Assembly: GCA_965248445.1 (NCBI GenBank)
Contig: CBDFJG010000004.1
Coordinates: 1,280,001 to 1,344,000 of the forward strand
Source: Planctomycetota bacterium
GTDB lineage: Bacteria > Planctomycetota > JAJSAM01 > JAJVHW01
Reading direction: 5' to 3'
Length of the DNA stretch: 64,000 nt
In this document: positions 1-64,000 of the stretch, piece after piece
How the letters are laid out: each line of letters starts with the position of its first letter
Position numbering within the stretch: position 1 is the first letter of the stretch
Made by a program: the position numbers and the translations under genes
Notes under the pieces: generated by a model
What the model was told of the DNA's origin: nothing
The model's database searches: none
The model's input: only the letters and a program-made list of their open reading frames with translations

Positions 1-295
1 ACGCCCCGCGCCGGTCGTTTCCGTCCGGGCGGGGCGGTCGTGTGCAGCCGGGGCGTTCCCGGTGATCCGAAGATCACCTCGGGCGTGCGTCCGGTCCGCC
101 TTGCGGGCGGAAGGAAGCGCTTGCTTCCACCCCTCCTTAGACAAAGGCCGTGCCGAAGCGGTCGCGCGGCATCCGAGCCTGGAACACCCCACTCCCGACT
201 CTCGATCTGATCGGAATCCCATTTCGGATCGAGAATCGAGGCTCGCCCGGCGAACCGTCACCGTGCTCATGCGTCTCGTAGGATGGAGGGAGACG

Positions 296-604
296 ATGCG
301 CCGCACCACAGCCGACCACGACCGTCCCGCGCCGATCCGCCCGCGGCGGTGGACCGCGGCCCTCGGCCTGGCCTGCGCGCTCGCGATTGCCCTGCCGGCC
401 ATGACCACGTTGGCCGCCTGGCCCGAACGGCAAGAGTGCGTCATCAGGAAGAGCAACGACTGGTGCGGCACGACCGCCGTTGGCGAGATCTCCGAAGCGG
501 TGCGGCTCGGGACGCAGTGCAAGGAGTGCAGTTTGCCCCCGGGTTGGCACGAGGGAGTCCGCCGGAACCAGAGCGCAGGCCTGGTGCTCGGCCGCTTTCG
601 ATAG
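296..604 (+). CDS. small putative secreted Cys-containing hypothetical protein (102 aa)
   Basis: ATG at 296 preceded by GGAGG; basic N-terminus then hydrophobic stretch (WTAALGLACALAIALPA); 4 Cys in the mature part including CKEC; in frame with track ORF 62..604. Confidence 0.45.
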   Translation: MRRTTADHDRPAPIRPRRWTAALGLACALAIALPAMTTLAAWPERQECVIRKSNDWCGTTAVGEISEAVRLGTQCKECSLPPGWHEGVRRNQSAGLVLGRFR

Positions 605-650
605 CCCTCCCGCCTCAGCTTCCGGTGAGCGCGGACGATCATGTCGGTAG

Positions 651-2259
<1,609 letters not shown>

Positions 2260-2296
2260 CCGTGGCGCGCAGCCGGGGCCTGTTACGCTGCGCAGC

Positions 2297-4582
2297 GTGA
2301 CGAGGCACAACATCCGACGACTGCGCACGTTGTCTCTCGTCCTCGTGCTGTGTGGGTCGAGCGCAGTTGTGCTTGCTGCAGACGGCGAGCGCGGAGCCGA
2401 CGGCGAGACCTCCGTCGCGAGCGCCGTCGGCGTCGTGGTGCACGGCGTGGATACCGGCAGCATCGTGGGCCAGTTGCACGCGATCGACGACGCCGCCGCC
2501 GAAGAGAAGTGGGACGTCGTCGCCAACGGGCTCGACGCGCTGCTGGTCGGCGATCTCACGTCGCTCGTGGAGGAGTCCGAGGGCGTGTACCTGCGCGCGC
2601 AGGAAGCCGCGATCTTGCGTCTCGCCACGCTGCCGGAGCCCGCCCTGGCTGCGTGGCGGCGACTGGCCGACCCGCGGGCCCGCGCGCTCACCGAGTCGGT
2701 CGGCCGGCCGGGATCGGTCGAGGTGCTCGAGCGACAGGCCCGGCGACTGGTGATGTCCGCGTGGGGACCACAGCTGATGGTCGCGCTGGCCGACGCCCGG
2801 CTGCGCAGAGGCGAACTGGCCGGCGCCGGACGCATCCTCGAAGAACTGCTGATGCTCTGGCCCGACGGCGGCATTCACACGCCGCTCGGCGGCATGGGAC
2901 GCGCCGGGGTGCTCAGCCGCCTCGCAGGGATCCACGTTGCCCTCGGCGACGCCGCTTCCGTGCGCGCGCTGCGCGAGGGCGCAACCCCTCAGACTCTCGC
3001 CGTTCCTTCGCCGCGCGGTGGAACGGTGGAGGAGGAACTCCTCGCCGCGGAACGAACCGCGCGGGCGCAGTCCCCGTCCGCACGCCTGCCGGGGAAGCTC
3101 CGTCCGATCTCAGAGCTTCGCCTGCCCGGCGGCGGCGATCTCCGCATCTCGAACCTGCAGGATTCGCGTGAGATCATCGGGACCGGCGCGGCGACGCGCA
3201 TCGACGGCGCACCGGTGTTCCTCGCGCGCGTCTCGGACTCCGACCGCATCGCCTCGCGCGTCCTCGCGGTCACCGCCGGCCCCAAGACGTCGAGCATGGC
3301 CGGCGCGTCGCAACTGCGCCCGCTCTGGGGCTGGCCCTCGGCCGAAGAGCTGCAGCGTTGGCCGCGGGCCGCCGGCAACGTGCCGTTCGCGCCCGTGTTC
3401 GTCGACGACCTGGCGATCTTCTGCTGGCCGTCGTCGCGCGAGTTCGCCAGCACCGACGAGCGGCACAGCGTCGGCGACGAGAACCCGCAGGATCTCATCG
3501 CCCTGTCGCTCACCGCGGAGGGCCGGCTCGAGGACGGGCGCGGCTCCGCCGAGGAGCGCCGCGAGGACCGGGACTTGGGGCTCGTGCAACTCTCGTTCGT
3601 CGGCCCGCCTCTGGTCGTCGGACGGCGCGTGTACGTCAACCTGATCGGCCGGTCGAGCAACGGCGGCGGCACGGAGTTGCACCTCGCCCGCTTCGACGTG
3701 CTGCCCGCCGGGAGTCCATCGCGACTCCGGCTGCGCTGGCGGAAGCGACTGGTCGACGGACACGCCGTTCCCCCGCAGCGGTACCACGCGAACCTGCATC
3801 CGGAACTCGAGGGCCCGCTGGCGCTGCCGTCGGGCCCGGCCGAGCGGCTCGGGTACGTCTACGTCGGCACCAACACGGGTGCGGTGGTCTGCGTCGACGG
3901 CGACACCGGCCAACCGGTGTGGGCCGAGACGTACGAGCGCCTCGGCACGCAGCGCGCGCGCCCGGTGATCGAGGGTGACCCGTCCGGGTGGAAGTACGGG
4001 CCGGTCCGCATCGACGGCAATCGCGTCGTGGTCGCACCCCGCGATGCCGAGCTGCTGCTCTTCTACTCTGCACTCCCGCTGGACGAACGCTCGACGCGCC
4101 TCGGGAGGGTCAAGGTCCGGGGCGGCGGCACGTCCACGCGGAAGGGCTCGCCGCTCGGCGACCTGCTGGCCGACGAGGTCGCCGGGGTTCGCGACGGCGT
4201 CGTCTGGATCGCCGGGCGCCTGCCGGTCCGCCGCGGGGGCGCGATCCGGTGGCCGCCGGGACCTCTGGTGGCCTTCCGGGGAGAGCCCGACCCCCGCCCG
4301 GGCGAGCCGGCGCGCAGAATGCTTATCCCGGAGATCGCGGAGCTCTCTGCCGCCGGGCGCCCGGCCATGGTCGGCGACTCGCTGTTGTTCCCCACGTTCA
4401 AGGCCCTCTACCAGATCTCGCTCGCCGAGCCCGAGGCCCGGCCCGTCACGCTCTACCGGCTGGAGTCCGAGCGCGCCCGCCGCACGATCCCCGACCGCCT
4501 CGGGAACCTCGTCGTGGACGGCCCGCACGTCTGGTCCGTGACCCCGTCCCGGCTCGTGCTGTTCGGACCCGCCGACGAGTAG
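2297..4582 (+). CDS. secreted PQQ-like beta-propeller repeat protein (BamB-like repeats, helical N-terminal region)
   Basis: signal peptide; YVGTNTGAVVCVDGDTGQPVW, GPPLVVGRRVYV and GNLVVDG propeller-type motifs. Confidence 0.65.
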   Translation: MTRHNIRRLRTLSLVLVLCGSSAVVLAADGERGADGETSVASAVGVVVHGVDTGSIVGQLHAIDDAAAEEKWDVVANGLDALLVGDLTSLVEESEGVYLRAQEAAILRLATLPEPALAAWRRLADPRARALTESVGRPGSVEVLERQARRLVMSAWGPQLMVALADARLRRGELAGAGRILEELLMLWPDGGIHTPLGGMGRAGVLSRLAGIHVALGDAASVRALREGATPQTLAVPSPRGGTVEEELLAAERTARAQSPSARLPGKLRPISELRLPGGGDLRISNLQDSREIIGTGAATRIDGAPVFLARVSDSDRIASRVLAVTAGPKTSSMAGASQLRPLWGWPSAEELQRWPRAAGNVPFAPVFVDDLAIFCWPSSREFASTDERHSVGDENPQDLIALSLTAEGRLEDGRGSAEERREDRDLGLVQLSFVGPPLVVGRRVYVNLIGRSSNGGGTELHLARFDVLPAGSPSRLRLRWRKRLVDGHAVPPQRYHANLHPELEGPLALPSGPAERLGYVYVGTNTGAVVCVDGDTGQPVWAETYERLGTQRARPVIEGDPSGWKYGPVRIDGNRVVVAPRDAELLLFYSALPLDERSTRLGRVKVRGGGTSTRKGSPLGDLLADEVAGVRDGVVWIAGRLPVRRGGAIRWPPGPLVAFRGEPDPRPGEPARRMLIPEIAELSAAGRPAMVGDSLLFPTFKALYQISLAEPEARPVTLYRLESERARRTIPDRLGNLVVDGPHVWSVTPSRLVLFGPADE

Positions 4583-4630
4583 AAGGCAGTCGCGGAATGG
4601 AGTTCCCCCGGTTCGGTGGACACCCGGGGA

Positions 4631-5488
4631 CTATGATACGGCGGCCTCCGGCCGTCGCCGCCTCTCGAACTCGATGGGCGACAGGTCCTCGATGGAGGAG
4701 TGTCGCCGCTGCGGATTGTAGAAGCCCTCGATGAAGTCGAACACCGCCAACCGCGCTGCGGACTTGGTCGAAAAGCTGGTGCGGTCGATCAACTCGGTCT
4801 CGAGCGTGGCGAAGAAGCTCTCGCACATGGCGTTGTCGTAGGCGTCTGCGACCGATCCCATGGACGGCCTGACGCCCGCTTCTCTGCAGCGCCGCCCGAA
4901 GGCGAGCGACGTGTACTGGCAGCCCTGGTCGGAGTGGTGGACGACTCCGAGGGGCTGGCGCTGGCGCACGGCCATCTCGAGTGCGTCCAGCACGATCTTG
5001 GTGTGGAGCGTCGTGGCCATGGACCAGCCGACGATCCGGCGGCTCCAGACGTCGAGGACGACCGCCAGGTACAGGAACCCCGTCCAGGTCGGCACGTACG
5101 TGATGTCGGCCACCCAGAGCTGATCGGGTGCGTCGGCCGTGAAGTCGCGATCGACCAGGTCGGCGGCCGGCGCCTGACGCTGCGAGCGCTTCGTGGTCTT
5201 GGCTCTCTTGCGGCGGCTCACGCCCTCGATCCCAGCCTGGCGCATGAGGCGCTCGACGCGCTTCCTACCGATGTGGAGGCCCTCGTAGCGCAGCTCGGCA
5301 TGGATGCGCGGTGATCCGTACGTCTGGCGAGAGCGCTCGTGGATCTCGCGGACGCGCTCGGTCAGGGCAGCGTCCTCGCGATCTCTCTTCGAGGGCGCAC
5401 GGCCGCGCGATGCGTAGTACCCGCTCCTCGAGACGCCGAGGACCCGACACATGGTGGCCACGTCGTGCTCTGCCTGGTGATCGCTCAC
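4631..5488 (-). CDS. IS3 transposase OrfB (DDE, rve domain)
   Basis: WVADITY, HHSDQGCQYTS, DNAMCESFFATLE, YNPQRRHSSI motifs. Confidence 0.95.
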   Translation of the reverse strand: MSDHQAEHDVATMCRVLGVSRSGYYASRGRAPSKRDREDAALTERVREIHERSRQTYGSPRIHAELRYEGLHIGRKRVERLMRQAGIEGVSRRKRAKTTKRSQRQAPAADLVDRDFTADAPDQLWVADITYVPTWTGFLYLAVVLDVWSRRIVGWSMATTLHTKIVLDALEMAVRQRQPLGVVHHSDQGCQYTSLAFGRRCREAGVRPSMGSVADAYDNAMCESFFATLETELIDRTSFSTKSAARLAVFDFIEGFYNPQRRHSSIEDLSPIEFERRRRPEAAVS

Positions 5489-5799
5489 GAACCCGAACCC
5501 TTCTCTGGGATCGAGCGCGTCTCCCGAGCGAACCAGGCCGCGGCTTTTTTCAAGATGTCGCGCTCCTCGCGCAGCCGGCGCACATCTCGTCTGAGCTTGC
5601 GCAGCTCATCGCGCTCCGCGGTGGTCAAGCCGTCGTCACGCTCTCCGGCGTCCAGCGCGGCCTGCTTGATCCACTTGCGGATCGTCATCTCCGTCGGCTC
5701 GAACTCGCGGCACAGGCTCATCACGCTCCGGCCGGCGCGGTGCAACTCGACGATCTGGCGCTTGTACTCCTCGTCGTACGGTGGTCTCGATCTGGGCAT
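5485..5799 (-). CDS. IS3 transposase OrfA (HTH); A6G -1 frameshift motif at 5544-5550
   Basis: YDEEYKRQIV...TIRKWIKQ...ELRKLRRDVRRLREERDILKKAAAWFA; AAAAAAG slippery site on the minus strand. Confidence 0.93.
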   Translation of the reverse strand: MPRSRPPYDEEYKRQIVELHRAGRSVMSLCREFEPTEMTIRKWIKQAALDAGERDDGLTTAERDELRKLRRDVRRLREERDILKKAAAWFARETRSIPEKGSGS

Positions 5800-5993
5800 C
5801 TGGACATCCTCCCAACCTCAGTGGTCGGGTGTCCACCGAACCGGGGGAACTCCATTGGGCCGCGACTCCTCCCTCGGCGTGATCGCTCCCCGCTAAGGCT
5901 GGCGGGGCCGCGCCCACGGGCGAGATGTGGCGTTGTGGCGGCTCATAGAGGACACACCCCCCGGAGCCGTCGCCAGCCCTCCAGACCACGAGC

Positions 5994-6074
5994 AAGAGTG
6001 ACCGGAGCAGCCCCGGGTCACTCTTCGGGTCACTCATTTCCTGCGACATGTGCAACAGATGCGACGGATGCGAC
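5994..6074. repeat. left arm-like repeats of att site: AAGAGTGACC / GGTCACTC(TT/AT) copies and four TGC(G/A)AC units at 9-bp spacing
   Basis: AAGAGTGACC at 5994, GGTCACTCTT ~6016, GGTCACTCAT ~6028; TGCRAC at 6042, 6051, 6060, 6069. Confidence 0.6.
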
Positions 6075-6116
6075 GAGCAATCGTCGTAAGTCCAGCCTCA
6101 GCAAGGGCGGCCCCAC

Positions 6117-6164
6117 TGCTTCGGGAGCAAGAGGCCGGAGGTTCAAATCCTCTCGCCCCGACCA
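6117..6164 (+). pseudogene. 3' half of tRNA-Pro(CGG), probable integrase attachment (att) core
   Basis: TGC-TT-CGG-GA-GCA anticodon stem-loop, GGAGGTTCAAATCCTCT T-arm, CGCCCCGACCA acceptor 3' end; no matching 5' half upstream; adjacent to integrase. Confidence 0.85.
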
Positions 6165-6242
6165 GCGTAATGCGCGATGAGCGCGTGACTTACGACGTTT
6201 CCCCGCGCGCCCTTCGAGTATGCCATCCGGCCCGATTCCGCG

Positions 6243-6353
6243 AAGAGTTGGGTAAGAGTTGCGTTACGGGCCTGCGTCGAGCCCGGGGTGCGGGGAGCGT
6301 GCTGCTGTGACTGCGGGGAGTTGCACGGGCTGCACACCTTGCACGGGCTGCAG
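6243..6353. repeat. right arm-like repeats: AAGAGTTG x2 and TGCA(C/G) x4 at 9-bp spacing
   Basis: AAGAGTTG at 6243 and 6254; TGCAC at 6322, 6331, 6340 and TGCAG at 6349. Confidence 0.55.
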
Positions 6354-6447
6354 GACCGGCGGCTGCTCCCCGCCGCGGACTGGCCCGACGGCGCGCCGTG
6401 TCGCGCCGTGCGCGCGTCATCGGCGGCCTGCGCGCCCATCCCTCGCG

Positions 6448-7689
6448 CTACTCGCCCGAGGCCGCCCTGCGCGCACGTCGGCGCGTCGTGGCGCCCTTCT
6501 CGCCGTTCGCCCGGAAGTCCAGTGCGAGGACGGCGCTGCGGCGGCGTTCGCTGAGGGAGGCGGCGTAGATCTGCGTGGTGGCCAGCGCGGCGTGCCCGAG
6601 CTGTTGCTGGAGGTCGGTGACCGCGCCGCCGCCCTCCAGGAAGTGCGTCGCGAAGGAGTGCCGCAGGCAGTGGAACGTCAGCCCCTCGCGGCCTTCGAGT
6701 CCCGCGCCACGCAGTGCGATGGCCCAGGACTTGGTGACGTTGCTGAACGGCGTCCCGCGGCGGGAGAGGAAGACGTGGTCGCCCGGCCCGGTCTTCTTCC
6801 GCCGCATCCGGAGCCGCAGCAGCGCGGTGCGCACGGCGGGGTGCAGGTCGATCGCATCGACGTTGCCGACCTTGCTGCGGACCAGCGTGATCTTGCCGCG
6901 GTCGAAGTCGATGTCGCTCCAGCGCAGCGCGGTCAGCTCGCTCTTGCGGGCACCCGTGTAGACGGCGGCGACGACCAATGGACGGAAGTGCTTGGGGCTG
7001 TGCTCGATCAGGCGGGCGATCTCGTCCTTGCTGAGGTAGCGGCGCGGGCGCTTCGGCTCGCGGAGCTTGCGGAGTCCCGCGAGTGGGTTGCGCTCGATGT
7101 GCCCGTCGAGGACGGCCTCGTTGAGGATGCGGCTGGCGAACTGCTGGTCGGCGTTGACGGTGCGGGGGGAGACGGTCGTGGCGGTCCCGTGGGTCGAGTT
7201 GCGCACGCCGAGCCGCCACGCGCGGTAGTCGAGCCAGGATGACGGCGTGATCTCGTCGAGCGGCGTGTCGCCGTAGAAGGCGGTGAGCGCCTTGAGGGCC
7301 GCGCGGTAGAGCCCGAGCGTGCCCTTGGCGAGCGTGGCGACGAGCCGGTTCTCGATCACCGACTCGGCGTACGCGGTAAAGGAGGGGATCGCCGGGACGG
7401 TGGGCTGCTCGTCCTCGTCGGCCCTGCCCAGCGCGGTTCCCGCGACCGGCTCCGTGCGCATCGTCTCGGCCAAGGTCGGCGGTGTCTCGTAGACCTTCGC
7501 GAGGATGCGGCGCTCGAGCTCGTCGAGGAAGTCGTGGGCGTCCTTCTCGGTGTCGAAGTGCCGCGTGACCCGCTTGCCGTCCTGCGTCTGGTCGAACCAC
7601 TGCGCGGCCCAGGTCGTCCGGCCCGACTTCCACCGCCGCGGGAACACGTGCCCGAAGCGCCGCCGCTGGCGTGCCTTGCGTCGGCTCAA
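6448..7689 (-). CDS. tyrosine recombinase / phage integrase
   Basis: YTGARKSEL (R), FHCLRHSF (HxxR), LGHA (H), TTQIYA (Y); TTG start at 7689 with AAGGAGG RBS; basic N-terminal arm-binding-like region. Confidence 0.93.
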   Translation of the reverse strand: MSRRKARQRRRFGHVFPRRWKSGRTTWAAQWFDQTQDGKRVTRHFDTEKDAHDFLDELERRILAKVYETPPTLAETMRTEPVAGTALGRADEDEQPTVPAIPSFTAYAESVIENRLVATLAKGTLGLYRAALKALTAFYGDTPLDEITPSSWLDYRAWRLGVRNSTHGTATTVSPRTVNADQQFASRILNEAVLDGHIERNPLAGLRKLREPKRPRRYLSKDEIARLIEHSPKHFRPLVVAAVYTGARKSELTALRWSDIDFDRGKITLVRSKVGNVDAIDLHPAVRTALLRLRMRRKKTGPGDHVFLSRRGTPFSNVTKSWAIALRGAGLEGREGLTFHCLRHSFATHFLEGGGAVTDLQQQLGHAALATTQIYAASLSERRRSAVLALDFRANGEKGATTRRRARRAASGE

Positions 7690-7693
7690 CTCT

Positions 7694-8341
7694 CTACCTC
7701 CTTGCCTCCCGGGACCCTGGCCCGGAGGACTCTTGCTTCGCATGGACGCTCTCCGCGCGCCCGATCGCGAGGTCGTTCCAGGGGGCGGGGCGGGATCGTC
7801 GCGAAGTCCCCGAGACAAGCCGCTCGGCCCGGCCCGAGCGAGCCGCCCCGGCCCGCGTGCGCTCGGCGAGGAACGCCTCAACCTCCTGCGGCCGAAACCG
7901 CAAGAGGCGCGGTCCGAGTGACACAGACGGGAGAGCACCCGACGTGGCGAGCCGGTAGACGGTCGTCTTGTCCACGGCGAGGTACTCCGCGACTGCGGCG
8001 GCATCCACCAGCGGCTCCTCCCACGTCACCGGAGGCGGCCCCAGCGCGGGACGAGGAGCGGCGCGATCCCGAGCGCGCGGTTGCGACGTTGGGATCGCTC
8101 CTGCGCGGCGAGGAGGGGCGCCAAGTCGATCGGAGCGGGGCGCCGGCGCGTCACCCCGGCTCTGCCTGCCGGCCCCGCGGGAAGCCCCCGCCTGGAGCCG
8201 CAGGAACTCCGCCTGACGGACGCGGCGGTGGCGCTGCTTGCGGCGTTTCTCCACGGCCAGCCACCGCGGCGTGCGGCCGTCCTGCGCGCACAGGACCTCG
8301 ACGATCCGGCGACGTTGGGCCTGCGTGGTCTGCTTCCTCAC
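7694..8341 (-). CDS. excisionase-like HTH_17 DNA-binding protein (HTH domain begins ~8029)
   Basis: LVDAAAVAEYLAVDKTTVYRLATSGALPSVSLGPRLLRFRPQEVEAFL; GTG 8341 with GGAGG overlapping the upstream TGA; alternative start GTG 8029. Confidence 0.75.
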   Translation of the reverse strand: MRKQTTQAQRRRIVEVLCAQDGRTPRWLAVEKRRKQRHRRVRQAEFLRLQAGASRGAGRQSRGDAPAPRSDRLGAPPRRAGAIPTSQPRARDRAAPRPALGPPPVTWEEPLVDAAAVAEYLAVDKTTVYRLATSGALPSVSLGPRLLRFRPQEVEAFLAERTRAGAARSGRAERLVSGTSRRSRPAPWNDLAIGRAESVHAKQESSGPGSREARR

Positions 8342-8982
8342 CGGCCACCTCCCCGGCGGCCCATGCGCCCGTCGATGGCCCGCAGCGCCGCTTCGGCCTG
8401 CTCGAGGGCGCCGACGATCTCGTGCTCCTCCAGCGCGGCCACGAGGCAGAGCGCGTCCACCCGCTCCTTGGCGGCCGCGAGATCGGTGTGGAGCCCGTCC
8501 ACCTCGGGGGCGTTGACGATGCGCGTGTACGCCTCCATGAACTGCCCGACCGTCTCGCGCACGAGCAGCCGGTTGGCGGTGTGGTGCCACTGGACCCACT
8601 CGTCGCGCAGCCGCTCGGCCACCTCGCGCAGCCGCGGGTCGGCGCTCGCGCGCAGCAGGTTCTCCGAGCGGTCGATCGTGTGGTTCGAGTCGAGGGAGAG
8701 GTTGACCATCTGGTTGCGGGTCTCGCCCCAGCGGTTCCGCGCGGCATCGGAGAGGAGCCGGGCCTCCTGCCACTCCTGGTGCAGTTCCTCGACCCGCTCG
8801 TCGAGCGGCGGGATGTCCTCGCGCTTCACCCGCCGCGCTTCCTCGATCGCGGCCACGAGCTCGTGACGCCGGGCGGTCGCTGCGGCCTGCTTCTCGCCCT
8901 GGCGCTCCATCTCATCCACATGGCGCCGTCCTTCCGGACTTGCGATCCAGCGGCGGAGGCGTTCCATCACGTCGGTGCTCAT
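8338..8982 (-). CDS. coiled-coil hypothetical protein of the integrated element
   Basis: ATG 8982 with GAGGAG RBS; helical charged sequence; coupled to neighbours. Confidence 0.65.
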   Translation of the reverse strand: MSTDVMERLRRWIASPEGRRHVDEMERQGEKQAAATARRHELVAAIEEARRVKREDIPPLDERVEELHQEWQEARLLSDAARNRWGETRNQMVNLSLDSNHTIDRSENLLRASADPRLREVAERLRDEWVQWHHTANRLLVRETVGQFMEAYTRIVNAPEVDGLHTDLAAAKERVDALCLVAALEEHEIVGALEQAEAALRAIDGRMGRRGGGR

Positions 8983-8986
8983 CGGG

Positions 8987-9373
8987 TCATCTCCTCGCGT
9001 CCCAGGTGGTGGTCGTGGACTCAGCGGCCCGCGCGGGGACAATGCGCCGGGTCCGGGTCGTCTTCGTGGTCGGGCGGCTGCCCAGGCGGACGAGCCGCGT
9101 CTTGACGGTGCGGATCTCGCTGCGGATCGCGCTCGTCTCGGCGAGCCACGTCCTGCCGTCCAGGTAGCGCAGCGCCGAGTACAGACCGCCGCTCCAGTGG
9201 TCGATCTGCTCGCGGCGAGTGACTTCTTGGACCTGCCGTCCGAGTCGCCGACGCAGCCGCCGGACCTCGTACTCGACGTCGCGGCGGCACGAAACGGCGC
9301 AGTAGCGGCGGTGGGGAGCCCGGAATCGAACCACGTACACGGCCCCACAGCGGGTGCAGCGAGGCTCACTCAT
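8987..9373 (-). CDS. small zinc-finger protein (CxxC...YCxxxCR)
   Basis: ATG 9373 with GGAGG; CTRCG...RRYCAVSCRR motif. Confidence 0.6.
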   Translation of the reverse strand: MSEPRCTRCGAVYVVRFRAPHRRYCAVSCRRDVEYEVRRLRRRLGRQVQEVTRREQIDHWSGGLYSALRYLDGRTWLAETSAIRSEIRTVKTRLVRLGSRPTTKTTRTRRIVPARAAESTTTTWDARR

Positions 9374-9597
9374 GGAGTCCTCCACCGCGTTCCCTCCCCC
9401 CCTTGGCTTATTTCGCGCACGCGCACGCGCGATTTCCCGGGGGGCGGCTCGCCACGGCCGCCGGGGGGAGGCGGGGATCGGCCGTGGGCACCCTCGCCTG
9501 CTGGACCGTGGCGCCAATCGCACACGCTCCCGTGCAGGTTTCGAACTCCCGTGCGAGCCTGGCGCGAGGCTGGGAGTTCCGGCGGTTGCGGGGTGCG

Positions 9598-9868
9598 TCA
9601 CGCCGTCCTCCCGCTCGTCGTGCCGAGCAGGCGCTCGGGATCGAGGTCACCGTCGAGCAGGCCGGGATCGAGCGGACCGTCCAGGTCCTCGCCGGGCTCG
9701 AACGTGGCGAGATCGAACGTCAGGAGGTCGATCTGCTCGGCGGGACGGTCGATCTGCTCGGCGGCCACCGCGCCGTCCCTGTCTCCGGAAGGGTCGGAGG
9801 GGTCGGAGGGGTTGCCCAGCCGCTCCCACTGGGCATCTATGTACGCGTCCGTGGCACCGTGTTCGGGC
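9598..9868 (-). pseudogene. 3' fragment of a gene truncated by IS1380 (acidic C-terminus with PSD and AEQID repeats)
   Basis: open frame ...PEHGATDAYIDAQWERLGNPSDPSDPSGD...GRTA* running up to the IS end; frame hits a stop shortly beyond the other IS end. Confidence 0.5.
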
Positions 9869-9872
9869 CTAG

Positions 9873-11541
9873 CCGCATCTGTTCACGAGACGTCGCGATG
9901 ACGGTGCTTTCGGAGTCCACAGGGTCAGATCTTGGCCAGGCGAGGGCGGATGCTGTCGTCGTTGCCACAAGGGCAACGCGAGTGAGCGGCCGAAACGGCG
10001 CGGATTCTGCGGTGTGGGCAGACCGTAGGCCGGGCGGTGGTGTGGCGGACGGCGCGGCGGGACGTCAGGTCGGCTTCGGGGATGCCAGCAGTCGTTGCGC
10101 GCAGCGCTCGAAGACGTGCTGCCAGGGCCACGACGAGGACATCGAGACCCAGATCCGGCGCGTCGTGATCCGCACGAGCGCGCCGATCTTGAGCAGCCGC
10201 AGGCGGATCGTGCCGGCTTGCGCACGCGCCATCTCGGTGCCGGCGAGACCGATGCGTCGCAGCGCACAGGTCAGGACGTAGGCCATGGCCGACATGGCCA
10301 TCCGCACGGCGTTGCCCTGCATCGTGTGCACCGACAGACGGGTGCCGAAGAGCTCGAGCTGCTGCTCCTTGATGCGATTCTCCGCCTCGCCCCGGGCGCA
10401 GTAGAGCTGCTCGTAGAGACGCTTGCTGCTCCAGCTACGAGGCGGCAGATTGGTCACCACGAAGCGGGGATTGCGCTTGCCGCCCGGCAGGTGCTCGGCC
10501 TTGGCGACCACGCGACGCCTCTGGCTCCAGCTCCCCAGCGTGGTCCAGGCAAAGTCGCGAAAGACCCGGGCTGCTCGGCCGGTCTGCACGGCACGGGCTG
10601 CGGCCTCATCGAGCGCGTCTTCGACGTGTCGCTCAAGGCGCTCATTGCGCGCCATGCCCAGCAGGTAGAAGTGGCCGGCGGCCTCGCACCAGGCCATCAG
10701 CTCCTCGCGGCAAAAGCCCGAGTCTGCGCGCACGAGCACCTTGGCCCGGGGCCAGCGGCGCCGCAGACGTAAGACCAGCGCACGGAGCTCGTCCACGACT
10801 CCGCGCGCGGGATCTCTGTCAGCGGTCTGGAGCCGAGCGAGCAAGAGGTGCTCGCCGCAGAAGACGTACAGCGGCAGGTAGCAGTAGTGCCCGTAGTAGC
10901 CGTGGAAGAAGCGGCCCTCCTGCCGGCCGTGCAGCCGCACGTCGGAGTGGTCCAGGTCCAGCACGAGCAGGCCCGGATCCTCCGGCCCCATGGCCTCGCA
11001 GAAGACGTCGCTGAGCACGCTGTCCACGCGCTCCTGGTCCATCTCGATCTTGGCGTAGCGCGTCTGTGCCGTGGCGCCGAGCTGCGTGGTCTCGAGCCGC
11101 GAGAGCGTCGGGTGCGTGGCCAGAGCACCCTCGCGCTTGCCGCACGCCGCGGCAAACAGCGGGTCCTTGCCGACATGGTCGTGGTCCACCAGATCCTCGT
11201 AGCCCGCGCACAGCCCGAAGACCCGCTGACGCAGCATCTGGCCGACCGTGTGCTCGACCCGACGCGGGTCCCGGTGGTCCCCGAAGCAGCGCGCAAACCG
11301 CGAGAGCAGATCGATGCGACGATCGGTCCGCTCGAGCAGCAGCACGCCCCCGTCGCTCGTCACGGTACCGGCGTCGAAGCGCGTCACCGCGGTGCGTCCA
11401 CAGATGCCCGCGAAGAGGGTCCCCTGCGGGCTACAGTCTGTCGTCATCGGGCCGGCGCTCCTGTCGGTGCAAGTACTAGCGAGTACGAGCACTTAGACAG
11501 ACGACGGCCCGCTCAGATTCCCGGCTGGTGAACGATTCGGG
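9873..11541 (-). mobile_element. IS1380-family insertion sequence (1669 bp) flanked by CTAG
   Basis: imperfect IRs CCGCATCTGTTCAC / GTGAACGATTCGGG; CTAG at 9869-9872 and 11542-11545. Confidence 0.9.
10065..11447 (-). CDS. IS1380 DDE transposase
   Basis: FDAGTVTSDGG, GYEDLVDH, HGRQEGRFFHGYY, VRADSGF, YCARGEAENRIKE motifs. Confidence 0.95.
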   Translation of the reverse strand: MTTDCSPQGTLFAGICGRTAVTRFDAGTVTSDGGVLLLERTDRRIDLLSRFARCFGDHRDPRRVEHTVGQMLRQRVFGLCAGYEDLVDHDHVGKDPLFAAACGKREGALATHPTLSRLETTQLGATAQTRYAKIEMDQERVDSVLSDVFCEAMGPEDPGLLVLDLDHSDVRLHGRQEGRFFHGYYGHYCYLPLYVFCGEHLLLARLQTADRDPARGVVDELRALVLRLRRRWPRAKVLVRADSGFCREELMAWCEAAGHFYLLGMARNERLERHVEDALDEAAARAVQTGRAARVFRDFAWTTLGSWSQRRRVVAKAEHLPGGKRNPRFVVTNLPPRSWSSKRLYEQLYCARGEAENRIKEQQLELFGTRLSVHTMQGNAVRMAMSAMAYVLTCALRRIGLAGTEMARAQAGTIRLRLLKIGALVRITTRRIWVSMSSSWPWQHVFERCAQRLLASPKPT

Positions 11542-11736
11542 CTAGAGCGCCCGGGGGTCCGGCGCGAGGCCCGGGCCCGAACTCAGGACGCAGGGCGGCC
11601 GGTCGCACGTTTCCGCAGCAGGGGCAGCTCGGTCACGCCTACCCGGCAGGGCATTGCTCGCAGCCGCCGGGGCGTGCGTCGTAGGCTGCGGGACTGGCCG
11701 CCAGGCGGCCTACAGAACACGATCAGGAGCCATCCG

Positions 11737-12981
11737 ATGGGCGACTTCGCCAGCATCCCCGAGATCCTCGACGAGCTCCGCCAGGGGCGCTTCATCGTCC
11801 TGGTAGACGACCCCAGCCGCGAGAACGAGGGCGACCTGATCCTCGCCGCGGAGAAGGTCACGCCCCAGCACGTGAACTTCATGCTCACCCACGGTCGCGG
11901 CGAGGTCTGCACGACCATGCCCCAGAAGTGGGCGATGCGTCTCGGGCTCGAATTGCAGGTGTCGACGAACACGTCGCCGATGGGCTGCGCGAAGTGCGTC
12001 ACGGTCGACGCCGTCGAGGGCACCTCGACGGGCGTGTCCGCCTCGGACCAGGCGACGAGCATCCGCAAGCTCGCCGACCCGCGTGCGGGTCCGGACGACT
12101 TCAGCCGTCCGGGGCACACGCGCCCGATCCGCGCCCGGCCCGGCGGCGTCCTCGTGCGCACCGGACACACCGAGGGCTGCAGCGACCTCGCGCGCATGGC
12201 CGGGTTCCAGCCGATCGGCGTGCTGTGCGAGATCCTCGACGAGGACGGAGAGCCCCGCCGGCTGCCGTCCCTGCGCGAGTTCGCGGCGCAGCACGACCTC
12301 AAGATGACGACGATCGAGGAGCTGATCCGCTACCGGCGCGAGACCGAGCGCCTGGTGCGCAGGAAGGTGACGACCCGTGTGCCCACCGCGCACGGCGTGT
12401 TCTCGATCCACCTGTACGCGAACGCCGTCGACCGCAACCAGCACATCGCGCTCACCATGGGCATCGACGCGCCGGCGGACGCGGCGCCCGCGGAGGCACA
12501 GGACGACGCGATCCTCGTACGTGTGCACAGCGAGTGCCTGACCGGGGACATCTTCGGGTCGATCCGCTGCGACTGCGGCGCGCAGCTCAACGCTGCGATG
12601 CGCGCGGTCGCCGAAGCCGGACGCGGCGTCGTGCTGTACCTGCGCCAGGAAGGGCGCGGCATCGGCCTCGAGAACAAGCTGCTCGCCTACCGCCTGCAGG
12701 AGCACGGTCTCGACACCGTCGAGGCGAACAAGAAGCTTGGCTTCAAGGCGGATGAACGCGACTACGGCATCGGCGCGCAGATCCTGCACGACTTGGGTGT
12801 GCGGCGCATGCGGCTGATGACGAACAACCCGAAGAAGCTGCAGGCGATCGCCGGGTTCGGACTCGAGCTGGCCGAGCGCGTGCCGCTCGAGATCGCGGCG
12901 ACCGAAGAGAGCGCGGACTACCTGCGCGCCAAACGCGACAAGCTCGGACACCTGCTGCACGGGCTGCCTTCCGAGGCGTAG
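11737..12981 (+). CDS. ribBA: bifunctional DHBP synthase / GTP cyclohydrolase II
   Basis: RENEGDL and RTGHTE; RVHSECLTGD...CDCG, QEGRGIGL, LMTNNPKK; ATG 11737 with AGGAG. Confidence 0.93.
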   Translation: MGDFASIPEILDELRQGRFIVLVDDPSRENEGDLILAAEKVTPQHVNFMLTHGRGEVCTTMPQKWAMRLGLELQVSTNTSPMGCAKCVTVDAVEGTSTGVSASDQATSIRKLADPRAGPDDFSRPGHTRPIRARPGGVLVRTGHTEGCSDLARMAGFQPIGVLCEILDEDGEPRRLPSLREFAAQHDLKMTTIEELIRYRRETERLVRRKVTTRVPTAHGVFSIHLYANAVDRNQHIALTMGIDAPADAAPAEAQDDAILVRVHSECLTGDIFGSIRCDCGAQLNAAMRAVAEAGRGVVLYLRQEGRGIGLENKLLAYRLQEHGLDTVEANKKLGFKADERDYGIGAQILHDLGVRRMRLMTNNPKKLQAIAGFGLELAERVPLEIAATEESADYLRAKRDKLGHLLHGLPSEA

Positions 12982-13024
12982 CATCTTGACGGTCGAGAAC
13001 GGCGGGGGGACGGGAGCGAGCGAC

Positions 13025-13393
13025 ATGATCGGAGAGACCGCCGAACTGCTGCTCGCAAACGAGACGTTCTACGAGGCGTTCGCCGCAGGTGACGTCGATG
13101 CGATGGACGGTCTCTGGGCGCGACACACACACGTCGCGTGCGTGCACCCCGGTCACGACGTCCTGACCGGACGGGACGCGGTGATGACGTCGTGGAGGAG
13201 CATCCTCGGCTCGGGCGGCGCGCCGGGATTCCAATGCGAGCGAGCGCACGTGACGTTGCTCGGAGAGGCGGGCTTCGTCACCTGCATCGAGCGCCTCGGC
13301 CAGGGCCGGCTGATCGCAACGAACGTCTTCGCGCGCGAGGACGGCGAGTGGCGCATGGTCCACCACCACGCCGACCCGCTTCCGCCCGCCTGA
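13025..13393 (+). CDS. SnoaL/NTF2-like domain protein
   Basis: ANETFYEAF...MDGLW...CVHPG...GRDAVMTSW...ATNVF...WRMVHHH pattern. Confidence 0.85.
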   Translation: MIGETAELLLANETFYEAFAAGDVDAMDGLWARHTHVACVHPGHDVLTGRDAVMTSWRSILGSGGAPGFQCERAHVTLLGEAGFVTCIERLGQGRLIATNVFAREDGEWRMVHHHADPLPPA

Positions 13394-13473
13394 CCTCGGG
13401 CTGAGCACGTCCTCCGCCCGACTCGGAATGACGCTCGCATCGGCATCGCGCCCCCCGGTAGGCTCCGCACAGC

Positions 13474-13620
13474 ATGAAGTTGGAAGGAGTTCCGCTCGAG
13501 AAGCACCGGACGCGCCTGCGTTCGGGATTCTCGCTTCTCGCGGTTCTCGCCGCGGTCTCCGTGGTCGAGTTGCTCGTGGTGCTCGTGGTGGGGCACCAGA
13601 TGTTCGGCTTGACCTACTGA
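13474..13620 (+). CDS. 48-aa membrane peptide with prepilin-like N-terminus (absent from ORF track)
   Basis: MKLEGVPLEKHRTRLRSG|FSLLAVLAAVSVVELLVVLVVGHQMFGLTY*; stop 7 nt before next gene. Confidence 0.45.
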   Translation: MKLEGVPLEKHRTRLRSGFSLLAVLAAVSVVELLVVLVVGHQMFGLTY

Positions 13621-13627
13621 GGGCGTC

Positions 13628-14452
13628 GTGAACGGCCTAGCCGTCACGATCCTCGGAGCGGGGACCGCGGTACCCACACTCGGGCGTTTCCCCGCCGGCG
13701 TTCTCGTCGCAGGCGGCGGCGCGCGCATCCTCATCGACTGCGGTCCCGGCGTGCTGCGTCGCTTGCCGGAAGTCGGGATCGGTCTGGAGCAGATCGACGC
13801 CGTGCTGCTGACGCACCGGCACCTGGATCACAACGCGGATCTCGCAGCACTCCTGTTCGCGCTGCAGAACCCGCGGTACGAGGGACGCAAGCCGCTCCAC
13901 GTGCGCGGCGCCGCATGGCTGACGGAGTACCTCGCGGGAATCCGCGCCGCGTGGCCCAAGTGGACCGAGCCGCGCGGGTACGAACTCGACGTCGCGACGA
14001 TCGGTGCCGGAGCGTTCGAGCTGTGCGGACTGACGATCACCGCGGTCCCCGTCACGCACAGCGAAGGATCCCTCGCGTACCGCATCGAGCATGCTGGACG
14101 CTCGGTCGCGGTCAGCGGTGACGCCGACGCGCTCGATGGACTCGCCGACGTCGCGCGCGGAGTCGACGTCTTCGTGTGCGAGGCGGCGGTGCCCGAGAGC
14201 GAACGGCGGGGCCGGCACCTGAGCGCTGAGCTGGCCGGACGGGCGGCCCGCGAGGCGGGCTGTAAGACGCTGTGCCTGACCCACCTCTATCCGGAGTGCA
14301 CCGGGCTCCCCTCGGCCGATCTCGCCGCCGAGGCCTTCCCCGGCGAAATCGTGGTGGCCCGGGACCTCCTCCGATTCGATCTGGCTCCGCTTCGATCTGA
14401 CGGCCCGCAGGGGCTCGAAGTGAGCCTGCCGCCGAGGCTCCGCCGCTCGTAG
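13628..14452 (+). CDS. MBL-fold metallo-hydrolase (RNase Z/AtsA-like)
   Basis: ILGAGTAVP, LIDCGPG, THRHLDH (HxHxDH), SGD, LTHLYP. Confidence 0.85.
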   Translation: MNGLAVTILGAGTAVPTLGRFPAGVLVAGGGARILIDCGPGVLRRLPEVGIGLEQIDAVLLTHRHLDHNADLAALLFALQNPRYEGRKPLHVRGAAWLTEYLAGIRAAWPKWTEPRGYELDVATIGAGAFELCGLTITAVPVTHSEGSLAYRIEHAGRSVAVSGDADALDGLADVARGVDVFVCEAAVPESERRGRHLSAELAGRAAREAGCKTLCLTHLYPECTGLPSADLAAEAFPGEIVVARDLLRFDLAPLRSDGPQGLEVSLPPRLRRS

Positions 14453-14526
14453 AGCGGAGTAGGGAAGATGACCAGCGATGGGACGTCCAACGAAGCGCCC
14501 CACGATCTGCGACGCGGAGGAAACGG

Positions 14527-15078
14527 GTGAAGGACGCCGAGCTCGTCGTCGCCGCCCGCAAAGGCGACGGCGCCGCCTTCGCTGAGCTGGTCGACCGGTA
14601 CGAGGAGAGAGTTCTCCGCCTCGTCCGGGGGATGGTCCCGGTGGCGGATGTGGAGGACGTGGCCCAGGAGGCGCTCCTCAAGGCGTACCGGAAGCTGGCC
14701 CTCTTCGATGGGCGGTCGTCGTTCTACACCTGGCTCTACCGGCTCACGGCCAACACGGCCATGGACTGGCGGAAGAAGGAGGCACGGCGGCGTCACGCTC
14801 CGCTGCCCGAGGGCGCGGAAGGACAGGACCTGCTCCCCGGACGCAGCCCGACACCCGCGGCACGGGCGGCCCAGCGAGAGCTCGGCCGGTTGATCGACGA
14901 AGCGATCGCGTCCCTCTCGCCGCAGCACCACGAGATCCTCATGCTCCGTGAGGTGCAGGGACTCGCCTACGACGACATCGCACAGGCGCTCGACATCAGC
15001 AAGGGGACCGTGGAGTCCCGGCTGTTCCGGGCGCGGGAACACCTCCGCCGAACACTGAGACCGCAGCTCGAAGAGTAA
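14527..15078 (+). CDS. ECF RNA polymerase sigma factor
   Basis: AFAELVDRY, EDVAQEALLKAY, FYTWLYRL, GLAYDDIA..LDISKGTVESRLFRAR. Confidence 0.93.
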   Translation: MKDAELVVAARKGDGAAFAELVDRYEERVLRLVRGMVPVADVEDVAQEALLKAYRKLALFDGRSSFYTWLYRLTANTAMDWRKKEARRRHAPLPEGAEGQDLLPGRSPTPAARAAQRELGRLIDEAIASLSPQHHEILMLREVQGLAYDDIAQALDISKGTVESRLFRAREHLRRTLRPQLEE

Positions 15079-15085
15079 GAACCGC

Positions 15086-15568
15086 ATGAACAACAACGCG
15101 CCCCCCACCGATCCGCACTGGCCCACCGATCCGCGCTGCGAACGCGTGCGACTCTTGCTGTCGCTCGCGATCGACAGGGCCGCAACGCCGCAGCAGCAGC
15201 GCGAAATCGACGACCACCTGCCCGCGTGCGCGGGCTGCCGCACGTCGACGCTCGCCGACCGCGCCGTGCGTGTGCGCCTGCAGGAGCCGGCCGTCGTACC
15301 GGCCGGGTTCAAGGAGCGCGTCCTCGCCGCGATCACGCGACAAGCGGCGGTCGCGCGCTCCCAGAACCGCTTCCTGATGGCCGGTGCGGCTGCGGCCGTG
15401 GTCATCGCCGCCCTATCCGTGGCGCTGCTCCGTCCCGACGGCAGCGGCGACGGCGACGGCGAAGGCGAGACAGTCGCGGCGCAGGACGAGCGCGTGCTCG
15501 TGCGGGACGCCGTCACCGTCTCGTTCGCTGCGGGACGTGTTGCAGCTCCCACGAAGGAGAACCGCTGA
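15086..15568 (+). CDS. zf-HC2 anti-sigma factor with TM segment
   Basis: HLPACAGC (HxxxCxxC), TM FLMAGAAAAVVIAALSVALL, directly follows sigma. Confidence 0.85.
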   Translation: MNNNAPPTDPHWPTDPRCERVRLLLSLAIDRAATPQQQREIDDHLPACAGCRTSTLADRAVRVRLQEPAVVPAGFKERVLAAITRQAAVARSQNRFLMAGAAAAVVIAALSVALLRPDGSGDGDGEGETVAAQDERVLVRDAVTVSFAAGRVAAPTKENR

Positions 15569-15936
15569 TGCTTGCCGACAAGATGATCCTGTCCTCCACG
15601 CTGCTCGTGGCGTTCGCCTCGGGCGGGGCCGTGGGATACGCGCTGAACGACGGCCCGGCTGCGGACGATCGCAACCCCTACGCGGCCCGCATGGTCTTCA
15701 ACGAGCAGATCACGGAGCTGCAGGCCAAGGGCTACGAGAAGGCCGAGGCCGACGACGCTGTCGACGCGTACACCGACTACCTCCGCGAGTACCAGAAGTG
15801 GTGGGATGCGTTCGCCGAGAGCCACGGCGCCAACCTCGACCTCGTGGACGAGGAACTGCGGGAGCGGCTGGCAGAGGTCGAGGCCAGGTACCGCACACGG
15901 ACGGGCGGTCCGGACTCGGGAAACGACAAGAAGTGA
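15568..15936 (+). CDS. membrane-anchored/periplasmic helical protein co-transcribed with ECF/anti-sigma
   Basis: TGATG overlap, AAGGAG RBS, N-terminal hydrophobic LLVAFASGGAVGYAL. Confidence 0.7.
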   Translation: MLADKMILSSTLLVAFASGGAVGYALNDGPAADDRNPYAARMVFNEQITELQAKGYEKAEADDAVDAYTDYLREYQKWWDAFAESHGANLDLVDEELRERLAEVEARYRTRTGGPDSGNDKK

Positions 15937-16031
15937 GACACCCCGCGCCAGTGCTGGACAGCGACCGGCCGGACCGGGAGCCTCGCGCGCTGCAATGGGC
16001 CCCGAGGGGCCGGGAAGGGAGCCGCTAGAGC

Positions 16032-17819
16032 ATGGCCAAGGCCGTCGGAATCGATATCGGAGCACGCGCCGTCAAGCTCGCCGTCGTGGACGGCGGCCCC
16101 AAGGGCGCCAAGCTCCTGCGCTTCGTGGAGCGGCCCTACGAGACCGAGGGCGCTCCCACCCAGACGGAGATCCTCGACGCGCTCAAGAAGGCGCTCGCGG
16201 CGGCCAAGGCACCCAAGAACGCTGCGTGCTTCGCGATGCCCGCGGAGCGCTGCGTGCTGCGCGAGGTCTCCGTGCCGTTCACGCAGGACGATCAGATCGC
16301 GAAGGTCGTCAAGTTCGAGTTCGAGCCGCACCTTCACAGCGCCGCGATCGAGGACGTGATCGTGGACTACATCACGACCGGCCCGTCGCGCACCGGGACA
16401 CGCCTGCTCGTCATGGCGTGCATCAAGACGAATCTGAGCCAGCTGCTCGACGAGCTGAAGCAGGCCGGCATCGATCCGCTGCACGTCGACGTCGATGTCG
16501 CCGCGCTGTGGAACGTCGCCGCGGCCGCCGGCGTGACCGCCGCCGATCCGAACTGCCTCATCCTCGACGTCGGCGCGCGCACCACGAAGACGCTGCTCGT
16601 GCAGGACGGCCTGCTCAAGGTCGCCCGTTCGATCCGCATCGGATCCGACAGCGCGCGCAAGCGCCTGACCACCGACTTCGAGGGCGATGCGGCCGAGGCC
16701 GAGAAGGCGCTCGAGGCCGCCTCCGGCGTCGAGGCGCTGGCGGCGCCCGTCGAGGTGGCCGGCACGCTCGAGATCGTCCACTCCGTCGGCGCCATCGAGA
16801 CCGCGGTGGCAAAGTCGCGCGCCGACCAGTTCCTGAGGCGCGTTGTGCGCGAAACGCAGCGCACGCTCCCGATGATGGGAGACGAGTCCGCAATCACGCG
16901 CATCTACGTCACGGGCGGAGGCATCGCTGACCACCCGAACACGCGCCACGAACTCGAAGAGCGCTTCGGCGTGCCGGTCGTGGATCTGCCCGTGCAAGAC
17001 GCGGTCGGCCATGACCTGCCGCCGTCCGAGGCCGAGGACCTGCGCCGTTCGGGCGCCGTCGCCGTCGGCACCGCTCTCAAGGTGCTCGGCATCGATGTCG
17101 CCGACATCGATCTGCGCCAGGACGAGTTCCGCTTCGCCCGCACATTCGACCAGCTCAAGAACGTGCTCGCCTTCGGCGTCACGTTCGCGTTCTTCGCCGT
17201 GTTCCTGCTCTTCCTCGCAACCTTTATGAAGAAGCAGCGGCTCGACCTTGAACTCGAGAAGCTCGTCAAAGCGACACACGAGAAGCTCGACGCCGAGGTG
17301 TTCCAGGCCTACCGCGAAAACGTCAGCGACGCACGTCCGCTGATGATCTCGCAGGACCCGCAGAAGTACTTCCAGACGGCCGAGTCGTCGATCAAGAAGA
17401 TCAACAACCACCTCGAAAACGAACTGGGGCTCGGCACGTCGGTGCCGCCCGTGATCTCGGCACTCGAGATCCAGCAGGCGGTCATGGCGAGCCTCAAGGC
17501 GGTGCGCGGCAAGGTCGAGTTCCTGGCGATCAAGTCGGAGGACTACGACCAGGAGAAGGCGACCGTGTCCGTGATCGTCGGGCAGTTGCAGGACATCGAC
17601 ACGATCGTCACGGAGCTGAGCAAGCACACGCCCGAGAAGGGCGGCACGCTGTTCGAGAGCGTGGACAACCAGCCACCCCGCCCGACCAAGCTGCAGCGTT
17701 ACGACGTGCCGATCCGGCTGACGATCGCAGCGCGCGATTCGGAGCCGGCGGAGGACACGGGCGCACTCGAGCCGGACGGCACGCGAGAAGTCGACACGGC
17801 GAAAGGCGGTGGCAAGTGA
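16032..17819 (+). CDS. PilM/GspL-like actin-fold protein fused to TM and periplasmic PilN-like region
   Basis: VGIDIGARAVK, ILDVGARTT, IYVTGGG, AVAVGTAL, then TM and periplasmic domain. Confidence 0.8.
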   Translation: MAKAVGIDIGARAVKLAVVDGGPKGAKLLRFVERPYETEGAPTQTEILDALKKALAAAKAPKNAACFAMPAERCVLREVSVPFTQDDQIAKVVKFEFEPHLHSAAIEDVIVDYITTGPSRTGTRLLVMACIKTNLSQLLDELKQAGIDPLHVDVDVAALWNVAAAAGVTAADPNCLILDVGARTTKTLLVQDGLLKVARSIRIGSDSARKRLTTDFEGDAAEAEKALEAASGVEALAAPVEVAGTLEIVHSVGAIETAVAKSRADQFLRRVVRETQRTLPMMGDESAITRIYVTGGGIADHPNTRHELEERFGVPVVDLPVQDAVGHDLPPSEAEDLRRSGAVAVGTALKVLGIDVADIDLRQDEFRFARTFDQLKNVLAFGVTFAFFAVFLLFLATFMKKQRLDLELEKLVKATHEKLDAEVFQAYRENVSDARPLMISQDPQKYFQTAESSIKKINNHLENELGLGTSVPPVISALEIQQAVMASLKAVRGKVEFLAIKSEDYDQEKATVSVIVGQLQDIDTIVTELSKHTPEKGGTLFESVDNQPPRPTKLQRYDVPIRLTIAARDSEPAEDTGALEPDGTREVDTAKGGGK

Positions 17820-18382
17820 AGGCCGAACGCACCGAAGTCGGCGACGACATGGATCTCGTCAAGGTCTACATCTGGCTCATGGCCGCGCTCAGCGTCGGCT
17901 TGGGCGGCGTGCTCTGGTACTTCAGCGGGCAGGTCGACCAGACGGACAAGCTCGTTAACACGGCGCGCAAGAAGATGGACGCGTTCTCCGACCAGAAGGA
18001 GGACGTGCTCGCGATGCTCAACGTGTTCACGAACAACCAGGAAGAGCAGGCGCGCGAGCACCCGATGACCTGGTTCCCTCGACGCTGGCAGCGCAAGGGC
18101 ATCTCCGACCAGTCCGTCCGTCCGGGCGCCTGGGTCGAGAAGTACTACCCGCGCGGCAACTTCGACGAGCACCGCATCGAGTTCAAGTTCGACAACAAGA
18201 AGCCGCTCAGCCGCCAGCACATCGGTGAGTTCGCACACGCCATCGAGCGCGACAGCACGCGCCTGCGCATCATCGAGATGAAGATGCGCCGCGCCTCCGG
18301 AGCCCGCAACGAGGAGTACAAGCCGGAGGACTGGTCCGGCGAGATCGTCGTCGGCTACCGCAAGGCACGCATTCGCGAGTAG
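17816..18382 (+). CDS. PilO/GspM-like bitopic membrane protein
   Basis: GTGA overlap with upstream gene; single N-terminal TM; position after PilM/N-like gene. Confidence 0.5.
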   Translation: MKAERTEVGDDMDLVKVYIWLMAALSVGLGGVLWYFSGQVDQTDKLVNTARKKMDAFSDQKEDVLAMLNVFTNNQEEQAREHPMTWFPRRWQRKGISDQSVRPGAWVEKYYPRGNFDEHRIEFKFDNKKPLSRQHIGEFAHAIERDSTRLRIIEMKMRRASGARNEEYKPEDWSGEIVVGYRKARIRE

Positions 18383-18424
18383 TCACTCGAGACCGGCGTC
18401 GATCGACGCGCGAGTCGTGCGGCG

Positions 18425-19132
18425 CTACGCTCGCGCCAGGAGTCCGCTCGCGACGAGTCCGTCCAGTTCCCGCACGAACCCTCGGACCCGCGGCACTCGC
18501 AGCGCGAGCGCGAAGGGTGCAAGTGACCGCTCCATCAGTCCGATGAGCTTGCGTGTGACGGATTGACCGCGGCTGCGGTCGAGGAGCCACCAGAGGATCG
18601 CGCCCAGGTGCACGAGGTACAGCACCCGGCCGAGCGCCGCCCCGGTTGCGCCGCGAGGTGCGTCCTTGGCCCCGGTGACGGCCCGCACGAAGGCTCCCTC
18701 GACCCGGGCGCGCGATGTCGCAGTCGACGCCGCGAAGAGCCCTTCGTCGGAGGTGCTGACGAGGAGCGGCACCAGCGCGCGCAGCGTGTCCCTGTGCGGG
18801 CCGAGCACCTCGAGACTCGCGCGTAGCGCCGTCCCGAATCGCTTCCGCCAGCTCCCGGCCGGCAAGCCCTGCGTGCGGTCGGCGAAGACGGCTGAGAGCT
18901 CATCATACAGCGCGAGCACGACGGCCCGCTTGCTCGGGAAGTAGCGGTAGAGGAGCCCCGGACTCACGTCGGCTCGTCGGGCGATGGCCCGGAGCGTCGT
19001 CCGCTGGTAGCCGTCGTCCGCAAAGAGCCGGATCGCGGTCTCGTACAGCCTCCGGCTGGTGGCCGCGCTCTTCAGGCTCGGGCCCCGTGGGCGGCCGGGA
19101 CCGCGGCTCCCGGGCGGATTTCGGGACGCCAC
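18425..19132 (-). CDS. TetR/AcrR family transcriptional regulator (start uncertain)
   Basis: TAIRLFADDGYQRTTLRAIARRADVSPGLLYRYFPSK HTH. Confidence 0.9.
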   Translation of the reverse strand: MASRNPPGSRGPGRPRGPSLKSAATSRRLYETAIRLFADDGYQRTTLRAIARRADVSPGLLYRYFPSKRAVVLALYDELSAVFADRTQGLPAGSWRKRFGTALRASLEVLGPHRDTLRALVPLLVSTSDEGLFAASTATSRARVEGAFVRAVTGAKDAPRGATGAALGRVLYLVHLGAILWWLLDRSRGQSVTRKLIGLMERSLAPFALALRVPRVRGFVRELDGLVASGLLARA

Positions 19133-19140
19133 GGCCTGAC

Positions 19141-19185
19141 CCGGAGTGTTATAACTAAACATGTTCACTTATATTGTCACAGCCG
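19141..19185. promoter_or_regulatory. AT-rich divergent promoter/operator with GTTATAAC and AACATGTT palindromes
   Basis: GTGTTATAACTAAACATGTTCACTTATATTGTCAC between divergent tetR and epimerase. Confidence 0.5.
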
Positions 19186-19303
19186 CGGACCGATGCCAAG
19201 GACGAAAGCGGGAGGTGAGAGATGAAGATCGTGATACCGGGAGGTAGCGGCCACATCGGGCAGGTGCTGGCACCGGCGCTCCGCGCACGCGGGCACGAGA
19301 TAG

Positions 19304-20348
19304 CATGCATATCCGGTTAATGACCGCGCCCACTACATCTTGTGCTAGAAGGGCAGCGGGCTTGCAGGCTCGTCGGCGTAGACCTGTTCGTACGTGCGCG
19401 GCGGCGTCTTCGCCGCGATGCCGAGGACCGTCTGGAACGCTGCCTGCGGCGTGCGTCTCCTGTTGAACCGGAACGTGAACTCGTCGAGATACCGCTGCAG
19501 GTGCTTCTTCGAGACCCGGCCGTGGTGCGTGCCTACGAGCCAGGTCTCTTGAGGTTGGAGAAGACCAGGTGCAGGTGCCTCAGGACGTCCGCCTGCGCCG
19601 CGCCCATCATCGTGGACTCGATCCCGTGCTCGTAGCCGAGTTTCTCGACTGCGTCGTAGGTCTCGTGGCCGTCGGTCACGACGAGCGCCCCACGCTCGAT
19701 GCTGTCCTTGACGAACGCCAGCAGGTGCGGCTTCGATGAGGCCGGCACGTGGCGCAGCCGGATGCGTCCGGGCTGTGTACCTCTCTTCGTCGGACGCACC
19801 TCGACCGCGCCGACCACGACGGCCTTGTCTGCCGCGGTGCGCTCCTCTCGGCCTCGAAACGGCGCTCCGATCAGCGCCTCGTCGACCTCGACGACGCCGA
19901 ACAACTGCGCGCGCTCCGGCGCGACCATCGCAGATCGCAGTTTCTGGAGCATCTGGTACGCGGTCTCGTAGCGGGTCAGACCGAGCTGTCGCTGGAGTGC
20001 GAGCGCAGAGACGCCCCGCTTGTCCGTCGTCATCAAGTACGCGGCCCACATCCAGGACTTCAGCGGCAGCCGGCTGCGATGCAGCACTGTGCCCGCGGTG
20101 ACCGACGTGATCAGGTCGCAGCCCACGCACCGCATCGCTCTTCGATCTGGACGGGGCCAGTACTTCTTGCCGCCGCACCGGCGGCAGCGGAACCCGTCGG
20201 GCCAACGACACTGCACGAGGTACTCGAGGCACTGCTCTTCCGTCGCGAACTGCTCCGTGAACTCCACGATGTTGCGAGGGTAGCCCGGCTTCGGCATGCG
20301 TCCGAGACACTACCCCTTGGGGTCACGGTCGTCAACCGGATATGCATG
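19304..20348 (-). mobile_element. IS1595-family insertion sequence (1045 bp) with 8-bp TSD CGAGATAG
   Basis: IRs CATGCATATCCGGTTAATGACCG / rc CATGCATATCCGGTTGACGACCG (21/23); TSD at 19296-19303 and 20349-20356. Confidence 0.95.
19345..20297 (-). pseudogene. IS1595 transposase, frameshifted by an apparent 2-bp duplication near 19545-19548
   Basis: Zn ribbon CRRC..CVGC, VEVDE, VVTDG, FSNLK in one frame; TWLVGTHHG..KHLQRYLDEFTFRFNRR continues in another frame. Confidence 0.88.
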
Positions 20349-21264
20349 CGAGATAGTCGTGCTCAGCCGCAGCGCCGAGACAGGGGATGGCCGCGTCCGC
20401 TGGGACGGTCGAACGCTGGGGCCCTGGACCAGCGCAATCGACGGTGCGGATGCAGTGATCAACCTCTCCGGGCGCAGCGTCGACTGCCGGTACAACAAGA
20501 CGAACCTCTCCGAGATGCTCTCCTCACGGCTCGACTCGACGCGCGTGATTGATGAGGCCATTCGCGGGGCGGCGCGTCCGCCGAGCGTGTGGTTGCAGGC
20601 GAGCACCGCGACGATCTACGCGCACCGGTTCGACGCCGACAACGACGAGGCCGCCGGTGTCCTCGGTGGGCATGAGCCGGACGTTCCGGCCTACTGGCGG
20701 TACAGCATCGAGATCGCGCGGGCGTGGGAGCGCGAGCAGGCCGCAGCGGACACGCAACACACGCGCCGGGTCGCCATGCGCATGGCGATCGTCATGAGCC
20801 GAGCTCCCGGCTGCGCGTTCCGGATCATGGAGCGGCTCGCGCGCATCGGGCTCGGCGGTCCGATCGCGGGCGGCCGGCAGTTCATGTCGTGGGTCCACGA
20901 TCGCGACCTGGTGCGAGCGGTCGCGTGGCTTCTCGAGCACGAGGAGATCGAGGGAGTCGTGAACATCGCCGCTCCCCACCCGCTGCCGCAGGCGGAGTTC
21001 ATGCGCCTGCTGCGCCGTGAGGTCGGCATGCCCATCGGCATCCCAGGATCCAAGCTCCTGTTCGAACTCGCTGCCGTGCTTCATCGCACGGACACGGAGT
21101 TGCTCCTCAAGAGCCGCCGCGTGGTCTCGGGGAGGTTGATGGATGCCGGCTTCCGTTTCGACTTCCCCAGGTGGGAGCAGGCAGTGGCAGATCTCGTGTC
21201 GAGGCGGACCGGACAGCGGCGATCTGCATAGACCGGCGGGGCGCTGCCCCGCCCGCGTACCCGG

Positions 21265-24200
21265 TCAGCGGGGCGCGTCCTCCGCGTAGTAGTCCTGCAG
21301 CGGCTTCACCGTGTAGCCGCGCTCGCGGATCTGTTCGATCGAGCGGATCGCGGCGGCGGCGCCGGAGAGCGTCGTGATGCAGGCGACGCCCTGCTGGACG
21401 GCGGCGGCTCGGATGCGACCCTCGTCGGTCGCGCAGCCCTTGCCCGTCGGGGTGTTGATGATCATGTCGATCTTGCCGTCGGCCAGGAGGTCGAGGACGT
21501 TCGGGCGGCCGCTCACGATCTTGTGCACGAACTCGGTCTCGACGCCGACCTCGGTGAGTGCCGCGCGCGTGCCGCCGGTCGAGATGATCGCAAAGCCGAG
21601 CCGCGCGAGTTCCTGCCCGATGTACTTGGCGGTCTCGCGGTCGTCGTGACGCACCGACAGGAACACGGTCCCGCCGTCGAACGGGATCTTCAGGTTGGCG
21701 GACACCAGCGCCTTGGCGAACGCGACGCCGAAGTCCGGGTCGATGCCCATCACCTCGCCGGTCGACTGCATCTCCGGGCCGAGCACGGTGTCGACGCCGG
21801 GGAAGCGGTTGAACGGGAACACCGGGCCCTTGATCGCGACGCGGCCCTTCGGCATGCCGATCTCGGTGATGCCCTGATCGTCGAGTGACTGCCCCGCCAT
21901 GGCGAGCGCGGCGACCTTCGCGATCGGCATGCCCTCGGCCTTCGAGACGAACGGCACCGTGCGCGACGCGCGCGGGTTGACCTCGAGGACGTAGACGTCG
22001 TCACCCTGGATCGCGTACTGGACGTTCATCAGGCCGACGACCTTCAACTCCTGCGCCAGCGCCAGCGTTGCAGCGCGGATCTCGGCGATGTGCGCCGCAG
22101 TGAGCGTCTGCGGCGGGATCGAGCACTGCGAGTCGCCGGAGTGCACACCGGCCTCCTCGATGTGCTCCATGATCCCGGCCACGACCCCGCGCGTGCCGTC
22201 CGACACGCAGTCGACGTCGATCTCGACAGCGCCTTCTAGGAATCGATCGAGCAGCACTGGGCGGTCGTCGGAAACGTCGAGGCCCGTGCGCACGTACTGC
22301 TCGAGTGTCTGCTCGTCGTAGCAGAGCATCATGCCACGGCCGCCCAGCACGTAGCTCGGCCGCACAAGCACCGGGAAGCCGATGCGCTTCGTGATCTCGA
22401 CCGCCTCCTCCGGCGTCGCAGCCATGCCGTTGGGCGGCTGACGCAGGCCGAGCTTCTCGATGATCTGCGCGAAGCTCTCGCGGTCCTCGGCCAGGTCGAT
22501 CGCGTGCGGCGACGTGCCGATGATCTTGACGCCCGCGTTCTCGAGTTCGCGCGCCAGCTTGAGCGGCGTCTGTCCGCCGAACTGCACGATCACGCCCTCG
22601 GGCTTCAGCTTGTCGTGGATGTTCAGCACGTCCTCGACGGTCAACGGCTCGAAGAACAAGAGGTCCGACGTGTCGTAGTCCGTCGAGACGGTCTCGGGGT
22701 TCGAGTTCACCATGATGGTCTCGTACCCGGCGTCGCGGAGCGCGAACGCGGCGTGCACGCAGCAGTAGTCGAATTCGACGCCCTGCCCGATGCGGTTCGG
22801 ACCCGAGCCGAGGATCATCATCTTCGGGCGGTCCGAGACGCGCGCCTCGCACTCGTCTTCCCACGTCGAGTAGTAGTACGGCGTCGCCGCCTCGAACTCC
22901 CCCGCACAGGTGTCGACGAGCTTGTAGGTCGGAACGATCCCGCGCCGCAAGCGATCCGCGCGCACCGCGGAGAGCTCCATGCCGTACAGGGTCGCGAGTT
23001 GCGCATCACTGAAGCCGTCCTGCTTCGCCATTCGCAGAAGGTCGTCGGAGACATCGGAAATCGAGTCGACAGCGCGGAGCGCGTCCTCCGTGTCCTGCAG
23101 CGACCGAAACTGTGCGAGGAACCACGGATCGATGCTCGTGATCTGGTGGATCTCGGCGTCGGTCATGCCGCTGCGCATCGCGTAGCGGAGGTACTGGATG
23201 CGACGGCTGTTCGGGCGTCCCAGGTGCTCGAGGATCTCCTCGCGGGGCGGCGGGTTCCCGAAGAGCATCGGGTCCTTGCGATCCAGACCGAGGCCGATGT
23301 GGCTCTCCACCGTTGAGCGAAGTGCCTTCTGCAGCGCCTCCTTGAACGTGCGACCGATGGCCATCGCCTCGCCCACCGACTTCATCTGCGAGCCGAGCGT
23401 CGAGTCCGCGTCCGGGAACTTCTCGAACGCGAAGCGCGGCACCTTGACGACGATGTAGTCGATGCTCGGCTCGAAGCACGCGGGGGTCTGCCGCGTGATG
23501 TCGTTCGAAATCTCGTCGAGCGTGTACCCGACTGCCAGCTTGGCGGCGAACTTCGCGATCGGGAACCCTGTGGCCTTGGATGCGAGCGCGGAACTGCGCG
23601 AGACACGCGGGTTCATCTCGATCACGATCATGTCGCCGTTCGCGGGGTCGATCGCGAACTGGATGTTCGACCCGCCCGTCTCGACGCCGATCTCGCGGAT
23701 GCACGCGAAGGCGGCGTCGCGCATGATCTGGTACTCGCGATCGGTGAGTGTCAGCGCCGGCGCGACCGTGACGGAGTCACCCGTGTGCACGCCCATCGGA
23801 TCGAGGTTCTCGATGGAGCAGATGACCACGCAGTTGTCGGCGTGGTCGCGCATGACCTCGAGCTCGAACTCCTTCCAGCCGAGGACGCTCTGCTCGATGA
23901 GGACTTCGGTGACCGGCGAGAGCCGCAGCCCGCGCTCGCAGATCGCGATGTACTCCTCGCGATTGTACGCAATCCCGCCGCCCGCCCCGCCCATCGTGAA
24001 CGATGGTCGGACGATGCATGGAAGGCCGATCTTCTCGACGGCATCGAGTGCGGTGGCCATCGAGTTGACGACGAAGCTCTTCGGGCAGTTGAGCCCGATC
24101 TTGCGCATCGCGTCCTTGAACAGCTGCCGGTCTTCGGCCTTCTTGATGACGTCGACCTGGGCGCCGAGCATCTCGACACCGAACTTCTCGAGCACGCCGT

Positions 24201-24513
24201 GCTCGTGCAGTTCGATCGCCGCGTTCAGGCCGGTCTGGCCGCCGAGCGTGGGGAGGAGCGCGTCGGGCCGCTCCTTCTCGATGATCTTCGCGATCGCTTC
24301 CCAGGTGATCGGTTCGATGTAGGTCCGGTCCGCGATGGTCGGATCGGTCATGATCGTGGCGGGGTTCGAGTTGACCAGGATGACCTGGTAGCCCTCCTCG
24401 CGCAGCGCCTTGCACGCCTGTGTGCCCGAGTAGTCGAACTCGCACGCCTGCCCGATGACGATGGGCCCGGAGCCGATGATCAGGATCGAGTTGAGGTCGT
24501 CGCGCCGGGGCAA
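21265..24513 (-). CDS. carB: carbamoyl-phosphate synthase large subunit
   Basis: [51 protein letters not shown]-terminal MGS domain. Confidence 0.98.
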
Positions 24514-24616
24514 GGCAGTCTCCGCTCGCGCACCACCGAACGGGGCACGCGGTGTCGCAGTTTCGTGACGCCCAGCCCCGCTCGATCATGGAATCCGGCG
24601 GGACGGGGAAAAGACG

Positions 24617-25843
24617 TCAGGAACCCGGTCCGGAAGAGCTGCCCGAAGAGCCACCAGAGGAGCCGCCACCTCCCCCGCCTCCGCCACCCCGGCGCCCTCG
24701 GCGTCGTCGGCGCGGCCGGGACGACTTCTCTGCTCCGGGCTTTCCGCTGGGCTTCCCGCCGGGCGCGCCGCCGGAGGGCTTCGCGCCCCCGGACTGTGTG
24801 CCCCCGGACTGGCCACCACCGGCACCGGACGGGCCGGGACCGCCAGGCCGCGAACCGCACCCCCTGCGGCGGCGGCGGCCGGGACCCGACCCCTCTCTCT
24901 TCGACCCGTCGTTCCGGGGCCCGTCCTTCGTCGCCTTACCCGGCCGCGCGGACCGGTCGCCTCCGGACGTGCGTTTCGCGCCCGAGCGACCGCCCTGCCG
25001 ACTCCGGCCGCCGCGGGAACGGCGACCGCGCCCACTGCCGGACCGTCCACCGTCGGACCGACCACCGCCGGACCGGCCACCGTCGCCCTTGCGGCGGGTC
25101 GGCCGCTCCGACGCCTCGGGGAGGTGCGCCTCGGGCGTTGCGTCGAGGAGTTCCTCGACCGTCCTCGGGCGCTCGTCCGCGGCTGGTTCCTCGCCGCGCT
25201 CCGCGGCCTCGCGGGCCGCACGCCGTGCCATCTTGCGGCGCCGGGCGCGCTCCTCGGAGCGCCGCTGACCCGGGTAGAGCTCGGGGCCACGGTCTTCGGG
25301 CACGTCCGGCGCCTCGTCTGCGGCGTCTTCCTCTGCAGTCTCGTCGGCAACGGTGCCCGCGGCGTCGCTCGGAGCGTCCGCCTCAGTGGCCGCCTCAATG
25401 GTCGCCGGGGGCGCGCCCTCGGCTGCCGGTTCGTCGCCGGGAGGCGGGCGGATCAGGAGGTCGCGCGGGTCCTGGGGACCGCGCTCGGGATCCTCGACGG
25501 CCTCGACCGTCAGAAGCGCCGGCAGGTAGCCGCGCGGCTCTCCGAGGGCGCGGACGCGGCGCGTGTAGTTCCAGCCGAGGAAGTCGCGCAGCAACTCGTC
25601 GTGGGCGAGCGTGATAGCACGGTCCGTTACGGGCTCAGGTGCCGAGGGGACCGGATCGAAGTACGTGCACGACAATCCGAACACGAGCGGACAGTCCACC
25701 ATGTGCACGACGCCGAGGTCGTTGCGGCACAGAGTCGTCGCCTCCGGAGCCGCGCCCTCCGCTTCGGCAACGCGGTGCAGGTTGTTCGCGCACAGGCTCG
25801 TCGCGGGCACGGAGGTGGCGGTTGGGGTCTCGAAGTCGGCCAT
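24617..25843 (-). CDS. hypothetical protein: Cys-containing N-terminal domain plus long acidic then Arg/Gly-rich disordered tail
   Basis: long ORF with plausible codon usage; 4 Cys in first ~65 aa; low-complexity tail. Confidence 0.6.
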   Translation of the reverse strand: MADFETPTATSVPATSLCANNLHRVAEAEGAAPEATTLCRNDLGVVHMVDCPLVFGLSCTYFDPVPSAPEPVTDRAITLAHDELLRDFLGWNYTRRVRALGEPRGYLPALLTVEAVEDPERGPQDPRDLLIRPPPGDEPAAEGAPPATIEAATEADAPSDAAGTVADETAEEDAADEAPDVPEDRGPELYPGQRRSEERARRRKMARRAAREAAERGEEPAADERPRTVEELLDATPEAHLPEASERPTRRKGDGGRSGGGRSDGGRSGSGRGRRSRGGRSRQGGRSGAKRTSGGDRSARPGKATKDGPRNDGSKREGSGPGRRRRRGCGSRPGGPGPSGAGGGQSGGTQSGGAKPSGGAPGGKPSGKPGAEKSSRPRRRRRGRRGGGGGGGGGSSGGSSGSSSGPGS

Positions 25844-25874
25844 GGCAGGCCGAGGAGGATACCGGGGCCTGCAC

Positions 25875-25913
25875 AGAAAGAGACGACGCCGCCCGCGCAG
25901 TGCGCGGACGGCG
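25875..25913 (-). terminator. putative intrinsic terminator closing the ECF-CHAT cluster
   Basis: minus strand CGCCGTCCGCGCACTGCGCGGGCGGCG hairpin followed by TCGTCTCTTTCT, ~25 nt after the 25938 stop. Confidence 0.5.
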
Positions 25914-25937
25914 CGTTCCTTCTCTCCCGCTCGCGGC

Positions 25938-26558
25938 TCAGGCGACCCGGATGCGACCGGCTGCGGGGAACCGCCGTTCGGTACGCGTACCGGTGTCGCT
26001 TCGCTCGACCTCGAGGCGACCGCCCAGGGCGGTCACGAGGCCGTTTACGTGCGGGTCCGTGCTCTCCTCGCCCGTTCCGGTGTCCCGGACGACGAGGACG
26101 AGTCCACCGTGGCCGGCAGGTCGCACACTCACGACGACGCGGGCCTGTGCCGCTGCGGAGTGGCAAATGCCCTCCTCAACGACTCGCGTCAGCACGTTCA
26201 CAACCGCCGCGACATCGATGTCGTGGTTGCTGCGGGTCGTGCTTGTCGTGATCAGTAGTACGCCCTGGTCCTGCGCCAGCGGCTCAACGACCGTGCGCAG
26301 ACGACGGAAGATCTCCGCCGACGTGCAACGCGGCCGCATTTCAAGTGCGCCCCCCGCCGGCGTGGCCGTGCGGTCCGCCTGAGATCGAATGACGCCTACA
26401 TCGGCGACATGTTCGGATTCCTGGAGTGTTCGGGTCCCCTCTCTCTCGGGTTCCCACCGCCGATCGAGACGGCACACTTCCAGCACCGCAGCGAGTTCCG
26501 GCGCGAACGCTGGAGCCGCTGTGCGCTTGTTGCGCAGCAAGGGGGCGCGGTTCTTCAT
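25938..26558 (-). CDS. degenerate HATPase_c (GHKL)-like domain protein
   Basis: ATG 26558 with AGGAG; LVLVVRDTGTG (G1-box like), LGGRLEVERSDTGT (G3-like); N-box Asn not evident, no HisKA domain. Confidence 0.6.
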   Translation of the reverse strand: MKNRAPLLRNKRTAAPAFAPELAAVLEVCRLDRRWEPEREGTRTLQESEHVADVGVIRSQADRTATPAGGALEMRPRCTSAEIFRRLRTVVEPLAQDQGVLLITTSTTRSNHDIDVAAVVNVLTRVVEEGICHSAAAQARVVVSVRPAGHGGLVLVVRDTGTGEESTDPHVNGLVTALGGRLEVERSDTGTRTERRFPAAGRIRVA

Positions 26559-26572
26559 AGTTGAGCTCCTCA

Positions 26573-27556
26573 TCAGTCGTTCACCGCGGCGTCGCAATCG
26601 ACACAGCCGCGGGTACTCGGTGAACTTCCCGTGATCGAAGACACGGTGTCCATCAACAGATCGCGGACGTCTTCCGGCGTGCGCGTCGAGTCGTCGTCGA
26701 GCGCGAGCGCGGCAGCGCCGCTCACGAGGGCGGCGGAGAACGAAGTTCCGTCCCACCAGCCGTAGTCGATTGCGGCGTCGTCGAGCGCTCCGGAGAGTCC
26801 TTCGCCCGGTGCGTAGATGTCCACCTCGGCGCCACCCGGGCTCCAAGACGCCACGACGTCGTTCGCATCGACCGCGCCGACCGTGATCGACGCCGCGCGC
26901 ACGTCTTCGTCATCGAGCAGATCGTCGGCCGCGTTGCCGGCGGAGGTCACGATCGTGACGCCTGCGGCGACGGCGTCGCTCACGGCGTCCAAGAGAACCT
27001 GCGTCGCATCGGGGATGACGGCGCTGATATTGATCACGTCGACGCCCTCGCTCACCGCGTGGTCGATCGCGGAAGCAAGATCGGCGCACGTGCCATTGCC
27101 CTCGTCGTCAAGACAGCGGATCGGGAGGATCTTGACGCCCGGCGCCGTCGCCCTGATCAGCGAAGCGATGAAGTTGCCGTGACCGGTGTTGCGGTCCGTG
27201 ACGCCGTCGCTGTCGTCGTCGGTGCCGTTCGGCGACTCGTCGACATCGCTGTCGTCGTCCACTGCGTCCCAGGCCCCGCTCTGCAGCGAGCCCGTCCAGA
27301 CCTCGTGGGTCAGGTCAAAGCCACTGTCGAGCACGGCGATGACGATGCCGTCGCCCGTGGCGACCGAGTGCGCATCGCCGGCGAGGATCGCGTCGAGAGC
27401 CGACTGCGAGTCGACCATTGACGCGGAGATCACCTCATCGCGCGCAGGCTTGTCGAACGGCTGCGCGATGACTTCCGCGCCGCTCCGCAGTCCGACCGAG
27501 AAGAGAACCGTTGTCGCCCCCAGCACCAGGGGCAAAAGTGTGTGTCGCGCTCCCAT
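26573..27556 (-). CDS. S8 subtilisin-like serine protease (catalytic domain only, signal peptide)
   Basis: IAVLDSG (D), GHGNFIA (H), SAGN (oxyanion N), DGTSFSA (S). Confidence 0.92.
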   Translation of the reverse strand: MGARHTLLPLVLGATTVLFSVGLRSGAEVIAQPFDKPARDEVISASMVDSQSALDAILAGDAHSVATGDGIVIAVLDSGFDLTHEVWTGSLQSGAWDAVDDDSDVDESPNGTDDDSDGVTDRNTGHGNFIASLIRATAPGVKILPIRCLDDEGNGTCADLASAIDHAVSEGVDVINISAVIPDATQVLLDAVSDAVAAGVTIVTSAGNAADDLLDDEDVRAASITVGAVDANDVVASWSPGGAEVDIYAPGEGLSGALDDAAIDYGWWDGTSFSAALVSGAAALALDDDSTRTPEDVRDLLMDTVSSITGSSPSTRGCVDCDAAVND

Positions 27557-30495
27557 CAGGAGCTCCTTCCTGACTGTGGGCTCACGCTCCCCTGCGCACC
27601 ACCCGACTGAAACTCGTGCCCCTCACCTGTGACCCGGCCGGGATGACCGATCAGGAAGAAGGGCGCCCAGAAGTACGGATGCGCGTGCTTCGCGCGGACG
27701 GAACGCATGGCCGTGCGGAGAGCGGATCCCCACGAGCCTGACTCACGCGCCGCGCCGTAGAAGGCGCGCATGAAGGCCGAGGTGGCCTGGTCGGCAATGC
27801 GCCACTGCCCCGCGAGGAGGCGTGGCGCACCGGCGAACAGGAAACCTCGGAACAACCCCTGCACTTCGTCGCCTCTGGTGACCGCGGCGACACCGCTCTC
27901 GCATGCTGCGAGGGTGACGAGGTCGGAGCGAACGTCGAGGTCGAAGGCGTCGTAAACCGTCAGCGGTCCGTCGGCCAGCTCGATGCTCGAGAGCGCGGAC
28001 TCCTCGCTGTCGTACGTGCCGTGCGTTGCGACGTGCAGGACGTGACTCGTCCGGGCCGCTTCGCGCAGCGCGTCAGACGTCGCTGCTTCGCCGAGCACGA
28101 GACGGGTGTCGGCGCCAAGGGCGTCCGCAACGGCAGCCGCGTCTTCCTCGATCCCCGGGGCGTCGGCATCCGGCAGCGCGAGCACCGTCGGGCTGCCCGT
28201 CGCGCGCCCGTGCCGATGCTGACCGCAGTACGTGAACACCGAAGCACTCGGTGCATACCAGATCTCGAGCTCGTCGCTCAGCCAGCCGCCGTCGTGCGGG
28301 AGCGCGTGGAACGGGAACCCGTGCAGGCACCCGTGCGGCGAGATCACCACCCGGCGTGTCGTGAGGAGATCCGCGATCGGGTCGATCAGGACAGCGTGCA
28401 CTGCCGCCAGGTTCGCCCGCGTTGCCCGAAGCTGCGCGCCCTCGGCCATCGTGGGTGCCGCGTCTGAGGTCTGATGGCTGACGAGCTGACGCTGGAAACG
28501 GCGGAGCAGGCGCTCCAGGTCCTCACGCGGCACGTCGATGGCGACCGCATCGAAGCCGTCGCGCGTGACGACGAACACGTACACGCTCGTGGCTGAGACG
28601 AAGTACTGCAGCAGCGTGGTGTCGGCATCCAGGCTGCGCTGCACGTCTGCCGGCGGCACGGCTCCGACCGCCGAGATCGATGCGAGCTCCGCGTCCTCTT
28701 CCCAAGCGGCCTGCAACGCGGTGTTCACGGACTGCCGGAGCGCCCGGAGTTCGGCACGCAGCGCGCGAGCGCGCTTCTTTCCGGCCGGGGACCGGTCGGC
28801 GACAACGCTCTCGAGCCGCGCGACGAGCGCGTCAGCGCGACGGCGTTGGCGATCGACGCGGCGGCCGCGGAGGGCACCCGAGCGGGTTCGCCGCGCGCCC
28901 CGGTGCGATGCGTCGTGGAGCATGTCAAGGAGCGCGCGCGACTTCGCCCGCTCCGTCAAGGAGAACGCCTCGACGATCCGTTCCGCATCGACGAGCGAGG
29001 ACACGGTCGCGGCATAGAGCGACGCCTTGCTCGCGAGGAAGGCGATCATGAACTCGCCGGGCGGGAGCGAGCCGCGGAACTCCTCGAGGTTGCGCACGGC
29101 GCGCAACCGGATCTCGGTCGCCTCGTCTTCGCGGCCGAGTGCGGCCAACGCAGAGGCGTGGACCTCGCCGAGCTCGACCTGCAGCCATGGCGACGGCACG
29201 CGCCGCATCCGCCGGCGTGCGCCGTCGATCCACGTCATGGCGCGCGCCGGCCGGTGCAGCGCCACGTCGATCGTGGCCAGCAGAACCTCGGCGCCGATCG
29301 TGCGCTCGACGAGCCCGCGACGCAAGAACGCCTCGTGGGCACCCGCTGCGTGCTCGGCCGCTTCGATCGTGTCGCCCACGATGAGCAGCGCGCGCGCCGT
29401 GAGCATGTCCACGTCCGCGAGCCGCGCGCCCATGCCCAGTGCCGCGTAGATCGCCCGTGCCTCGTCCAGCAACTCGACGGCGCGGCGGTCGACCAGCGCG
29501 GCGGTCGCGCCGATCTGGAGCGCCTGCCCCCACTCCTTGCGCTGCCCGAGGCGTGCGAACTCCGCCGACGTTTCGGCCGCGAGCCGCCGGGCACGATCGA
29601 CGAGCCCCACACTCAGCAGCACCTCGGCGCGCTCGAGCCTGCACTGGGCCACGCTGCGCGCACTCCCCAGCTCCGCGAGGTCTCTCTCGGCCTCGCGATA
29701 ACGGTGGAGGGCGGCCTTTACGCGCCCCTGAACGAACTGCGGGTGCGCGCCATTCGCGCGCAGCTGAGCAGCGGAGATCGGAGAGCCCGGCTCTCTGTAC
29801 GCATTCTCGGCCCAGGTCAGGTGACGCTCGGAGGCCTGGTAGCGCTGCACCGCCTCCAGCGAGACCGCTGTGTTCGATGCGAGCGCCGCCCGCAGGTTGC
29901 GAGAGACGTCCTCCAGCCGACGTGCCATGCGGAACCACAGCAGCGCCTCGCGGTACCGCTCCGCCCGCTGCGAGCGCACACCCAGCGCAAGACGCGTCGA
30001 GACGCGGTCGTGCGGGCTGCCGGCTCGCTCGAAGTACGCGTAAGCCGAGAGAGCGGCCCCCTCGGCCTCATCGACCCGTCCGAGCTGGTCGAGCGGGAAC
30101 ACCAATCGGAGTTCGGCGCGGTGCTCGAAGTCCGGGGACTGCGCGCGGCCCAAGCGGGACACCGCGCGGCGCAACAGGCCTACCGCGCGCCGGTTCCTGC
30201 CGAAGTCGATGTACGCCTGCCCCGCAACCGCAAGCGCGCGTCCCCGAGCCAGGTCGCAACCGAATTCGCGGCCGAGCGAGCCCAGGACACGACAGACGCG
30301 CAATGATCCGGATCCCTCGTCGAGAAGAGCGGCGCCCGCTGCGCGATCCAGCGCTTCGAGAATCAGTCCGATCTCCTCGTCGCTCTCCATGAGGACACGC
30401 GCGGCGGCGCTCGTGCTCGTGCTGGCCTGCACGACACGCGCGACTTCCGCGACGAGCTCTACGCTCGCGGTCCCAGCAGGAGCGATGCAGCTCAC
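27556..30495 (-). CDS. TPR-CHAT caspase-like protease
   Basis: long TPR-like helical N-terminus; ERAKSRALLD; HVATHG (His) and LAACES (Cys) dyad; HPYFWAPF end; GTG start overlaps upstream TGA. Confidence 0.92.
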   Translation of the reverse strand: MSCIAPAGTASVELVAEVARVVQASTSTSAAARVLMESDEEIGLILEALDRAAGAALLDEGSGSLRVCRVLGSLGREFGCDLARGRALAVAGQAYIDFGRNRRAVGLLRRAVSRLGRAQSPDFEHRAELRLVFPLDQLGRVDEAEGAALSAYAYFERAGSPHDRVSTRLALGVRSQRAERYREALLWFRMARRLEDVSRNLRAALASNTAVSLEAVQRYQASERHLTWAENAYREPGSPISAAQLRANGAHPQFVQGRVKAALHRYREAERDLAELGSARSVAQCRLERAEVLLSVGLVDRARRLAAETSAEFARLGQRKEWGQALQIGATAALVDRRAVELLDEARAIYAALGMGARLADVDMLTARALLIVGDTIEAAEHAAGAHEAFLRRGLVERTIGAEVLLATIDVALHRPARAMTWIDGARRRMRRVPSPWLQVELGEVHASALAALGREDEATEIRLRAVRNLEEFRGSLPPGEFMIAFLASKASLYAATVSSLVDAERIVEAFSLTERAKSRALLDMLHDASHRGARRTRSGALRGRRVDRQRRRADALVARLESVVADRSPAGKKRARALRAELRALRQSVNTALQAAWEEDAELASISAVGAVPPADVQRSLDADTTLLQYFVSATSVYVFVVTRDGFDAVAIDVPREDLERLLRRFQRQLVSHQTSDAAPTMAEGAQLRATRANLAAVHAVLIDPIADLLTTRRVVISPHGCLHGFPFHALPHDGGWLSDELEIWYAPSASVFTYCGQHRHGRATGSPTVLALPDADAPGIEEDAAAVADALGADTRLVLGEAATSDALREAARTSHVLHVATHGTYDSEESALSSIELADGPLTVYDAFDLDVRSDLVTLAACESGVAAVTRGDEVQGLFRGFLFAGAPRLLAGQWRIADQATSAFMRAFYGAARESGSWGSALRTAMRSVRAKHAHPYFWAPFFLIGHPGRVTGEGHEFQSGGAQGSVSPQSGRSS

Positions 30496-31121
30496 CCGTC
30501 CCTCTTCTCCGACCACAGCTCGACACGCGGCGCGATCGCGTCGTCACCGAGCCGCAGACCGAAGTGATCCGCGCGGTGCTTGCCGAACTCGAACTCGCCG
30601 AACCCGTTGGTGCGCGTCGAGTCCGACGGCAGGTGGTTGACGAGCAAGGTGATCGGGAGGCCCTCGGCGGGCTCACCGTCCGAACGCAGGATCTGCCCGG
30701 AGACGGCGAACTCGTTGCTGAGCTGCCCGGGGTGCAACAGCACATCCAGATGGCTGTCGCCGATCGTGCAGTTCAGGTGGTACTCGTCGGTGCGCGCCAC
30801 GCGGTACCCGGCCATGGCCCGAACCGGCTCGGCGACGAACCACTCACCGTCGTCCGCGGGACTGTAGCCGGCGTCCCCTCCAGCGAGGAGGCGCGCCGTG
30901 ATCGAGCGGACCGACGACACGACGCCGGCAGGCACCGGCGGATACGCGGTCAGGCTGCGATGCGCGAACTGGATCGAGTGGACGTCCTCGCGGCACGGCT
31001 CGCAGTCGATCAGGTGGACGGCGACCTCGCGGGTCAGGTCGTCCACCGGTCCTTCGAGCGCGTAGCGGTACTGCGCGGCGTCATCTGGATGGGTGTTGTG
31101 AGGAAGAGACGGATCAGACAT
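30492..31121 (-). CDS. soluble zinc-binding anti-sigma-like protein with C-terminal beta-sandwich domain
   Basis: HLIDCEPC (HxxxCxxC); no TM; VSGQIL...TRTNGFGEFEF carboxypeptidase-regulatory-like motif; GGAGG RBS. Confidence 0.75.
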   Translation of the reverse strand: MSDPSLPHNTHPDDAAQYRYALEGPVDDLTREVAVHLIDCEPCREDVHSIQFAHRSLTAYPPVPAGVVSSVRSITARLLAGGDAGYSPADDGEWFVAEPVRAMAGYRVARTDEYHLNCTIGDSHLDVLLHPGQLSNEFAVSGQILRSDGEPAEGLPITLLVNHLPSDSTRTNGFGEFEFGKHRADHFGLRLGDDAIAPRVELWSEKRDG

Positions 31122-31151
31122 GCAGGCACCTCCCGGTCAGGGGTCGTGCCC

Positions 31152-31181
31152 GGGTAGTGCGGCGCGGGCGGCGATCCGTAC
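31152..31181 (-). promoter_or_regulatory. putative ECF-dependent promoter upstream of anti-sigma gene (GTACGGAT-N14-CACTACCC)
   Basis: same motif and spacing as the copy at 31878-31907. Confidence 0.55.
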
Positions 31182-31250
31182 ACCCGATCTTCGGATTTCT
31201 CCGAATCCGGGGCCTCGCGAGCCCACGGGGCGTCGCAGCGAGGCTGCGTC

Positions 31251-31811
31251 TCAGGCGGCCTGAGGTGGCTCGAGCCCGCGGTCAGAGAGTGCCTTGCGAA
31301 GGCGTTTGAGTGCGCGGCCGAGGAGCGAACCGATGCTGTTCTCGCTGACGCCGATCTTCGCGGCGAGCGCGGCGTGGGAAAGCGGCGGGTATGTGAAGTG
31401 CTTGCCCTCGATCAGCGTGCGATCCCGATCGGAGAGCCCCTGCACCGCCTCGCGAACGAGCCGGCCGGTCTCCATCGTCTCGACGATCTCGTCAGGAGCG
31501 TTCTCGCCTGGCTGCGGGAGCTGTTCCAGGAGCTCCGTGCTCGAAGCCACATCCCGACGGCGGCGGATCACGCCTCGAGCCGTCCAGCAGACGATGGACG
31601 CGAGCCAGGCGACCCGGCGCTCGCGGCCGGGCATCGCAGCCACGCGGCGGATGACGACGGTCCAGGCGTCGGAGATCGTCTCCTCCGCCTCTTCGTGCGA
31701 GAGCGAGTACCGCCGGCGCAGGATCGACCACATGAGCGGCAGGTAGGCGTTCATGAACACCTCCCAGTCCGCTTCCGCGCGGGGAGGATCGTCGGAGTCT
31801 GCCGTCCACAT
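31251..31811 (-). CDS. ECF RNA polymerase sigma factor (start uncertain; ATG 31811 preferred)
   Basis: WEVFMNAYLPLMWSI, EAEETISDAW, AWLASI; region 4 LSDRDRTLI...LSHAALAAKIGVSENSIGSLLGRALKRLR. Confidence 0.88.
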   Translation of the reverse strand: MWTADSDDPPRAEADWEVFMNAYLPLMWSILRRRYSLSHEEAEETISDAWTVVIRRVAAMPGRERRVAWLASIVCWTARGVIRRRRDVASSTELLEQLPQPGENAPDEIVETMETGRLVREAVQGLSDRDRTLIEGKHFTYPPLSHAALAAKIGVSENSIGSLLGRALKRLRKALSDRGLEPPQAA

Positions 31812-31877
31812 CGAATCAGACCCGGACCCGCGGAGCGCGAGGCTGGAGGGTCCGGGCGGACCGGGGTCCGCATGCGT

Positions 31878-31907
31878 GGGTTTTGTCGGTCGGCGGTGCA
31901 TCCGTAC
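31878..31907 (-). promoter_or_regulatory. putative autoregulated ECF promoter upstream of sigma gene (GTACGGAT-N14-CAAAACCC)
   Basis: same motif and spacing as the copy at 31152-31181. Confidence 0.55.
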
Positions 31908-32051
31908 TAAGCGCGAGCCGGGCAGCGCGCCTCGCGACGCGGCGCCCGACTGTGTACTCATCTGCAACGGCAGCGTCCACGATCGGCTTAACTCGGAAGC
32001 CGGAAAGCGCGGCGCAAGCAGCCTGCGCGAGCGGAGGGGAGCAGCCCGGGA

Positions 32052-32297
32052 TCAGGCCGGCACGCCGCCCGCGGCGCGGACGGCGGAGAGAACCTCGCCT
32101 TCGTCGGGGAACTCGCCGGTCTCGAGCTTCGAGTAGACGAGGTCGCCGTTCACGCTCACCTCGAAGCACCCGCCGCCGCTCGGGATCAGCTCGTACGAGG
32201 ACACGTGACGCTTCAGCTCCGTCAAGAGCAGGTTGCTCAGGCTCACGGCCTGAGGCTCGTAGTTTCACATTGCGCAGTATTCGAGACGGATCTTCAT
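32052..32297 (-). CDS. Rdx/SelW-SelT-SelH family selenoprotein (81 aa, CxxU, UGA at 32265-32267)
   Basis: MKIRLEYCAM[TGA]NYEPQAVSL...LIPSGGGCFEVSVNGDLVYSKLETGEFP; GGAGG RBS; downstream hairpin. Confidence 0.9.
32236..32254 (-). promoter_or_regulatory. bacterial SECIS hairpin
   Basis: CTCAGGC-CGTGA-GCCTGAG perfect 7-bp stem starting at position +11 after the UGA, G-containing loop. Confidence 0.75.
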
Positions 32298-32368
32298 CGT
32301 GTCCTCCGGTGGTGGGCGGGCGAGTGTAGCAGCACTCTGAACGCGGTCGCTCGCTACCCTCTTCCCGC

Positions 32369-33904
32369 GTGAGCGCGCCTGAACTGATCGTCGTCGCCGC
32401 CCGTCTGCTCGGCGCGCCCGGAAGCGCCGTCGCCGTGCAGGACGGACGCATCAGCGGCGTTGGCGACGCGCGCGCCCTGTTGAGGGAACGCGGCCCGCGC
32501 ACACGTGTCGTGACGGCTCCGAACGGGCTGCTCTGCGCCGGTTTCCACGACGCGCACGTGCACGTCGTTCTCGCGGCGGCCTCACGCACGGAGGTCGACC
32601 TGCACGGGCTGGACGGACCCGCGGTCGTGGATGCCGTGCGTGCCGCAGCGGCGGCGCGCCCGCCCGGGAGGTGGGTGATCGGCCGCGGCTTCGACCCCGC
32701 GCAGTTTCCCGGCGTCGCAACGGCACGCACGCTTCTCGATGCGGCTGCACCGGATCACCCGGTGCTGGTGCGTTCGCACGACTACCACTCCGCTGCGCTG
32801 AACACACCCGCTCTCGAGATCGCCGGAGTGCGTCACGACACGCCGGACCAACCCGGCGGACGGATCGAACGGGACGCGCACGGTGAGCCGGATGGAGTGT
32901 TGCGCGAGGCGGCGGCGATGCGCGCGGAAGCACGCGCCGGAGATCTCACGGACGACGAACTCGCGAAGGAGACCGAGGCAGTTCTTCGTGAACTCGCCCG
33001 TGCGGGCTTGACGGCGCTGCACGACATGAGCGGGTCGCGATACGACCCAGTCCTTCGGTTGCTGGCCAGCGCGGACCGCCTCACACTTCCCCTGATCACC
33101 ACTGTATCACCCGGCGAGGCACCATGGTGCGGCGGGGGTCCGCGGCTGCGCTGCGGCGGCGTGAAGATCTTCCTCGACGGCGCACTCGGAACCCGAACCG
33201 CGCTCTTGTTGACTCCGTACGAGGGGGAGTCCGCTCATCGCGGAATCGCCGTGACGACGCCCGACGCGGCGCGAGAACGCGTGCTCGCCGCCGCCGCGCG
33301 GGGCCTGCCTTCTTACCTGCACGCCATCGGCGATGCTGCGGTTCGAACGGCTCTCGACGTGACAGAGGGTGTCGGTGCGCCGGACGGCTCTCCGCTGCGC
33401 CATCGCGTCGAACACGCGCAGATGGTGCACGGGGACGACATCGCACGCTTCGGCGCGGCGGGGATCGTCGCGTCGGTGCAACCGGTGCACATCGCGGAGG
33501 ACGCAACACTGGCGCACGAGCACTGGGGCGCGCGGTCGAACGAGGCCTTTCCCTTACGGCGACTCCTCGACGCGGGTGCGCCGCTGGCGTTCGGTTCGGA
33601 CGCGCCCATCGAGACGCCCGACGTGCTCGACGGTGTGCGCTGCGCTGTCACGCGCACCGGCAGGGACGGCACCGAACTGCATCCCGAGGAGGCGCTGACC
33701 GTCGAAGAGGCGCTCCGCGCGTACACGTCCGGCGCAGCATGGGCCGCTGGACTCGAGAACGAGTGCGGCGCGTTGCGGCCCGGTCTGCGCGCATCGCTGA
33801 CGTTGCTCAACCGCGATATCCTGACCCACCGCGAAGCACTCGACGACTGCGCCGTGGCGGCGACCGTCGTGGACGGCGACGTGCTCCACGAGATCGACTC
33901 GTGA
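32369..33904 (+). CDS. amidohydrolase 3 family (YtcJ-like)
   Basis: GFHDAHVH, KIFLDGALGTRTA, HAIGDAA, HRVEHAQ, FGSDAP. Confidence 0.9.
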   Translation: MSAPELIVVAARLLGAPGSAVAVQDGRISGVGDARALLRERGPRTRVVTAPNGLLCAGFHDAHVHVVLAAASRTEVDLHGLDGPAVVDAVRAAAAARPPGRWVIGRGFDPAQFPGVATARTLLDAAAPDHPVLVRSHDYHSAALNTPALEIAGVRHDTPDQPGGRIERDAHGEPDGVLREAAAMRAEARAGDLTDDELAKETEAVLRELARAGLTALHDMSGSRYDPVLRLLASADRLTLPLITTVSPGEAPWCGGGPRLRCGGVKIFLDGALGTRTALLLTPYEGESAHRGIAVTTPDAARERVLAAAARGLPSYLHAIGDAAVRTALDVTEGVGAPDGSPLRHRVEHAQMVHGDDIARFGAAGIVASVQPVHIAEDATLAHEHWGARSNEAFPLRRLLDAGAPLAFGSDAPIETPDVLDGVRCAVTRTGRDGTELHPEEALTVEEALRAYTSGAAWAAGLENECGALRPGLRASLTLLNRDILTHREALDDCAVAATVVDGDVLHEIDS

Positions 33905-35472
33905 GCGAGCTTCCCGCTGCGGGTGGGCGCCGTGACATGGGCAGCCGGGCGCTGCGGATCTCCATGGCGACCATGCTCTCGCGCGTGTGCGGCCTCGTGC
34001 GCGAGGTGATCCTCACGTCGCTGTTCGGCTCCGGCGCGTTCGCCGAGGCGTTCCGTGTGGCGTTCCGCATCCCGAACCTGGCGCGCGATCTGTTTGCCGA
34101 GGGAGCGCTCTCGTCGGCGTTCGTGCCGACGTTCACCGACGTGCTGACGAACCAGGGCCGCGAGCGCGCCTTCCAGCTCGCAAACGTCGTCGTCGGCGCG
34201 GTCCTGGTCATCGTAGGCACCTTCGCGGCGGTCGGGATACTCGCGGCGCCGTGGGTGGTCGACCTCCTCACGGCGTTCGACGGCGAGACGCGTTCTCTCG
34301 CGATCACCGGCACGCGCATCCTGTTCCCGTTCCTCCCGATCGTGTCCCTGGCGGCGGTGGCTATGGGCCAGCTCAACTCGCAGGAGCGCTACACCGCGCC
34401 CTCGCTGGCGCCCGTCACCTTCAACCTCATTGCGATCGCGTGCGGCGCCGTCCTGCTGCTGAGCGACGTCCCGCCGGAGACGGCGTTCCTCGCGTGGGCC
34501 GGTGCGACGCTGCTCGGCGGACTCGGCCAGTTGCTCGTGCAGGTCCCGTCACTCTGGAAGACCGGCTACCGTCCGCGCCCCGTACTTCGGTGGAGCGACC
34601 CCGGGCTGCGCCGTATCAGCCGGCTGATGGCGCCGGCGGTCGTCGGCCTTGCAGCGGTGAACGTGAACGTCATGGTGAACACGTTCTTCGCCACGCACGA
34701 GGAGGGCGCGGTCACCTGGCTCGAGGTTGCGTTCCGGATGGTGTATCTGCCGATCGGCATCTTCGGCGTCGCGATCGCAACCGTGTCGACGACACGCCTC
34801 GCCGTCCGAGCGGCCGAGGGCGACCACGACGGCATGCGTCAGACGCTCACGGACGGGTTGCGCCTCGTGGCGTTCCTGACCGTCCCCAGCACGGTCGGGT
34901 TGATCGTGCTGCGCGAACCGATCATGCGCCTGGTGTACGAGTACGGCGAGTTCAACGCACTGGACACCGTGAACGCGTCCGCGGCGCTCGCCATGTACGC
35001 GCTCGGGCTCGCTGCGTACGCGTCCGTGAAGGTGGCGGCGCCCGCGTTCTACGCGTTCGACCGGCCGAGGGTACCGCTCGCGGCGTCGGTCTCCGCGGTC
35101 GCGGTGAATGTCATTGCATCCATCACGCTGTTCCCGGTGCTCGGGTTTTCCGGGCTGGCGCTCGGCACCGCCCTCGGCGCGTTCGTGAACATCGGAGTCC
35201 TGCTCACAGCGTTCAGCCGGATCGTCGGCGGACTGCCGGCATCGGCTCTGCTCTCGCACCTCGCGCGGGTCCTGGTGGCCTCCGCGGCCAGCGGCGGGGT
35301 TGCCTGGGCCGTCTGGACCCGGCTCGAGGAGACGCTCGGAACCGCCGGGGCGGCCGCCCGGGCCGGCACGGTCGTCCCGGCCATTCTCGGCGGGACGCTC
35401 GCTTTCGCGCTGGTGGCCGCCCTCCTGCGGCTGCGCGAACTCCGTGACCTCCTCGCCTTCGTCCGCAGGTAG
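33901..35472 (+). CDS. murJ: lipid II flippase MurJ (MviN)
   Basis: TMLSRVCGLVRE, AFRIPNLARDLFAEGALSSAFVP, multiple TM helices; GTG 33901 or ATG 33937. Confidence 0.93.
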   Translation: MSELPAAGGRRDMGSRALRISMATMLSRVCGLVREVILTSLFGSGAFAEAFRVAFRIPNLARDLFAEGALSSAFVPTFTDVLTNQGRERAFQLANVVVGAVLVIVGTFAAVGILAAPWVVDLLTAFDGETRSLAITGTRILFPFLPIVSLAAVAMGQLNSQERYTAPSLAPVTFNLIAIACGAVLLLSDVPPETAFLAWAGATLLGGLGQLLVQVPSLWKTGYRPRPVLRWSDPGLRRISRLMAPAVVGLAAVNVNVMVNTFFATHEEGAVTWLEVAFRMVYLPIGIFGVAIATVSTTRLAVRAAEGDHDGMRQTLTDGLRLVAFLTVPSTVGLIVLREPIMRLVYEYGEFNALDTVNASAALAMYALGLAAYASVKVAAPAFYAFDRPRVPLAASVSAVAVNVIASITLFPVLGFSGLALGTALGAFVNIGVLLTAFSRIVGGLPASALLSHLARVLVASAASGGVAWAVWTRLEETLGTAGAAARAGTVVPAILGGTLAFALVAALLRLRELRDLLAFVRR

Positions 35473-35481
35473 GCTTCCGGC

Positions 35482-36291
35482 ATGGGTGACCGCGAAGACC
35501 TGTTCGCCGAGATCGGGGCATTGCGCGCGAGGGGTGAGCCCGCGGCGCTGGCAACCGTCATCGGCACCCGCGGGAGCACTCCCGGCCGGTCGGCGATGAA
35601 GATGCTGGTGCGCGAGGACGGCTCGACGCGCGGCACGGTCGGCGGCGGGTCCATGGAAGAGGAGGTCCGCCAACTCGGTCTGGCCTCTCTCGCCGACGAG
35701 CGTTGCCGCCGCGGATCGTTCGAGCTGTCGACCGAGGCCGTGGACGACTCCGAGCTCATCTGCGGCGGAACGGTGGAGGTGTTCGTGGAACCGCTGACCA
35801 TCCCGACCTGTGTGCTGTTCGGCGCGGGACATCTCGCCATCGCGATCTCGCGCGTCGCCGCGGTCGCCGACTTCCGCGTCATCGTCGGGGACGACCGGGC
35901 GACCCACGCGAACACCGAGCGCTTCCCCGGCGCCGAGGAGGTGCTGGCGGCGCCATACGAGCTTCTGCTCGGGGATCTGGCCCCGCGGCTCGGCGGCGCG
36001 TCGTACTGCGTGATCGTCACCCGCTCGCACCAGCTCGACGAGCAGTGCGCTCTCGCGTGCCTCCGCACACCCGCCCGCTATGTGGGCATGATCGGCAGCA
36101 AGAACAAGGTGCGGACCTGCCACGAGTTCCTGCGCACCGAGGGGCTCCCGGACGAGGACATCGCGCGTCTCCGGGCACCGGTGGGTCTGGAGCTGGGGGC
36201 AGAGAGCCACGGGGAGATCGCCGTGGCCATCGTGGCCGAGCTGATCCGGGAGCGGCGGGGGGCCGCAGGAGCCGCCAGCAAGAGCCTCTGA
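35482..36291 (+). CDS. XdhC/CoxI family molybdoenzyme maturation factor
   Basis: GSTPGRSAMKM, GTVGGG, ICGGTVEVFVE, FGAGH, YVGMIGS, PVGLELGA..EIAVAIVAE. Confidence 0.92.
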   Translation: MGDREDLFAEIGALRARGEPAALATVIGTRGSTPGRSAMKMLVREDGSTRGTVGGGSMEEEVRQLGLASLADERCRRGSFELSTEAVDDSELICGGTVEVFVEPLTIPTCVLFGAGHLAIAISRVAAVADFRVIVGDDRATHANTERFPGAEEVLAAPYELLLGDLAPRLGGASYCVIVTRSHQLDEQCALACLRTPARYVGMIGSKNKVRTCHEFLRTEGLPDEDIARLRAPVGLELGAESHGEIAVAIVAELIRERRGAAGAASKSL

Positions 36292-36513
36292 TCGAGCCCC
36301 GAACGCCCACGCTCGTGGCAGGCGCGCGTATCCTGTGGGGGCCTGTCCCCGAGCACACCGACCCGACGCGCGCACTTAGAGCGTGCCCGCCGAACGGTCA
36401 CGACCATAGGATCGGCGGCTTCCGGAGCCCCAGCGACCCCGAGTCCCGCATGACTCGGAGCCCCTTGCAATCCCGTTATGGGGCCCGGAGACGCTCGGAC
36501 AGGAGAGACCCCG

Positions 36514-37740
36514 TTGCCCACGCATCACATCCGGCCCACACTTCACATCAAGCGCTCCGCGCTCGTCCTCGCAGTCGCGTCCCTTGCCCTGCTTGCCACT
36601 CCGGCAATTGCCGGCGACCTGGTCCTCACCAAGAGCGGCTGGCAGGGGAACCGCAAGGCCTCGGACCCACCCACCGCTGACGACTACGCCGGCAGCAACT
36701 TCACGGTGGTCCGCGAGGACATCGACTTCATCTACTACACGATCCCCGGCGTGGCGGATGAGCAGCGGATCTCGATGGACAAGGTGATCGAGATCTATCA
36801 CGAGCCGGCCAACACTCCGCGCGGTCTCGCGCGAGGCGAGCGGCTGGTCGACAACGCACAGTGGGCGGACGCCGCAGCGGAGCTCGAGGACGTCATCGCC
36901 GGCAGCACGACGCCCGCATGGGCGAAGGCCAAAGCCGCGTACCTCCTCGGCGTCGCGCACGCCGGTGCGGGCGACCACGCTAACGCCGCAAAGCTCTTGG
37001 ACGGTTTCCTCAGCACGTACTCGAAGTCGCGCTACATCCCGCGCGTCACGATGGAGCTCGCGCGCTCACACGTGGCGACGGGCGCGTACGACAAGGCGGG
37101 CGCGACCTTCAAGCGGCTGTCCGCCATGAAGGGCCTCAGCGAGGCCGACAAGATCGAGGCGCAGTACGGCTCCGCGTGGCTCGATCAGCAGATCGCAGAA
37201 GCCCGCAAGGACACCGCCGGACTCGAGAGCGCGCTCAAGGGCTACGAGTCCCTCCTGACCAAGATCCGCACCAACAAGAACATGAAGGACCTCGTCGGCA
37301 AGTGCACGATCGGCAAGGCCTCGTGCCTGGTCGGCCTCGGCCGCAGCGCAGAGGCGAAGACGCTCTGCGAGAAGGCGATCAAGACCTCGAAGGACGAGTT
37401 CGTGCGGGCCGGCGCCTACACGATGCTCGGCCGCGTCATGGTCCAGGGCGCCGCCGCGGGCGGTGGCGGAGACATCAAGGTCTACCAGGAGGCACTGCTC
37501 CACTTCCTCCGCGTGGTGACCCTCTACGGCAGCGCACCCGGAGCCGAGGAGTACATGGCCGAGTCGATGTACACGGCCGGCGAGCTCTTCTACGAGTTGC
37601 GCCCCACCAAGTCCGACTCCCAGGCGGACAAGGACCAGGCGCGCACCTATCGCAGCTACGCCCGCCGCGAGTGGCGGGAGTGCGCGATGCGCTACCCGAA
37701 CAGCCCGTGGGGCCGCAAGGCCGCCCAAAAGGTCAACTAG
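36514..37740 (+). CDS. secreted TPR-repeat protein
   Basis: TTG 36514 with AGGAG; signal peptide; TPR-like helices; ALLHFLRVVTLY...YPNSPW end. Confidence 0.75.
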   Translation: MPTHHIRPTLHIKRSALVLAVASLALLATPAIAGDLVLTKSGWQGNRKASDPPTADDYAGSNFTVVREDIDFIYYTIPGVADEQRISMDKVIEIYHEPANTPRGLARGERLVDNAQWADAAAELEDVIAGSTTPAWAKAKAAYLLGVAHAGAGDHANAAKLLDGFLSTYSKSRYIPRVTMELARSHVATGAYDKAGATFKRLSAMKGLSEADKIEAQYGSAWLDQQIAEARKDTAGLESALKGYESLLTKIRTNKNMKDLVGKCTIGKASCLVGLGRSAEAKTLCEKAIKTSKDEFVRAGAYTMLGRVMVQGAAAGGGGDIKVYQEALLHFLRVVTLYGSAPGAEEYMAESMYTAGELFYELRPTKSDSQADKDQARTYRSYARREWRECAMRYPNSPWGRKAAQKVN

Positions 37741-37930
37741 CCCAGACCGTCTGGGCTCGCCGCCACGGCCTCGGGAGAAGGACTGCCCCTCCTCGCGGCC
37801 TCACTCCAGGCTCCGCCAGGCGTCAGAACCGTTGTGTCCGGCCTCCCAGGATGCCGATGATGGCATTGCGTCCAGGTGTCCGGCCACCGGTCTCGACCGG
37901 CCGGTTCGATCGGACCTGCGGCGCGGCGTC

Positions 37931-39214
37931 ATGCCAGCACCGGTCCACCACCCGCCGACCTCTCCCGACCCAACCTCTCCCGACACCGGGGCGTCGGACC
38001 TGGCGTGGAGTTCGCTCACCGATTGGCGCGTCACGCGTGAGCGGCGCGAGAACCGGCGGCGACCGCGCCCTCCCTCGGTGACCCTCTCGATCCTCGTCCA
38101 CATCGCCTTGCTCTTGGTGCTGTCACTTGTCGATCTCGGGCTGCGCACGGCGCACCAGGAGGCCGACGTCCCCGCCACGCTGCAGTCGGACGCTCCGGCG
38201 CTCTCCGGGCACCTCGAGGAGTTGCCCCGTCAGCCCGCCGAGGCCGACCTCTCGGCCGAGGCGCCTCGTCGCGACGCCGTCGCCGTCGACGCCGAGTTCG
38301 CCGGCAGTGCAGCGTCGTCAGCGGTGGCTCCGTCCGCGGATCGTTTCGAGAGCATCGTCACGCCGTCGGATCTGACGGAGCGGCCGGTGCAACCGACGGC
38401 CGACGCAATCGCAGCGGCCACATCGTCGGTCGTGGGGGTTGGTGGGAACGCAATCCACATGGGACAGAGCTTCGGGAAGGACGGCGCGGCGGGCGCGATC
38501 AGCGAGGTCGGGGGCGCGCTCGCCGGGGACCCGTACGCCGGACGCGTGCTCAAGAAGGTGCGCAGCGGCTCGGGCGGCGCGCGGATCCTCGTCCTGCAGG
38601 GTGAGTTCGACGCGGCCGAGGACGTGCTCGCGGAACTCGGGATCCAGTACCTGCTGCTCGACCCCGCTGTGCTCGCCACCACCCCGATCCCCGCCGAGAC
38701 CCGCGCGCTCATCGTCGACTGTAGTCCGCATCCGCTGCCGGCTCAGGCCCTGCGACACATCGTCCAGTTCGTCGAACGGGGCGGCTACCTGTTCACGACG
38801 GACTGGGGAATCGAGACGGTGCTCGACCGCGCGTTCCGCCAGTACGTGCAGTGCCGGCGCGACGGCAAGCGAGTCGCCATGCTGAAGGAGCGCGTCGTGA
38901 ACGTCCGCGCGGTCAGCGACCACGCGTTGCTACGCGGCGTTCCCGACGGGAAACGGATCGCACGCTGGTGGCTCGAGGACTCCACGATCCCGGTGACCAT
39001 CAACCACCCCTCGGCCGTCGAGATCCTGCTCGAGTGCCGCGCGCTCGCGTTGACCCACGACGCCCCCGCCGCGGCGCTGACGTTCCGCCACGGCCGCGGC
39101 CGTGTCGCCCACGTGCTCGGGCACGTCTACCAGAAGGAGGGCAACCTCCGCGGCGTCTACGTCGTGCACCGGTTGCTCCTCAACTTCCTGCGCGAGTCGC
39201 TCTCGGCCCGGTAG
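37931..39214 (+). CDS. membrane-anchored hypothetical protein with C-terminal GATase-like alpha/beta domain (start uncertain)
   Basis: TM SVTLSILVHIALLLVL; FVERGGYLFTTDW, GRGRVAHV motifs. Confidence 0.6.
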   Translation: MPAPVHHPPTSPDPTSPDTGASDLAWSSLTDWRVTRERRENRRRPRPPSVTLSILVHIALLLVLSLVDLGLRTAHQEADVPATLQSDAPALSGHLEELPRQPAEADLSAEAPRRDAVAVDAEFAGSAASSAVAPSADRFESIVTPSDLTERPVQPTADAIAAATSSVVGVGGNAIHMGQSFGKDGAAGAISEVGGALAGDPYAGRVLKKVRSGSGGARILVLQGEFDAAEDVLAELGIQYLLLDPAVLATTPIPAETRALIVDCSPHPLPAQALRHIVQFVERGGYLFTTDWGIETVLDRAFRQYVQCRRDGKRVAMLKERVVNVRAVSDHALLRGVPDGKRIARWWLEDSTIPVTINHPSAVEILLECRALALTHDAPAAALTFRHGRGRVAHVLGHVYQKEGNLRGVYVVHRLLLNFLRESLSAR

Positions 39215-39230
39215 CGGCTACCCTGCCGCG

Positions 39231-39923
39231 ATGCCCGCTGAGAGCGCTCTGCTCGCCCTGCTCGTGACCGCCGTCGCCGCGGCGCTCGCGCGACTCCTCC
39301 GCGCGGTCGACGGTGGGGGGGCCGCCGCGGGCATGGGCATCGGAGCTCTTGTGAGTGTTGCGCTCGGCCTGCCAGGACTCGCAGTCCTCGGCACGTTCTT
39401 CGTCGTGGGCTCGCTGGCCACGCGCGTCGGCTGGCGGAGGAAGATCAAGGACGGCACGGCCGAACGCGGCGGCGGTGCACGAGGAGCCAAGCGCGTGCTC
39501 GGCAAGGGACTGGTGGCCGCACTCGCCGCGCTGCTGCCGGCGCCGTTCGCGCCGCTCGCGCTTTCCGGCGCCATGGCCGCGGCACTCGGCGACACGCTGG
39601 GTACCGAGATCGGCACCCTGTCGCGCGGTGCCACGTTCTCGCTTCCCGCATGCCGCCGCGTGCCGGCGGGCACGCCCGGCGGCGTGTCCGGCCTGGGCAC
39701 ACTCGCCACGCTGGCCGGTGCTGTCATCGTTGCACTCGTCACACTGTGGGTGTTCGGCCTCGGCGCGCTCGCGACCGGGTGCGTTGTCTTCGGCGGCTTC
39801 GTCGCGTCGGGCATCGAGTCGATCGCCAGGCGTGGATCCATGCCTGGCTGGACCTGGAATCTCGTCACGACCGCCGTCGGTGCAACACTTGCGACGCTTC
39901 CGTACTGGCACTGGAACCCATGA
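39231..39923 (+). CDS. DUF92 family membrane protein (VTE6/TMEM19-like)
   Basis: FFVVGSLATR, ERGGGARG, DTLGTEIG, VPAGTPGGVSGLGT motifs. Confidence 0.85.
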   Translation: MPAESALLALLVTAVAAALARLLRAVDGGGAAAGMGIGALVSVALGLPGLAVLGTFFVVGSLATRVGWRRKIKDGTAERGGGARGAKRVLGKGLVAALAALLPAPFAPLALSGAMAAALGDTLGTEIGTLSRGATFSLPACRRVPAGTPGGVSGLGTLATLAGAVIVALVTLWVFGLGALATGCVVFGGFVASGIESIARRGSMPGWTWNLVTTAVGATLATLPYWHWNP

Positions 39924-40846
39924 ACGTCGGCACGATCTGGCGGCTGTCTCGGCCGTTCACGCTGCTCGCCCCCGCGACCGGTGCGCTGGCCGCGGCACTC
40001 GCCGCACTGGGTTACACGGGTGGATCGCTAAGAGACCCGGGCGTGCTGCTCGCCCTCGTCCTCGCACCGGTCGCGGCGGCGATCCTGAACGTCGCGAGCA
40101 ACGCGGTGAACCAGATCTACGACCTCAAGGTCGACCGCATCAACAAACCGGACCGGCCCCTGCCCTCCGGCGAGATGTCGGTGGGCGCTGCATGCGTCGT
40201 GATGGTCGTCGCGTACGTGCTGGCTGCGGCGGCGGCGTACGCGATCAACTTGCTCCTGGTGCTGATCGTCCTGTTCACCGCCTTCGTCACGTACGCGTAC
40301 TCGGCGCCACCGTTCCGGACCAAGCGGCACTGGCTCTTGGCCAACCTGACAATCGCGATTCCGCGTGGGTTCCTGCTCCCGGTGGCCGGCTGGGCCGCGA
40401 TCTCCGGTTCCGCGGATCCACTCGTGCTCGGCGACGCGCTGCCGAGCGAACTCCTGACCTTCGCGGCAGCAGCGGGGCTGTTCGTGCTGGGCGCGGCATC
40501 CACCAAGGACTTCGCGGACCTCGCCGGAGACGAGGCCGGCGGCTGCATCACGCTTCCGCTCCGCTTCGGCGTGCCCACCGCCGCCCGCGTGATCGCACCG
40601 TTTCTCGTGGTGCCATGGCTGCTGCTGCCCGTCGGCGTCCAGCTCGGGTGGATGACCGGACGACCCCTGGTGCTCTCGGTGGGCGGCGCGGGGCTCGCCC
40701 TGATCGGTGCGCGTGCCGCGTGGCTGCTGGTCCGCGACCCGGATGCGCTGACCAAGGACAGCACGCATCCGGCGTGGGTGCTGATGTACCTCCTGATGAT
40801 CGCGTCGCAGCTCGTGTTCGCCGCCGCGTACGTGGGCCTGCGATGA
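39920..40846 (+). CDS. UbiA-superfamily prenyltransferase (HPT/DGGGP synthase-like)
   Basis: NQIYDLKVDRINKPDRPLPSG, YSAPPFR, KDFADLAGDEAGGCITLP; ATGA overlap. Confidence 0.92.
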   Translation: MNVGTIWRLSRPFTLLAPATGALAAALAALGYTGGSLRDPGVLLALVLAPVAAAILNVASNAVNQIYDLKVDRINKPDRPLPSGEMSVGAACVVMVVAYVLAAAAAYAINLLLVLIVLFTAFVTYAYSAPPFRTKRHWLLANLTIAIPRGFLLPVAGWAAISGSADPLVLGDALPSELLTFAAAAGLFVLGAASTKDFADLAGDEAGGCITLPLRFGVPTAARVIAPFLVVPWLLLPVGVQLGWMTGRPLVLSVGGAGLALIGARAAWLLVRDPDALTKDSTHPAWVLMYLLMIASQLVFAAAYVGLR

Positions 40847-41409
40847 CCGATGCGCGCGAGGACCGCCGACAGTTCGTCCATGCCGGGATGACGCTGTTCG
40901 CACTGACGCTGCGCTGGCTGACACCGCTCCAGGCCGCGGTCTGTGCAGCGGCGGCCATCGGGCTGAACTGGCTGATCCTGCCTCGGTTCAGCGGCGCGCC
41001 GGCCGGTGAGCGACGAGGCTTCGGAGATGGAGTCCGGATCTACCCGATCGCCGTGCTGCTGCTGATCGTGGTCCTGCCGGCGCCCCGCGCGGCGGCGGCG
41101 TGGGGCGTGCTCGGCATCGGGGACGCCGCTTCGAACCTGATCGGCCGCCGCTTGAGCGGGCCTCGCCTGCTCGGCCGGCCGGACCGCTCGCTCGGGGGCA
41201 CGATCGCGTTCGTGCTACTCGGCGGCGCAGCGGCGGCCGGGCTGTGGGCGTTCGTCGGAGAGCGCGCACTGGACGCCGACGTCGTCATCGCGTCGTTCGC
41301 AGCGGCGGCGGCCGGCGCCCTCGCGGAGCTCCTCTGGCGCCCCAAGTGGCTGGACGACAACCTGCCGATCGCCGCGGCCGCGGGCGCGGTGCTGCTGCTG
41401 TTGCCGTGA
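40843..41409 (+). CDS. CTP-dependent prenol kinase-like protein (SEC59/DGK1/VTE5 family)
   Basis: EDRRQFVH, GIGDAASNLIG, RSLGGTIAF, DDNL motifs; ATGA overlap. Confidence 0.8.
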   Translation: MTDAREDRRQFVHAGMTLFALTLRWLTPLQAAVCAAAAIGLNWLILPRFSGAPAGERRGFGDGVRIYPIAVLLLIVVLPAPRAAAAWGVLGIGDAASNLIGRRLSGPRLLGRPDRSLGGTIAFVLLGGAAAAGLWAFVGERALDADVVIASFAAAAAGALAELLWRPKWLDDNLPIAAAAGAVLLLLP

Positions 41410-41555
41410 AGTGGTCCGCGCGCTAGCGCGAGCGAGGAGCGGCGGGACGATTGCGGAGCAATCGGCGGGACGCCCCGCAGCGAGCCCACGTCCGTCGGAG
41501 ACCGCGTAGCAGGGAGACACGTGAGGGCTCGTTGGGCGCGCCGCGGCCGGCGTGC

Positions 41556-42110
41556 CTAACGAGCGCGAACCATCTCCATGCTGAAGATACCGGCGTTGTC
41601 CTGGCGGTAGCGGACCAGGCCGGCGCCGGGAGCGAACCACCACGTCTCCTCGACGCGCAGCTCGTCGCTTCCGCCGATCGTTCGAACCCGCGCCGCGTCC
41701 ACGGAGCCGCCGCCCGTGTCGACGCGCTCCCAGCCGTCGAACACGACCTCCTGGCCTCCGCTCGCCCACCGCGTTCCAGGCGGCGCGCCAACGCGGATCA
41801 GCTCGACCGCCGTGCCGGGCCCGGCGCTGAACGCTATGCCACTCGGCGTGCGCGAGAGATCGATCCGGCGCCCACCGGCACCCGCTCCCTCGATGTGGAG
41901 CACCCCGCCGACGGGAGTCGTCGCCGTCCGCACCGTGACACGCCCCGCCGGGCGCTGCACGAACTCGACCGTCGACGGGCTGAACGGGACAAGATCCGCC
42001 GACATCGCGGGACCGTCCCCTGCCGTCCGCGGGGCAACTCCCCGTGACGACGTTTGCGCACAGGCGGTGACGACGAAGAACAGGGCGAGAACTGCGATCA
42101 GCGGGCGCAT
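41556..42110 (-). CDS. putative lipoprotein, beta-rich
   Basis: MRPLIAVLALFFVVTAC lipobox; ETWWFAPGAGLVR C-terminal motif. Confidence 0.65.
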   Translation of the reverse strand: MRPLIAVLALFFVVTACAQTSSRGVAPRTAGDGPAMSADLVPFSPSTVEFVQRPAGRVTVRTATTPVGGVLHIEGAGAGGRRIDLSRTPSGIAFSAGPGTAVELIRVGAPPGTRWASGGQEVVFDGWERVDTGGGSVDAARVRTIGGSDELRVEETWWFAPGAGLVRYRQDNAGIFSMEMVRAR

Positions 42111-42249
42111 GGGCGGCCAGTCTACCGGGCACTCGCGCTCCGATGCGGTATCCGATGAACCACAACTTCTAGGGGATAAAAGATCGTTCATCCACAATGT
42201 GTGCACATCGGATCGATGTCCCGCATCCCCCTGCCGCAAGTCGTCGAAC

Positions 42250-42423
42250 ATGCACCGGAACGGCCTTTTCACCCGATTGCGTCGCCTGCTCGCACGCCTC
42301 ATTCCCCGACGTCTCCACACACGTCGCATGACTGCGCGCGCCCGCGTCCTCGAGTTGTCGCCCGACCAGCGTGATCGCCTCCGCCGCAACCTCGAGGGCA
42401 TCCTGCGCCCCGAAGCCGCGTAG
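42250..42423 (+). CDS. small basic hypothetical protein
   Basis: short ORF ending 18 nt before the next co-oriented gene; no recognisable motif. Confidence 0.3.
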   Translation: MHRNGLFTRLRRLLARLIPRRLHTRRMTARARVLELSPDQRDRLRRNLEGILRPEAA

Positions 42424-42441
42424 CGTGATTCGCCGGGTACG

Positions 42442-43113
42442 ATGACGCGGATGCGAATCCGCGCCCCCGCCTTACACAAACTGGCCGCTGCCCTCGTCGT
42501 CGCCAGCGTCTGCGTGCTCGCGAACGCGACCGTCGTTCTCGAGGCCGGCGTGACCGAGCTCGCGGACGAGTGCGCGCTCGCCGTCCTCGGCAGAGTGCGC
42601 GGGGTCGACACGGTGCTCGAGCGCAGACCGCTCCGCGTCTGGACGGAGATCGACCTCGAGGTCGAGGAGACGCTGCTCGGCACCGCCACGGAGCGCATCA
42701 CGATCAGCGTCCCGGGCGGCACGGCCGGAGGGCTCTCGCAAGACGTGCACGGCACCGCGCGCGTCGCGACCGGTGAGCGAGCGGTGTTCTTCCTCTGGAA
42801 AGAGGGCGACCGCCACCGGGTGCTCGGCATGTCGCAGGGCTGTCTGCACGTTCGCACGGTCGGCGGCAAGGATGTGTGCCGCGCCGACGTGAGGCACCTG
42901 ACGGTGGTGCGGCGGGAGCGCCCCGCCACAGCGTCGAAGCACGGTCCGATCCCGCTCGCCGATGTGCGGCGCGAGGTGCACGACGCCGTGAAGCGACGGG
43001 CCGAAGCAGAGGAACGCAAGCGCAAGCGCATCGCCGCGCGCCTCGCCCGCGCCCGCGAGAGCGCCGAGCGCAACGCCGAGCGCACCCGCGGCCGGCCCGG
43101 CGGATCGCAGTAA
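42442..43113 (+). CDS. secreted hypothetical protein
   Basis: signal peptide; VPGG..G....V.G.......GE..V.FL pattern; C-terminal coiled coil. Confidence 0.65.
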   Translation: MTRMRIRAPALHKLAAALVVASVCVLANATVVLEAGVTELADECALAVLGRVRGVDTVLERRPLRVWTEIDLEVEETLLGTATERITISVPGGTAGGLSQDVHGTARVATGERAVFFLWKEGDRHRVLGMSQGCLHVRTVGGKDVCRADVRHLTVVRRERPATASKHGPIPLADVRREVHDAVKRRAEAEERKRKRIAARLARARESAERNAERTRGRPGGSQ

Positions 43114-43125
43114 GCTCTCCCTCCC

Positions 43126-44001
43126 ATGCCAGACCGCATCGTCATCACGGGGCTCGCCGTCAACACCGTCATCGGGCTGTATGCCTGGGAGCGCCTGGTA
43201 CGGCAGACCATCGAACTCGACCTCGAGCTGACGTGCGACCTGCACGAAGCAGGTGCATCGGATCGCGTCGGGGACACGGTCGACTACAAGACGCTCACCA
43301 ACACGGTCCGCGAGCGGATCGCGTCGAGCGGCTACCTCTTGATCGAGGCGCTCGCCTGCGACGTCGCCGAGACGTGCCTTGCCCACGAGCGCGTACGGCG
43401 CGCACGCGTGACGGTCCACAAGACGGGCGCCCTGCGCTACGCGAAAAACGTGGCGGTCGTCGTCGAGCGGGAACAGGGCGACACGCGGATGCGGCCTCGG
43501 CACCGCGCGTACGTAGGAGTGGGGAGCAACGTGGACGCCACGACCCACGTGCGCAAGGCCCTCCAGGCCCTCCACGAGCGCTTCGGAGCCCTGCGCGTCT
43601 CCCCCATCTACCGCACCCGCGCAGTAGGGGCTGAGGGCGCCGACGACTTCCTGAACGCCGCGGTCGAGATCCGCACCAGCGCAGCCCCGCACGAACTACG
43701 GGAGCAGCTCCACGAGATCGAGGCTCAGGAGGGCAGGGAGCGGACGGACGACCGCAACGCCCCCCGGACGCTGGATCTCGACGTGCTGCTCTACGACGAC
43801 CTCGTGCACTCGGAGACAGAGCACGGGCACGCGCTCCCCGATCCGGGGATCGAGGAGTCCGCGTTTGTGCTCGTGCCGCTTGCGGATATCGCCCGCCCGG
43901 TCGTGCATCCGGTTCTCGGCGTGACGATCGGCGCCCTGCGCGACCGCATGCCGCGCACCATCGACGGCGTCAGCCGGTTCACCGACGAGGTCCTCTACTG
44001 A
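43126..44001 (+). CDS. folBK: bifunctional dihydroneopterin aldolase / HPPK (FolB-FolK fusion)
   Basis: IGLYAWER..RQ, TVDYK, LIEALA (FolB); GVGSN, FLNAA, PRTLDLDVL (FolK). Confidence 0.92.
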   Translation: MPDRIVITGLAVNTVIGLYAWERLVRQTIELDLELTCDLHEAGASDRVGDTVDYKTLTNTVRERIASSGYLLIEALACDVAETCLAHERVRRARVTVHKTGALRYAKNVAVVVEREQGDTRMRPRHRAYVGVGSNVDATTHVRKALQALHERFGALRVSPIYRTRAVGAEGADDFLNAAVEIRTSAAPHELREQLHEIEAQEGRERTDDRNAPRTLDLDVLLYDDLVHSETEHGHALPDPGIEESAFVLVPLADIARPVVHPVLGVTIGALRDRMPRTIDGVSRFTDEVLY

Positions 44002-44018
44002 GCAGTAAACTGGTGCGC

Positions 44019-44990
44019 ATGCTGCGGCGACTTGTGGTGCCGGCCATCCTCTGCTTCGCGACGATCGCGGCGGCCGAGGACGATCCCCCGCCTCCGGAGA
44101 CGCAGGCGCTGCTCGCGGTCGCACAGGACGCCAACAGTCCTTGGCGTGCGCGTGCAGCGGCGTTACGCGTGTTGAGCAAGGCAGAGGAGGTGCCCGCCGC
44201 TCCGCTCGCGGCGCTGGCGCGCGACGACGAGCGTGCGGCGCTGAGGCGGCTGGCCCTCGCCGCGCTGGTTGCCACCGCGGGCGACGAGCCGGTTGGCAAG
44301 GCGGTGACACGGGCTCTCTCCGACCATGCGGCGGGAGTACGCCGCGAGGCCTTGGTCGGAGTAGCCGCGCGCGCGGCGGCGTGCGGCGGAACGCGTGACG
44401 CCGTGATCGGTCTGCTCCGCGACGACGAGCCCTTGCTGCGCGCGCACGCGGCGCGCGCCATCGCCGCCCTGGGCAACGAAGCGATCGACGTGCGTGCCGC
44501 CGCGGGCGCCCTGTTGCCGCTGCTCGCGGACGAGGACGCGGGGCCTCTCGCCGCACGCGCGCTCGTCGCGGCGCGGCCGGACGCCTCGCAACTCGAAACG
44601 CACTCCGACGCGCTGCGTGCGCTCGTGCGCGCGCGCGGCGGACCGGTGCCGGCCGCCATCGTCCTGAGCGCGGCGGCCGGACGACGCGGGCTGATGTGGG
44701 AGAAGACGCTGCGGGCATATGTGGAGACCGGCAGCCCGGCCGTGCGTCAGGCCGCGTGGGCCGCCATCGCCATCATCTTCGCATCGCGAATGGACCACGG
44801 CATGGCGCCCCCCGGAGTATGGGAGGCCGCCGCGGGACCGGATTCGCTCATCGTCGCCGCGGCGTTGCGTCTGCACCGCGGCCGGCGGCTGCCGTACTCG
44901 GCGCAGCACCTCGAGCGACTGAAGCGGCACGACAGCAAACTGGTCCGGACCCTGGTGACCCGACTCCTCCCGAAGGACGAGGATCAGTAG
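44019..44990 (+). CDS. secreted HEAT/PBS-lyase repeat protein
   Basis: signal peptide; Ala/Leu-rich helical repeats (LSDHAAGVRREAL, LRDDEPLLRAHAARA). Confidence 0.6.
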   Translation: MLRRLVVPAILCFATIAAAEDDPPPPETQALLAVAQDANSPWRARAAALRVLSKAEEVPAAPLAALARDDERAALRRLALAALVATAGDEPVGKAVTRALSDHAAGVRREALVGVAARAAACGGTRDAVIGLLRDDEPLLRAHAARAIAALGNEAIDVRAAAGALLPLLADEDAGPLAARALVAARPDASQLETHSDALRALVRARGGPVPAAIVLSAAAGRRGLMWEKTLRAYVETGSPAVRQAAWAAIAIIFASRMDHGMAPPGVWEAAAGPDSLIVAAALRLHRGRRLPYSAQHLERLKRHDSKLVRTLVTRLLPKDEDQ

Positions 44991-45727
44991 CGGCCGCCGT
45001 CCACCGCGAGACTCTGGCCGGTCACGTAGCCGCCCTCGCACGCCAGCCAGTACACGGCCTCCGCGACGTCTCCCGGCGTCCCGGTCCGCCGCAGCGGGAT
45101 CTCGGCGGCCAACCGCGCGAACGTCTCCTCGTCGCCGCCGGCCGGCAGCACGGCGCCGGGTGACACCATGTTCACTCGGATGCCCGGGGCAAGCGCGCGG
45201 GCGAGAGACCGCGTGAGTTGCGCCAGCGCCGCCTTCGACGCGCAATACGTCACGTGCCCGGGCCGATCGAGATACGCATCCCCGATGTTGACGACCGCCC
45301 CACGGCCGTTCCTGGCGAGAGTCCCGGCGAGCGCCTGCGTCAGGAGCAGCGGCGCCCGCGCGTGCAGCGCGTGATCCGCGTCCGCGGCCGTGGCCAGGTC
45401 AGCGGCGGACGCGGCCAGGCCGACGTTCTCGAACCGCGATGCGTTGTTCACGAGCACGTCGACGTGCCCGAACGCCGCGATCACCTGGGCGGCGAGCGAC
45501 GTCACCTGAACGACGTCGGCCAAGTCCGCCGCAAAGACCGATGCCGCTCCGCCCGCCGCGCAGATCTCGCCGGCCACGGCGTCGGCCTCCTCGCGGGAGC
45601 GATGGCAATGCAGCGCGACGGCGTGACCGCGTGCCGCGAAGAGCAGCGCTATGGAACGACCGATGCGCCGCGCCGCCCCTGTGATCAGGGCGACGGGGCG
45701 CGGTTCGGTGTCAGATCGCGCAGACAT
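44984..45727 (-). CDS. SDR family pteridine reductase (FolM/PTR1-like)
   Basis: ITGAARRIG, VNNAS, YCASK, VNMVSPG, VDGG; near folBK. Confidence 0.85.
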   Translation of the reverse strand: MSARSDTEPRPVALITGAARRIGRSIALLFAARGHAVALHCHRSREEADAVAGEICAAGGAASVFAADLADVVQVTSLAAQVIAAFGHVDVLVNNASRFENVGLAASAADLATAADADHALHARAPLLLTQALAGTLARNGRGAVVNIGDAYLDRPGHVTYCASKAALAQLTRSLARALAPGIRVNMVSPGAVLPAGGDEETFARLAAEIPLRRTGTPGDVAEAVYWLACEGGYVTGQSLAVDGGRY

Positions 45728-45755
45728 TGTGCGCGATTGTCATACCCGCTCGGCG

Positions 45756-45944
45756 CTAGCCGATCGAGCGGCGAATTCTGCGTTGCGGCCAGTCCGTCAG
45801 CCGACCCCGGCGTGCGGGCACGGGCATGGGACGAACACGATCCAGGCGCTTCGAGCAGCACTCGCATACGAGGTGCGTCCCGAGGTCGAGGAAACGGCGC
45901 GTCCGCAGACAGCTGCTGCAGTAGCGGTTCATCCGTCTCAGCAT
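45756..45944 (-). CDS. small zinc-ribbon protein (CxxC...CxxC)
   Basis: AGGAGGT RBS; YCSSC...VCECCSK. Confidence 0.6.
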   Translation of the reverse strand: MLRRMNRYCSSCLRTRRFLDLGTHLVCECCSKRLDRVRPMPVPARRGRLTDWPQRRIRRSIG

Positions 45945-46248
45945 CCGATCACCTCCTCTCGGGAGACCGGACCGATGGCTCGCGCGTCCACCTGGATCCG
46001 GTGGTCCGCGGGTCATATCGCACGCCCTATGCCAATGGCGAACAGGCGTCCGGAGCGCTCCACCGTCGAAAAAGACGCCACCGTGACCTCACGAGTGACA
46101 TCGGGCGTCTACGGCGGACCGCACCCGCTGCAACCGAAACTTGACTACGCTCGCGACAGGGGGCGCTCGGATCGATTTGCACGTCGCGCGAGCAACGGCC
46201 CGCGCGGGCACATACAACACCTATCGGTAAACTCGGCGTCCAGCCTCG

Positions 46249-47040
46249 ATGAGTTCTGCAAAGAAGTCGTTCACCCTGTGTTGGCACTGCGGTCTGCGCG
46301 TGCCCGCAAAGCGCGCTCGGATGGAATCCGTGTTACACACGCGGACCGCCGCGGAGGGCGGACCGTACCGCAGTTTGCGCTGCTCTGGCTGCGGCGCTGA
46401 CAACGGCGTCATCGAGAACTCGAAGGCCGTTCTGCCCCATCCACTGGAAGGACTGACCGAACCGACGCTGCTGGATCGCATCGTCCCTCGGCAGAGCCGC
46501 GAGCTGTTGCGCAGCGCCGAGGAGTGGTGGACCCGCAATTCCGTCTCGGTGCAGAAGTTCCGCGCGGAACAGAAGAGCGCTCCGCCGCGACCCTATCGCC
46601 AGCAGCCCGGCCCCCATCGCCAGGGCAACGGTCCGAAGCGACGGCGACCGGCGCCTCCGCCACAAGAAGAACCAACGGCGGAGCCACGCCATTCCGCACA
46701 GGGTCCGTCCGCAGAGCGCCACTCCACACAGCGCCACTCCACACAGCGCCACTCCACACAGCGCCAGTCCGCCACCGGCAACGACGAGCCGGACAGAGCC
46801 GAAGCGCCGCGAGAGCCACCGACGCCCTTCGACGATCGAGCGCCTCACGAGTTGCTGGGGATCACAGAGGACGCGGACGAAGCGACGATCCGGTCGGCCT
46901 ACCGGGCTGCGCTGAAGCTCTGCCACCCGGATCGCGTGGCCAACCTGGACCCCGAGATCCAGGAACTCGCCAACACAAAATCCAAGGCGCTCCGCCGCGC
47001 GTACGAGCGGCTCCTCTCCCTCCGCCAAGCCGGCGGGTAG
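46249..47040 (+). CDS. J-domain protein with N-terminal zinc ribbon and C-terminal DnaJ domain
   Basis: CWHC...CSGC; ELLGI...IRSAYR...HPDRV...AYERL. Confidence 0.8.
   Translation: MSSAKKSFTLCWHCGLRVPAKRARMESVLHTRTAAEGGPYRSLRCSGCGADNGVIENSKAVLPHPLEGLTEPTLLDRIVPRQSRELLRSAEEWWTRNSVSVQKFRAEQKSAPPRPYRQQPGPHRQGNGPKRRRPAPPPQEEPTAEPRHSAQGPSAERHSTQRHSTQRHSTQRQSATGNDEPDRAEAPREPPTPFDDRAPHELLGITEDADEATIRSAYRAALKLCHPDRVANLDPEIQELANTKSKALRRAYERLLSLRQAGG
46715..46770 (+). repeat. 15-bp tandem repeat AGCGCCACTCCACAC x3 plus partial (QRHST)
   Basis: directly visible in-frame coding repeat. Confidence 0.9.
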
Positions 47041-47073
47041 CCGACTCGCGCCAGCGCACAGCAACCCCTGCGG

Positions 47074-48045
47074 CTAGCTCGCCGGCGCGACGAAGCGGTC
47101 GCCCGGCGCGAGCGGACAGCCGTTCTGGAACTCACCCGCGGTGAGCACCCGCTTACCTGGGCGCTGCAACTCGAGCAACCGCACCGTGCCCGCGCGCGCT
47201 CCGATCACGATCCCGCCGCGCCCCGCTGCGAGCACGACGCCCGGTCCGCCCGCGCCGGCCTGCACCACGGCGCGGTGAACGTGCACGGGGACCGGACTCC
47301 GCCCGCGTCGTTCGATGACGGCGCGGCAACCAGGGCTGGCCGCCAGGGCGCGTACTCGACGGACCAACTCCGTAGCCGTCTCCGCTGGCGCGTCGAGCCG
47401 CCCGTCTTTCGCACGCAGTTTCTTCGCGTACGTTGCCCTGCTCTCGTCTTGCTGCTTCCCCCGCAACTCCTCGCCGGCCAGGAGCCGAGTCGCCACGTCC
47501 ACGAGCACCGCGCAGCCGATGGCCGTCAACCGCGACCGCAACTCGGGCGCGAACTCATCGGATCCGATCGGCGTCGTGCGCTCTGCGAGCACCGGCCCCG
47601 CGTCGAGAGCGGCAACCATGCGCTGGACGCACACCCCGGTCTCCTCGTCACCGGCGAGGATCGCGCGCCGCACCGGCGCCGCGCCGCGCCAGCGCGGGAG
47701 CAGCGAGAAGTGCACGTTCAGCGGCCCGAGCGGCGCGATGTCGAGGACGTCGTCCCGCAGGATCTGTCCGAACGCAACCACGACGAGGAGCTGGGGAGCG
47801 TGCAACCGCAACCACGCGAGCGAATCCTCGGTGTTCACGCTCGCCGTGGCCAGCAGCGGAAGCTCGTGATCGCTCGCGTACGCACCGACCGGCGTGGGCG
47901 TGGGTTCGCCGCCGCGACCGCGGCGCCGCGCGGGCGGTGTCACGACGACGCATCGAAGCGCCGCACCGACGAGCGCCGAGAGATGCGCGGCGGCGCAGGC
48001 ATCGGTACCCAGGAACGCGATCTCCGTCGCAGCATCGCCCGTCAC
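47074..48045 (-). CDS. fmt: methionyl-tRNA formyltransferase
   Basis: VVAFGQIL, NVHFSLLPRWRGAAP, LDAGP, LQRPGKR. Confidence 0.93.
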   Translation of the reverse strand: MTGDAATEIAFLGTDACAAAHLSALVGAALRCVVVTPPARRRGRGGEPTPTPVGAYASDHELPLLATASVNTEDSLAWLRLHAPQLLVVVAFGQILRDDVLDIAPLGPLNVHFSLLPRWRGAAPVRRAILAGDEETGVCVQRMVAALDAGPVLAERTTPIGSDEFAPELRSRLTAIGCAVLVDVATRLLAGEELRGKQQDESRATYAKKLRAKDGRLDAPAETATELVRRVRALAASPGCRAVIERRGRSPVPVHVHRAVVQAGAGGPGVVLAAGRGGIVIGARAGTVRLLELQRPGKRVLTAGEFQNGCPLAPGDRFVAPAS

Positions 48046-48056
48046 AGCATCGCCCG

Positions 48057-48824
48057 TCAGCCCGACGTCTCCGCGGTAGCGGTCTCCGTCGGATCGCAGC
48101 CGATCACGACGATCTCCCCGAACTCTCCGTCCTGTTGCACGTCGATGCGGCCTTGCTTGAGTAGTTCGAGGAGGGCGAGCAGCATCCCGATCGCGAAACC
48201 GCGCGTCGCGTCGCGCGGCAGGAGGTGCCGGAATTCGAGACGTGCTCCGGCTGGCAGCAGCGCTTCGACACGCGCAAAGTGCTCGGAGAGCGGCGTGTCG
48301 TCGACCGTGACGACGTAGTCGCGATGGGGGCGGATCTCGCGCAACAGCCGGGCGAATGCGCGGAACAACAATTCGACGTCGGCTTCCCCGGCGCGAAGCG
48401 GACGACTCGCGCGTGGCGTCTCGGCCATCTCCGGGTGCATCCCACGAGGGAAGCGCCGGGCGGCGTCTTCGCGGCGGGTCGCCAGCAGATCGGCGACCTG
48501 CTTGTAACGGCGGTACTGGATCAGTTGGCGGACGAGGTCGAAGCGCGGATCGAGCTCTTCGTCATCAAGGACCTGCTCGTCCTCCGGCAAGAGTGCCTGT
48601 GACTTCATGCGCAGGAGCGTCGACGCCATCACCAGGAAGTCGCCGGCCGAGTCGATGTCGATGCGATCGAGGTCCTTCACGTACTCGAGGAACTGGTCGC
48701 AGACCCGTGCCACGGGGATGGTCACGGCATCGAGCTCGTCTTCGCGCAGCAGGTGCAGCAGCAGGTCCATGGGACCGCTGAACTCCTCGAGCTGAACGTG
48801 GTAGGCAGGACCGGTCTCGATCAC
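48057..48824 (-). CDS. scpA: segregation/condensation protein A
   Basis: FSGPMDLLLHL, GDFLVMASTLLRMKS, LALLELLK..QDGEFGEI. Confidence 0.92.
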   Translation of the reverse strand: MIETGPAYHVQLEEFSGPMDLLLHLLREDELDAVTIPVARVCDQFLEYVKDLDRIDIDSAGDFLVMASTLLRMKSQALLPEDEQVLDDEELDPRFDLVRQLIQYRRYKQVADLLATRREDAARRFPRGMHPEMAETPRASRPLRAGEADVELLFRAFARLLREIRPHRDYVVTVDDTPLSEHFARVEALLPAGARLEFRHLLPRDATRGFAIGMLLALLELLKQGRIDVQQDGEFGEIVVIGCDPTETATAETSG

Positions 48825-48946
48825 GAGCGGAGGTTAGCAGCCGCCGTCCCCGTAACGGAGTCCGCGCGAGGCCGCCTCGGCCCGCAAGCCGCGTTGCGGC
48901 GCTGTCCCCCCGACCAGCGGGCAATGGCGGCCCAGGGGAAGGTAGA

Positions 48947-49849
48947 GTGAGGGTTCACCTGGAGGGGGTGAATGGGGTGGTTAGTTCCGGCGGGTCCGAG
49001 GTCGTCTTCCGCGCGCTGCGCGCCGGAGACTCTCCGCGCCGAGTCGGCGAGAGCGCGGTCATGCGCGCATTCGTCGAGGTGCTCGACCGCGTCGCCGCGG
49101 GAGACGCAACGGTGGCCGTGGAGGGCGAGCGCGGCAGCGGGCGGCGCAACGCCGCGGACCGCATCCACTTGCGGTCGGCCCGAGCGCAGGGGCCGCTGAT
49201 CGAACTGAACGGTCGCGCGGCCGTCGCCTCGGGTGACGCCGCCGGCGCCTTGGAGGACGCATCGAAAGCGGCCGCCGGCGGATCCCTCATCGTCCGGCAC
49301 GCGGCATCGCTCAGCGCGCGCGAACTCCGCTGCGCGGATCCGTTGGACGCCCGGTTGCTGCTGCTCGTGGCCCCCGGGGAGGCGGAGCGCGCCGCGCACG
49401 GACACGGCGTCGTCAGCGTGCGTGTGCCGCCCCTGCGGCAGCGCAGGGAGGACATCCCGCTCCTCCTCGAAGCGCTGCTGGCGCCGTACGGTGAGCGCGC
49501 ACCGGCCCTGACCGCCGACGCACTCAGACGGTTGTCGGAATACCGCTGGCCCGGCAACGTCGCTGAGCTCTCGGCCGTTGCGCGGCTGCTCGCCTTGCGG
49601 CACCCGGACGGAGCGGTCGACGTTGCCGCCCTGGACGCGACCCTCCTCCCCGCGGGGGCGCCCTTGAGCCTGGCGGACCTCGAGCGACAGCACATTCTCG
49701 GAATCCTCGCCTCCTGCGACGGCAATCGGACGCAGGCTGCGCGCCTGCTGGGGATCTCTCCCCGGACGCTCTACAACCGGCTGCGCCGCTACCATGGCGG
49801 CGACGGCGAGCAGGATGCCGCCGAACGCCGCTCCGGCCAGCCCAGCTGA
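48947..49849 (+). CDS. degenerate sigma-54 activator-like AAA+/Fis-HTH regulator
   Basis: GERGSGR (Walker A-like), PPLRQRREDI, YRWPGNVAEL, GNRTQAARLLGISPRTLYNRL; no GAFTGA or Walker B evident. Confidence 0.8.
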   Translation: MRVHLEGVNGVVSSGGSEVVFRALRAGDSPRRVGESAVMRAFVEVLDRVAAGDATVAVEGERGSGRRNAADRIHLRSARAQGPLIELNGRAAVASGDAAGALEDASKAAAGGSLIVRHAASLSARELRCADPLDARLLLLVAPGEAERAAHGHGVVSVRVPPLRQRREDIPLLLEALLAPYGERAPALTADALRRLSEYRWPGNVAELSAVARLLALRHPDGAVDVAALDATLLPAGAPLSLADLERQHILGILASCDGNRTQAARLLGISPRTLYNRLRRYHGGDGEQDAAERRSGQPS

Positions 49850-49858
49850 CGAGGACCG

Positions 49859-50866
49859 ATGGAGCCCACTGAATACGAGGCAGCGCGCCCCGAGGACGAC
49901 GACGTCGCATACGGCCGCAGCGTGCTGCGCGCCGAGCTGCGCGCGATCGAGGACCTCGTGCCCCAGCTCGACCGCCGCTTCGCCGAGGCGGTGCAGATGC
50001 TCACGTCGTGCAGCGGCCGCGTCGTGGTCACCGGTGTCGGGAAGTCCGGGCTGATCGGACAGAAGATCTCGGCGACCATGGCGAGCACCGGCACGCCGTC
50101 TCTGTTCCTGCACTCGGGTGAGGCGGTACACGGGGACATGGGACGCGTGCTCGAACAGGACATCGTCCTCGCGCTGTCCTACAGCGGCACGACCGACGAG
50201 GTGATGCGGCTGGTCCCCATCATCAAGAAGATCGGCGCCCCCCTCATCGCGATCACGAGCACGGCCGACAGCGCTCTCGGCTCAGTCGCCGACACGTGCC
50301 TGCCCCTGGGGCGCATCGAGGAGGCCTGCCCCATCGGACTCGCTCCGACGTCCAGCACGACCGCGATGCTCGCGCTCGGCGATGCGCTGGCCATGACGGT
50401 CGCCGAACGCAAGCACTTCGACCGCGAGAGCTTCGCTCTGTTCCACCGCGGCGGAGCGATCGGCCGCGGACTCGTCACCGTCGGCGAAGTGATGCGCCCG
50501 CTCGACAGGCTGGCCTGCGTGCGCCCCGGGACGCCCGTGAGCGAAGCCCTCCAGGCCCAGGCGGCGGCGGCGTGGCCCCGCAGCGGCGCCGTGCTGGTGA
50601 CCGACGACCAGGGCCTCCTCCTCGGGATCTTCGCCGGCGGCGACCTGCGGCGCGGACTCTTGGGGGATCCCGGCCTCCTCACTCGTCCCATCGAGCAGGT
50701 CATGACCGGCGAGCCCAAAGTGGCCCGCGCGACCGACCTGCTGGCGGATGCCTACAACCGGGTGAAGGAGCACAAGATCGACGAGCTGCCGGTCGTGGAC
50801 GGCACGGGCCACGCCGTGGGTGTGCTCGACGTTCAGGACGTCGTCGAGTGGGGCGTCGCGCTCTGA
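49859..50866 (+). CDS. kdsD: arabinose-5-phosphate isomerase KdsD/GutQ (SIS + 2 CBS)
   Basis: TGVGKSG..KISATMASTGTP, EAVHGDMG, EACPIGLAPTSST, ALFHRGG. Confidence 0.93.
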   Translation: MEPTEYEAARPEDDDVAYGRSVLRAELRAIEDLVPQLDRRFAEAVQMLTSCSGRVVVTGVGKSGLIGQKISATMASTGTPSLFLHSGEAVHGDMGRVLEQDIVLALSYSGTTDEVMRLVPIIKKIGAPLIAITSTADSALGSVADTCLPLGRIEEACPIGLAPTSSTTAMLALGDALAMTVAERKHFDRESFALFHRGGAIGRGLVTVGEVMRPLDRLACVRPGTPVSEALQAQAAAAWPRSGAVLVTDDQGLLLGIFAGGDLRRGLLGDPGLLTRPIEQVMTGEPKVARATDLLADAYNRVKEHKIDELPVVDGTGHAVGVLDVQDVVEWGVAL

Positions 50867-51054
50867 GGGCCCGCGCCCCTCTTCCGGCATTCCCTCTTCC
50901 GGTCGGTGATCGACCGGACAATCGACCCGACCCAGCGCCCATCGCGCGCCTCTTTGCCAACCGTGAGCGACCCCGACCTCACCGCCGAACACGCGCCGAC
51001 GACGCCAACCTGGCGCCGCGTCTCGCGTGATCCGAGCAGGCACGAGCAGATGTC

Positions 51055-54003
51055 ATGAAGTTCACGACGTTGCGGCGCGTGACGATCTTCGGCGTCGTGT
51101 TCGGCGGGCTGATGGCCGCCGTCGCGTGGCAGGCGGGAGGCATCCGCGGCAACAAGCCGCACAGGACGGTCTCGGCGGCGCGACCCGACGAGCCCACTGG
51201 CATCGTCACGATCGGCGGCGACGCGGGCATCGGTCGCGGCCGTGGCGTACGCGTCTTCCGGGACGGCGTCGCTCCGGTGGACGGCGCGCCGGTCATGTTC
51301 CGCAAGTGGGAAGCGTGGTGGGAGAAGCAGACCCCCCGCGAAGGCGACGGCCCGGACCGGCACGTCTTGCTCTGCGAGGACTTCCACGTCCTGTTCTTCC
51401 ACGCCGTCCCGGACGAACACGACCCGCGTCCGCGCGCGGTGGAGGGCCCGAACACCACGCGCATCGACGCAACACGCGCCGAGATGGACTCCGGCTCCGC
51501 GCAGAGGGAACTCCGCGCCGACCTGATCGAGAACGTCGTGATCACGCACCATGGCGTCGAGAGCGATCTCGTCCTCAAGACGCGGCGGCTCTTCGTGGAG
51601 GAAACCGCCGAGGGCGGTCGTGAGCGCCAGATTGCGCGCACCGACGAGCCCGTCACGATCACGGGGCCCAGTCTCGAGCTGACCGGCACGGGCCTCGACT
51701 TCGAGCTCGACGCGCGCCCGGTCGTGACGCTCAGACGCGATGTGCGCGCGGAGTTCGTGACGCAGCGCGCGCTCGTCGGTGCGCCGACGACGACGCTCGC
51801 GGGCGAGACCGCAACGGCCGTCATCACGTGCTCGGGGGCGGCGAGCATCGAGGCACTCGAGGGCGCGCGGCGGCGCAACGTGCGGCGGCCCTGGAAGATG
51901 ACGTTCGAGGGCGACGTCGTCGTGAAGCAGGCGGGCGGGACACTCTCGGCGGATCGGCTGGAGATCCAGTTCCTGACCGGTGGTAACCGCGAGCGGAGCG
52001 AGGACGACCTCATGTTCGTGCTGGCCGACGGCAATGTCGTCGCCGGAACGGAGAAGAGCGCGGACGGCAACGCGTGGACCGTGCACACCGCGCGCATGCG
52101 CACGACGCGCGGCGTGAAGTCGGAGTACATCTCGACCTTCGACGGCGGCACGACCATGACCTTCAACGGCGCGCTCGGCGAGACGGACGGAGCCGGGCGA
52201 ATCGAGGTGCGGTCGAGCGGCCCCGCGACTCTGAAGACGGACCGGGCGCCGCCGCGCCCGGAGTCACCAACACGAACTCGCGTGCACTTCACAAAGGACG
52301 CCGTGTTCCGGCAGTGGGACGCGGCGGAGGTCATGACGGGAGAGGTGACTGCGCCCGAGATCATCCTGCTCGGTACGCGCGTGATGGACGCGGACGGGAC
52401 CGTGCGCCCAGAGCCCGACTCACTCACGGCCATGGGCAACGAGACGACGCCGGTGAAGATCTTCCATCGGGGCGTGCGCGTGTCGAGCCGCGTCGCCACC
52501 TGGCGCACGATCGGTGACAAGGGCATGGAGCGACTGCTGCTGAACGGCACGCCGCGAGCGGAGTTCGCGGATGAGTCCGGCTGGAACCCACTCGGGGGCA
52601 GCAAGGCGCTGCGGCCGGCCGTCCTCGAGTTGACCGCCGGAGAAGCGATCGAACTGATGACGATTCGGAAGACGCCGAACGGGGACCCGGCCGCGACTGA
52701 GCGGCCTACGGCCCACGCCGAGGGCGGCGTCACCTTGCGCCGCGTCATGGACGGCCAGGAGACGTACCGGCTCGACTCGAGGAACCTGGACGTCGGCTTC
52801 GACACCGCGCGCCGGCCGGCACACCTACGCGCGTACGGCGACGTGCACCTCGTCGGACGCGGCGAAGCGCCGGGCTCCCCGCGCGTTGAGTTGCTTGGCG
52901 AGCGCCTCCAGGCCGTCCGCGAGGGCGAGGGCGAACCGGGTCCGCAAGGGCTGTGGACTCAGACCCGGCTCGGCGTGTACGGGGACGTCGGGAATCCGGC
53001 GCGCGCGCTGTTCGACGCGCCAACGGACAAGGACGGGCCACGGCGAGCGCATCGCGTCCGCGCGCAGGAGATCACCTACGAACAGAACGGCTCCACGCTC
53101 ATCGCGCGGCGGGACGCGGTGGCGGAGATCAACCGCCGCATGGACGGCGGGGCACCCTCGGGTGTCGCCGACGACGCGACGGTTCGTGGCAACGAACTGC
53201 GCGCCGTGCTCTCGCCCAAGCGCAACCCCACCGACACGGCGGAACTGTTGCGCGTCGTTGCAAGCGGCGCCGCCGTGGTCACAACAAAGACGTTCACGGT
53301 CACCGGCGACTCCGTCACATACGACCACCGAGCCGGCACCGCAACCGTGGAGGGTCGGCCGGCACGCGCCGTCATGCGTGACCGATCCGGACGCACAACG
53401 CGCTCCGGGACCCCTCACGAGTCCACGGTCGTCTCGGAGCGGATCGTGGTCGAATTCGACGGACGGCTCATCGGAGGCAAGGGCGCCGAGCCGCGGCGGA
53501 TCCGCTGCAGCGGCGGACGCATCGTGCTCTACACGACACCCGATGATCGTGCGACGGCGATCGTCAAGCGCGTCTCCGTGGTCGCAGCGGGCGCGATCAA
53601 CGTGCAGCGGGGCTTCGCCAGCGCCGAATGGGACGTCGCGGTGACGTGGGAATCCGAGATGCGTGGCGGCAGCTGGCAACGCGACGCGCGGCTCTCGTGC
53701 GAACGCGTCAACCTGACCATCGACCCACAGGCCGACGCGAACTTCACGGGCCGCATTCGGCACGCGACGGCGATCGGCACCGAGGATGCGCCGGTACGGG
53801 TGGAGAGCGGACGCGTGACCGCGTTCACGGATCGCGTCGAGGCCGAGGGTGCGTGGCTGAAGATGTCGTCGCCGTGGGGCCGCCGCACCCGAATCATCGA
53901 GCGCTCCTCGAACGGGGAGACGTCGGAATTCGAGTTCGACAGCGGCTGGTGGAACTACTTCACCAACGAGTGGCACAACTTCAAACGCGTGGAGTACCGT
54001 TAG
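51055..54003 (+). CDS. large LptC/LptA(OstA)-like beta-jellyroll protein
   Basis: N-terminal TM; TDEPVTITGPSLELTGTGL (LptC-like), FEGDVVVKQ...LSADRL and TVTGDSVTYD (LptA-like); follows kdsD. Confidence 0.65.
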   Translation: MKFTTLRRVTIFGVVFGGLMAAVAWQAGGIRGNKPHRTVSAARPDEPTGIVTIGGDAGIGRGRGVRVFRDGVAPVDGAPVMFRKWEAWWEKQTPREGDGPDRHVLLCEDFHVLFFHAVPDEHDPRPRAVEGPNTTRIDATRAEMDSGSAQRELRADLIENVVITHHGVESDLVLKTRRLFVEETAEGGRERQIARTDEPVTITGPSLELTGTGLDFELDARPVVTLRRDVRAEFVTQRALVGAPTTTLAGETATAVITCSGAASIEALEGARRRNVRRPWKMTFEGDVVVKQAGGTLSADRLEIQFLTGGNRERSEDDLMFVLADGNVVAGTEKSADGNAWTVHTARMRTTRGVKSEYISTFDGGTTMTFNGALGETDGAGRIEVRSSGPATLKTDRAPPRPESPTRTRVHFTKDAVFRQWDAAEVMTGEVTAPEIILLGTRVMDADGTVRPEPDSLTAMGNETTPVKIFHRGVRVSSRVATWRTIGDKGMERLLLNGTPRAEFADESGWNPLGGSKALRPAVLELTAGEAIELMTIRKTPNGDPAATERPTAHAEGGVTLRRVMDGQETYRLDSRNLDVGFDTARRPAHLRAYGDVHLVGRGEAPGSPRVELLGERLQAVREGEGEPGPQGLWTQTRLGVYGDVGNPARALFDAPTDKDGPRRAHRVRAQEITYEQNGSTLIARRDAVAEINRRMDGGAPSGVADDATVRGNELRAVLSPKRNPTDTAELLRVVASGAAVVTTKTFTVTGDSVTYDHRAGTATVEGRPARAVMRDRSGRTTRSGTPHESTVVSERIVVEFDGRLIGGKGAEPRRIRCSGGRIVLYTTPDDRATAIVKRVSVVAAGAINVQRGFASAEWDVAVTWESEMRGGSWQRDARLSCERVNLTIDPQADANFTGRIRHATAIGTEDAPVRVESGRVTAFTDRVEAEGAWLKMSSPWGRRTRIIERSSNGETSEFEFDSGWWNYFTNEWHNFKRVEYR

Positions 54004-54094
54004 GGCGGAGCGACCGACTCCGGGCCTGCGCTGTTCGTGCCCGAGAGCGAGCGGTCGCTGAGCAGGGCGCTGACGCCAGGGAGCCGACCACGTC

Positions 54095-54433
54095 ATGGAT
54101 CTGGGACTGGGCGAGATCATGCTGGTCTGCTTCGTGGCGCTGATGGTCTACGGGGGGCGCCTGCCCAAGGTCGCGCTCGCAGTCGGCCGCAGCCTCGGCG
54201 AACTCAAGCGAGGACTCCGCGAGACGACCGACATGGTGCGTCGAGAGGTCGAGGACGTCGATCCGCGCCCCGTCGTCCGCCGCGCCATGCGAGAGATCGA
54301 GAAGACGACGGACGAGGTGAAGCAGGCCGTCGACCTGGACAGTGCAGATCCGGACAGCGCAGACCCGGACAGCGCAGATCCGGACCGGCCACGACCCGGC
54401 GGCGAGTCACTCGAGGAGGTCGGGTCGGGCTGA
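54095..54433 (+). CDS. twin-arginine translocase TatA/TatB subunit
   Basis: LGLGEIMLVCFVALMVYG.RLPKV...GRSLGELKR. Confidence 0.85.
   Translation: MDLGLGEIMLVCFVALMVYGGRLPKVALAVGRSLGELKRGLRETTDMVRREVEDVDPRPVVRRAMREIEKTTDEVKQAVDLDSADPDSADPDSADPDRPRPGGESLEEVGSG
54338..54385 (+). repeat. 15-bp tandem repeat (DSADP x3) in TatA/B tail
   Basis: GACAGYGCAGAYCCG x3. Confidence 0.85.
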
Positions 54434-54453
54434 CCCGGTGTTGGTCCTCGGGG

Positions 54454-55347
54454 CTACTCCTCGGCGAGGTTGCCATCCGCTTCGTCGAACATCGACTCCC
54501 AGCCGCCACCGGCGGCGGGCGGAGCCGCAGCCGGCGCGACGGGGTCGGTGACCGCGGCCGGCAGATCCAGTGATCGCTTCGTCCGGACCCTTGCGGCCAC
54601 GCGGCCGAGCGCGCCCGCGGACGCGACGTCAACGCCGAATCCGGTCGGCGCAGGTCCGAGCGCGAGAACGGCCGCCGGGAGTACCCCGAGAACCCCGACG
54701 CCAACCCGGGCGGGGGCGGAGACGGGCGCGGCAACCTCGGGCACAGCGTCCGATGCACTGCCCGGCGCGGCCTCCGGCGAAGCGGGCTCGGCAGCATCCG
54801 TGGCGGCCGGCGCTCCGTCTGCGGCATCCTTCTCGGCCTTCTTCCGCGCCGCCTTGGTGGCGTCGACCTTCGCGGTGCGGGCGCGCCTCTTCTTGGCGTC
54901 CTTCTCCCACCCGTCGAGCACATCCATGATCGGGCGACGGGCGCCGACGTAGAGGAAGGGCGCCTTGCCCGACTTTTCCTCGATCTCCGCCAGCACGTGC
55001 TCTCGCGGCATCTCGACCACAGCGAATGTCGCGCTGTCCCCGAACACGTCGATCGGGAGGATCTGCATGTCGCGGCAGAACTCGACACTCAGCAGATCGA
55101 CGGCCGCCCGCGGGATGTCGTACGATACGACGTCGATGAAGGGCAGCCCGTAGTGCGTCGCCACGAGCCTCGCGAGGTCCCACTCGTCGATGGCTTGACG
55201 GTCGAAGAGGATCTCCGAGAGAGGCCTCCCGGTGGTCTGCTGCTCGGCTAGGACCTCCTCGGCCGTGGCGCGGTCCATCAGCCCTTCGTCGAGCAGCACG
55301 TCGTCGAGACGGGTGCGCGCGAGCTTCGTGAGCAGTTTGCGGTACAT
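54454..55347 (-). CDS. stand-alone GspE/PilB N-terminal (MshEN/T2SSE_N) domain protein without ATPase
   Basis: RLDDVLLDEGLM...VLAEQQTTGRPLSEIL...HYGLPFID; low-complexity C-terminal tail. Confidence 0.75.
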   Translation of the reverse strand: MYRKLLTKLARTRLDDVLLDEGLMDRATAEEVLAEQQTTGRPLSEILFDRQAIDEWDLARLVATHYGLPFIDVVSYDIPRAAVDLLSVEFCRDMQILPIDVFGDSATFAVVEMPREHVLAEIEEKSGKAPFLYVGARRPIMDVLDGWEKDAKKRRARTAKVDATKAARKKAEKDAADGAPAATDAAEPASPEAAPGSASDAVPEVAAPVSAPARVGVGVLGVLPAAVLALGPAPTGFGVDVASAGALGRVAARVRTKRSLDLPAAVTDPVAPAAAPPAAGGGWESMFDEADGNLAEE

Positions 55348-55500
55348 CTGACATGGCCTCCCGCAGGCCCCGCGTCGTCTTGGCGTGGCCCTCGCGGACT
55401 CATCGGCAGCAGGCCAGGCTCCGGTTGAGGTCCCGGGCGCCGCTTCAGCCCGGAGGCGTTGCCCGAGCCTGTACCGCCTCGCCGAGTTGGAAGCGCGAAC

Positions 55501-57972
55501 TCAGATGTCGAGCTCGGCGACGTCCAGCGCGTGCGCCTCGATGAACTGCCTGCGGGGCTCCACCTGCTCCCCCATCAGCACCGTGAAGATGTGGTCCGCC
55601 GCGACGGCATCCTCCATCCGCACGCGGAGGAGCGCTCGCTTGTCGCGCCGCAGGGTCGTGTCCCGCAACTGCTCGGCGTTCATCTCCCCGAGACCCTTGT
55701 AGCGCTGCAGGTCGATCGAAGCCTCGCCGATCGAGTACAGACGCTTGACGACGCCGCGCAGGTCGGAGCACGCATGCAGGTCCTTCTTGGTCTCGACGCC
55801 AAAGCGCGGGTTCCCGTCGTCGCGACGGAAGTCCTCCGCCGCAAAACCGAGCGCATCGAGTCGGGTCAGAAGGGCTGCCAGGTTGCCGCGCCAACGGAAC
55901 TCCGCGACGTAGACGTCCGGCGGTTCGAGGGCCGGCGTGTCCTCTCCCTCATGGAACCAGCGCACGTCGCGGTCCAACTGCGCGGCGGTGTCTGCCCCGT
56001 ACTGCTCGAACTCCTCCTCCGAGTGCAGGAAGAGTGTCTCACCCTCGGGGCGGCGCAGCCGGTAGAGCGGCAGGTCCCCCGCGGAGTTGCGCCGCTCGAG
56101 GAACGCGGCGAGGGTGAGACTCCGGCGATTGAGGCGCGCCTCCACCGACCCGAGGCCCTCGAGCACCTCGATCAGCTCCCGCACCGCGTCTCCTTCGATT
56201 CGGTCGCCGGCCGGGCGGCCTTCGTGGTCCACGCTCAGCACACACGACGCCTTGGCGCCGCCCTCGAGGAGGCGCGCGCGCATCTCGGATTCCGAGAGGA
56301 TGTACTCGACGACCCGGTTGTTGCGCTTCACGCCGTAGAGCGGCGGCTGCGCGACGTAGATGTGCCCACGCTTGATCAACTCGGGCATGTGCCGGAAGAA
56401 GAACGTCAGCAGCAACGTGCGGATGTGGCTGCCGTCCACATCGGCGTCCGTCATGATGATGATCTTGCCGTAACGCAACCCCTCGATGTCGAACGTGTCG
56501 GTGCCGATGCCGGTCCCGAGCGCCTGGATGAGCGTCTGGATCTCGCGGTGCTGCAGCATCTTGTCGATGCGCGCCTTCTCGACGTTCAGGATCTTGCCGC
56601 GCAGCGGCAGGATGGCCTGCGTCCGGCTATCGCGGCCGCCGCGCGCGGTGCCGCCGGCCGAATCACCCTCGACGAGGAACAACTCGGTCTCGTCGCGGTT
56701 GCGGCTCCGGCACTCGTACAGCTTCGTCGGCAGGCCACCTGAGAACAGCGCCGTCTTGCGCCGCACGAGGTCACGGGACTTGCGCGCCGCCTCGCGCGCC
56801 CGCCGTGCCAAGATCGCCTTGCTGACCATGCCCTTGGCGACGCGGGGATTCTCCTCGAGATACGTGGAGAGGCCCTCGGCCACGATCTGCTCGACCGGGC
56901 GCTGGATCTCGCGGCTGCCGAGGTTGCGCTTGGACTGCCCGCCGAACTGCGGCTCCGGCATGCGAACAGAGATCACCGCCACGAGCCCTTCGCGCCAGTC
57001 CTCGCCACCGGGCATCTCGTCGTCCTTCTTCACGAGCCCCGAACTCTGCGTGTAACGGTTCATCGTGCGCGTCAGCGCCGAGCGGAACGCGGAGAGGTGC
57101 GTGCCGCCCTCGTACGTGTTGATCGCGTTCACGAACGAGTAGATGGTCTCCGTGTAGGTCCCGTTGTACTGAATGGCGACATCCACCTCGAACGGTGGCT
57201 GTGCACCCGTCAGGTGGATCGGCTCCGGGTTCACGGGCGTCTTGTTGACGTTCAGGAACTTCACGAACGCAGCGATGCCGCCCTCGTACTGGAAGTCGAC
57301 CTCGTGCTCGCGATCCGGTCGCTCGTCCGTGAGCTTGATGTGCAGGCCGGGAGTCAGGAACGCGAGCTCGCGCAGTCGCTGTTGGAGCGTGTCGAAGTGG
57401 AAGTCGAGCTCGGAGAACATCTCGGGGTCCGGCAGGAAGTCGATGTACGTGCCCGTCTTGCTCGTCGCCTCGCCGACCTGGAGCTCCTGCGAGACGTCAC
57501 CCCGCTCGAACTCCATTGTGTGGACGTGTCCGTCCCGGTGCACCTCGACGCGCAGCCGGAGCGAGAGGGCGTTGACCACGGACACACCGACGCCGTGCAG
57601 CCCGCCGGAGACCTTGTAGGCCTGCTGGTCGAACTTACCGCCGGCATGCAGCGTGGTCATGATGACCTCGAGCGCGGGCTTGTTCGCCGTCTTGTGCATG
57701 CCGACCGGGATGCCCACGCCATCGTCGGTGACGCGGCAACTGCCGTCGGCCTTGATGGTGACGGTGATCAGGCCGCACCGGCCGGCCATGGCCTCGTCGA
57801 TCGAGTTGTCGACGACCTCGAACACCAGGTGGTGCAGGCCCTCGGTGGCCGTGTTCGGGACGTACATGCCCGGCCGCTTCCGGACCGCCTCGAGGCCCTC
57901 CAGGATCTTGATCTGGTCGGCGCCGTACTCGCGCTCGTCGTCCGACTGCTCGTGTGGGGTCTCGTCACTCAT
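55501..57972 (-). CDS. gyrB: DNA gyrase subunit B (with Toprim insertion)
   Basis: EAVRKRPGMY, EVVDNSIDE, LHAGGKF, VEGDSAGG, PLRGKILN, MTDADVDG, QRYKGLGEMN. Confidence 0.98.
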   Translation of the reverse strand: MSDETPHEQSDDEREYGADQIKILEGLEAVRKRPGMYVPNTATEGLHHLVFEVVDNSIDEAMAGRCGLITVTIKADGSCRVTDDGVGIPVGMHKTANKPALEVIMTTLHAGGKFDQQAYKVSGGLHGVGVSVVNALSLRLRVEVHRDGHVHTMEFERGDVSQELQVGEATSKTGTYIDFLPDPEMFSELDFHFDTLQQRLRELAFLTPGLHIKLTDERPDREHEVDFQYEGGIAAFVKFLNVNKTPVNPEPIHLTGAQPPFEVDVAIQYNGTYTETIYSFVNAINTYEGGTHLSAFRSALTRTMNRYTQSSGLVKKDDEMPGGEDWREGLVAVISVRMPEPQFGGQSKRNLGSREIQRPVEQIVAEGLSTYLEENPRVAKGMVSKAILARRAREAARKSRDLVRRKTALFSGGLPTKLYECRSRNRDETELFLVEGDSAGGTARGGRDSRTQAILPLRGKILNVEKARIDKMLQHREIQTLIQALGTGIGTDTFDIEGLRYGKIIIMTDADVDGSHIRTLLLTFFFRHMPELIKRGHIYVAQPPLYGVKRNNRVVEYILSESEMRARLLEGGAKASCVLSVDHEGRPAGDRIEGDAVRELIEVLEGLGSVEARLNRRSLTLAAFLERRNSAGDLPLYRLRRPEGETLFLHSEEEFEQYGADTAAQLDRDVRWFHEGEDTPALEPPDVYVAEFRWRGNLAALLTRLDALGFAAEDFRRDDGNPRFGVETKKDLHACSDLRGVVKRLYSIGEASIDLQRYKGLGEMNAEQLRDTTLRRDKRALLRVRMEDAVAADHIFTVLMGEQVEPRRQFIEAHALDVAELDI

Positions 57973-58386
57973 CTAGAACACTCCCAATCGGAACCGAAGG
58001 CCCGTCACGCGCGCCGCTCGAGAGGCCTTACTGCTGCCGGCCGGCACCGTGTCCGCCGCGATCAATCGCTCCAGCAGGGCCTCTCGGCGAAACCCCTGCA
58101 ACTCATGCACCAGCGCCGCGCTACGCGCTTCGACGATCAACTCGCCCCGCCGAATGGCGATCGCTCGTGTCTCGGCCGCCAACTCCTCGCCGACGACCCG
58201 CGTCCAGAGATCCTCCACCCCGGTACGACGCTTGGCCGGGCGCATCCCCCGCGAGACTCGCTTCAGGATGGCGTCGATGCGCTCAGGGGAGCCGCCTCTC
58301 GAGTCGCCGTCCGTCCGTGAACCCGCGCCAGCCCCTGAACCCCCAGGCGCATGAGGACCCTCTGACCCGGGAGCTACACCGTCCAC
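57973..58386 (-). CDS. DUF721/DciA family protein (start uncertain)
   Basis: W..VVG..LA..T....IRRGELIV...SAALVHEL; dnaN-gyrB synteny. Confidence 0.8.
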   Translation of the reverse strand: MDGVAPGSEGPHAPGGSGAGAGSRTDGDSRGGSPERIDAILKRVSRGMRPAKRRTGVEDLWTRVVGEELAAETRAIAIRRGELIVEARSAALVHELQGFRREALLERLIAADTVPAGSSKASRAARVTGLRFRLGVF

Positions 58387-58438
58387 TGTTGCCCGATCAC
58401 TCCCTGCCCCATCACACCCGGCACTGCGACTCCCGCGG

Positions 58439-59545
58439 TTACTCGAGGCTGACAGGCATCACGACATAGGTGTAGTCGCCCTCGGTGATCTTTCCGGGGG
58501 CGGCATGACCGTTCCATTCGAACGACACGTTGTCACCCTCGAGGACACCCAGCGCGTCGAGGAGGAACTCCGGGTTGAACCCGAGCATCTCCTCACCCCC
58601 GTCGTACTCGCACGAGAGCGTCTCCTCCGCCGAGCCCTCCTGGGAGCGCGCCCGGACGGTCAAGCCCTCCGGATGGAACCGCAGCTTCACCATCTGCGCG
58701 TCTCGGCTCGTGACCAAGGATGCCCGTCGGAGCGCCGCGTTGAACGCACCACGGGAGATCTGAGCGCGGTGGCTGCAGTCCTGCGGGATGACGTCCTCGT
58801 AGCCCGGGAAGCTGCCCTCGACGAGCCGCGACACAACCGTCGCGCTACCCGTCCGACCGCGGAAGTGGTTGTTGCCGATCGAGATCCAGACACTTGCGTC
58901 CGCGTCACCGAGGATCTTGTCGAGCTGCAACAGTCCTTTGGTGGGGACAATCGCTCGCAGCGTGACGCCACCGGGGTTCTCGCAACCCCCTTGCACGATC
59001 GCCAAACGGCGTCCGTCCGTGGCGACGAGTTCGATCGTCTCACCCTGAACCTGCAGCAACAAGCCGTTCAACGCGAATCGCATGCGCTCCTTGGCTGCAG
59101 CGAACGCCGTGCGCTTGATCATCTTGCGCAAGTCCCCGGCGCGTACGGCGATCTCTTCGGCGCCACCGACGTCCGGGATCTCCGGGAAGTCCTCTGGCGA
59201 GGGACCCTGCAGTCGGAAGTCACCTCTTCCAGCCTGCAAGAGGCACTCGCGACTCTCCCCGTTCCAGTCGAGGATCACATCGCCTTCGGGGAGTTCCCGG
59301 AGGATGGCCGCCAAGCGCTGTGCCGGCACAACGGCAGTCCCACCGTTCTCGACCGTCAAGCCGCCGTCCATCCCGACCACGACCTTCATCCCGATCTCGA
59401 GGTCCGTCGCTTGAAGAGTCAGATCTGTCTCACCTGTTGACAGACGCACACTCTCGTACACGGGGTGCACGCCCTTGGACGCCACTACACCGAGAACGGA
59501 CTGCACTGCCTTGTGCAGTGCATCGCGCTGGCATCGAAGCCGCAT
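58439..59545 (-). CDS. dnaN: DNA polymerase III beta clamp
   Basis: ATDLEI, VATDGRRLA, SRLVEGSFP.Y, GFNPEFLLD, YVVMP; ATG 59545 with GGAGG. Confidence 0.97.
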   Translation of the reverse strand: MRLRCQRDALHKAVQSVLGVVASKGVHPVYESVRLSTGETDLTLQATDLEIGMKVVVGMDGGLTVENGGTAVVPAQRLAAILRELPEGDVILDWNGESRECLLQAGRGDFRLQGPSPEDFPEIPDVGGAEEIAVRAGDLRKMIKRTAFAAAKERMRFALNGLLLQVQGETIELVATDGRRLAIVQGGCENPGGVTLRAIVPTKGLLQLDKILGDADASVWISIGNNHFRGRTGSATVVSRLVEGSFPGYEDVIPQDCSHRAQISRGAFNAALRRASLVTSRDAQMVKLRFHPEGLTVRARSQEGSAEETLSCEYDGGEEMLGFNPEFLLDALGVLEGDNVSFEWNGHAAPGKITEGDYTYVVMPVSLE

Positions 59546-59575
59546 CGCTTCCTCCACGCCGTGCGTCTTCAACAC

Positions 59576-60087
59576 GCCCGGCTTCTGGTTGGATCCTCTT
59601 TTGTCTTAGTAGTAGCAGTAAGGGCCGTGGACGGCGGGGATCCACGCCTTCAAGAGACGCGTAGATGGTGCTCCGCGTCGCGTGTGGGCCACTGTCCCCA
59701 GTGTTGTCCACGGTGGAGTCGCGGAGCGCAGTGCGCGGCGTACTCCGTGGAGTTTGCCCCCGGCCCTGTGACCCCGTGGACGGCTGGACGATTCTACCGG
59801 GCTGCGAACACCCCCTTGAAGGGACTTCGCACACGAGAGAGCACTGATTCGTGATCCCTCGACGAGCGGTTGATGATCCGGTGGAGAAACGGCTCGTAAG
59901 CGGGGAATGCCGGTGGAGAACCAGCGCTCGGCGCCTCCCTGGCGGCGGCCGGCCGACGTGGACGGTCCGTGGACCCGGCGAATCGACGCTGTGGAGAACC
60001 GGTGGGCGCGCTGGGGAGGGCGGTTGACAGGCGAACCAGGGATCGCCGCGCGCAGGGGCGGGGCGCCCGATCTCATCCAGCGCGGCC
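59576..60087. other. replication origin oriC (dnaA-dnaN intergenic)
   Basis: DnaA-trios TAGTAGTAGCAGTAA 59607-59621, GGGC, then box-like CGTGGACGG/CGGGGATCC; boxes TTGTCCACG 59704, GGTGGAGAA 59880 and 59912, TGTGGAGAA 59990. Confidence 0.85.
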
Positions 60088-61752
60088 TCATCCGCCGCTG
60101 CGGATGCGGCGGCAGACGATGTCCACGTCCTCCTGCAGCCGCGCGTTGACCTGCAGTTCGCGGGCGATCTTCTCGCAGGCGTAGATCACGGTGGAGTGAT
60201 CCCGGCCGCCGAAGTGGGCGCCGACCTCGACCAGGGACTTGTCCGTCATCCGGCGAGCCAGGTACATCGCGATCTGGCGCGGGCGCGACACTGACTTGTG
60301 ACGTCGCTTCCCCATCAGATCCGAGGGTCGCTGGGCGAAGTGCTCGGCGCAGACGCGGATGATCGTCTCGATCGAGACCGTGCGTTCGCGCGACTGGATC
60401 ACGTCCCGCAGGGCCTCTTGCGCCGACTCGAGGTTCAGCGGCCGCTCGCAGAGCGTCGCATGGCTGCACACGCGCACCACGGCGCCCTCGAGCTCGCGCA
60501 CGTTCGCCGTGATGTTCTCCACGATCAACTCGATCACGTCGGCCGGCAGCGCGACGCCGCGCTGCGCGGCCTTGGTCCGCACGATCTCGGCACGTGTCTC
60601 GTAGTCGGGTTCGAGGATCTCGGTCACGAGTCCCCACTTGAACCGCGACACCAGCCGCTCCTCCAGCGTCGGGATGTCCCGCGGCGGGCTGTCACACGTG
60701 ATGATGATCTGCTTTCGTGAGTTGTAGAGAGAGTTGAAGGTGTGGAAGAACTCCTCCTGCGTCCGCTCCTTGCGGGCCAGATCGTGGATGTCGTCGATCA
60801 GCAGGAGGTCGACGTTGCGGAAGCGGTACCGGAAGTCGCGCAGCGCACCCGAGCGCACCGCAGCGACGAACTGGTTGACGAACGACTCGCAGGACAGATA
60901 GACGACGCGCGAGTCCGGGCGCTGCTCGAGCGCCCGTACGCAGATCGCCTGCAGAAGGTGCGTCTTGCCGAGACCCACGGAGCCGTGCAGGAACAGCGGG
61001 TTGTAGTTGTCGCCCGCGCCGTTGGCGACCGCCATGGCCGCCGCGTGCGCGAGCTGGTTGCTCGGACCGCTGATGAATGTGGCGAAGCGGTAGTTGTCGT
61101 TCAGGATGACGTCGGAGAGGAAGTGCCGGTATCGCGGGTTACCGAACAACTCCGTTCCCGTGTCGCTGAGCCCGATCGGCGCCTTGACCGGGCGGATCTC
61201 GTCACGCGCGCTGGCGGCTCGATGCACCGTGTCCTGGCCGCCGGCGAGCACCCCCCTCGGGTCGGCGATGGGCGGGTCGGCGATGGGTAGGTCGGCCATG
61301 GGATCTGAGATCGGATCGGGCTCGCCGGCCGCCGCGGTCATCACCGGCGCCCCAGTGTGCGCGGCGGGCGCGGCCTCGATCAGCACGCGTCGCTCCGTAC
61401 CGACGACGGAGGTGACCGCGGCGCCGATCACCGAGAGGTAGTAGGCGTCGATCCAGTCCTTCATGAAGGAGTTCGGTACGTTGAACACGTAGGTCCCGTC
61501 GCTCTCGAGGCGGGCGAGGCTCATGGCGCGGAACCACGTGTGGAACTGCTGCGGCGTCACGTGATCGCGCAGATACGCGCGAATGGGATCCCACTGTCCC
61601 GCACCGCTGAGCCCGGAAGCATCCAGCCCGGAGACGCCCAGAACCGGTCGGCCCGGCGATGGTTGGTGCTGGCCGGAGCGCTCCTGGCCGGAGTCCTCCC
61701 GCTCAGATCCCGAGGGCTTGTCCCGCCCCGGGGTAGTTGGCACGTCCGACAT
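60088..61752 (-). CDS. dnaA: chromosomal replication initiator DnaA
   Basis: YNPLFLHGSVGLGKTHL, LLIDDIH, QEEFFHTFN, RLVSRF, NVRELEG, GGRDHSTVIYA. Confidence 0.98.
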   Translation of the reverse strand: MSDVPTTPGRDKPSGSEREDSGQERSGQHQPSPGRPVLGVSGLDASGLSGAGQWDPIRAYLRDHVTPQQFHTWFRAMSLARLESDGTYVFNVPNSFMKDWIDAYYLSVIGAAVTSVVGTERRVLIEAAPAAHTGAPVMTAAAGEPDPISDPMADLPIADPPIADPRGVLAGGQDTVHRAASARDEIRPVKAPIGLSDTGTELFGNPRYRHFLSDVILNDNYRFATFISGPSNQLAHAAAMAVANGAGDNYNPLFLHGSVGLGKTHLLQAICVRALEQRPDSRVVYLSCESFVNQFVAAVRSGALRDFRYRFRNVDLLLIDDIHDLARKERTQEEFFHTFNSLYNSRKQIIITCDSPPRDIPTLEERLVSRFKWGLVTEILEPDYETRAEIVRTKAAQRGVALPADVIELIVENITANVRELEGAVVRVCSHATLCERPLNLESAQEALRDVIQSRERTVSIETIIRVCAEHFAQRPSDLMGKRRHKSVSRPRQIAMYLARRMTDKSLVEVGAHFGGRDHSTVIYACEKIARELQVNARLQEDVDIVCRRIRSGG

Positions 61753-62551
61753 CTGCTTCCGCCTGTCTCCCGCGAGCCCGCCCGGCCCTTTGGCCAGGCG
61801 CGCTCCCGCGCCCACGCTCAACCGCCACGATCTTCACGCGCCCCCGCCGAGAGTCCCCGGGCTCTTCAGCCCCGCTCTCCCAGCGCCGGCGAACATCCGC
61901 GTCCTCGTCTTGGGCGGCAGACGGCCACCGGCGGCGCCCCACGCTCTGCGCCACCGCGCGTCCCACAGGGTCCGCGGTCCGATAGCCCGCGTCCAACTGT
62001 CGATGCGCCGTTCCGCGAGCCGCGGAGCAGCAAGGACCAATCTGCCCGCCGGGACCTGAGCCAATCCCTTGCGGACGCCGCCCTTATGCCGATCTGCCCA
62101 ATACCGAACCCACACCGAGAACCCGGAGCCCCGCAACGCGGGACCCGGCCCGGACGCCGATCACCGTCCCCCGCGTGTGCTCCCCTACGCGTCCTAAACT
62201 GGCGAAGGTAGGCACTCGAGAGGCGGGTCGCGGCTCACGTTCGACCGCGCTCCTGTCGCGCCGGACTCTCGGGTGTCGTGCATGTCGTGCCATTGGCGCA
62301 CGGTGCTTCGCTGCCCTGTTGTCCTGCGCTGCCCGCCGCATTGCCTTACGCGTCTGCCTTGGCATCTGCCTAATGCGTCTGTGGCGGGCTATCTTCGTTG
62401 CGCGGTGTCCTGTGACGTTCACCGGGTGCGAAATTCTAGCGAGCGGCGGCGCAGAGTCAAACGCGTCGCACAAGATTCGTCGCGCGCGTAAAGGCCGTTG
62501 ATTTGCTGCATCTCGGCGCGATGCGTCGTGCAATGCGCGAGAGTTTCCGGG

Positions 62552-63747
62552 CTAACTTTTTTCTTGTCGCGTTCCGACCGCCCGCACCCGCGGCACGATG
62601 ACGCGCAGTGCGTCGACCAACGCGAACACGTTGCGCGTCGTTGTCGTCTCCCCGAGTGAGACGCGAAGCACCTCGGCGACGCATGTCGCGTCGCGTCCCG
62701 CCGCGAGTAGCACGGCTGGCGGCGTGCGTGCGCCGCTGGCGCACGCGGTTCCGGCCGACACGCGAACCCCGACCTGGTCCAGCGCCGCGAGCACGACGTC
62801 GCCACGGCACCCCTCGAAGCGCACCGCCACGATGCCCGCAGCGCAGGGTTGCGTCGTGATGACCTCACCCCCCGTCGTCGTGCGAACGAACTCGAGAAAC
62901 GGCGCAAGTGCCGCTCTCCAGCGAGTTTCAGTGAGCGCCCGCGCTGCGTGCACGGCCTCGGCGGCCGCTCCGAACGCGGCCAGCAGCGCGGCGGCCTCGG
63001 TACCGCCTCGCCGCCCACGCTCCTGTGCGACGTGACCGCCCGGCGCGGCGAACGGCGCGCCGTCGCGCACGATGAGTGCGCCGGTCCCCGCGAGCGCACC
63101 GAGCTTGTGCGCGGACAGCGACACGAATGCCGCCGGCCGCAGCAGCGGCGCCATGTCCACGCGTCCCGCGGCCTGCGCGGCGTCGACATGCAGCGCGCTT
63201 CCGTCGGGCAGTGCGGCAGCGAACTGCATGACCGGCTGGACGTTTCCCGTCACCGGCTCGACGAGGGGAGCGGTTGCGATGCACGGCGACGACGGCGCGT
63301 CCGCGGCAAGAGCCGCGACGTCGATGCGTGCTGTGGCGTCGACGGAGAGAAACCGTACGTCGTGACCGGAGTCGCGCCAGCTCTCCGCCAGCGCGACGGT
63401 CGACGCATGTGATGCCGCGGTGAGCAAGAGCGGCGCATCGCCGAGCGCCCGACGCGCGCCGTGAAGCGCCAGCGCGTTCGACTCCGTGGTCCCTGACGTG
63501 AACACCACCTCACGCGGCGCTGCGCCGACCAGTGCCGCGACGTGCTCGCGAGCCTCCTCGACCACGCTGCGCAGGCGACGTCCCGCTGCGTGTGCGCTGC
63601 CCGGATTTCCCGGGAGCAGATCGAGCGTACGCAGCAGAGCTTCGCGAGCGGCCGGCAGCAGCGGCGCCCCCGCCGCGTGGTCGAGGTAGGCGTCCGGCGG
63701 GCGTGCTGGCGATCCCAGGGATCGGGAGCCTTGGCGGGATATCTCAA
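62552..63747 (-). CDS. cysteine desulfurase (IscS/NifS-like); start uncertain
   Basis: YLDHAA, FTSGTTESN, HVDAAQ, SAHKLG (PLP Lys), SAGTACASG (catalytic Cys). Confidence 0.9.
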
Positions 63748-63854
63748 GCGGCAACCCCCCCGGGCTCGATGAGGAGATGTCGTCTCGCCCGTCGCGAGGA
63801 GGCTGTCCCGGAGGCTGACTCGGTGCCTCCGGGTGACGATCGGATGAGCTGCGC

Positions 63855-64000
63855 ATGAGTGTGATCAACCTCCGCGAACGGACGCTCGACGCCAAGATCG
63901 TCTACTACGGTGCTGCCCTCTCGGGCAAGACGACGAGCCTGAAGCACGTCCATCGTGTGATGGACCCTGATCGTCGCACGGAGCTGGTCTCCCTCAACAC
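63855..64000 (+). CDS. MglA-like small GTPase (5' part only; runs off window)
   Basis: MSVINLRERTLDAKIVYYGAALSGKTTSLKHVH...ELVSLN, matching the MglA N-terminus and P-loop. Confidence 0.8.
   Translation, partial: MSVINLRERTLDAKIVYYGAALSGKTTSLKHVHRVMDPDRRTELVSLN

Follow-up and report, generated by a model that had tools for sequence, protein, structure and literature searches.

ECF sigma factors of group ECF54 are described as lying next to genes for a carboxypeptidase-regulatory-like protein (position +1 relative to the sigma gene), a subtilase and a TPR-CHAT protein (PMC7826278, PMC8999054). In the accessible parts of these papers, the group is 100% actinobacterial, no anti-sigma factor is recognised and proteolytic control is already proposed. 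The S8 gene is placed at +2 or −1 and the CHAT gene at +3 or −2, and the promoter consists of a −35 element GTATCAG and a −10 element CTCC, according to the available portion of PMC7826278. The sister group ECF58 belongs to Planctomycetes and is described with a DUF3470 / 4Fe-4S protein nearby, no anti-sigma factor and no conserved promoter.

In the type III-E Craspase, Csx29 cuts Csx30, relieving CASP-sigma inhibition (PMC10028731, as far as its text was accessible). The DdvA/DdvS circuit of Myxococcus xanthus combines a zinc anti-sigma domain, TPR-CHAT and an ECF sigma factor; DdvA is a single transmembrane protein with a periplasmic CHAT domain, according to the accessible part of PMC11506125. 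The accessible accounts of CalpL/CalpT/CalpS and SAVED-CHAT/PCaspase likewise feature protease-controlled sigma factors and a CHAT protease with another protease and a kinase next to it, with a cyclic oligoadenylate acting as the trigger through SAVED.

Gene set and conservation of the locus

Five co-oriented open reading frames on the minus strand lie within positions 25938–31907 of the window (the whole stretch of 64,000 nucleotides analysed), as the initial annotation had stated. The gene set matches the published ECF54 context, here in Planctomycetota. The +1 position has a carboxypeptidase-regulatory-like domain, the CHAT gene lies at +2 and the S8 gene at +3. However, the close relatives are Planctomycetota or Planctomycetia, the +1 protein has a full zinc anti-sigma domain, the −10 box is GCA[TC]TAC and not CTCC, the promoter lies between the sigma gene and the +1 gene, the S8 protein is probably exported and there is an extra kinase gene. 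Since the host is not actinobacterial, the locus is filed as ECF54-like and not as ECF54. The anti-sigma domain and the conserved motif do not match ECF58 by its description. Initially, the neighbourhood had been regarded as known and its mechanism as uncharacterised; it has in fact been listed before as the gene context of ECF54, for which proteolytic control had been suggested, while no cleavage or binding experiment on this kind of cassette was found in the literature. New here are the likely anti-sigma factor, the likely promoter, the candidate cut site and the dead kinase.

The preferred explanation, with a probability of about one half, is that the locus is a chromosomal, vertically inherited ECF54-like module whose sigma factor would be freed through a CHAT cut of the anti-sigma factor. 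As in the Craspase, a cytoplasmic TPR-CHAT protein, a soluble two-part anti-sigma factor and an ECF sigma factor driving its own locus would act together, with the cut (here a candidate) outside the sigma-binding part. Unlike the Craspase, no Cas7-11 or RNA trigger is seen, the anti-sigma factor is a 209 aa protein of zinc type, an S8 protease and a kinase are added and the Csx29 model NF041237 scores 38.8 bits where 300 would be required. The DdvA/DdvS components recur here, but the protease and anti-sigma factor are separate and soluble, and no defence island is seen. No SAVED domain was found by Pfam, and the anti-sigma factor and second protease differ from those of the CalpL/CalpT/CalpS and SAVED-CHAT/PCaspase systems, as far as the accessible accounts of these go.

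The anti-sigma and CHAT genes overlap by GTGA (30495–30492) and the CHAT and S8 genes by TGATG (27558–27554), both confirmed by direct reading. The S8 gene is separated from the fifth gene by 14 bp containing GAGGAG, and 129 bp that include a promoter-like motif set the sigma gene apart from the other four genes. The terminator-like hairpin reported earlier is present (25886–25914, minus strand; 13 pairs and a short T tail). As such sites are no commoner than in shuffled sequences (2 versus 2.1), its one supporting feature is where it lies, 24 bp beyond the final stop codon.

At 32 sigma loci, the +1 gene is found in 32, CHAT in 31, S8 in 27 and the kinase in 4. Among the 17 loci fetched by sigma match, two of which are CHAT hits as well, the +1 gene occurs in 17, CHAT in 16 and S8 in 12, with all misses at contig ends. 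Eleven long metagenome loci contain CHAT in 8, S8 in 7, the +1 domain in 7 and the kinase in none. A first scan of a genome collection had yielded only 4 loci, all in close relatives. The sigma, +1, CHAT and S8 genes are co-conserved; the five genes, put forward at the outset as one cluster, are not a single conserved unit, because the kinase is confined to a sub-lineage. The place of the locus is kept in three other genera, amid the housekeeping genes murJ, an amidohydrolase gene and Rdx, with carB on the opposite flank in one of the three. A plasmid search returned 17 CHAT records, all with query coverage under 80%, and viral contigs gave 4 weak sigma matches. The stretch is identical, with zero differences, to two contig sets of one sample, which is probably its source.

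Sigma factor, promoter motifs and anti-sigma factor

The sigma gene (31251–31811, minus strand) encodes a 186 aa ECF sigma factor of an ECF54-like clade (Pfam; TIGR02937, E 5e-17; r4 domain, Pfam E 1e-6). Its start, ATG 31811, is the best by coding score and homology, the alternatives being ATG 31901 and TTG 31967. Position 31907, where the range first annotated ends, carries a GTA codon and thus no start; the ATG closest to it is at 31901. The protein forms one clade with 28 further sigma factors from Planctomycetota and 4 from Actinobacteria (support 100/99) in a tree whose outgroup is formed only by 14 other ECFs of its own genome and which includes no named ECF54 reference sequence. Inside the same clade falls a Nonomuraea sigma factor from a locus of published ECF54 layout; this locus matches the profiles built here (sigma E 2e-47, +1 protein E 2e-10) and shows GTATCAG followed by CTCT. 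The ECF group, which the initial annotation had left to be assigned, is ECF54-like by this tree, with the host and the −10 box departing from ECF54. The window sigma factor has a long branch, being 33–35% identical to its orthologues, whereas these are mutually 47–50% identical.

The four-gene operon is preceded by a promoter-like motif, GTACGGA–14 nt–GCACTAC (31154–31181, minus strand), whose left-out score is 12.3 bits, a value that 151 of the 10.8 million positions in the genome attain. The orthologue promoters have a G[TC]ATCA-type box, 14 nt and GCATTAC; the window and four close loci share the −10-like GCA[TC]TAC. GTATCA occurs in 14 of 26 operon-first regions (0.4 expected) and in 1 of 115 elsewhere. 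Compared with the ECF54 −35 element, the window copy reads GTACGGA and locus L033 has the exact GTATCAG; CTCC follows GTATCA in six of nine more distant metagenome loci. A weak promoter-like motif with the same −35-like box, GTACGGA–14 nt–ACAAAAC (31880–31907, minus strand), precedes the sigma gene, with no clear counterpart in the orthologues. The 8-mer common to both motifs has 153 copies in 10.8 Mb, a chance of about 0.4% within 250 bp for a pattern picked post hoc.

A weight-matrix search of the genome (41 sites above 14 bits) and a pattern search (23 matches, 4 of them intergenic, including 2 at the own locus) revealed no convincing target elsewhere, and no motif was found upstream of the sigma-less operons. 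The promoter-like motif before the operon supports the earlier suggestion that the locus is induced by its own sigma factor, which is probable from the sequence; the divergence of both the window sigma factor and its −35 box counts against the preferred explanation.

The +1 gene (30492–31121, minus strand) encodes a 209 aa protein with an N-terminal zinc anti-sigma domain, a linker and a C-terminal carboxypeptidase-regulatory-like β-sandwich (model pLDDT 87.7). The zinc-type ligands H11, H36, C40 and C43 lie in a four-helix domain, as H36-x3-C40-x2-C43 with the fourth ligand about 25 residues upstream. Profile hits to RslA (E 0.0077) and RsiW (E 0.016) and a superposition of model residues 10–72 on RslA (a middling Z of 5.4, rmsd 3.3, 62/62 aligned) support the anti-sigma identity proposed initially, here of class I (RslA/RsiW type). 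Pfam zf-HC2 did not match the +1 protein, a Foldseek search with the model returned nothing at E 0.001 or better, and PF13620 stays below the cut-off in the window protein (E 0.008), being found in 9 of the 24 homologues when E values up to 0.05 are allowed. The protein lacks a transmembrane segment, as annotated; its highest 19-residue hydropathy is 1.04.

Structure prediction of the sigma/anti-sigma pair, suggested by the initial annotation, yielded a predicted complex with a score of 0.79 versus 0.01 for the best of three controls; the mark used is reached by 116 of 157 solved pairs and 2 of 215 mismatched pairs, and the score may pass through likeness to solved ECF/anti-sigma pairs. The runs agree in at least 79% of contacts, the partner pLDDT is at least 77 and the modelled sigma-binding part comprises residues 13–83. 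The +1 protein is likely a soluble zinc-type anti-sigma factor of this sigma factor; its binding to the sigma factor is predicted by the model, and it would bind zinc and inhibit the sigma factor.

Anti-sigma factors of the RsrA/ChrR kind, soluble zinc proteins, are released by oxidation or zinc loss. Such a release, with CHAT, S8 and the kinase as outputs and another CHAT substrate, for example the subtilase precursor, is an unlikely alternative. It agrees with a promoter motif that precedes all four genes, with a weak match of the whole +1 model to ChrR (E 0.008) and with the existence of CHAT-to-protease cascades; in the accessible account, the substrate of SAVED-CHAT is a second protease, not the sigma factor, which also speaks against the preferred explanation. 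However, the zinc ligands are absent in several homologues that keep the linker arginine motif described below (L039, L040, L056 and the Nonomuraea protein), the zinc motif is found in only 8 of 36 metagenome proteins, and S8 is probably exported while CHAT is not.

The TPR-CHAT protease and the linker arginine

The +2 gene (27556–30495, minus strand) encodes a cytoplasmic TPR-CHAT cysteine protease of 979 aa (Pfam CHAT, E 3e-53). The annotated His/Cys dyad, H825 (HVATHG) and C865 (LAACES), is intact and belongs to a caspase-like fold that follows TPR repeats, as is characteristic of CHAT proteins of clan CD; H825, C865 and D902 are invariant in 27/27 CHAT proteins. The model (pLDDT 87.6) matches the structures of separase, Csx29 and DdvA at E values of 1e-16 to 2e-15, separase being among the best matches; in sequence, no solved CHAT is closer than DdvA (E 6e-6). 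A PDB search with the CHAT catalytic part gave no separase alignment and established no Arg-binding pocket.

The linker of the anti-sigma factor contains a conserved arginine, Arg107 (30801–30803, minus strand), invariant in 24/24 aligned proteins and a candidate cut or grip site for CHAT. The surrounding motif is small–hydrophobic–Arg–small; the window copy, G-Y-R-V, is imperfect (Val after Arg107), and a second fit, P-V-R-A, occurs at Arg101. In the defining set, 32 of 36 proteins have the loose form, compared with 2.1 and 6.5 in two nulls. Out of sample, in 36 independent proteins found through the β domain only, the strict form occurs in 16 (null 0.8–1.3, highest 6) and the loose form in 21 (null 4.2–4.8, highest 14), the other 15 missing it. 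The mis-framed proteins L050 and L072 were excluded from these counts and retained in the +1 profile; both loci have in-frame hits. The motif is also retained in β-domain-only proteins. A small residue after arginine is typical of a scissile bond. According to the accessible part of PMC11506125, separase cuts after Arg and craspases cut after Met or Leu, so CHAT specificity varies. This variation counts against the preferred explanation, as do the imperfect window copy, the 15 out-of-sample proteins lacking the motif and the failure to establish an Arg-binding pocket.

At rest, the zinc-type domain of the soluble anti-sigma factor would wrap the sigma factor. A cytoplasmic signal may act on the long TPR solenoid and align the CHAT dyad; CHAT would then grip the anti-sigma factor by its β-sandwich and cut it at the conserved linker arginine. 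As a cut at residue 107 lies beyond the modelled sigma-binding part, a second degradation step would be needed before loss of the N-terminal piece frees the sigma factor. The freed sigma factor would transcribe the operon that carries its motif, with the anti-sigma factor providing negative feedback, CHAT positive feedback and the exported subtilase the output. In kinase-bearing cassettes, the sensor-less histidine kinase may relay the signal to a response regulator; in the present lineage, the kinase would persist as a non-catalytic partner.

Another unlikely reading is that the arginine loop is a grip or pseudo-substrate: the +1 and β-domain-only proteins would bind TPR-CHAT and restrain it, or TPR-CHAT would draw the anti-sigma factor away from the sigma factor by partner switching, in either case with no cut. 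In its favour, the arginine is outside the sigma-binding part, and motif-bearing β-domain-only proteins are found beside CHAT with or without a sigma factor (8 cases). The loop lies between two strands of one domain in the model and may be structural, which speaks against the preferred explanation. Separase is also held in check by a bound inhibitor, as described in the accessible part of PMC11506125. However, the invariant CHAT dyad and the small residue after the arginine favour cleavage. If the preferred explanation is true, a separase-like protease drives transcription independently of CRISPR and with no step at the membrane. The ECF54 proposal is now reducible to a small reconstitution from three soluble proteins, for which a promoter and a candidate cut site are specified.

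Subtilase, disabled kinase and wider relations

The S8 subtilase (26573–27556, minus strand; 327 aa; Pfam E 3e-37) has an intact triad, D77/H126/S272, and a short pro-region, lacking about 110 residues found in three orthologues. The export proposed initially is probable from a hydrophobic stretch at residues 5–23, a putative signal peptide judged by hydropathy only.

The fifth gene (25938–26558, minus strand) encodes a 206 aa pseudo-histidine kinase, P0005, recognised by alignment, with HATPase_c only at E 0.011. It is an orthologue of an intact sensor-less HisKA/HATPase protein, the orthologues carrying HisKA and HATPase_c, and falls inside the clade of cassette kinases (SH-aLRT 100). The H-box helix, present in 6/6 aligned cassette kinases, and the G2 box are deleted in frame, and the N-box is changed; the D-x-G of the G1 box is kept. 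A frameshift was rejected, as the missing boxes are in no other frame. The protein first labelled ‘pseudo-HATPase’ is descended from an intact histidine kinase and has been truncated. The fifth gene, judging by its sequence, is a disabled yet conserved histidine kinase: a relative has the counterpart P0006 of the same length, 85% identical.

Decay of the whole locus in the present lineage is very improbable. The sigma divergence, the truncated kinase, the short S8 pro-region and the lower GC3 of the fifth gene (0.75 versus 0.84–0.87) point that way, as does a second copy of the cassette in the genome, interrupted by an IS66-type element and with the 5′ half of its CHAT gene not found in the genome by three queries. 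All five frames, however, are open, the catalytic residues and ribosome-binding sites are intact, a relative retains the 327 aa S8 protein (75% identity) along with P0006, and short S8 forms occur at other loci too.

An anti-phage role, as a CRISPR-free counterpart of Craspase or DdvA/DdvS, is very improbable and nothing found points to it: the characterised TPR-CHAT relatives are defence proteins, but PADLOC yields only a generic subtilase hit and one weak hit (E 0.005), the Csx29 model scores low, the place among housekeeping genes is kept and no toxic effector is seen among the listed neighbours. PADLOC reports no cas gene among the five, and a search of the genome, which is 92% complete, gave no Cas1.

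Beyond the preferred explanation, TPR-CHAT and the arginine-loop β domain might form a general cytoplasmic proteolytic switch with an Arg-directed code of its own and two outputs, being coupled to an ECF sigma factor by the fused anti-sigma domain and to a sensor-less histidine kinase by a free β-domain protein; the switch would be the non-CRISPR parent of Craspase-like defence regulators, and the dead kinase a selected scaffold. Taken jointly, these propositions are speculative. The sensor-less kinase sub-lineage and its conserved dead copy raise the separate question of how proteolysis might control a two-component output. At four loci, CHAT and S8 occur together with two +1-like proteins and a kinase in the absence of a sigma gene, which counts against the preferred explanation. 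Uneven change along P0005/P0006 is not significant (p 0.16; kinase versus mature S8 alone, p 0.10), and a protein atlas places P0005 only in unnamed clusters and one HATPase_c cluster.

Composition and conservation of the cassette

The cassette (25938..31907) consists of five minus-strand genes, encoding an ECF sigma factor, a soluble anti-sigma at the +1 position (30492..31121), a TPR-CHAT protease (27556..30495), an S8 subtilase (26573..27556) and a histidine kinase-like protein (25938..26558). Reading the window confirmed the gene arrangement, overlaps and catalytic residues of the initial annotation. The sigma start proposed at 31907 was discarded; the codon there is GTA, and ATG 31811 is the better start (gene 31251..31811). 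According to the most likely reading, to which a probability of about 0.5 is given, a signal would activate TPR-CHAT, which would cut the soluble anti-sigma; the sigma factor thus set free would induce the four-gene operon. The proposed mechanism is like that of the Craspase, with its parts Csx30 and CASP-sigma, but the cassette is a member neither of this system nor of the type of the Myxococcus xanthus protein DdvA.

The gene set has already been catalogued. The accessible part of the PMC7826278 supplement describes sigma group ECF54 as found in Actinobacteria only, with a carboxypeptidase-regulatory-like domain at +1, a subtilase and TPR-CHAT in its gene context, no putative anti-sigma, and a GTATCAG and CTCC promoter. 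Control by proteolysis has already been proposed for this group (PMC8999054, accessible part). The cassette is ECF54-like and is not filed as ECF54 itself, from which it differs in host, here taken to be a member of the Planctomycetota, and in −10 box. A full-text literature search, with most subscription papers beyond its reach, found no experimental study of the cassette, the value of which lies in its testable parts: the anti-sigma, the promoter, the candidate cut site and the dead kinase.

CHAT relatives occur in 18 of 61 genomes (6/7 within the family) and the sigma factor in 21 of 301 genomes of the phylum (7/7 within the family). The 42 loci examined comprised the window, the second copy in the same genome, 20 chosen CHAT matches, 17 sigma matches and three further CHAT matches. 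A sigma factor of this clade was present in 32 of them, accompanied by the +1 gene in 32, CHAT in 31 and S8 in 27, every miss being at a contig end; the +1 profile used for this count was built from many of the same loci. The supposed five-gene unit therefore stands for these four genes, but not for the kinase, which is inside the operon in only 4/32 (two further kinase matches, at loci L047 and L072, are neighbours and were left out). Among 11 metagenome loci with 4 kb on both sides, from the best 80 of 313, CHAT was found in eight, S8 in seven, the +1 domain in seven and the kinase in none.

The sigma factors of 29 Planctomycetota and four actinobacterial loci fall into one clade, separate from 14 other ECFs of the window's genome (support 100/99). 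That genome has no second sigma of this ECF54-like clade besides the window's own, which sits on a long branch (1.37). The Nonomuraea locus is laid out as published for ECF54, and it matches the sigma and +1 profiles; in three other actinobacterial plasmid matches the sigma clade is shared, and CHAT is absent within the stretch fetched. The 11.85-Mb record NZ_LT559118.1 is filed as a plasmid and is probably a chromosome. No signal peptide is evident at the start of the Nonomuraea subtilase (L077, 5538-6944), and S8 may thus be located differently in different lineages. In one sub-lineage (L057-L064, L067), the gene before sigma encodes a probable lipoprotein of about 400 residues, which has a carboxypeptidase-regulatory-like domain and is possibly an output or signal source.

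Anti-sigma protein and candidate cut site

The model of the 209-aa +1 protein (pLDDT 87.7) has four helices, a linker and a beta-sandwich. The N-terminal part of a profile of 24 homologues matches RslA (E 0.0077) and RsiW (E 0.016), and residues 10-72 superpose on RslA (Z 5.4, rmsd 3.3, 62 aligned). The Pfam zf-HC2 search of this protein gave no match, which may explain why the anti-sigma went unrecognised. The suggested pairing with the sigma factor was upheld in prediction: the complex with anti-sigma residues 5-105 scored 0.79 (best control, 0.01), with at least 79% contact agreement across runs and partner pLDDT of at least 77. The mark for this score was reached by 116/157 solved and 2/215 mismatched pairs; since similar complexes are already solved, the high score may reflect resemblance to them and not that this copy binds.

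The anti-sigma might instead be released by redox change or zinc loss, as in RsrA, with the proteases as outputs. This is unlikely; in many +1 homologues the N-terminal part is shorter and lacks the zinc motif, which is present in only 8 of 36 metagenome +1-type proteins.

For cleavage by CHAT, the preferred reading, a candidate site is offered by Arg107, one of two invariant residues across the 24 homologues, also kept in beta-domain-only proteins and the Nonomuraea protein. A linker motif (small; hydrophobic or small; Arg; small) was defined on these sequences, where it occurs in 32/36 loops (2.1 and 6.5 in two nulls). The same motif was then taken without change to 36 new proteins found through the beta domain alone: 16 carry its strict form (nulls 0.8 and 1.3) and 21 its loose form (nulls 4.2 and 4.8), and many of the 15 that lack it have a near-motif, e.g. 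V-R-G. A small residue after Arg is typical of scissile bonds; in the window, the residue after Arg107 is Val, which does not fit the motif, and the loose form is matched at Arg101. Structurally, the CHAT model is similar to separase, Csx29 and DdvA. According to the accessible part of PMC11506125, separase cuts after Arg and craspases after Met or Leu; that of PMC10028731 places the Craspase cut, too, outside the sigma-binding part and proposes further degradation. The Arg loop is conserved and its cleavage is inferred; the candidate site is thus a lead. That CHAT grips the anti-sigma without cutting it is somewhat less probable than redox or zinc release.

The kinase gene and sigma-less loci

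In three loci of other genera, the fifth-gene orthologue encodes an intact, sensor-less histidine kinase of about 250 residues, followed in two by a sigma-54 response regulator. The window's 206-aa copy has lost the H-box helix and G2 box through two in-frame deletions, and its N-box is changed; a good ribosome-binding site is kept. The protein named pseudo-HATPase belongs, on a long stem, to a single clade of cassette kinases (SH-aLRT 100, quick tree) that are otherwise intact and sensor-less. As a part of the cassette, the kinase is an addition made in a sub-lineage.

The pseudo-kinase shares 85% identity with a metagenome protein of equal length, and the S8 encoded on presumably the same metagenome contig is 75% identical to the window's. 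The kinase differs at 31/206 positions and S8 at 82/327 (p 0.006; against mature S8 only, p 0.10). This comparison, of one pair of sequences, speaks more for a pseudo-kinase under constraint than for a pseudogene in decay; decay of the whole locus is improbable.

Four sigma-less loci carry CHAT, S8, a shortened +1 protein, a beta-domain-only protein and a kinase of the same sensor-less kind. One is the second copy in this genome (G000:C2:229150-234938; L001 7148-12940), with CHAT, S8, two +1-like genes and an intact kinase; its CHAT gene is interrupted by an IS66-type element, and a search of the assembly did not recover its 5′ half. About 45 full-length, >99% identical copies of this 1.5-kb element are present in the genome; the flanks of many do not match, which points to rearrangement between copies or to joins made in assembly. 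A further cassette form without sigma (L038, 2821-10344) encodes a response regulator, a beta-domain-only protein, CHAT, S8 and a hybrid kinase; the latter is outside the cassette clade, so a kinase may have joined twice.

Genomic setting and promoter

A role in phage defence is the least probable explanation; the cassette is set among housekeeping genes, with Rdx, amidohydrolase and murJ genes to one side and carB to the other. The distance to dnaA is about 28 kb, and G+C is similar to that of the remainder of the window. Contigs from two runs of one sample, which is probably the source, match the window without a difference. The Rdx-family gene directly upstream of sigma (32052-32297, minus strand) has an in-frame TGA at the C-x-x-U position; with TGA read as selenocysteine it matches Pfam Rdx (E 6e-20), and it probably encodes a selenoprotein. 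Between the cassette and carB is a 408-residue low-complexity ORF with a Cys-rich start (24617-25843, minus strand), which had no match in a Pfam search; a similar ORF occupies the same place in locus L032. A second, ordinary ECF sigma gene with a zf-HC2 anti-sigma gene is located at 14527-15936 (plus strand). A mobile-element patch (4631-11447 and 19533-20297) contains a two-ORF insertion element recognised by eye, a phage-type integrase, a DDE transposase and a seemingly truncated IS1595-type transposase.

Five loci, the window included, share between the sigma and +1 genes a two-part motif whose halves are 14 bases apart. GTATCA precedes the first operon gene in 14/26 regions (0.4 expected; highest 5 in 500 simulations), a set drawn up after initial motif matches had been seen, and occurs in 1/115 other regions; no wider regulon was found for the motif. 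In the metagenome, GTATCA precedes sigma in 9/65 loci, followed in six by CTCC, a pair that is the published ECF54 promoter motif. The −35 box of the window's site is degenerate, yet the site is still rare: with it left out of training, a score as high is reached at 151 of 10.8 million positions. This −35 box is repeated in front of the sigma gene.
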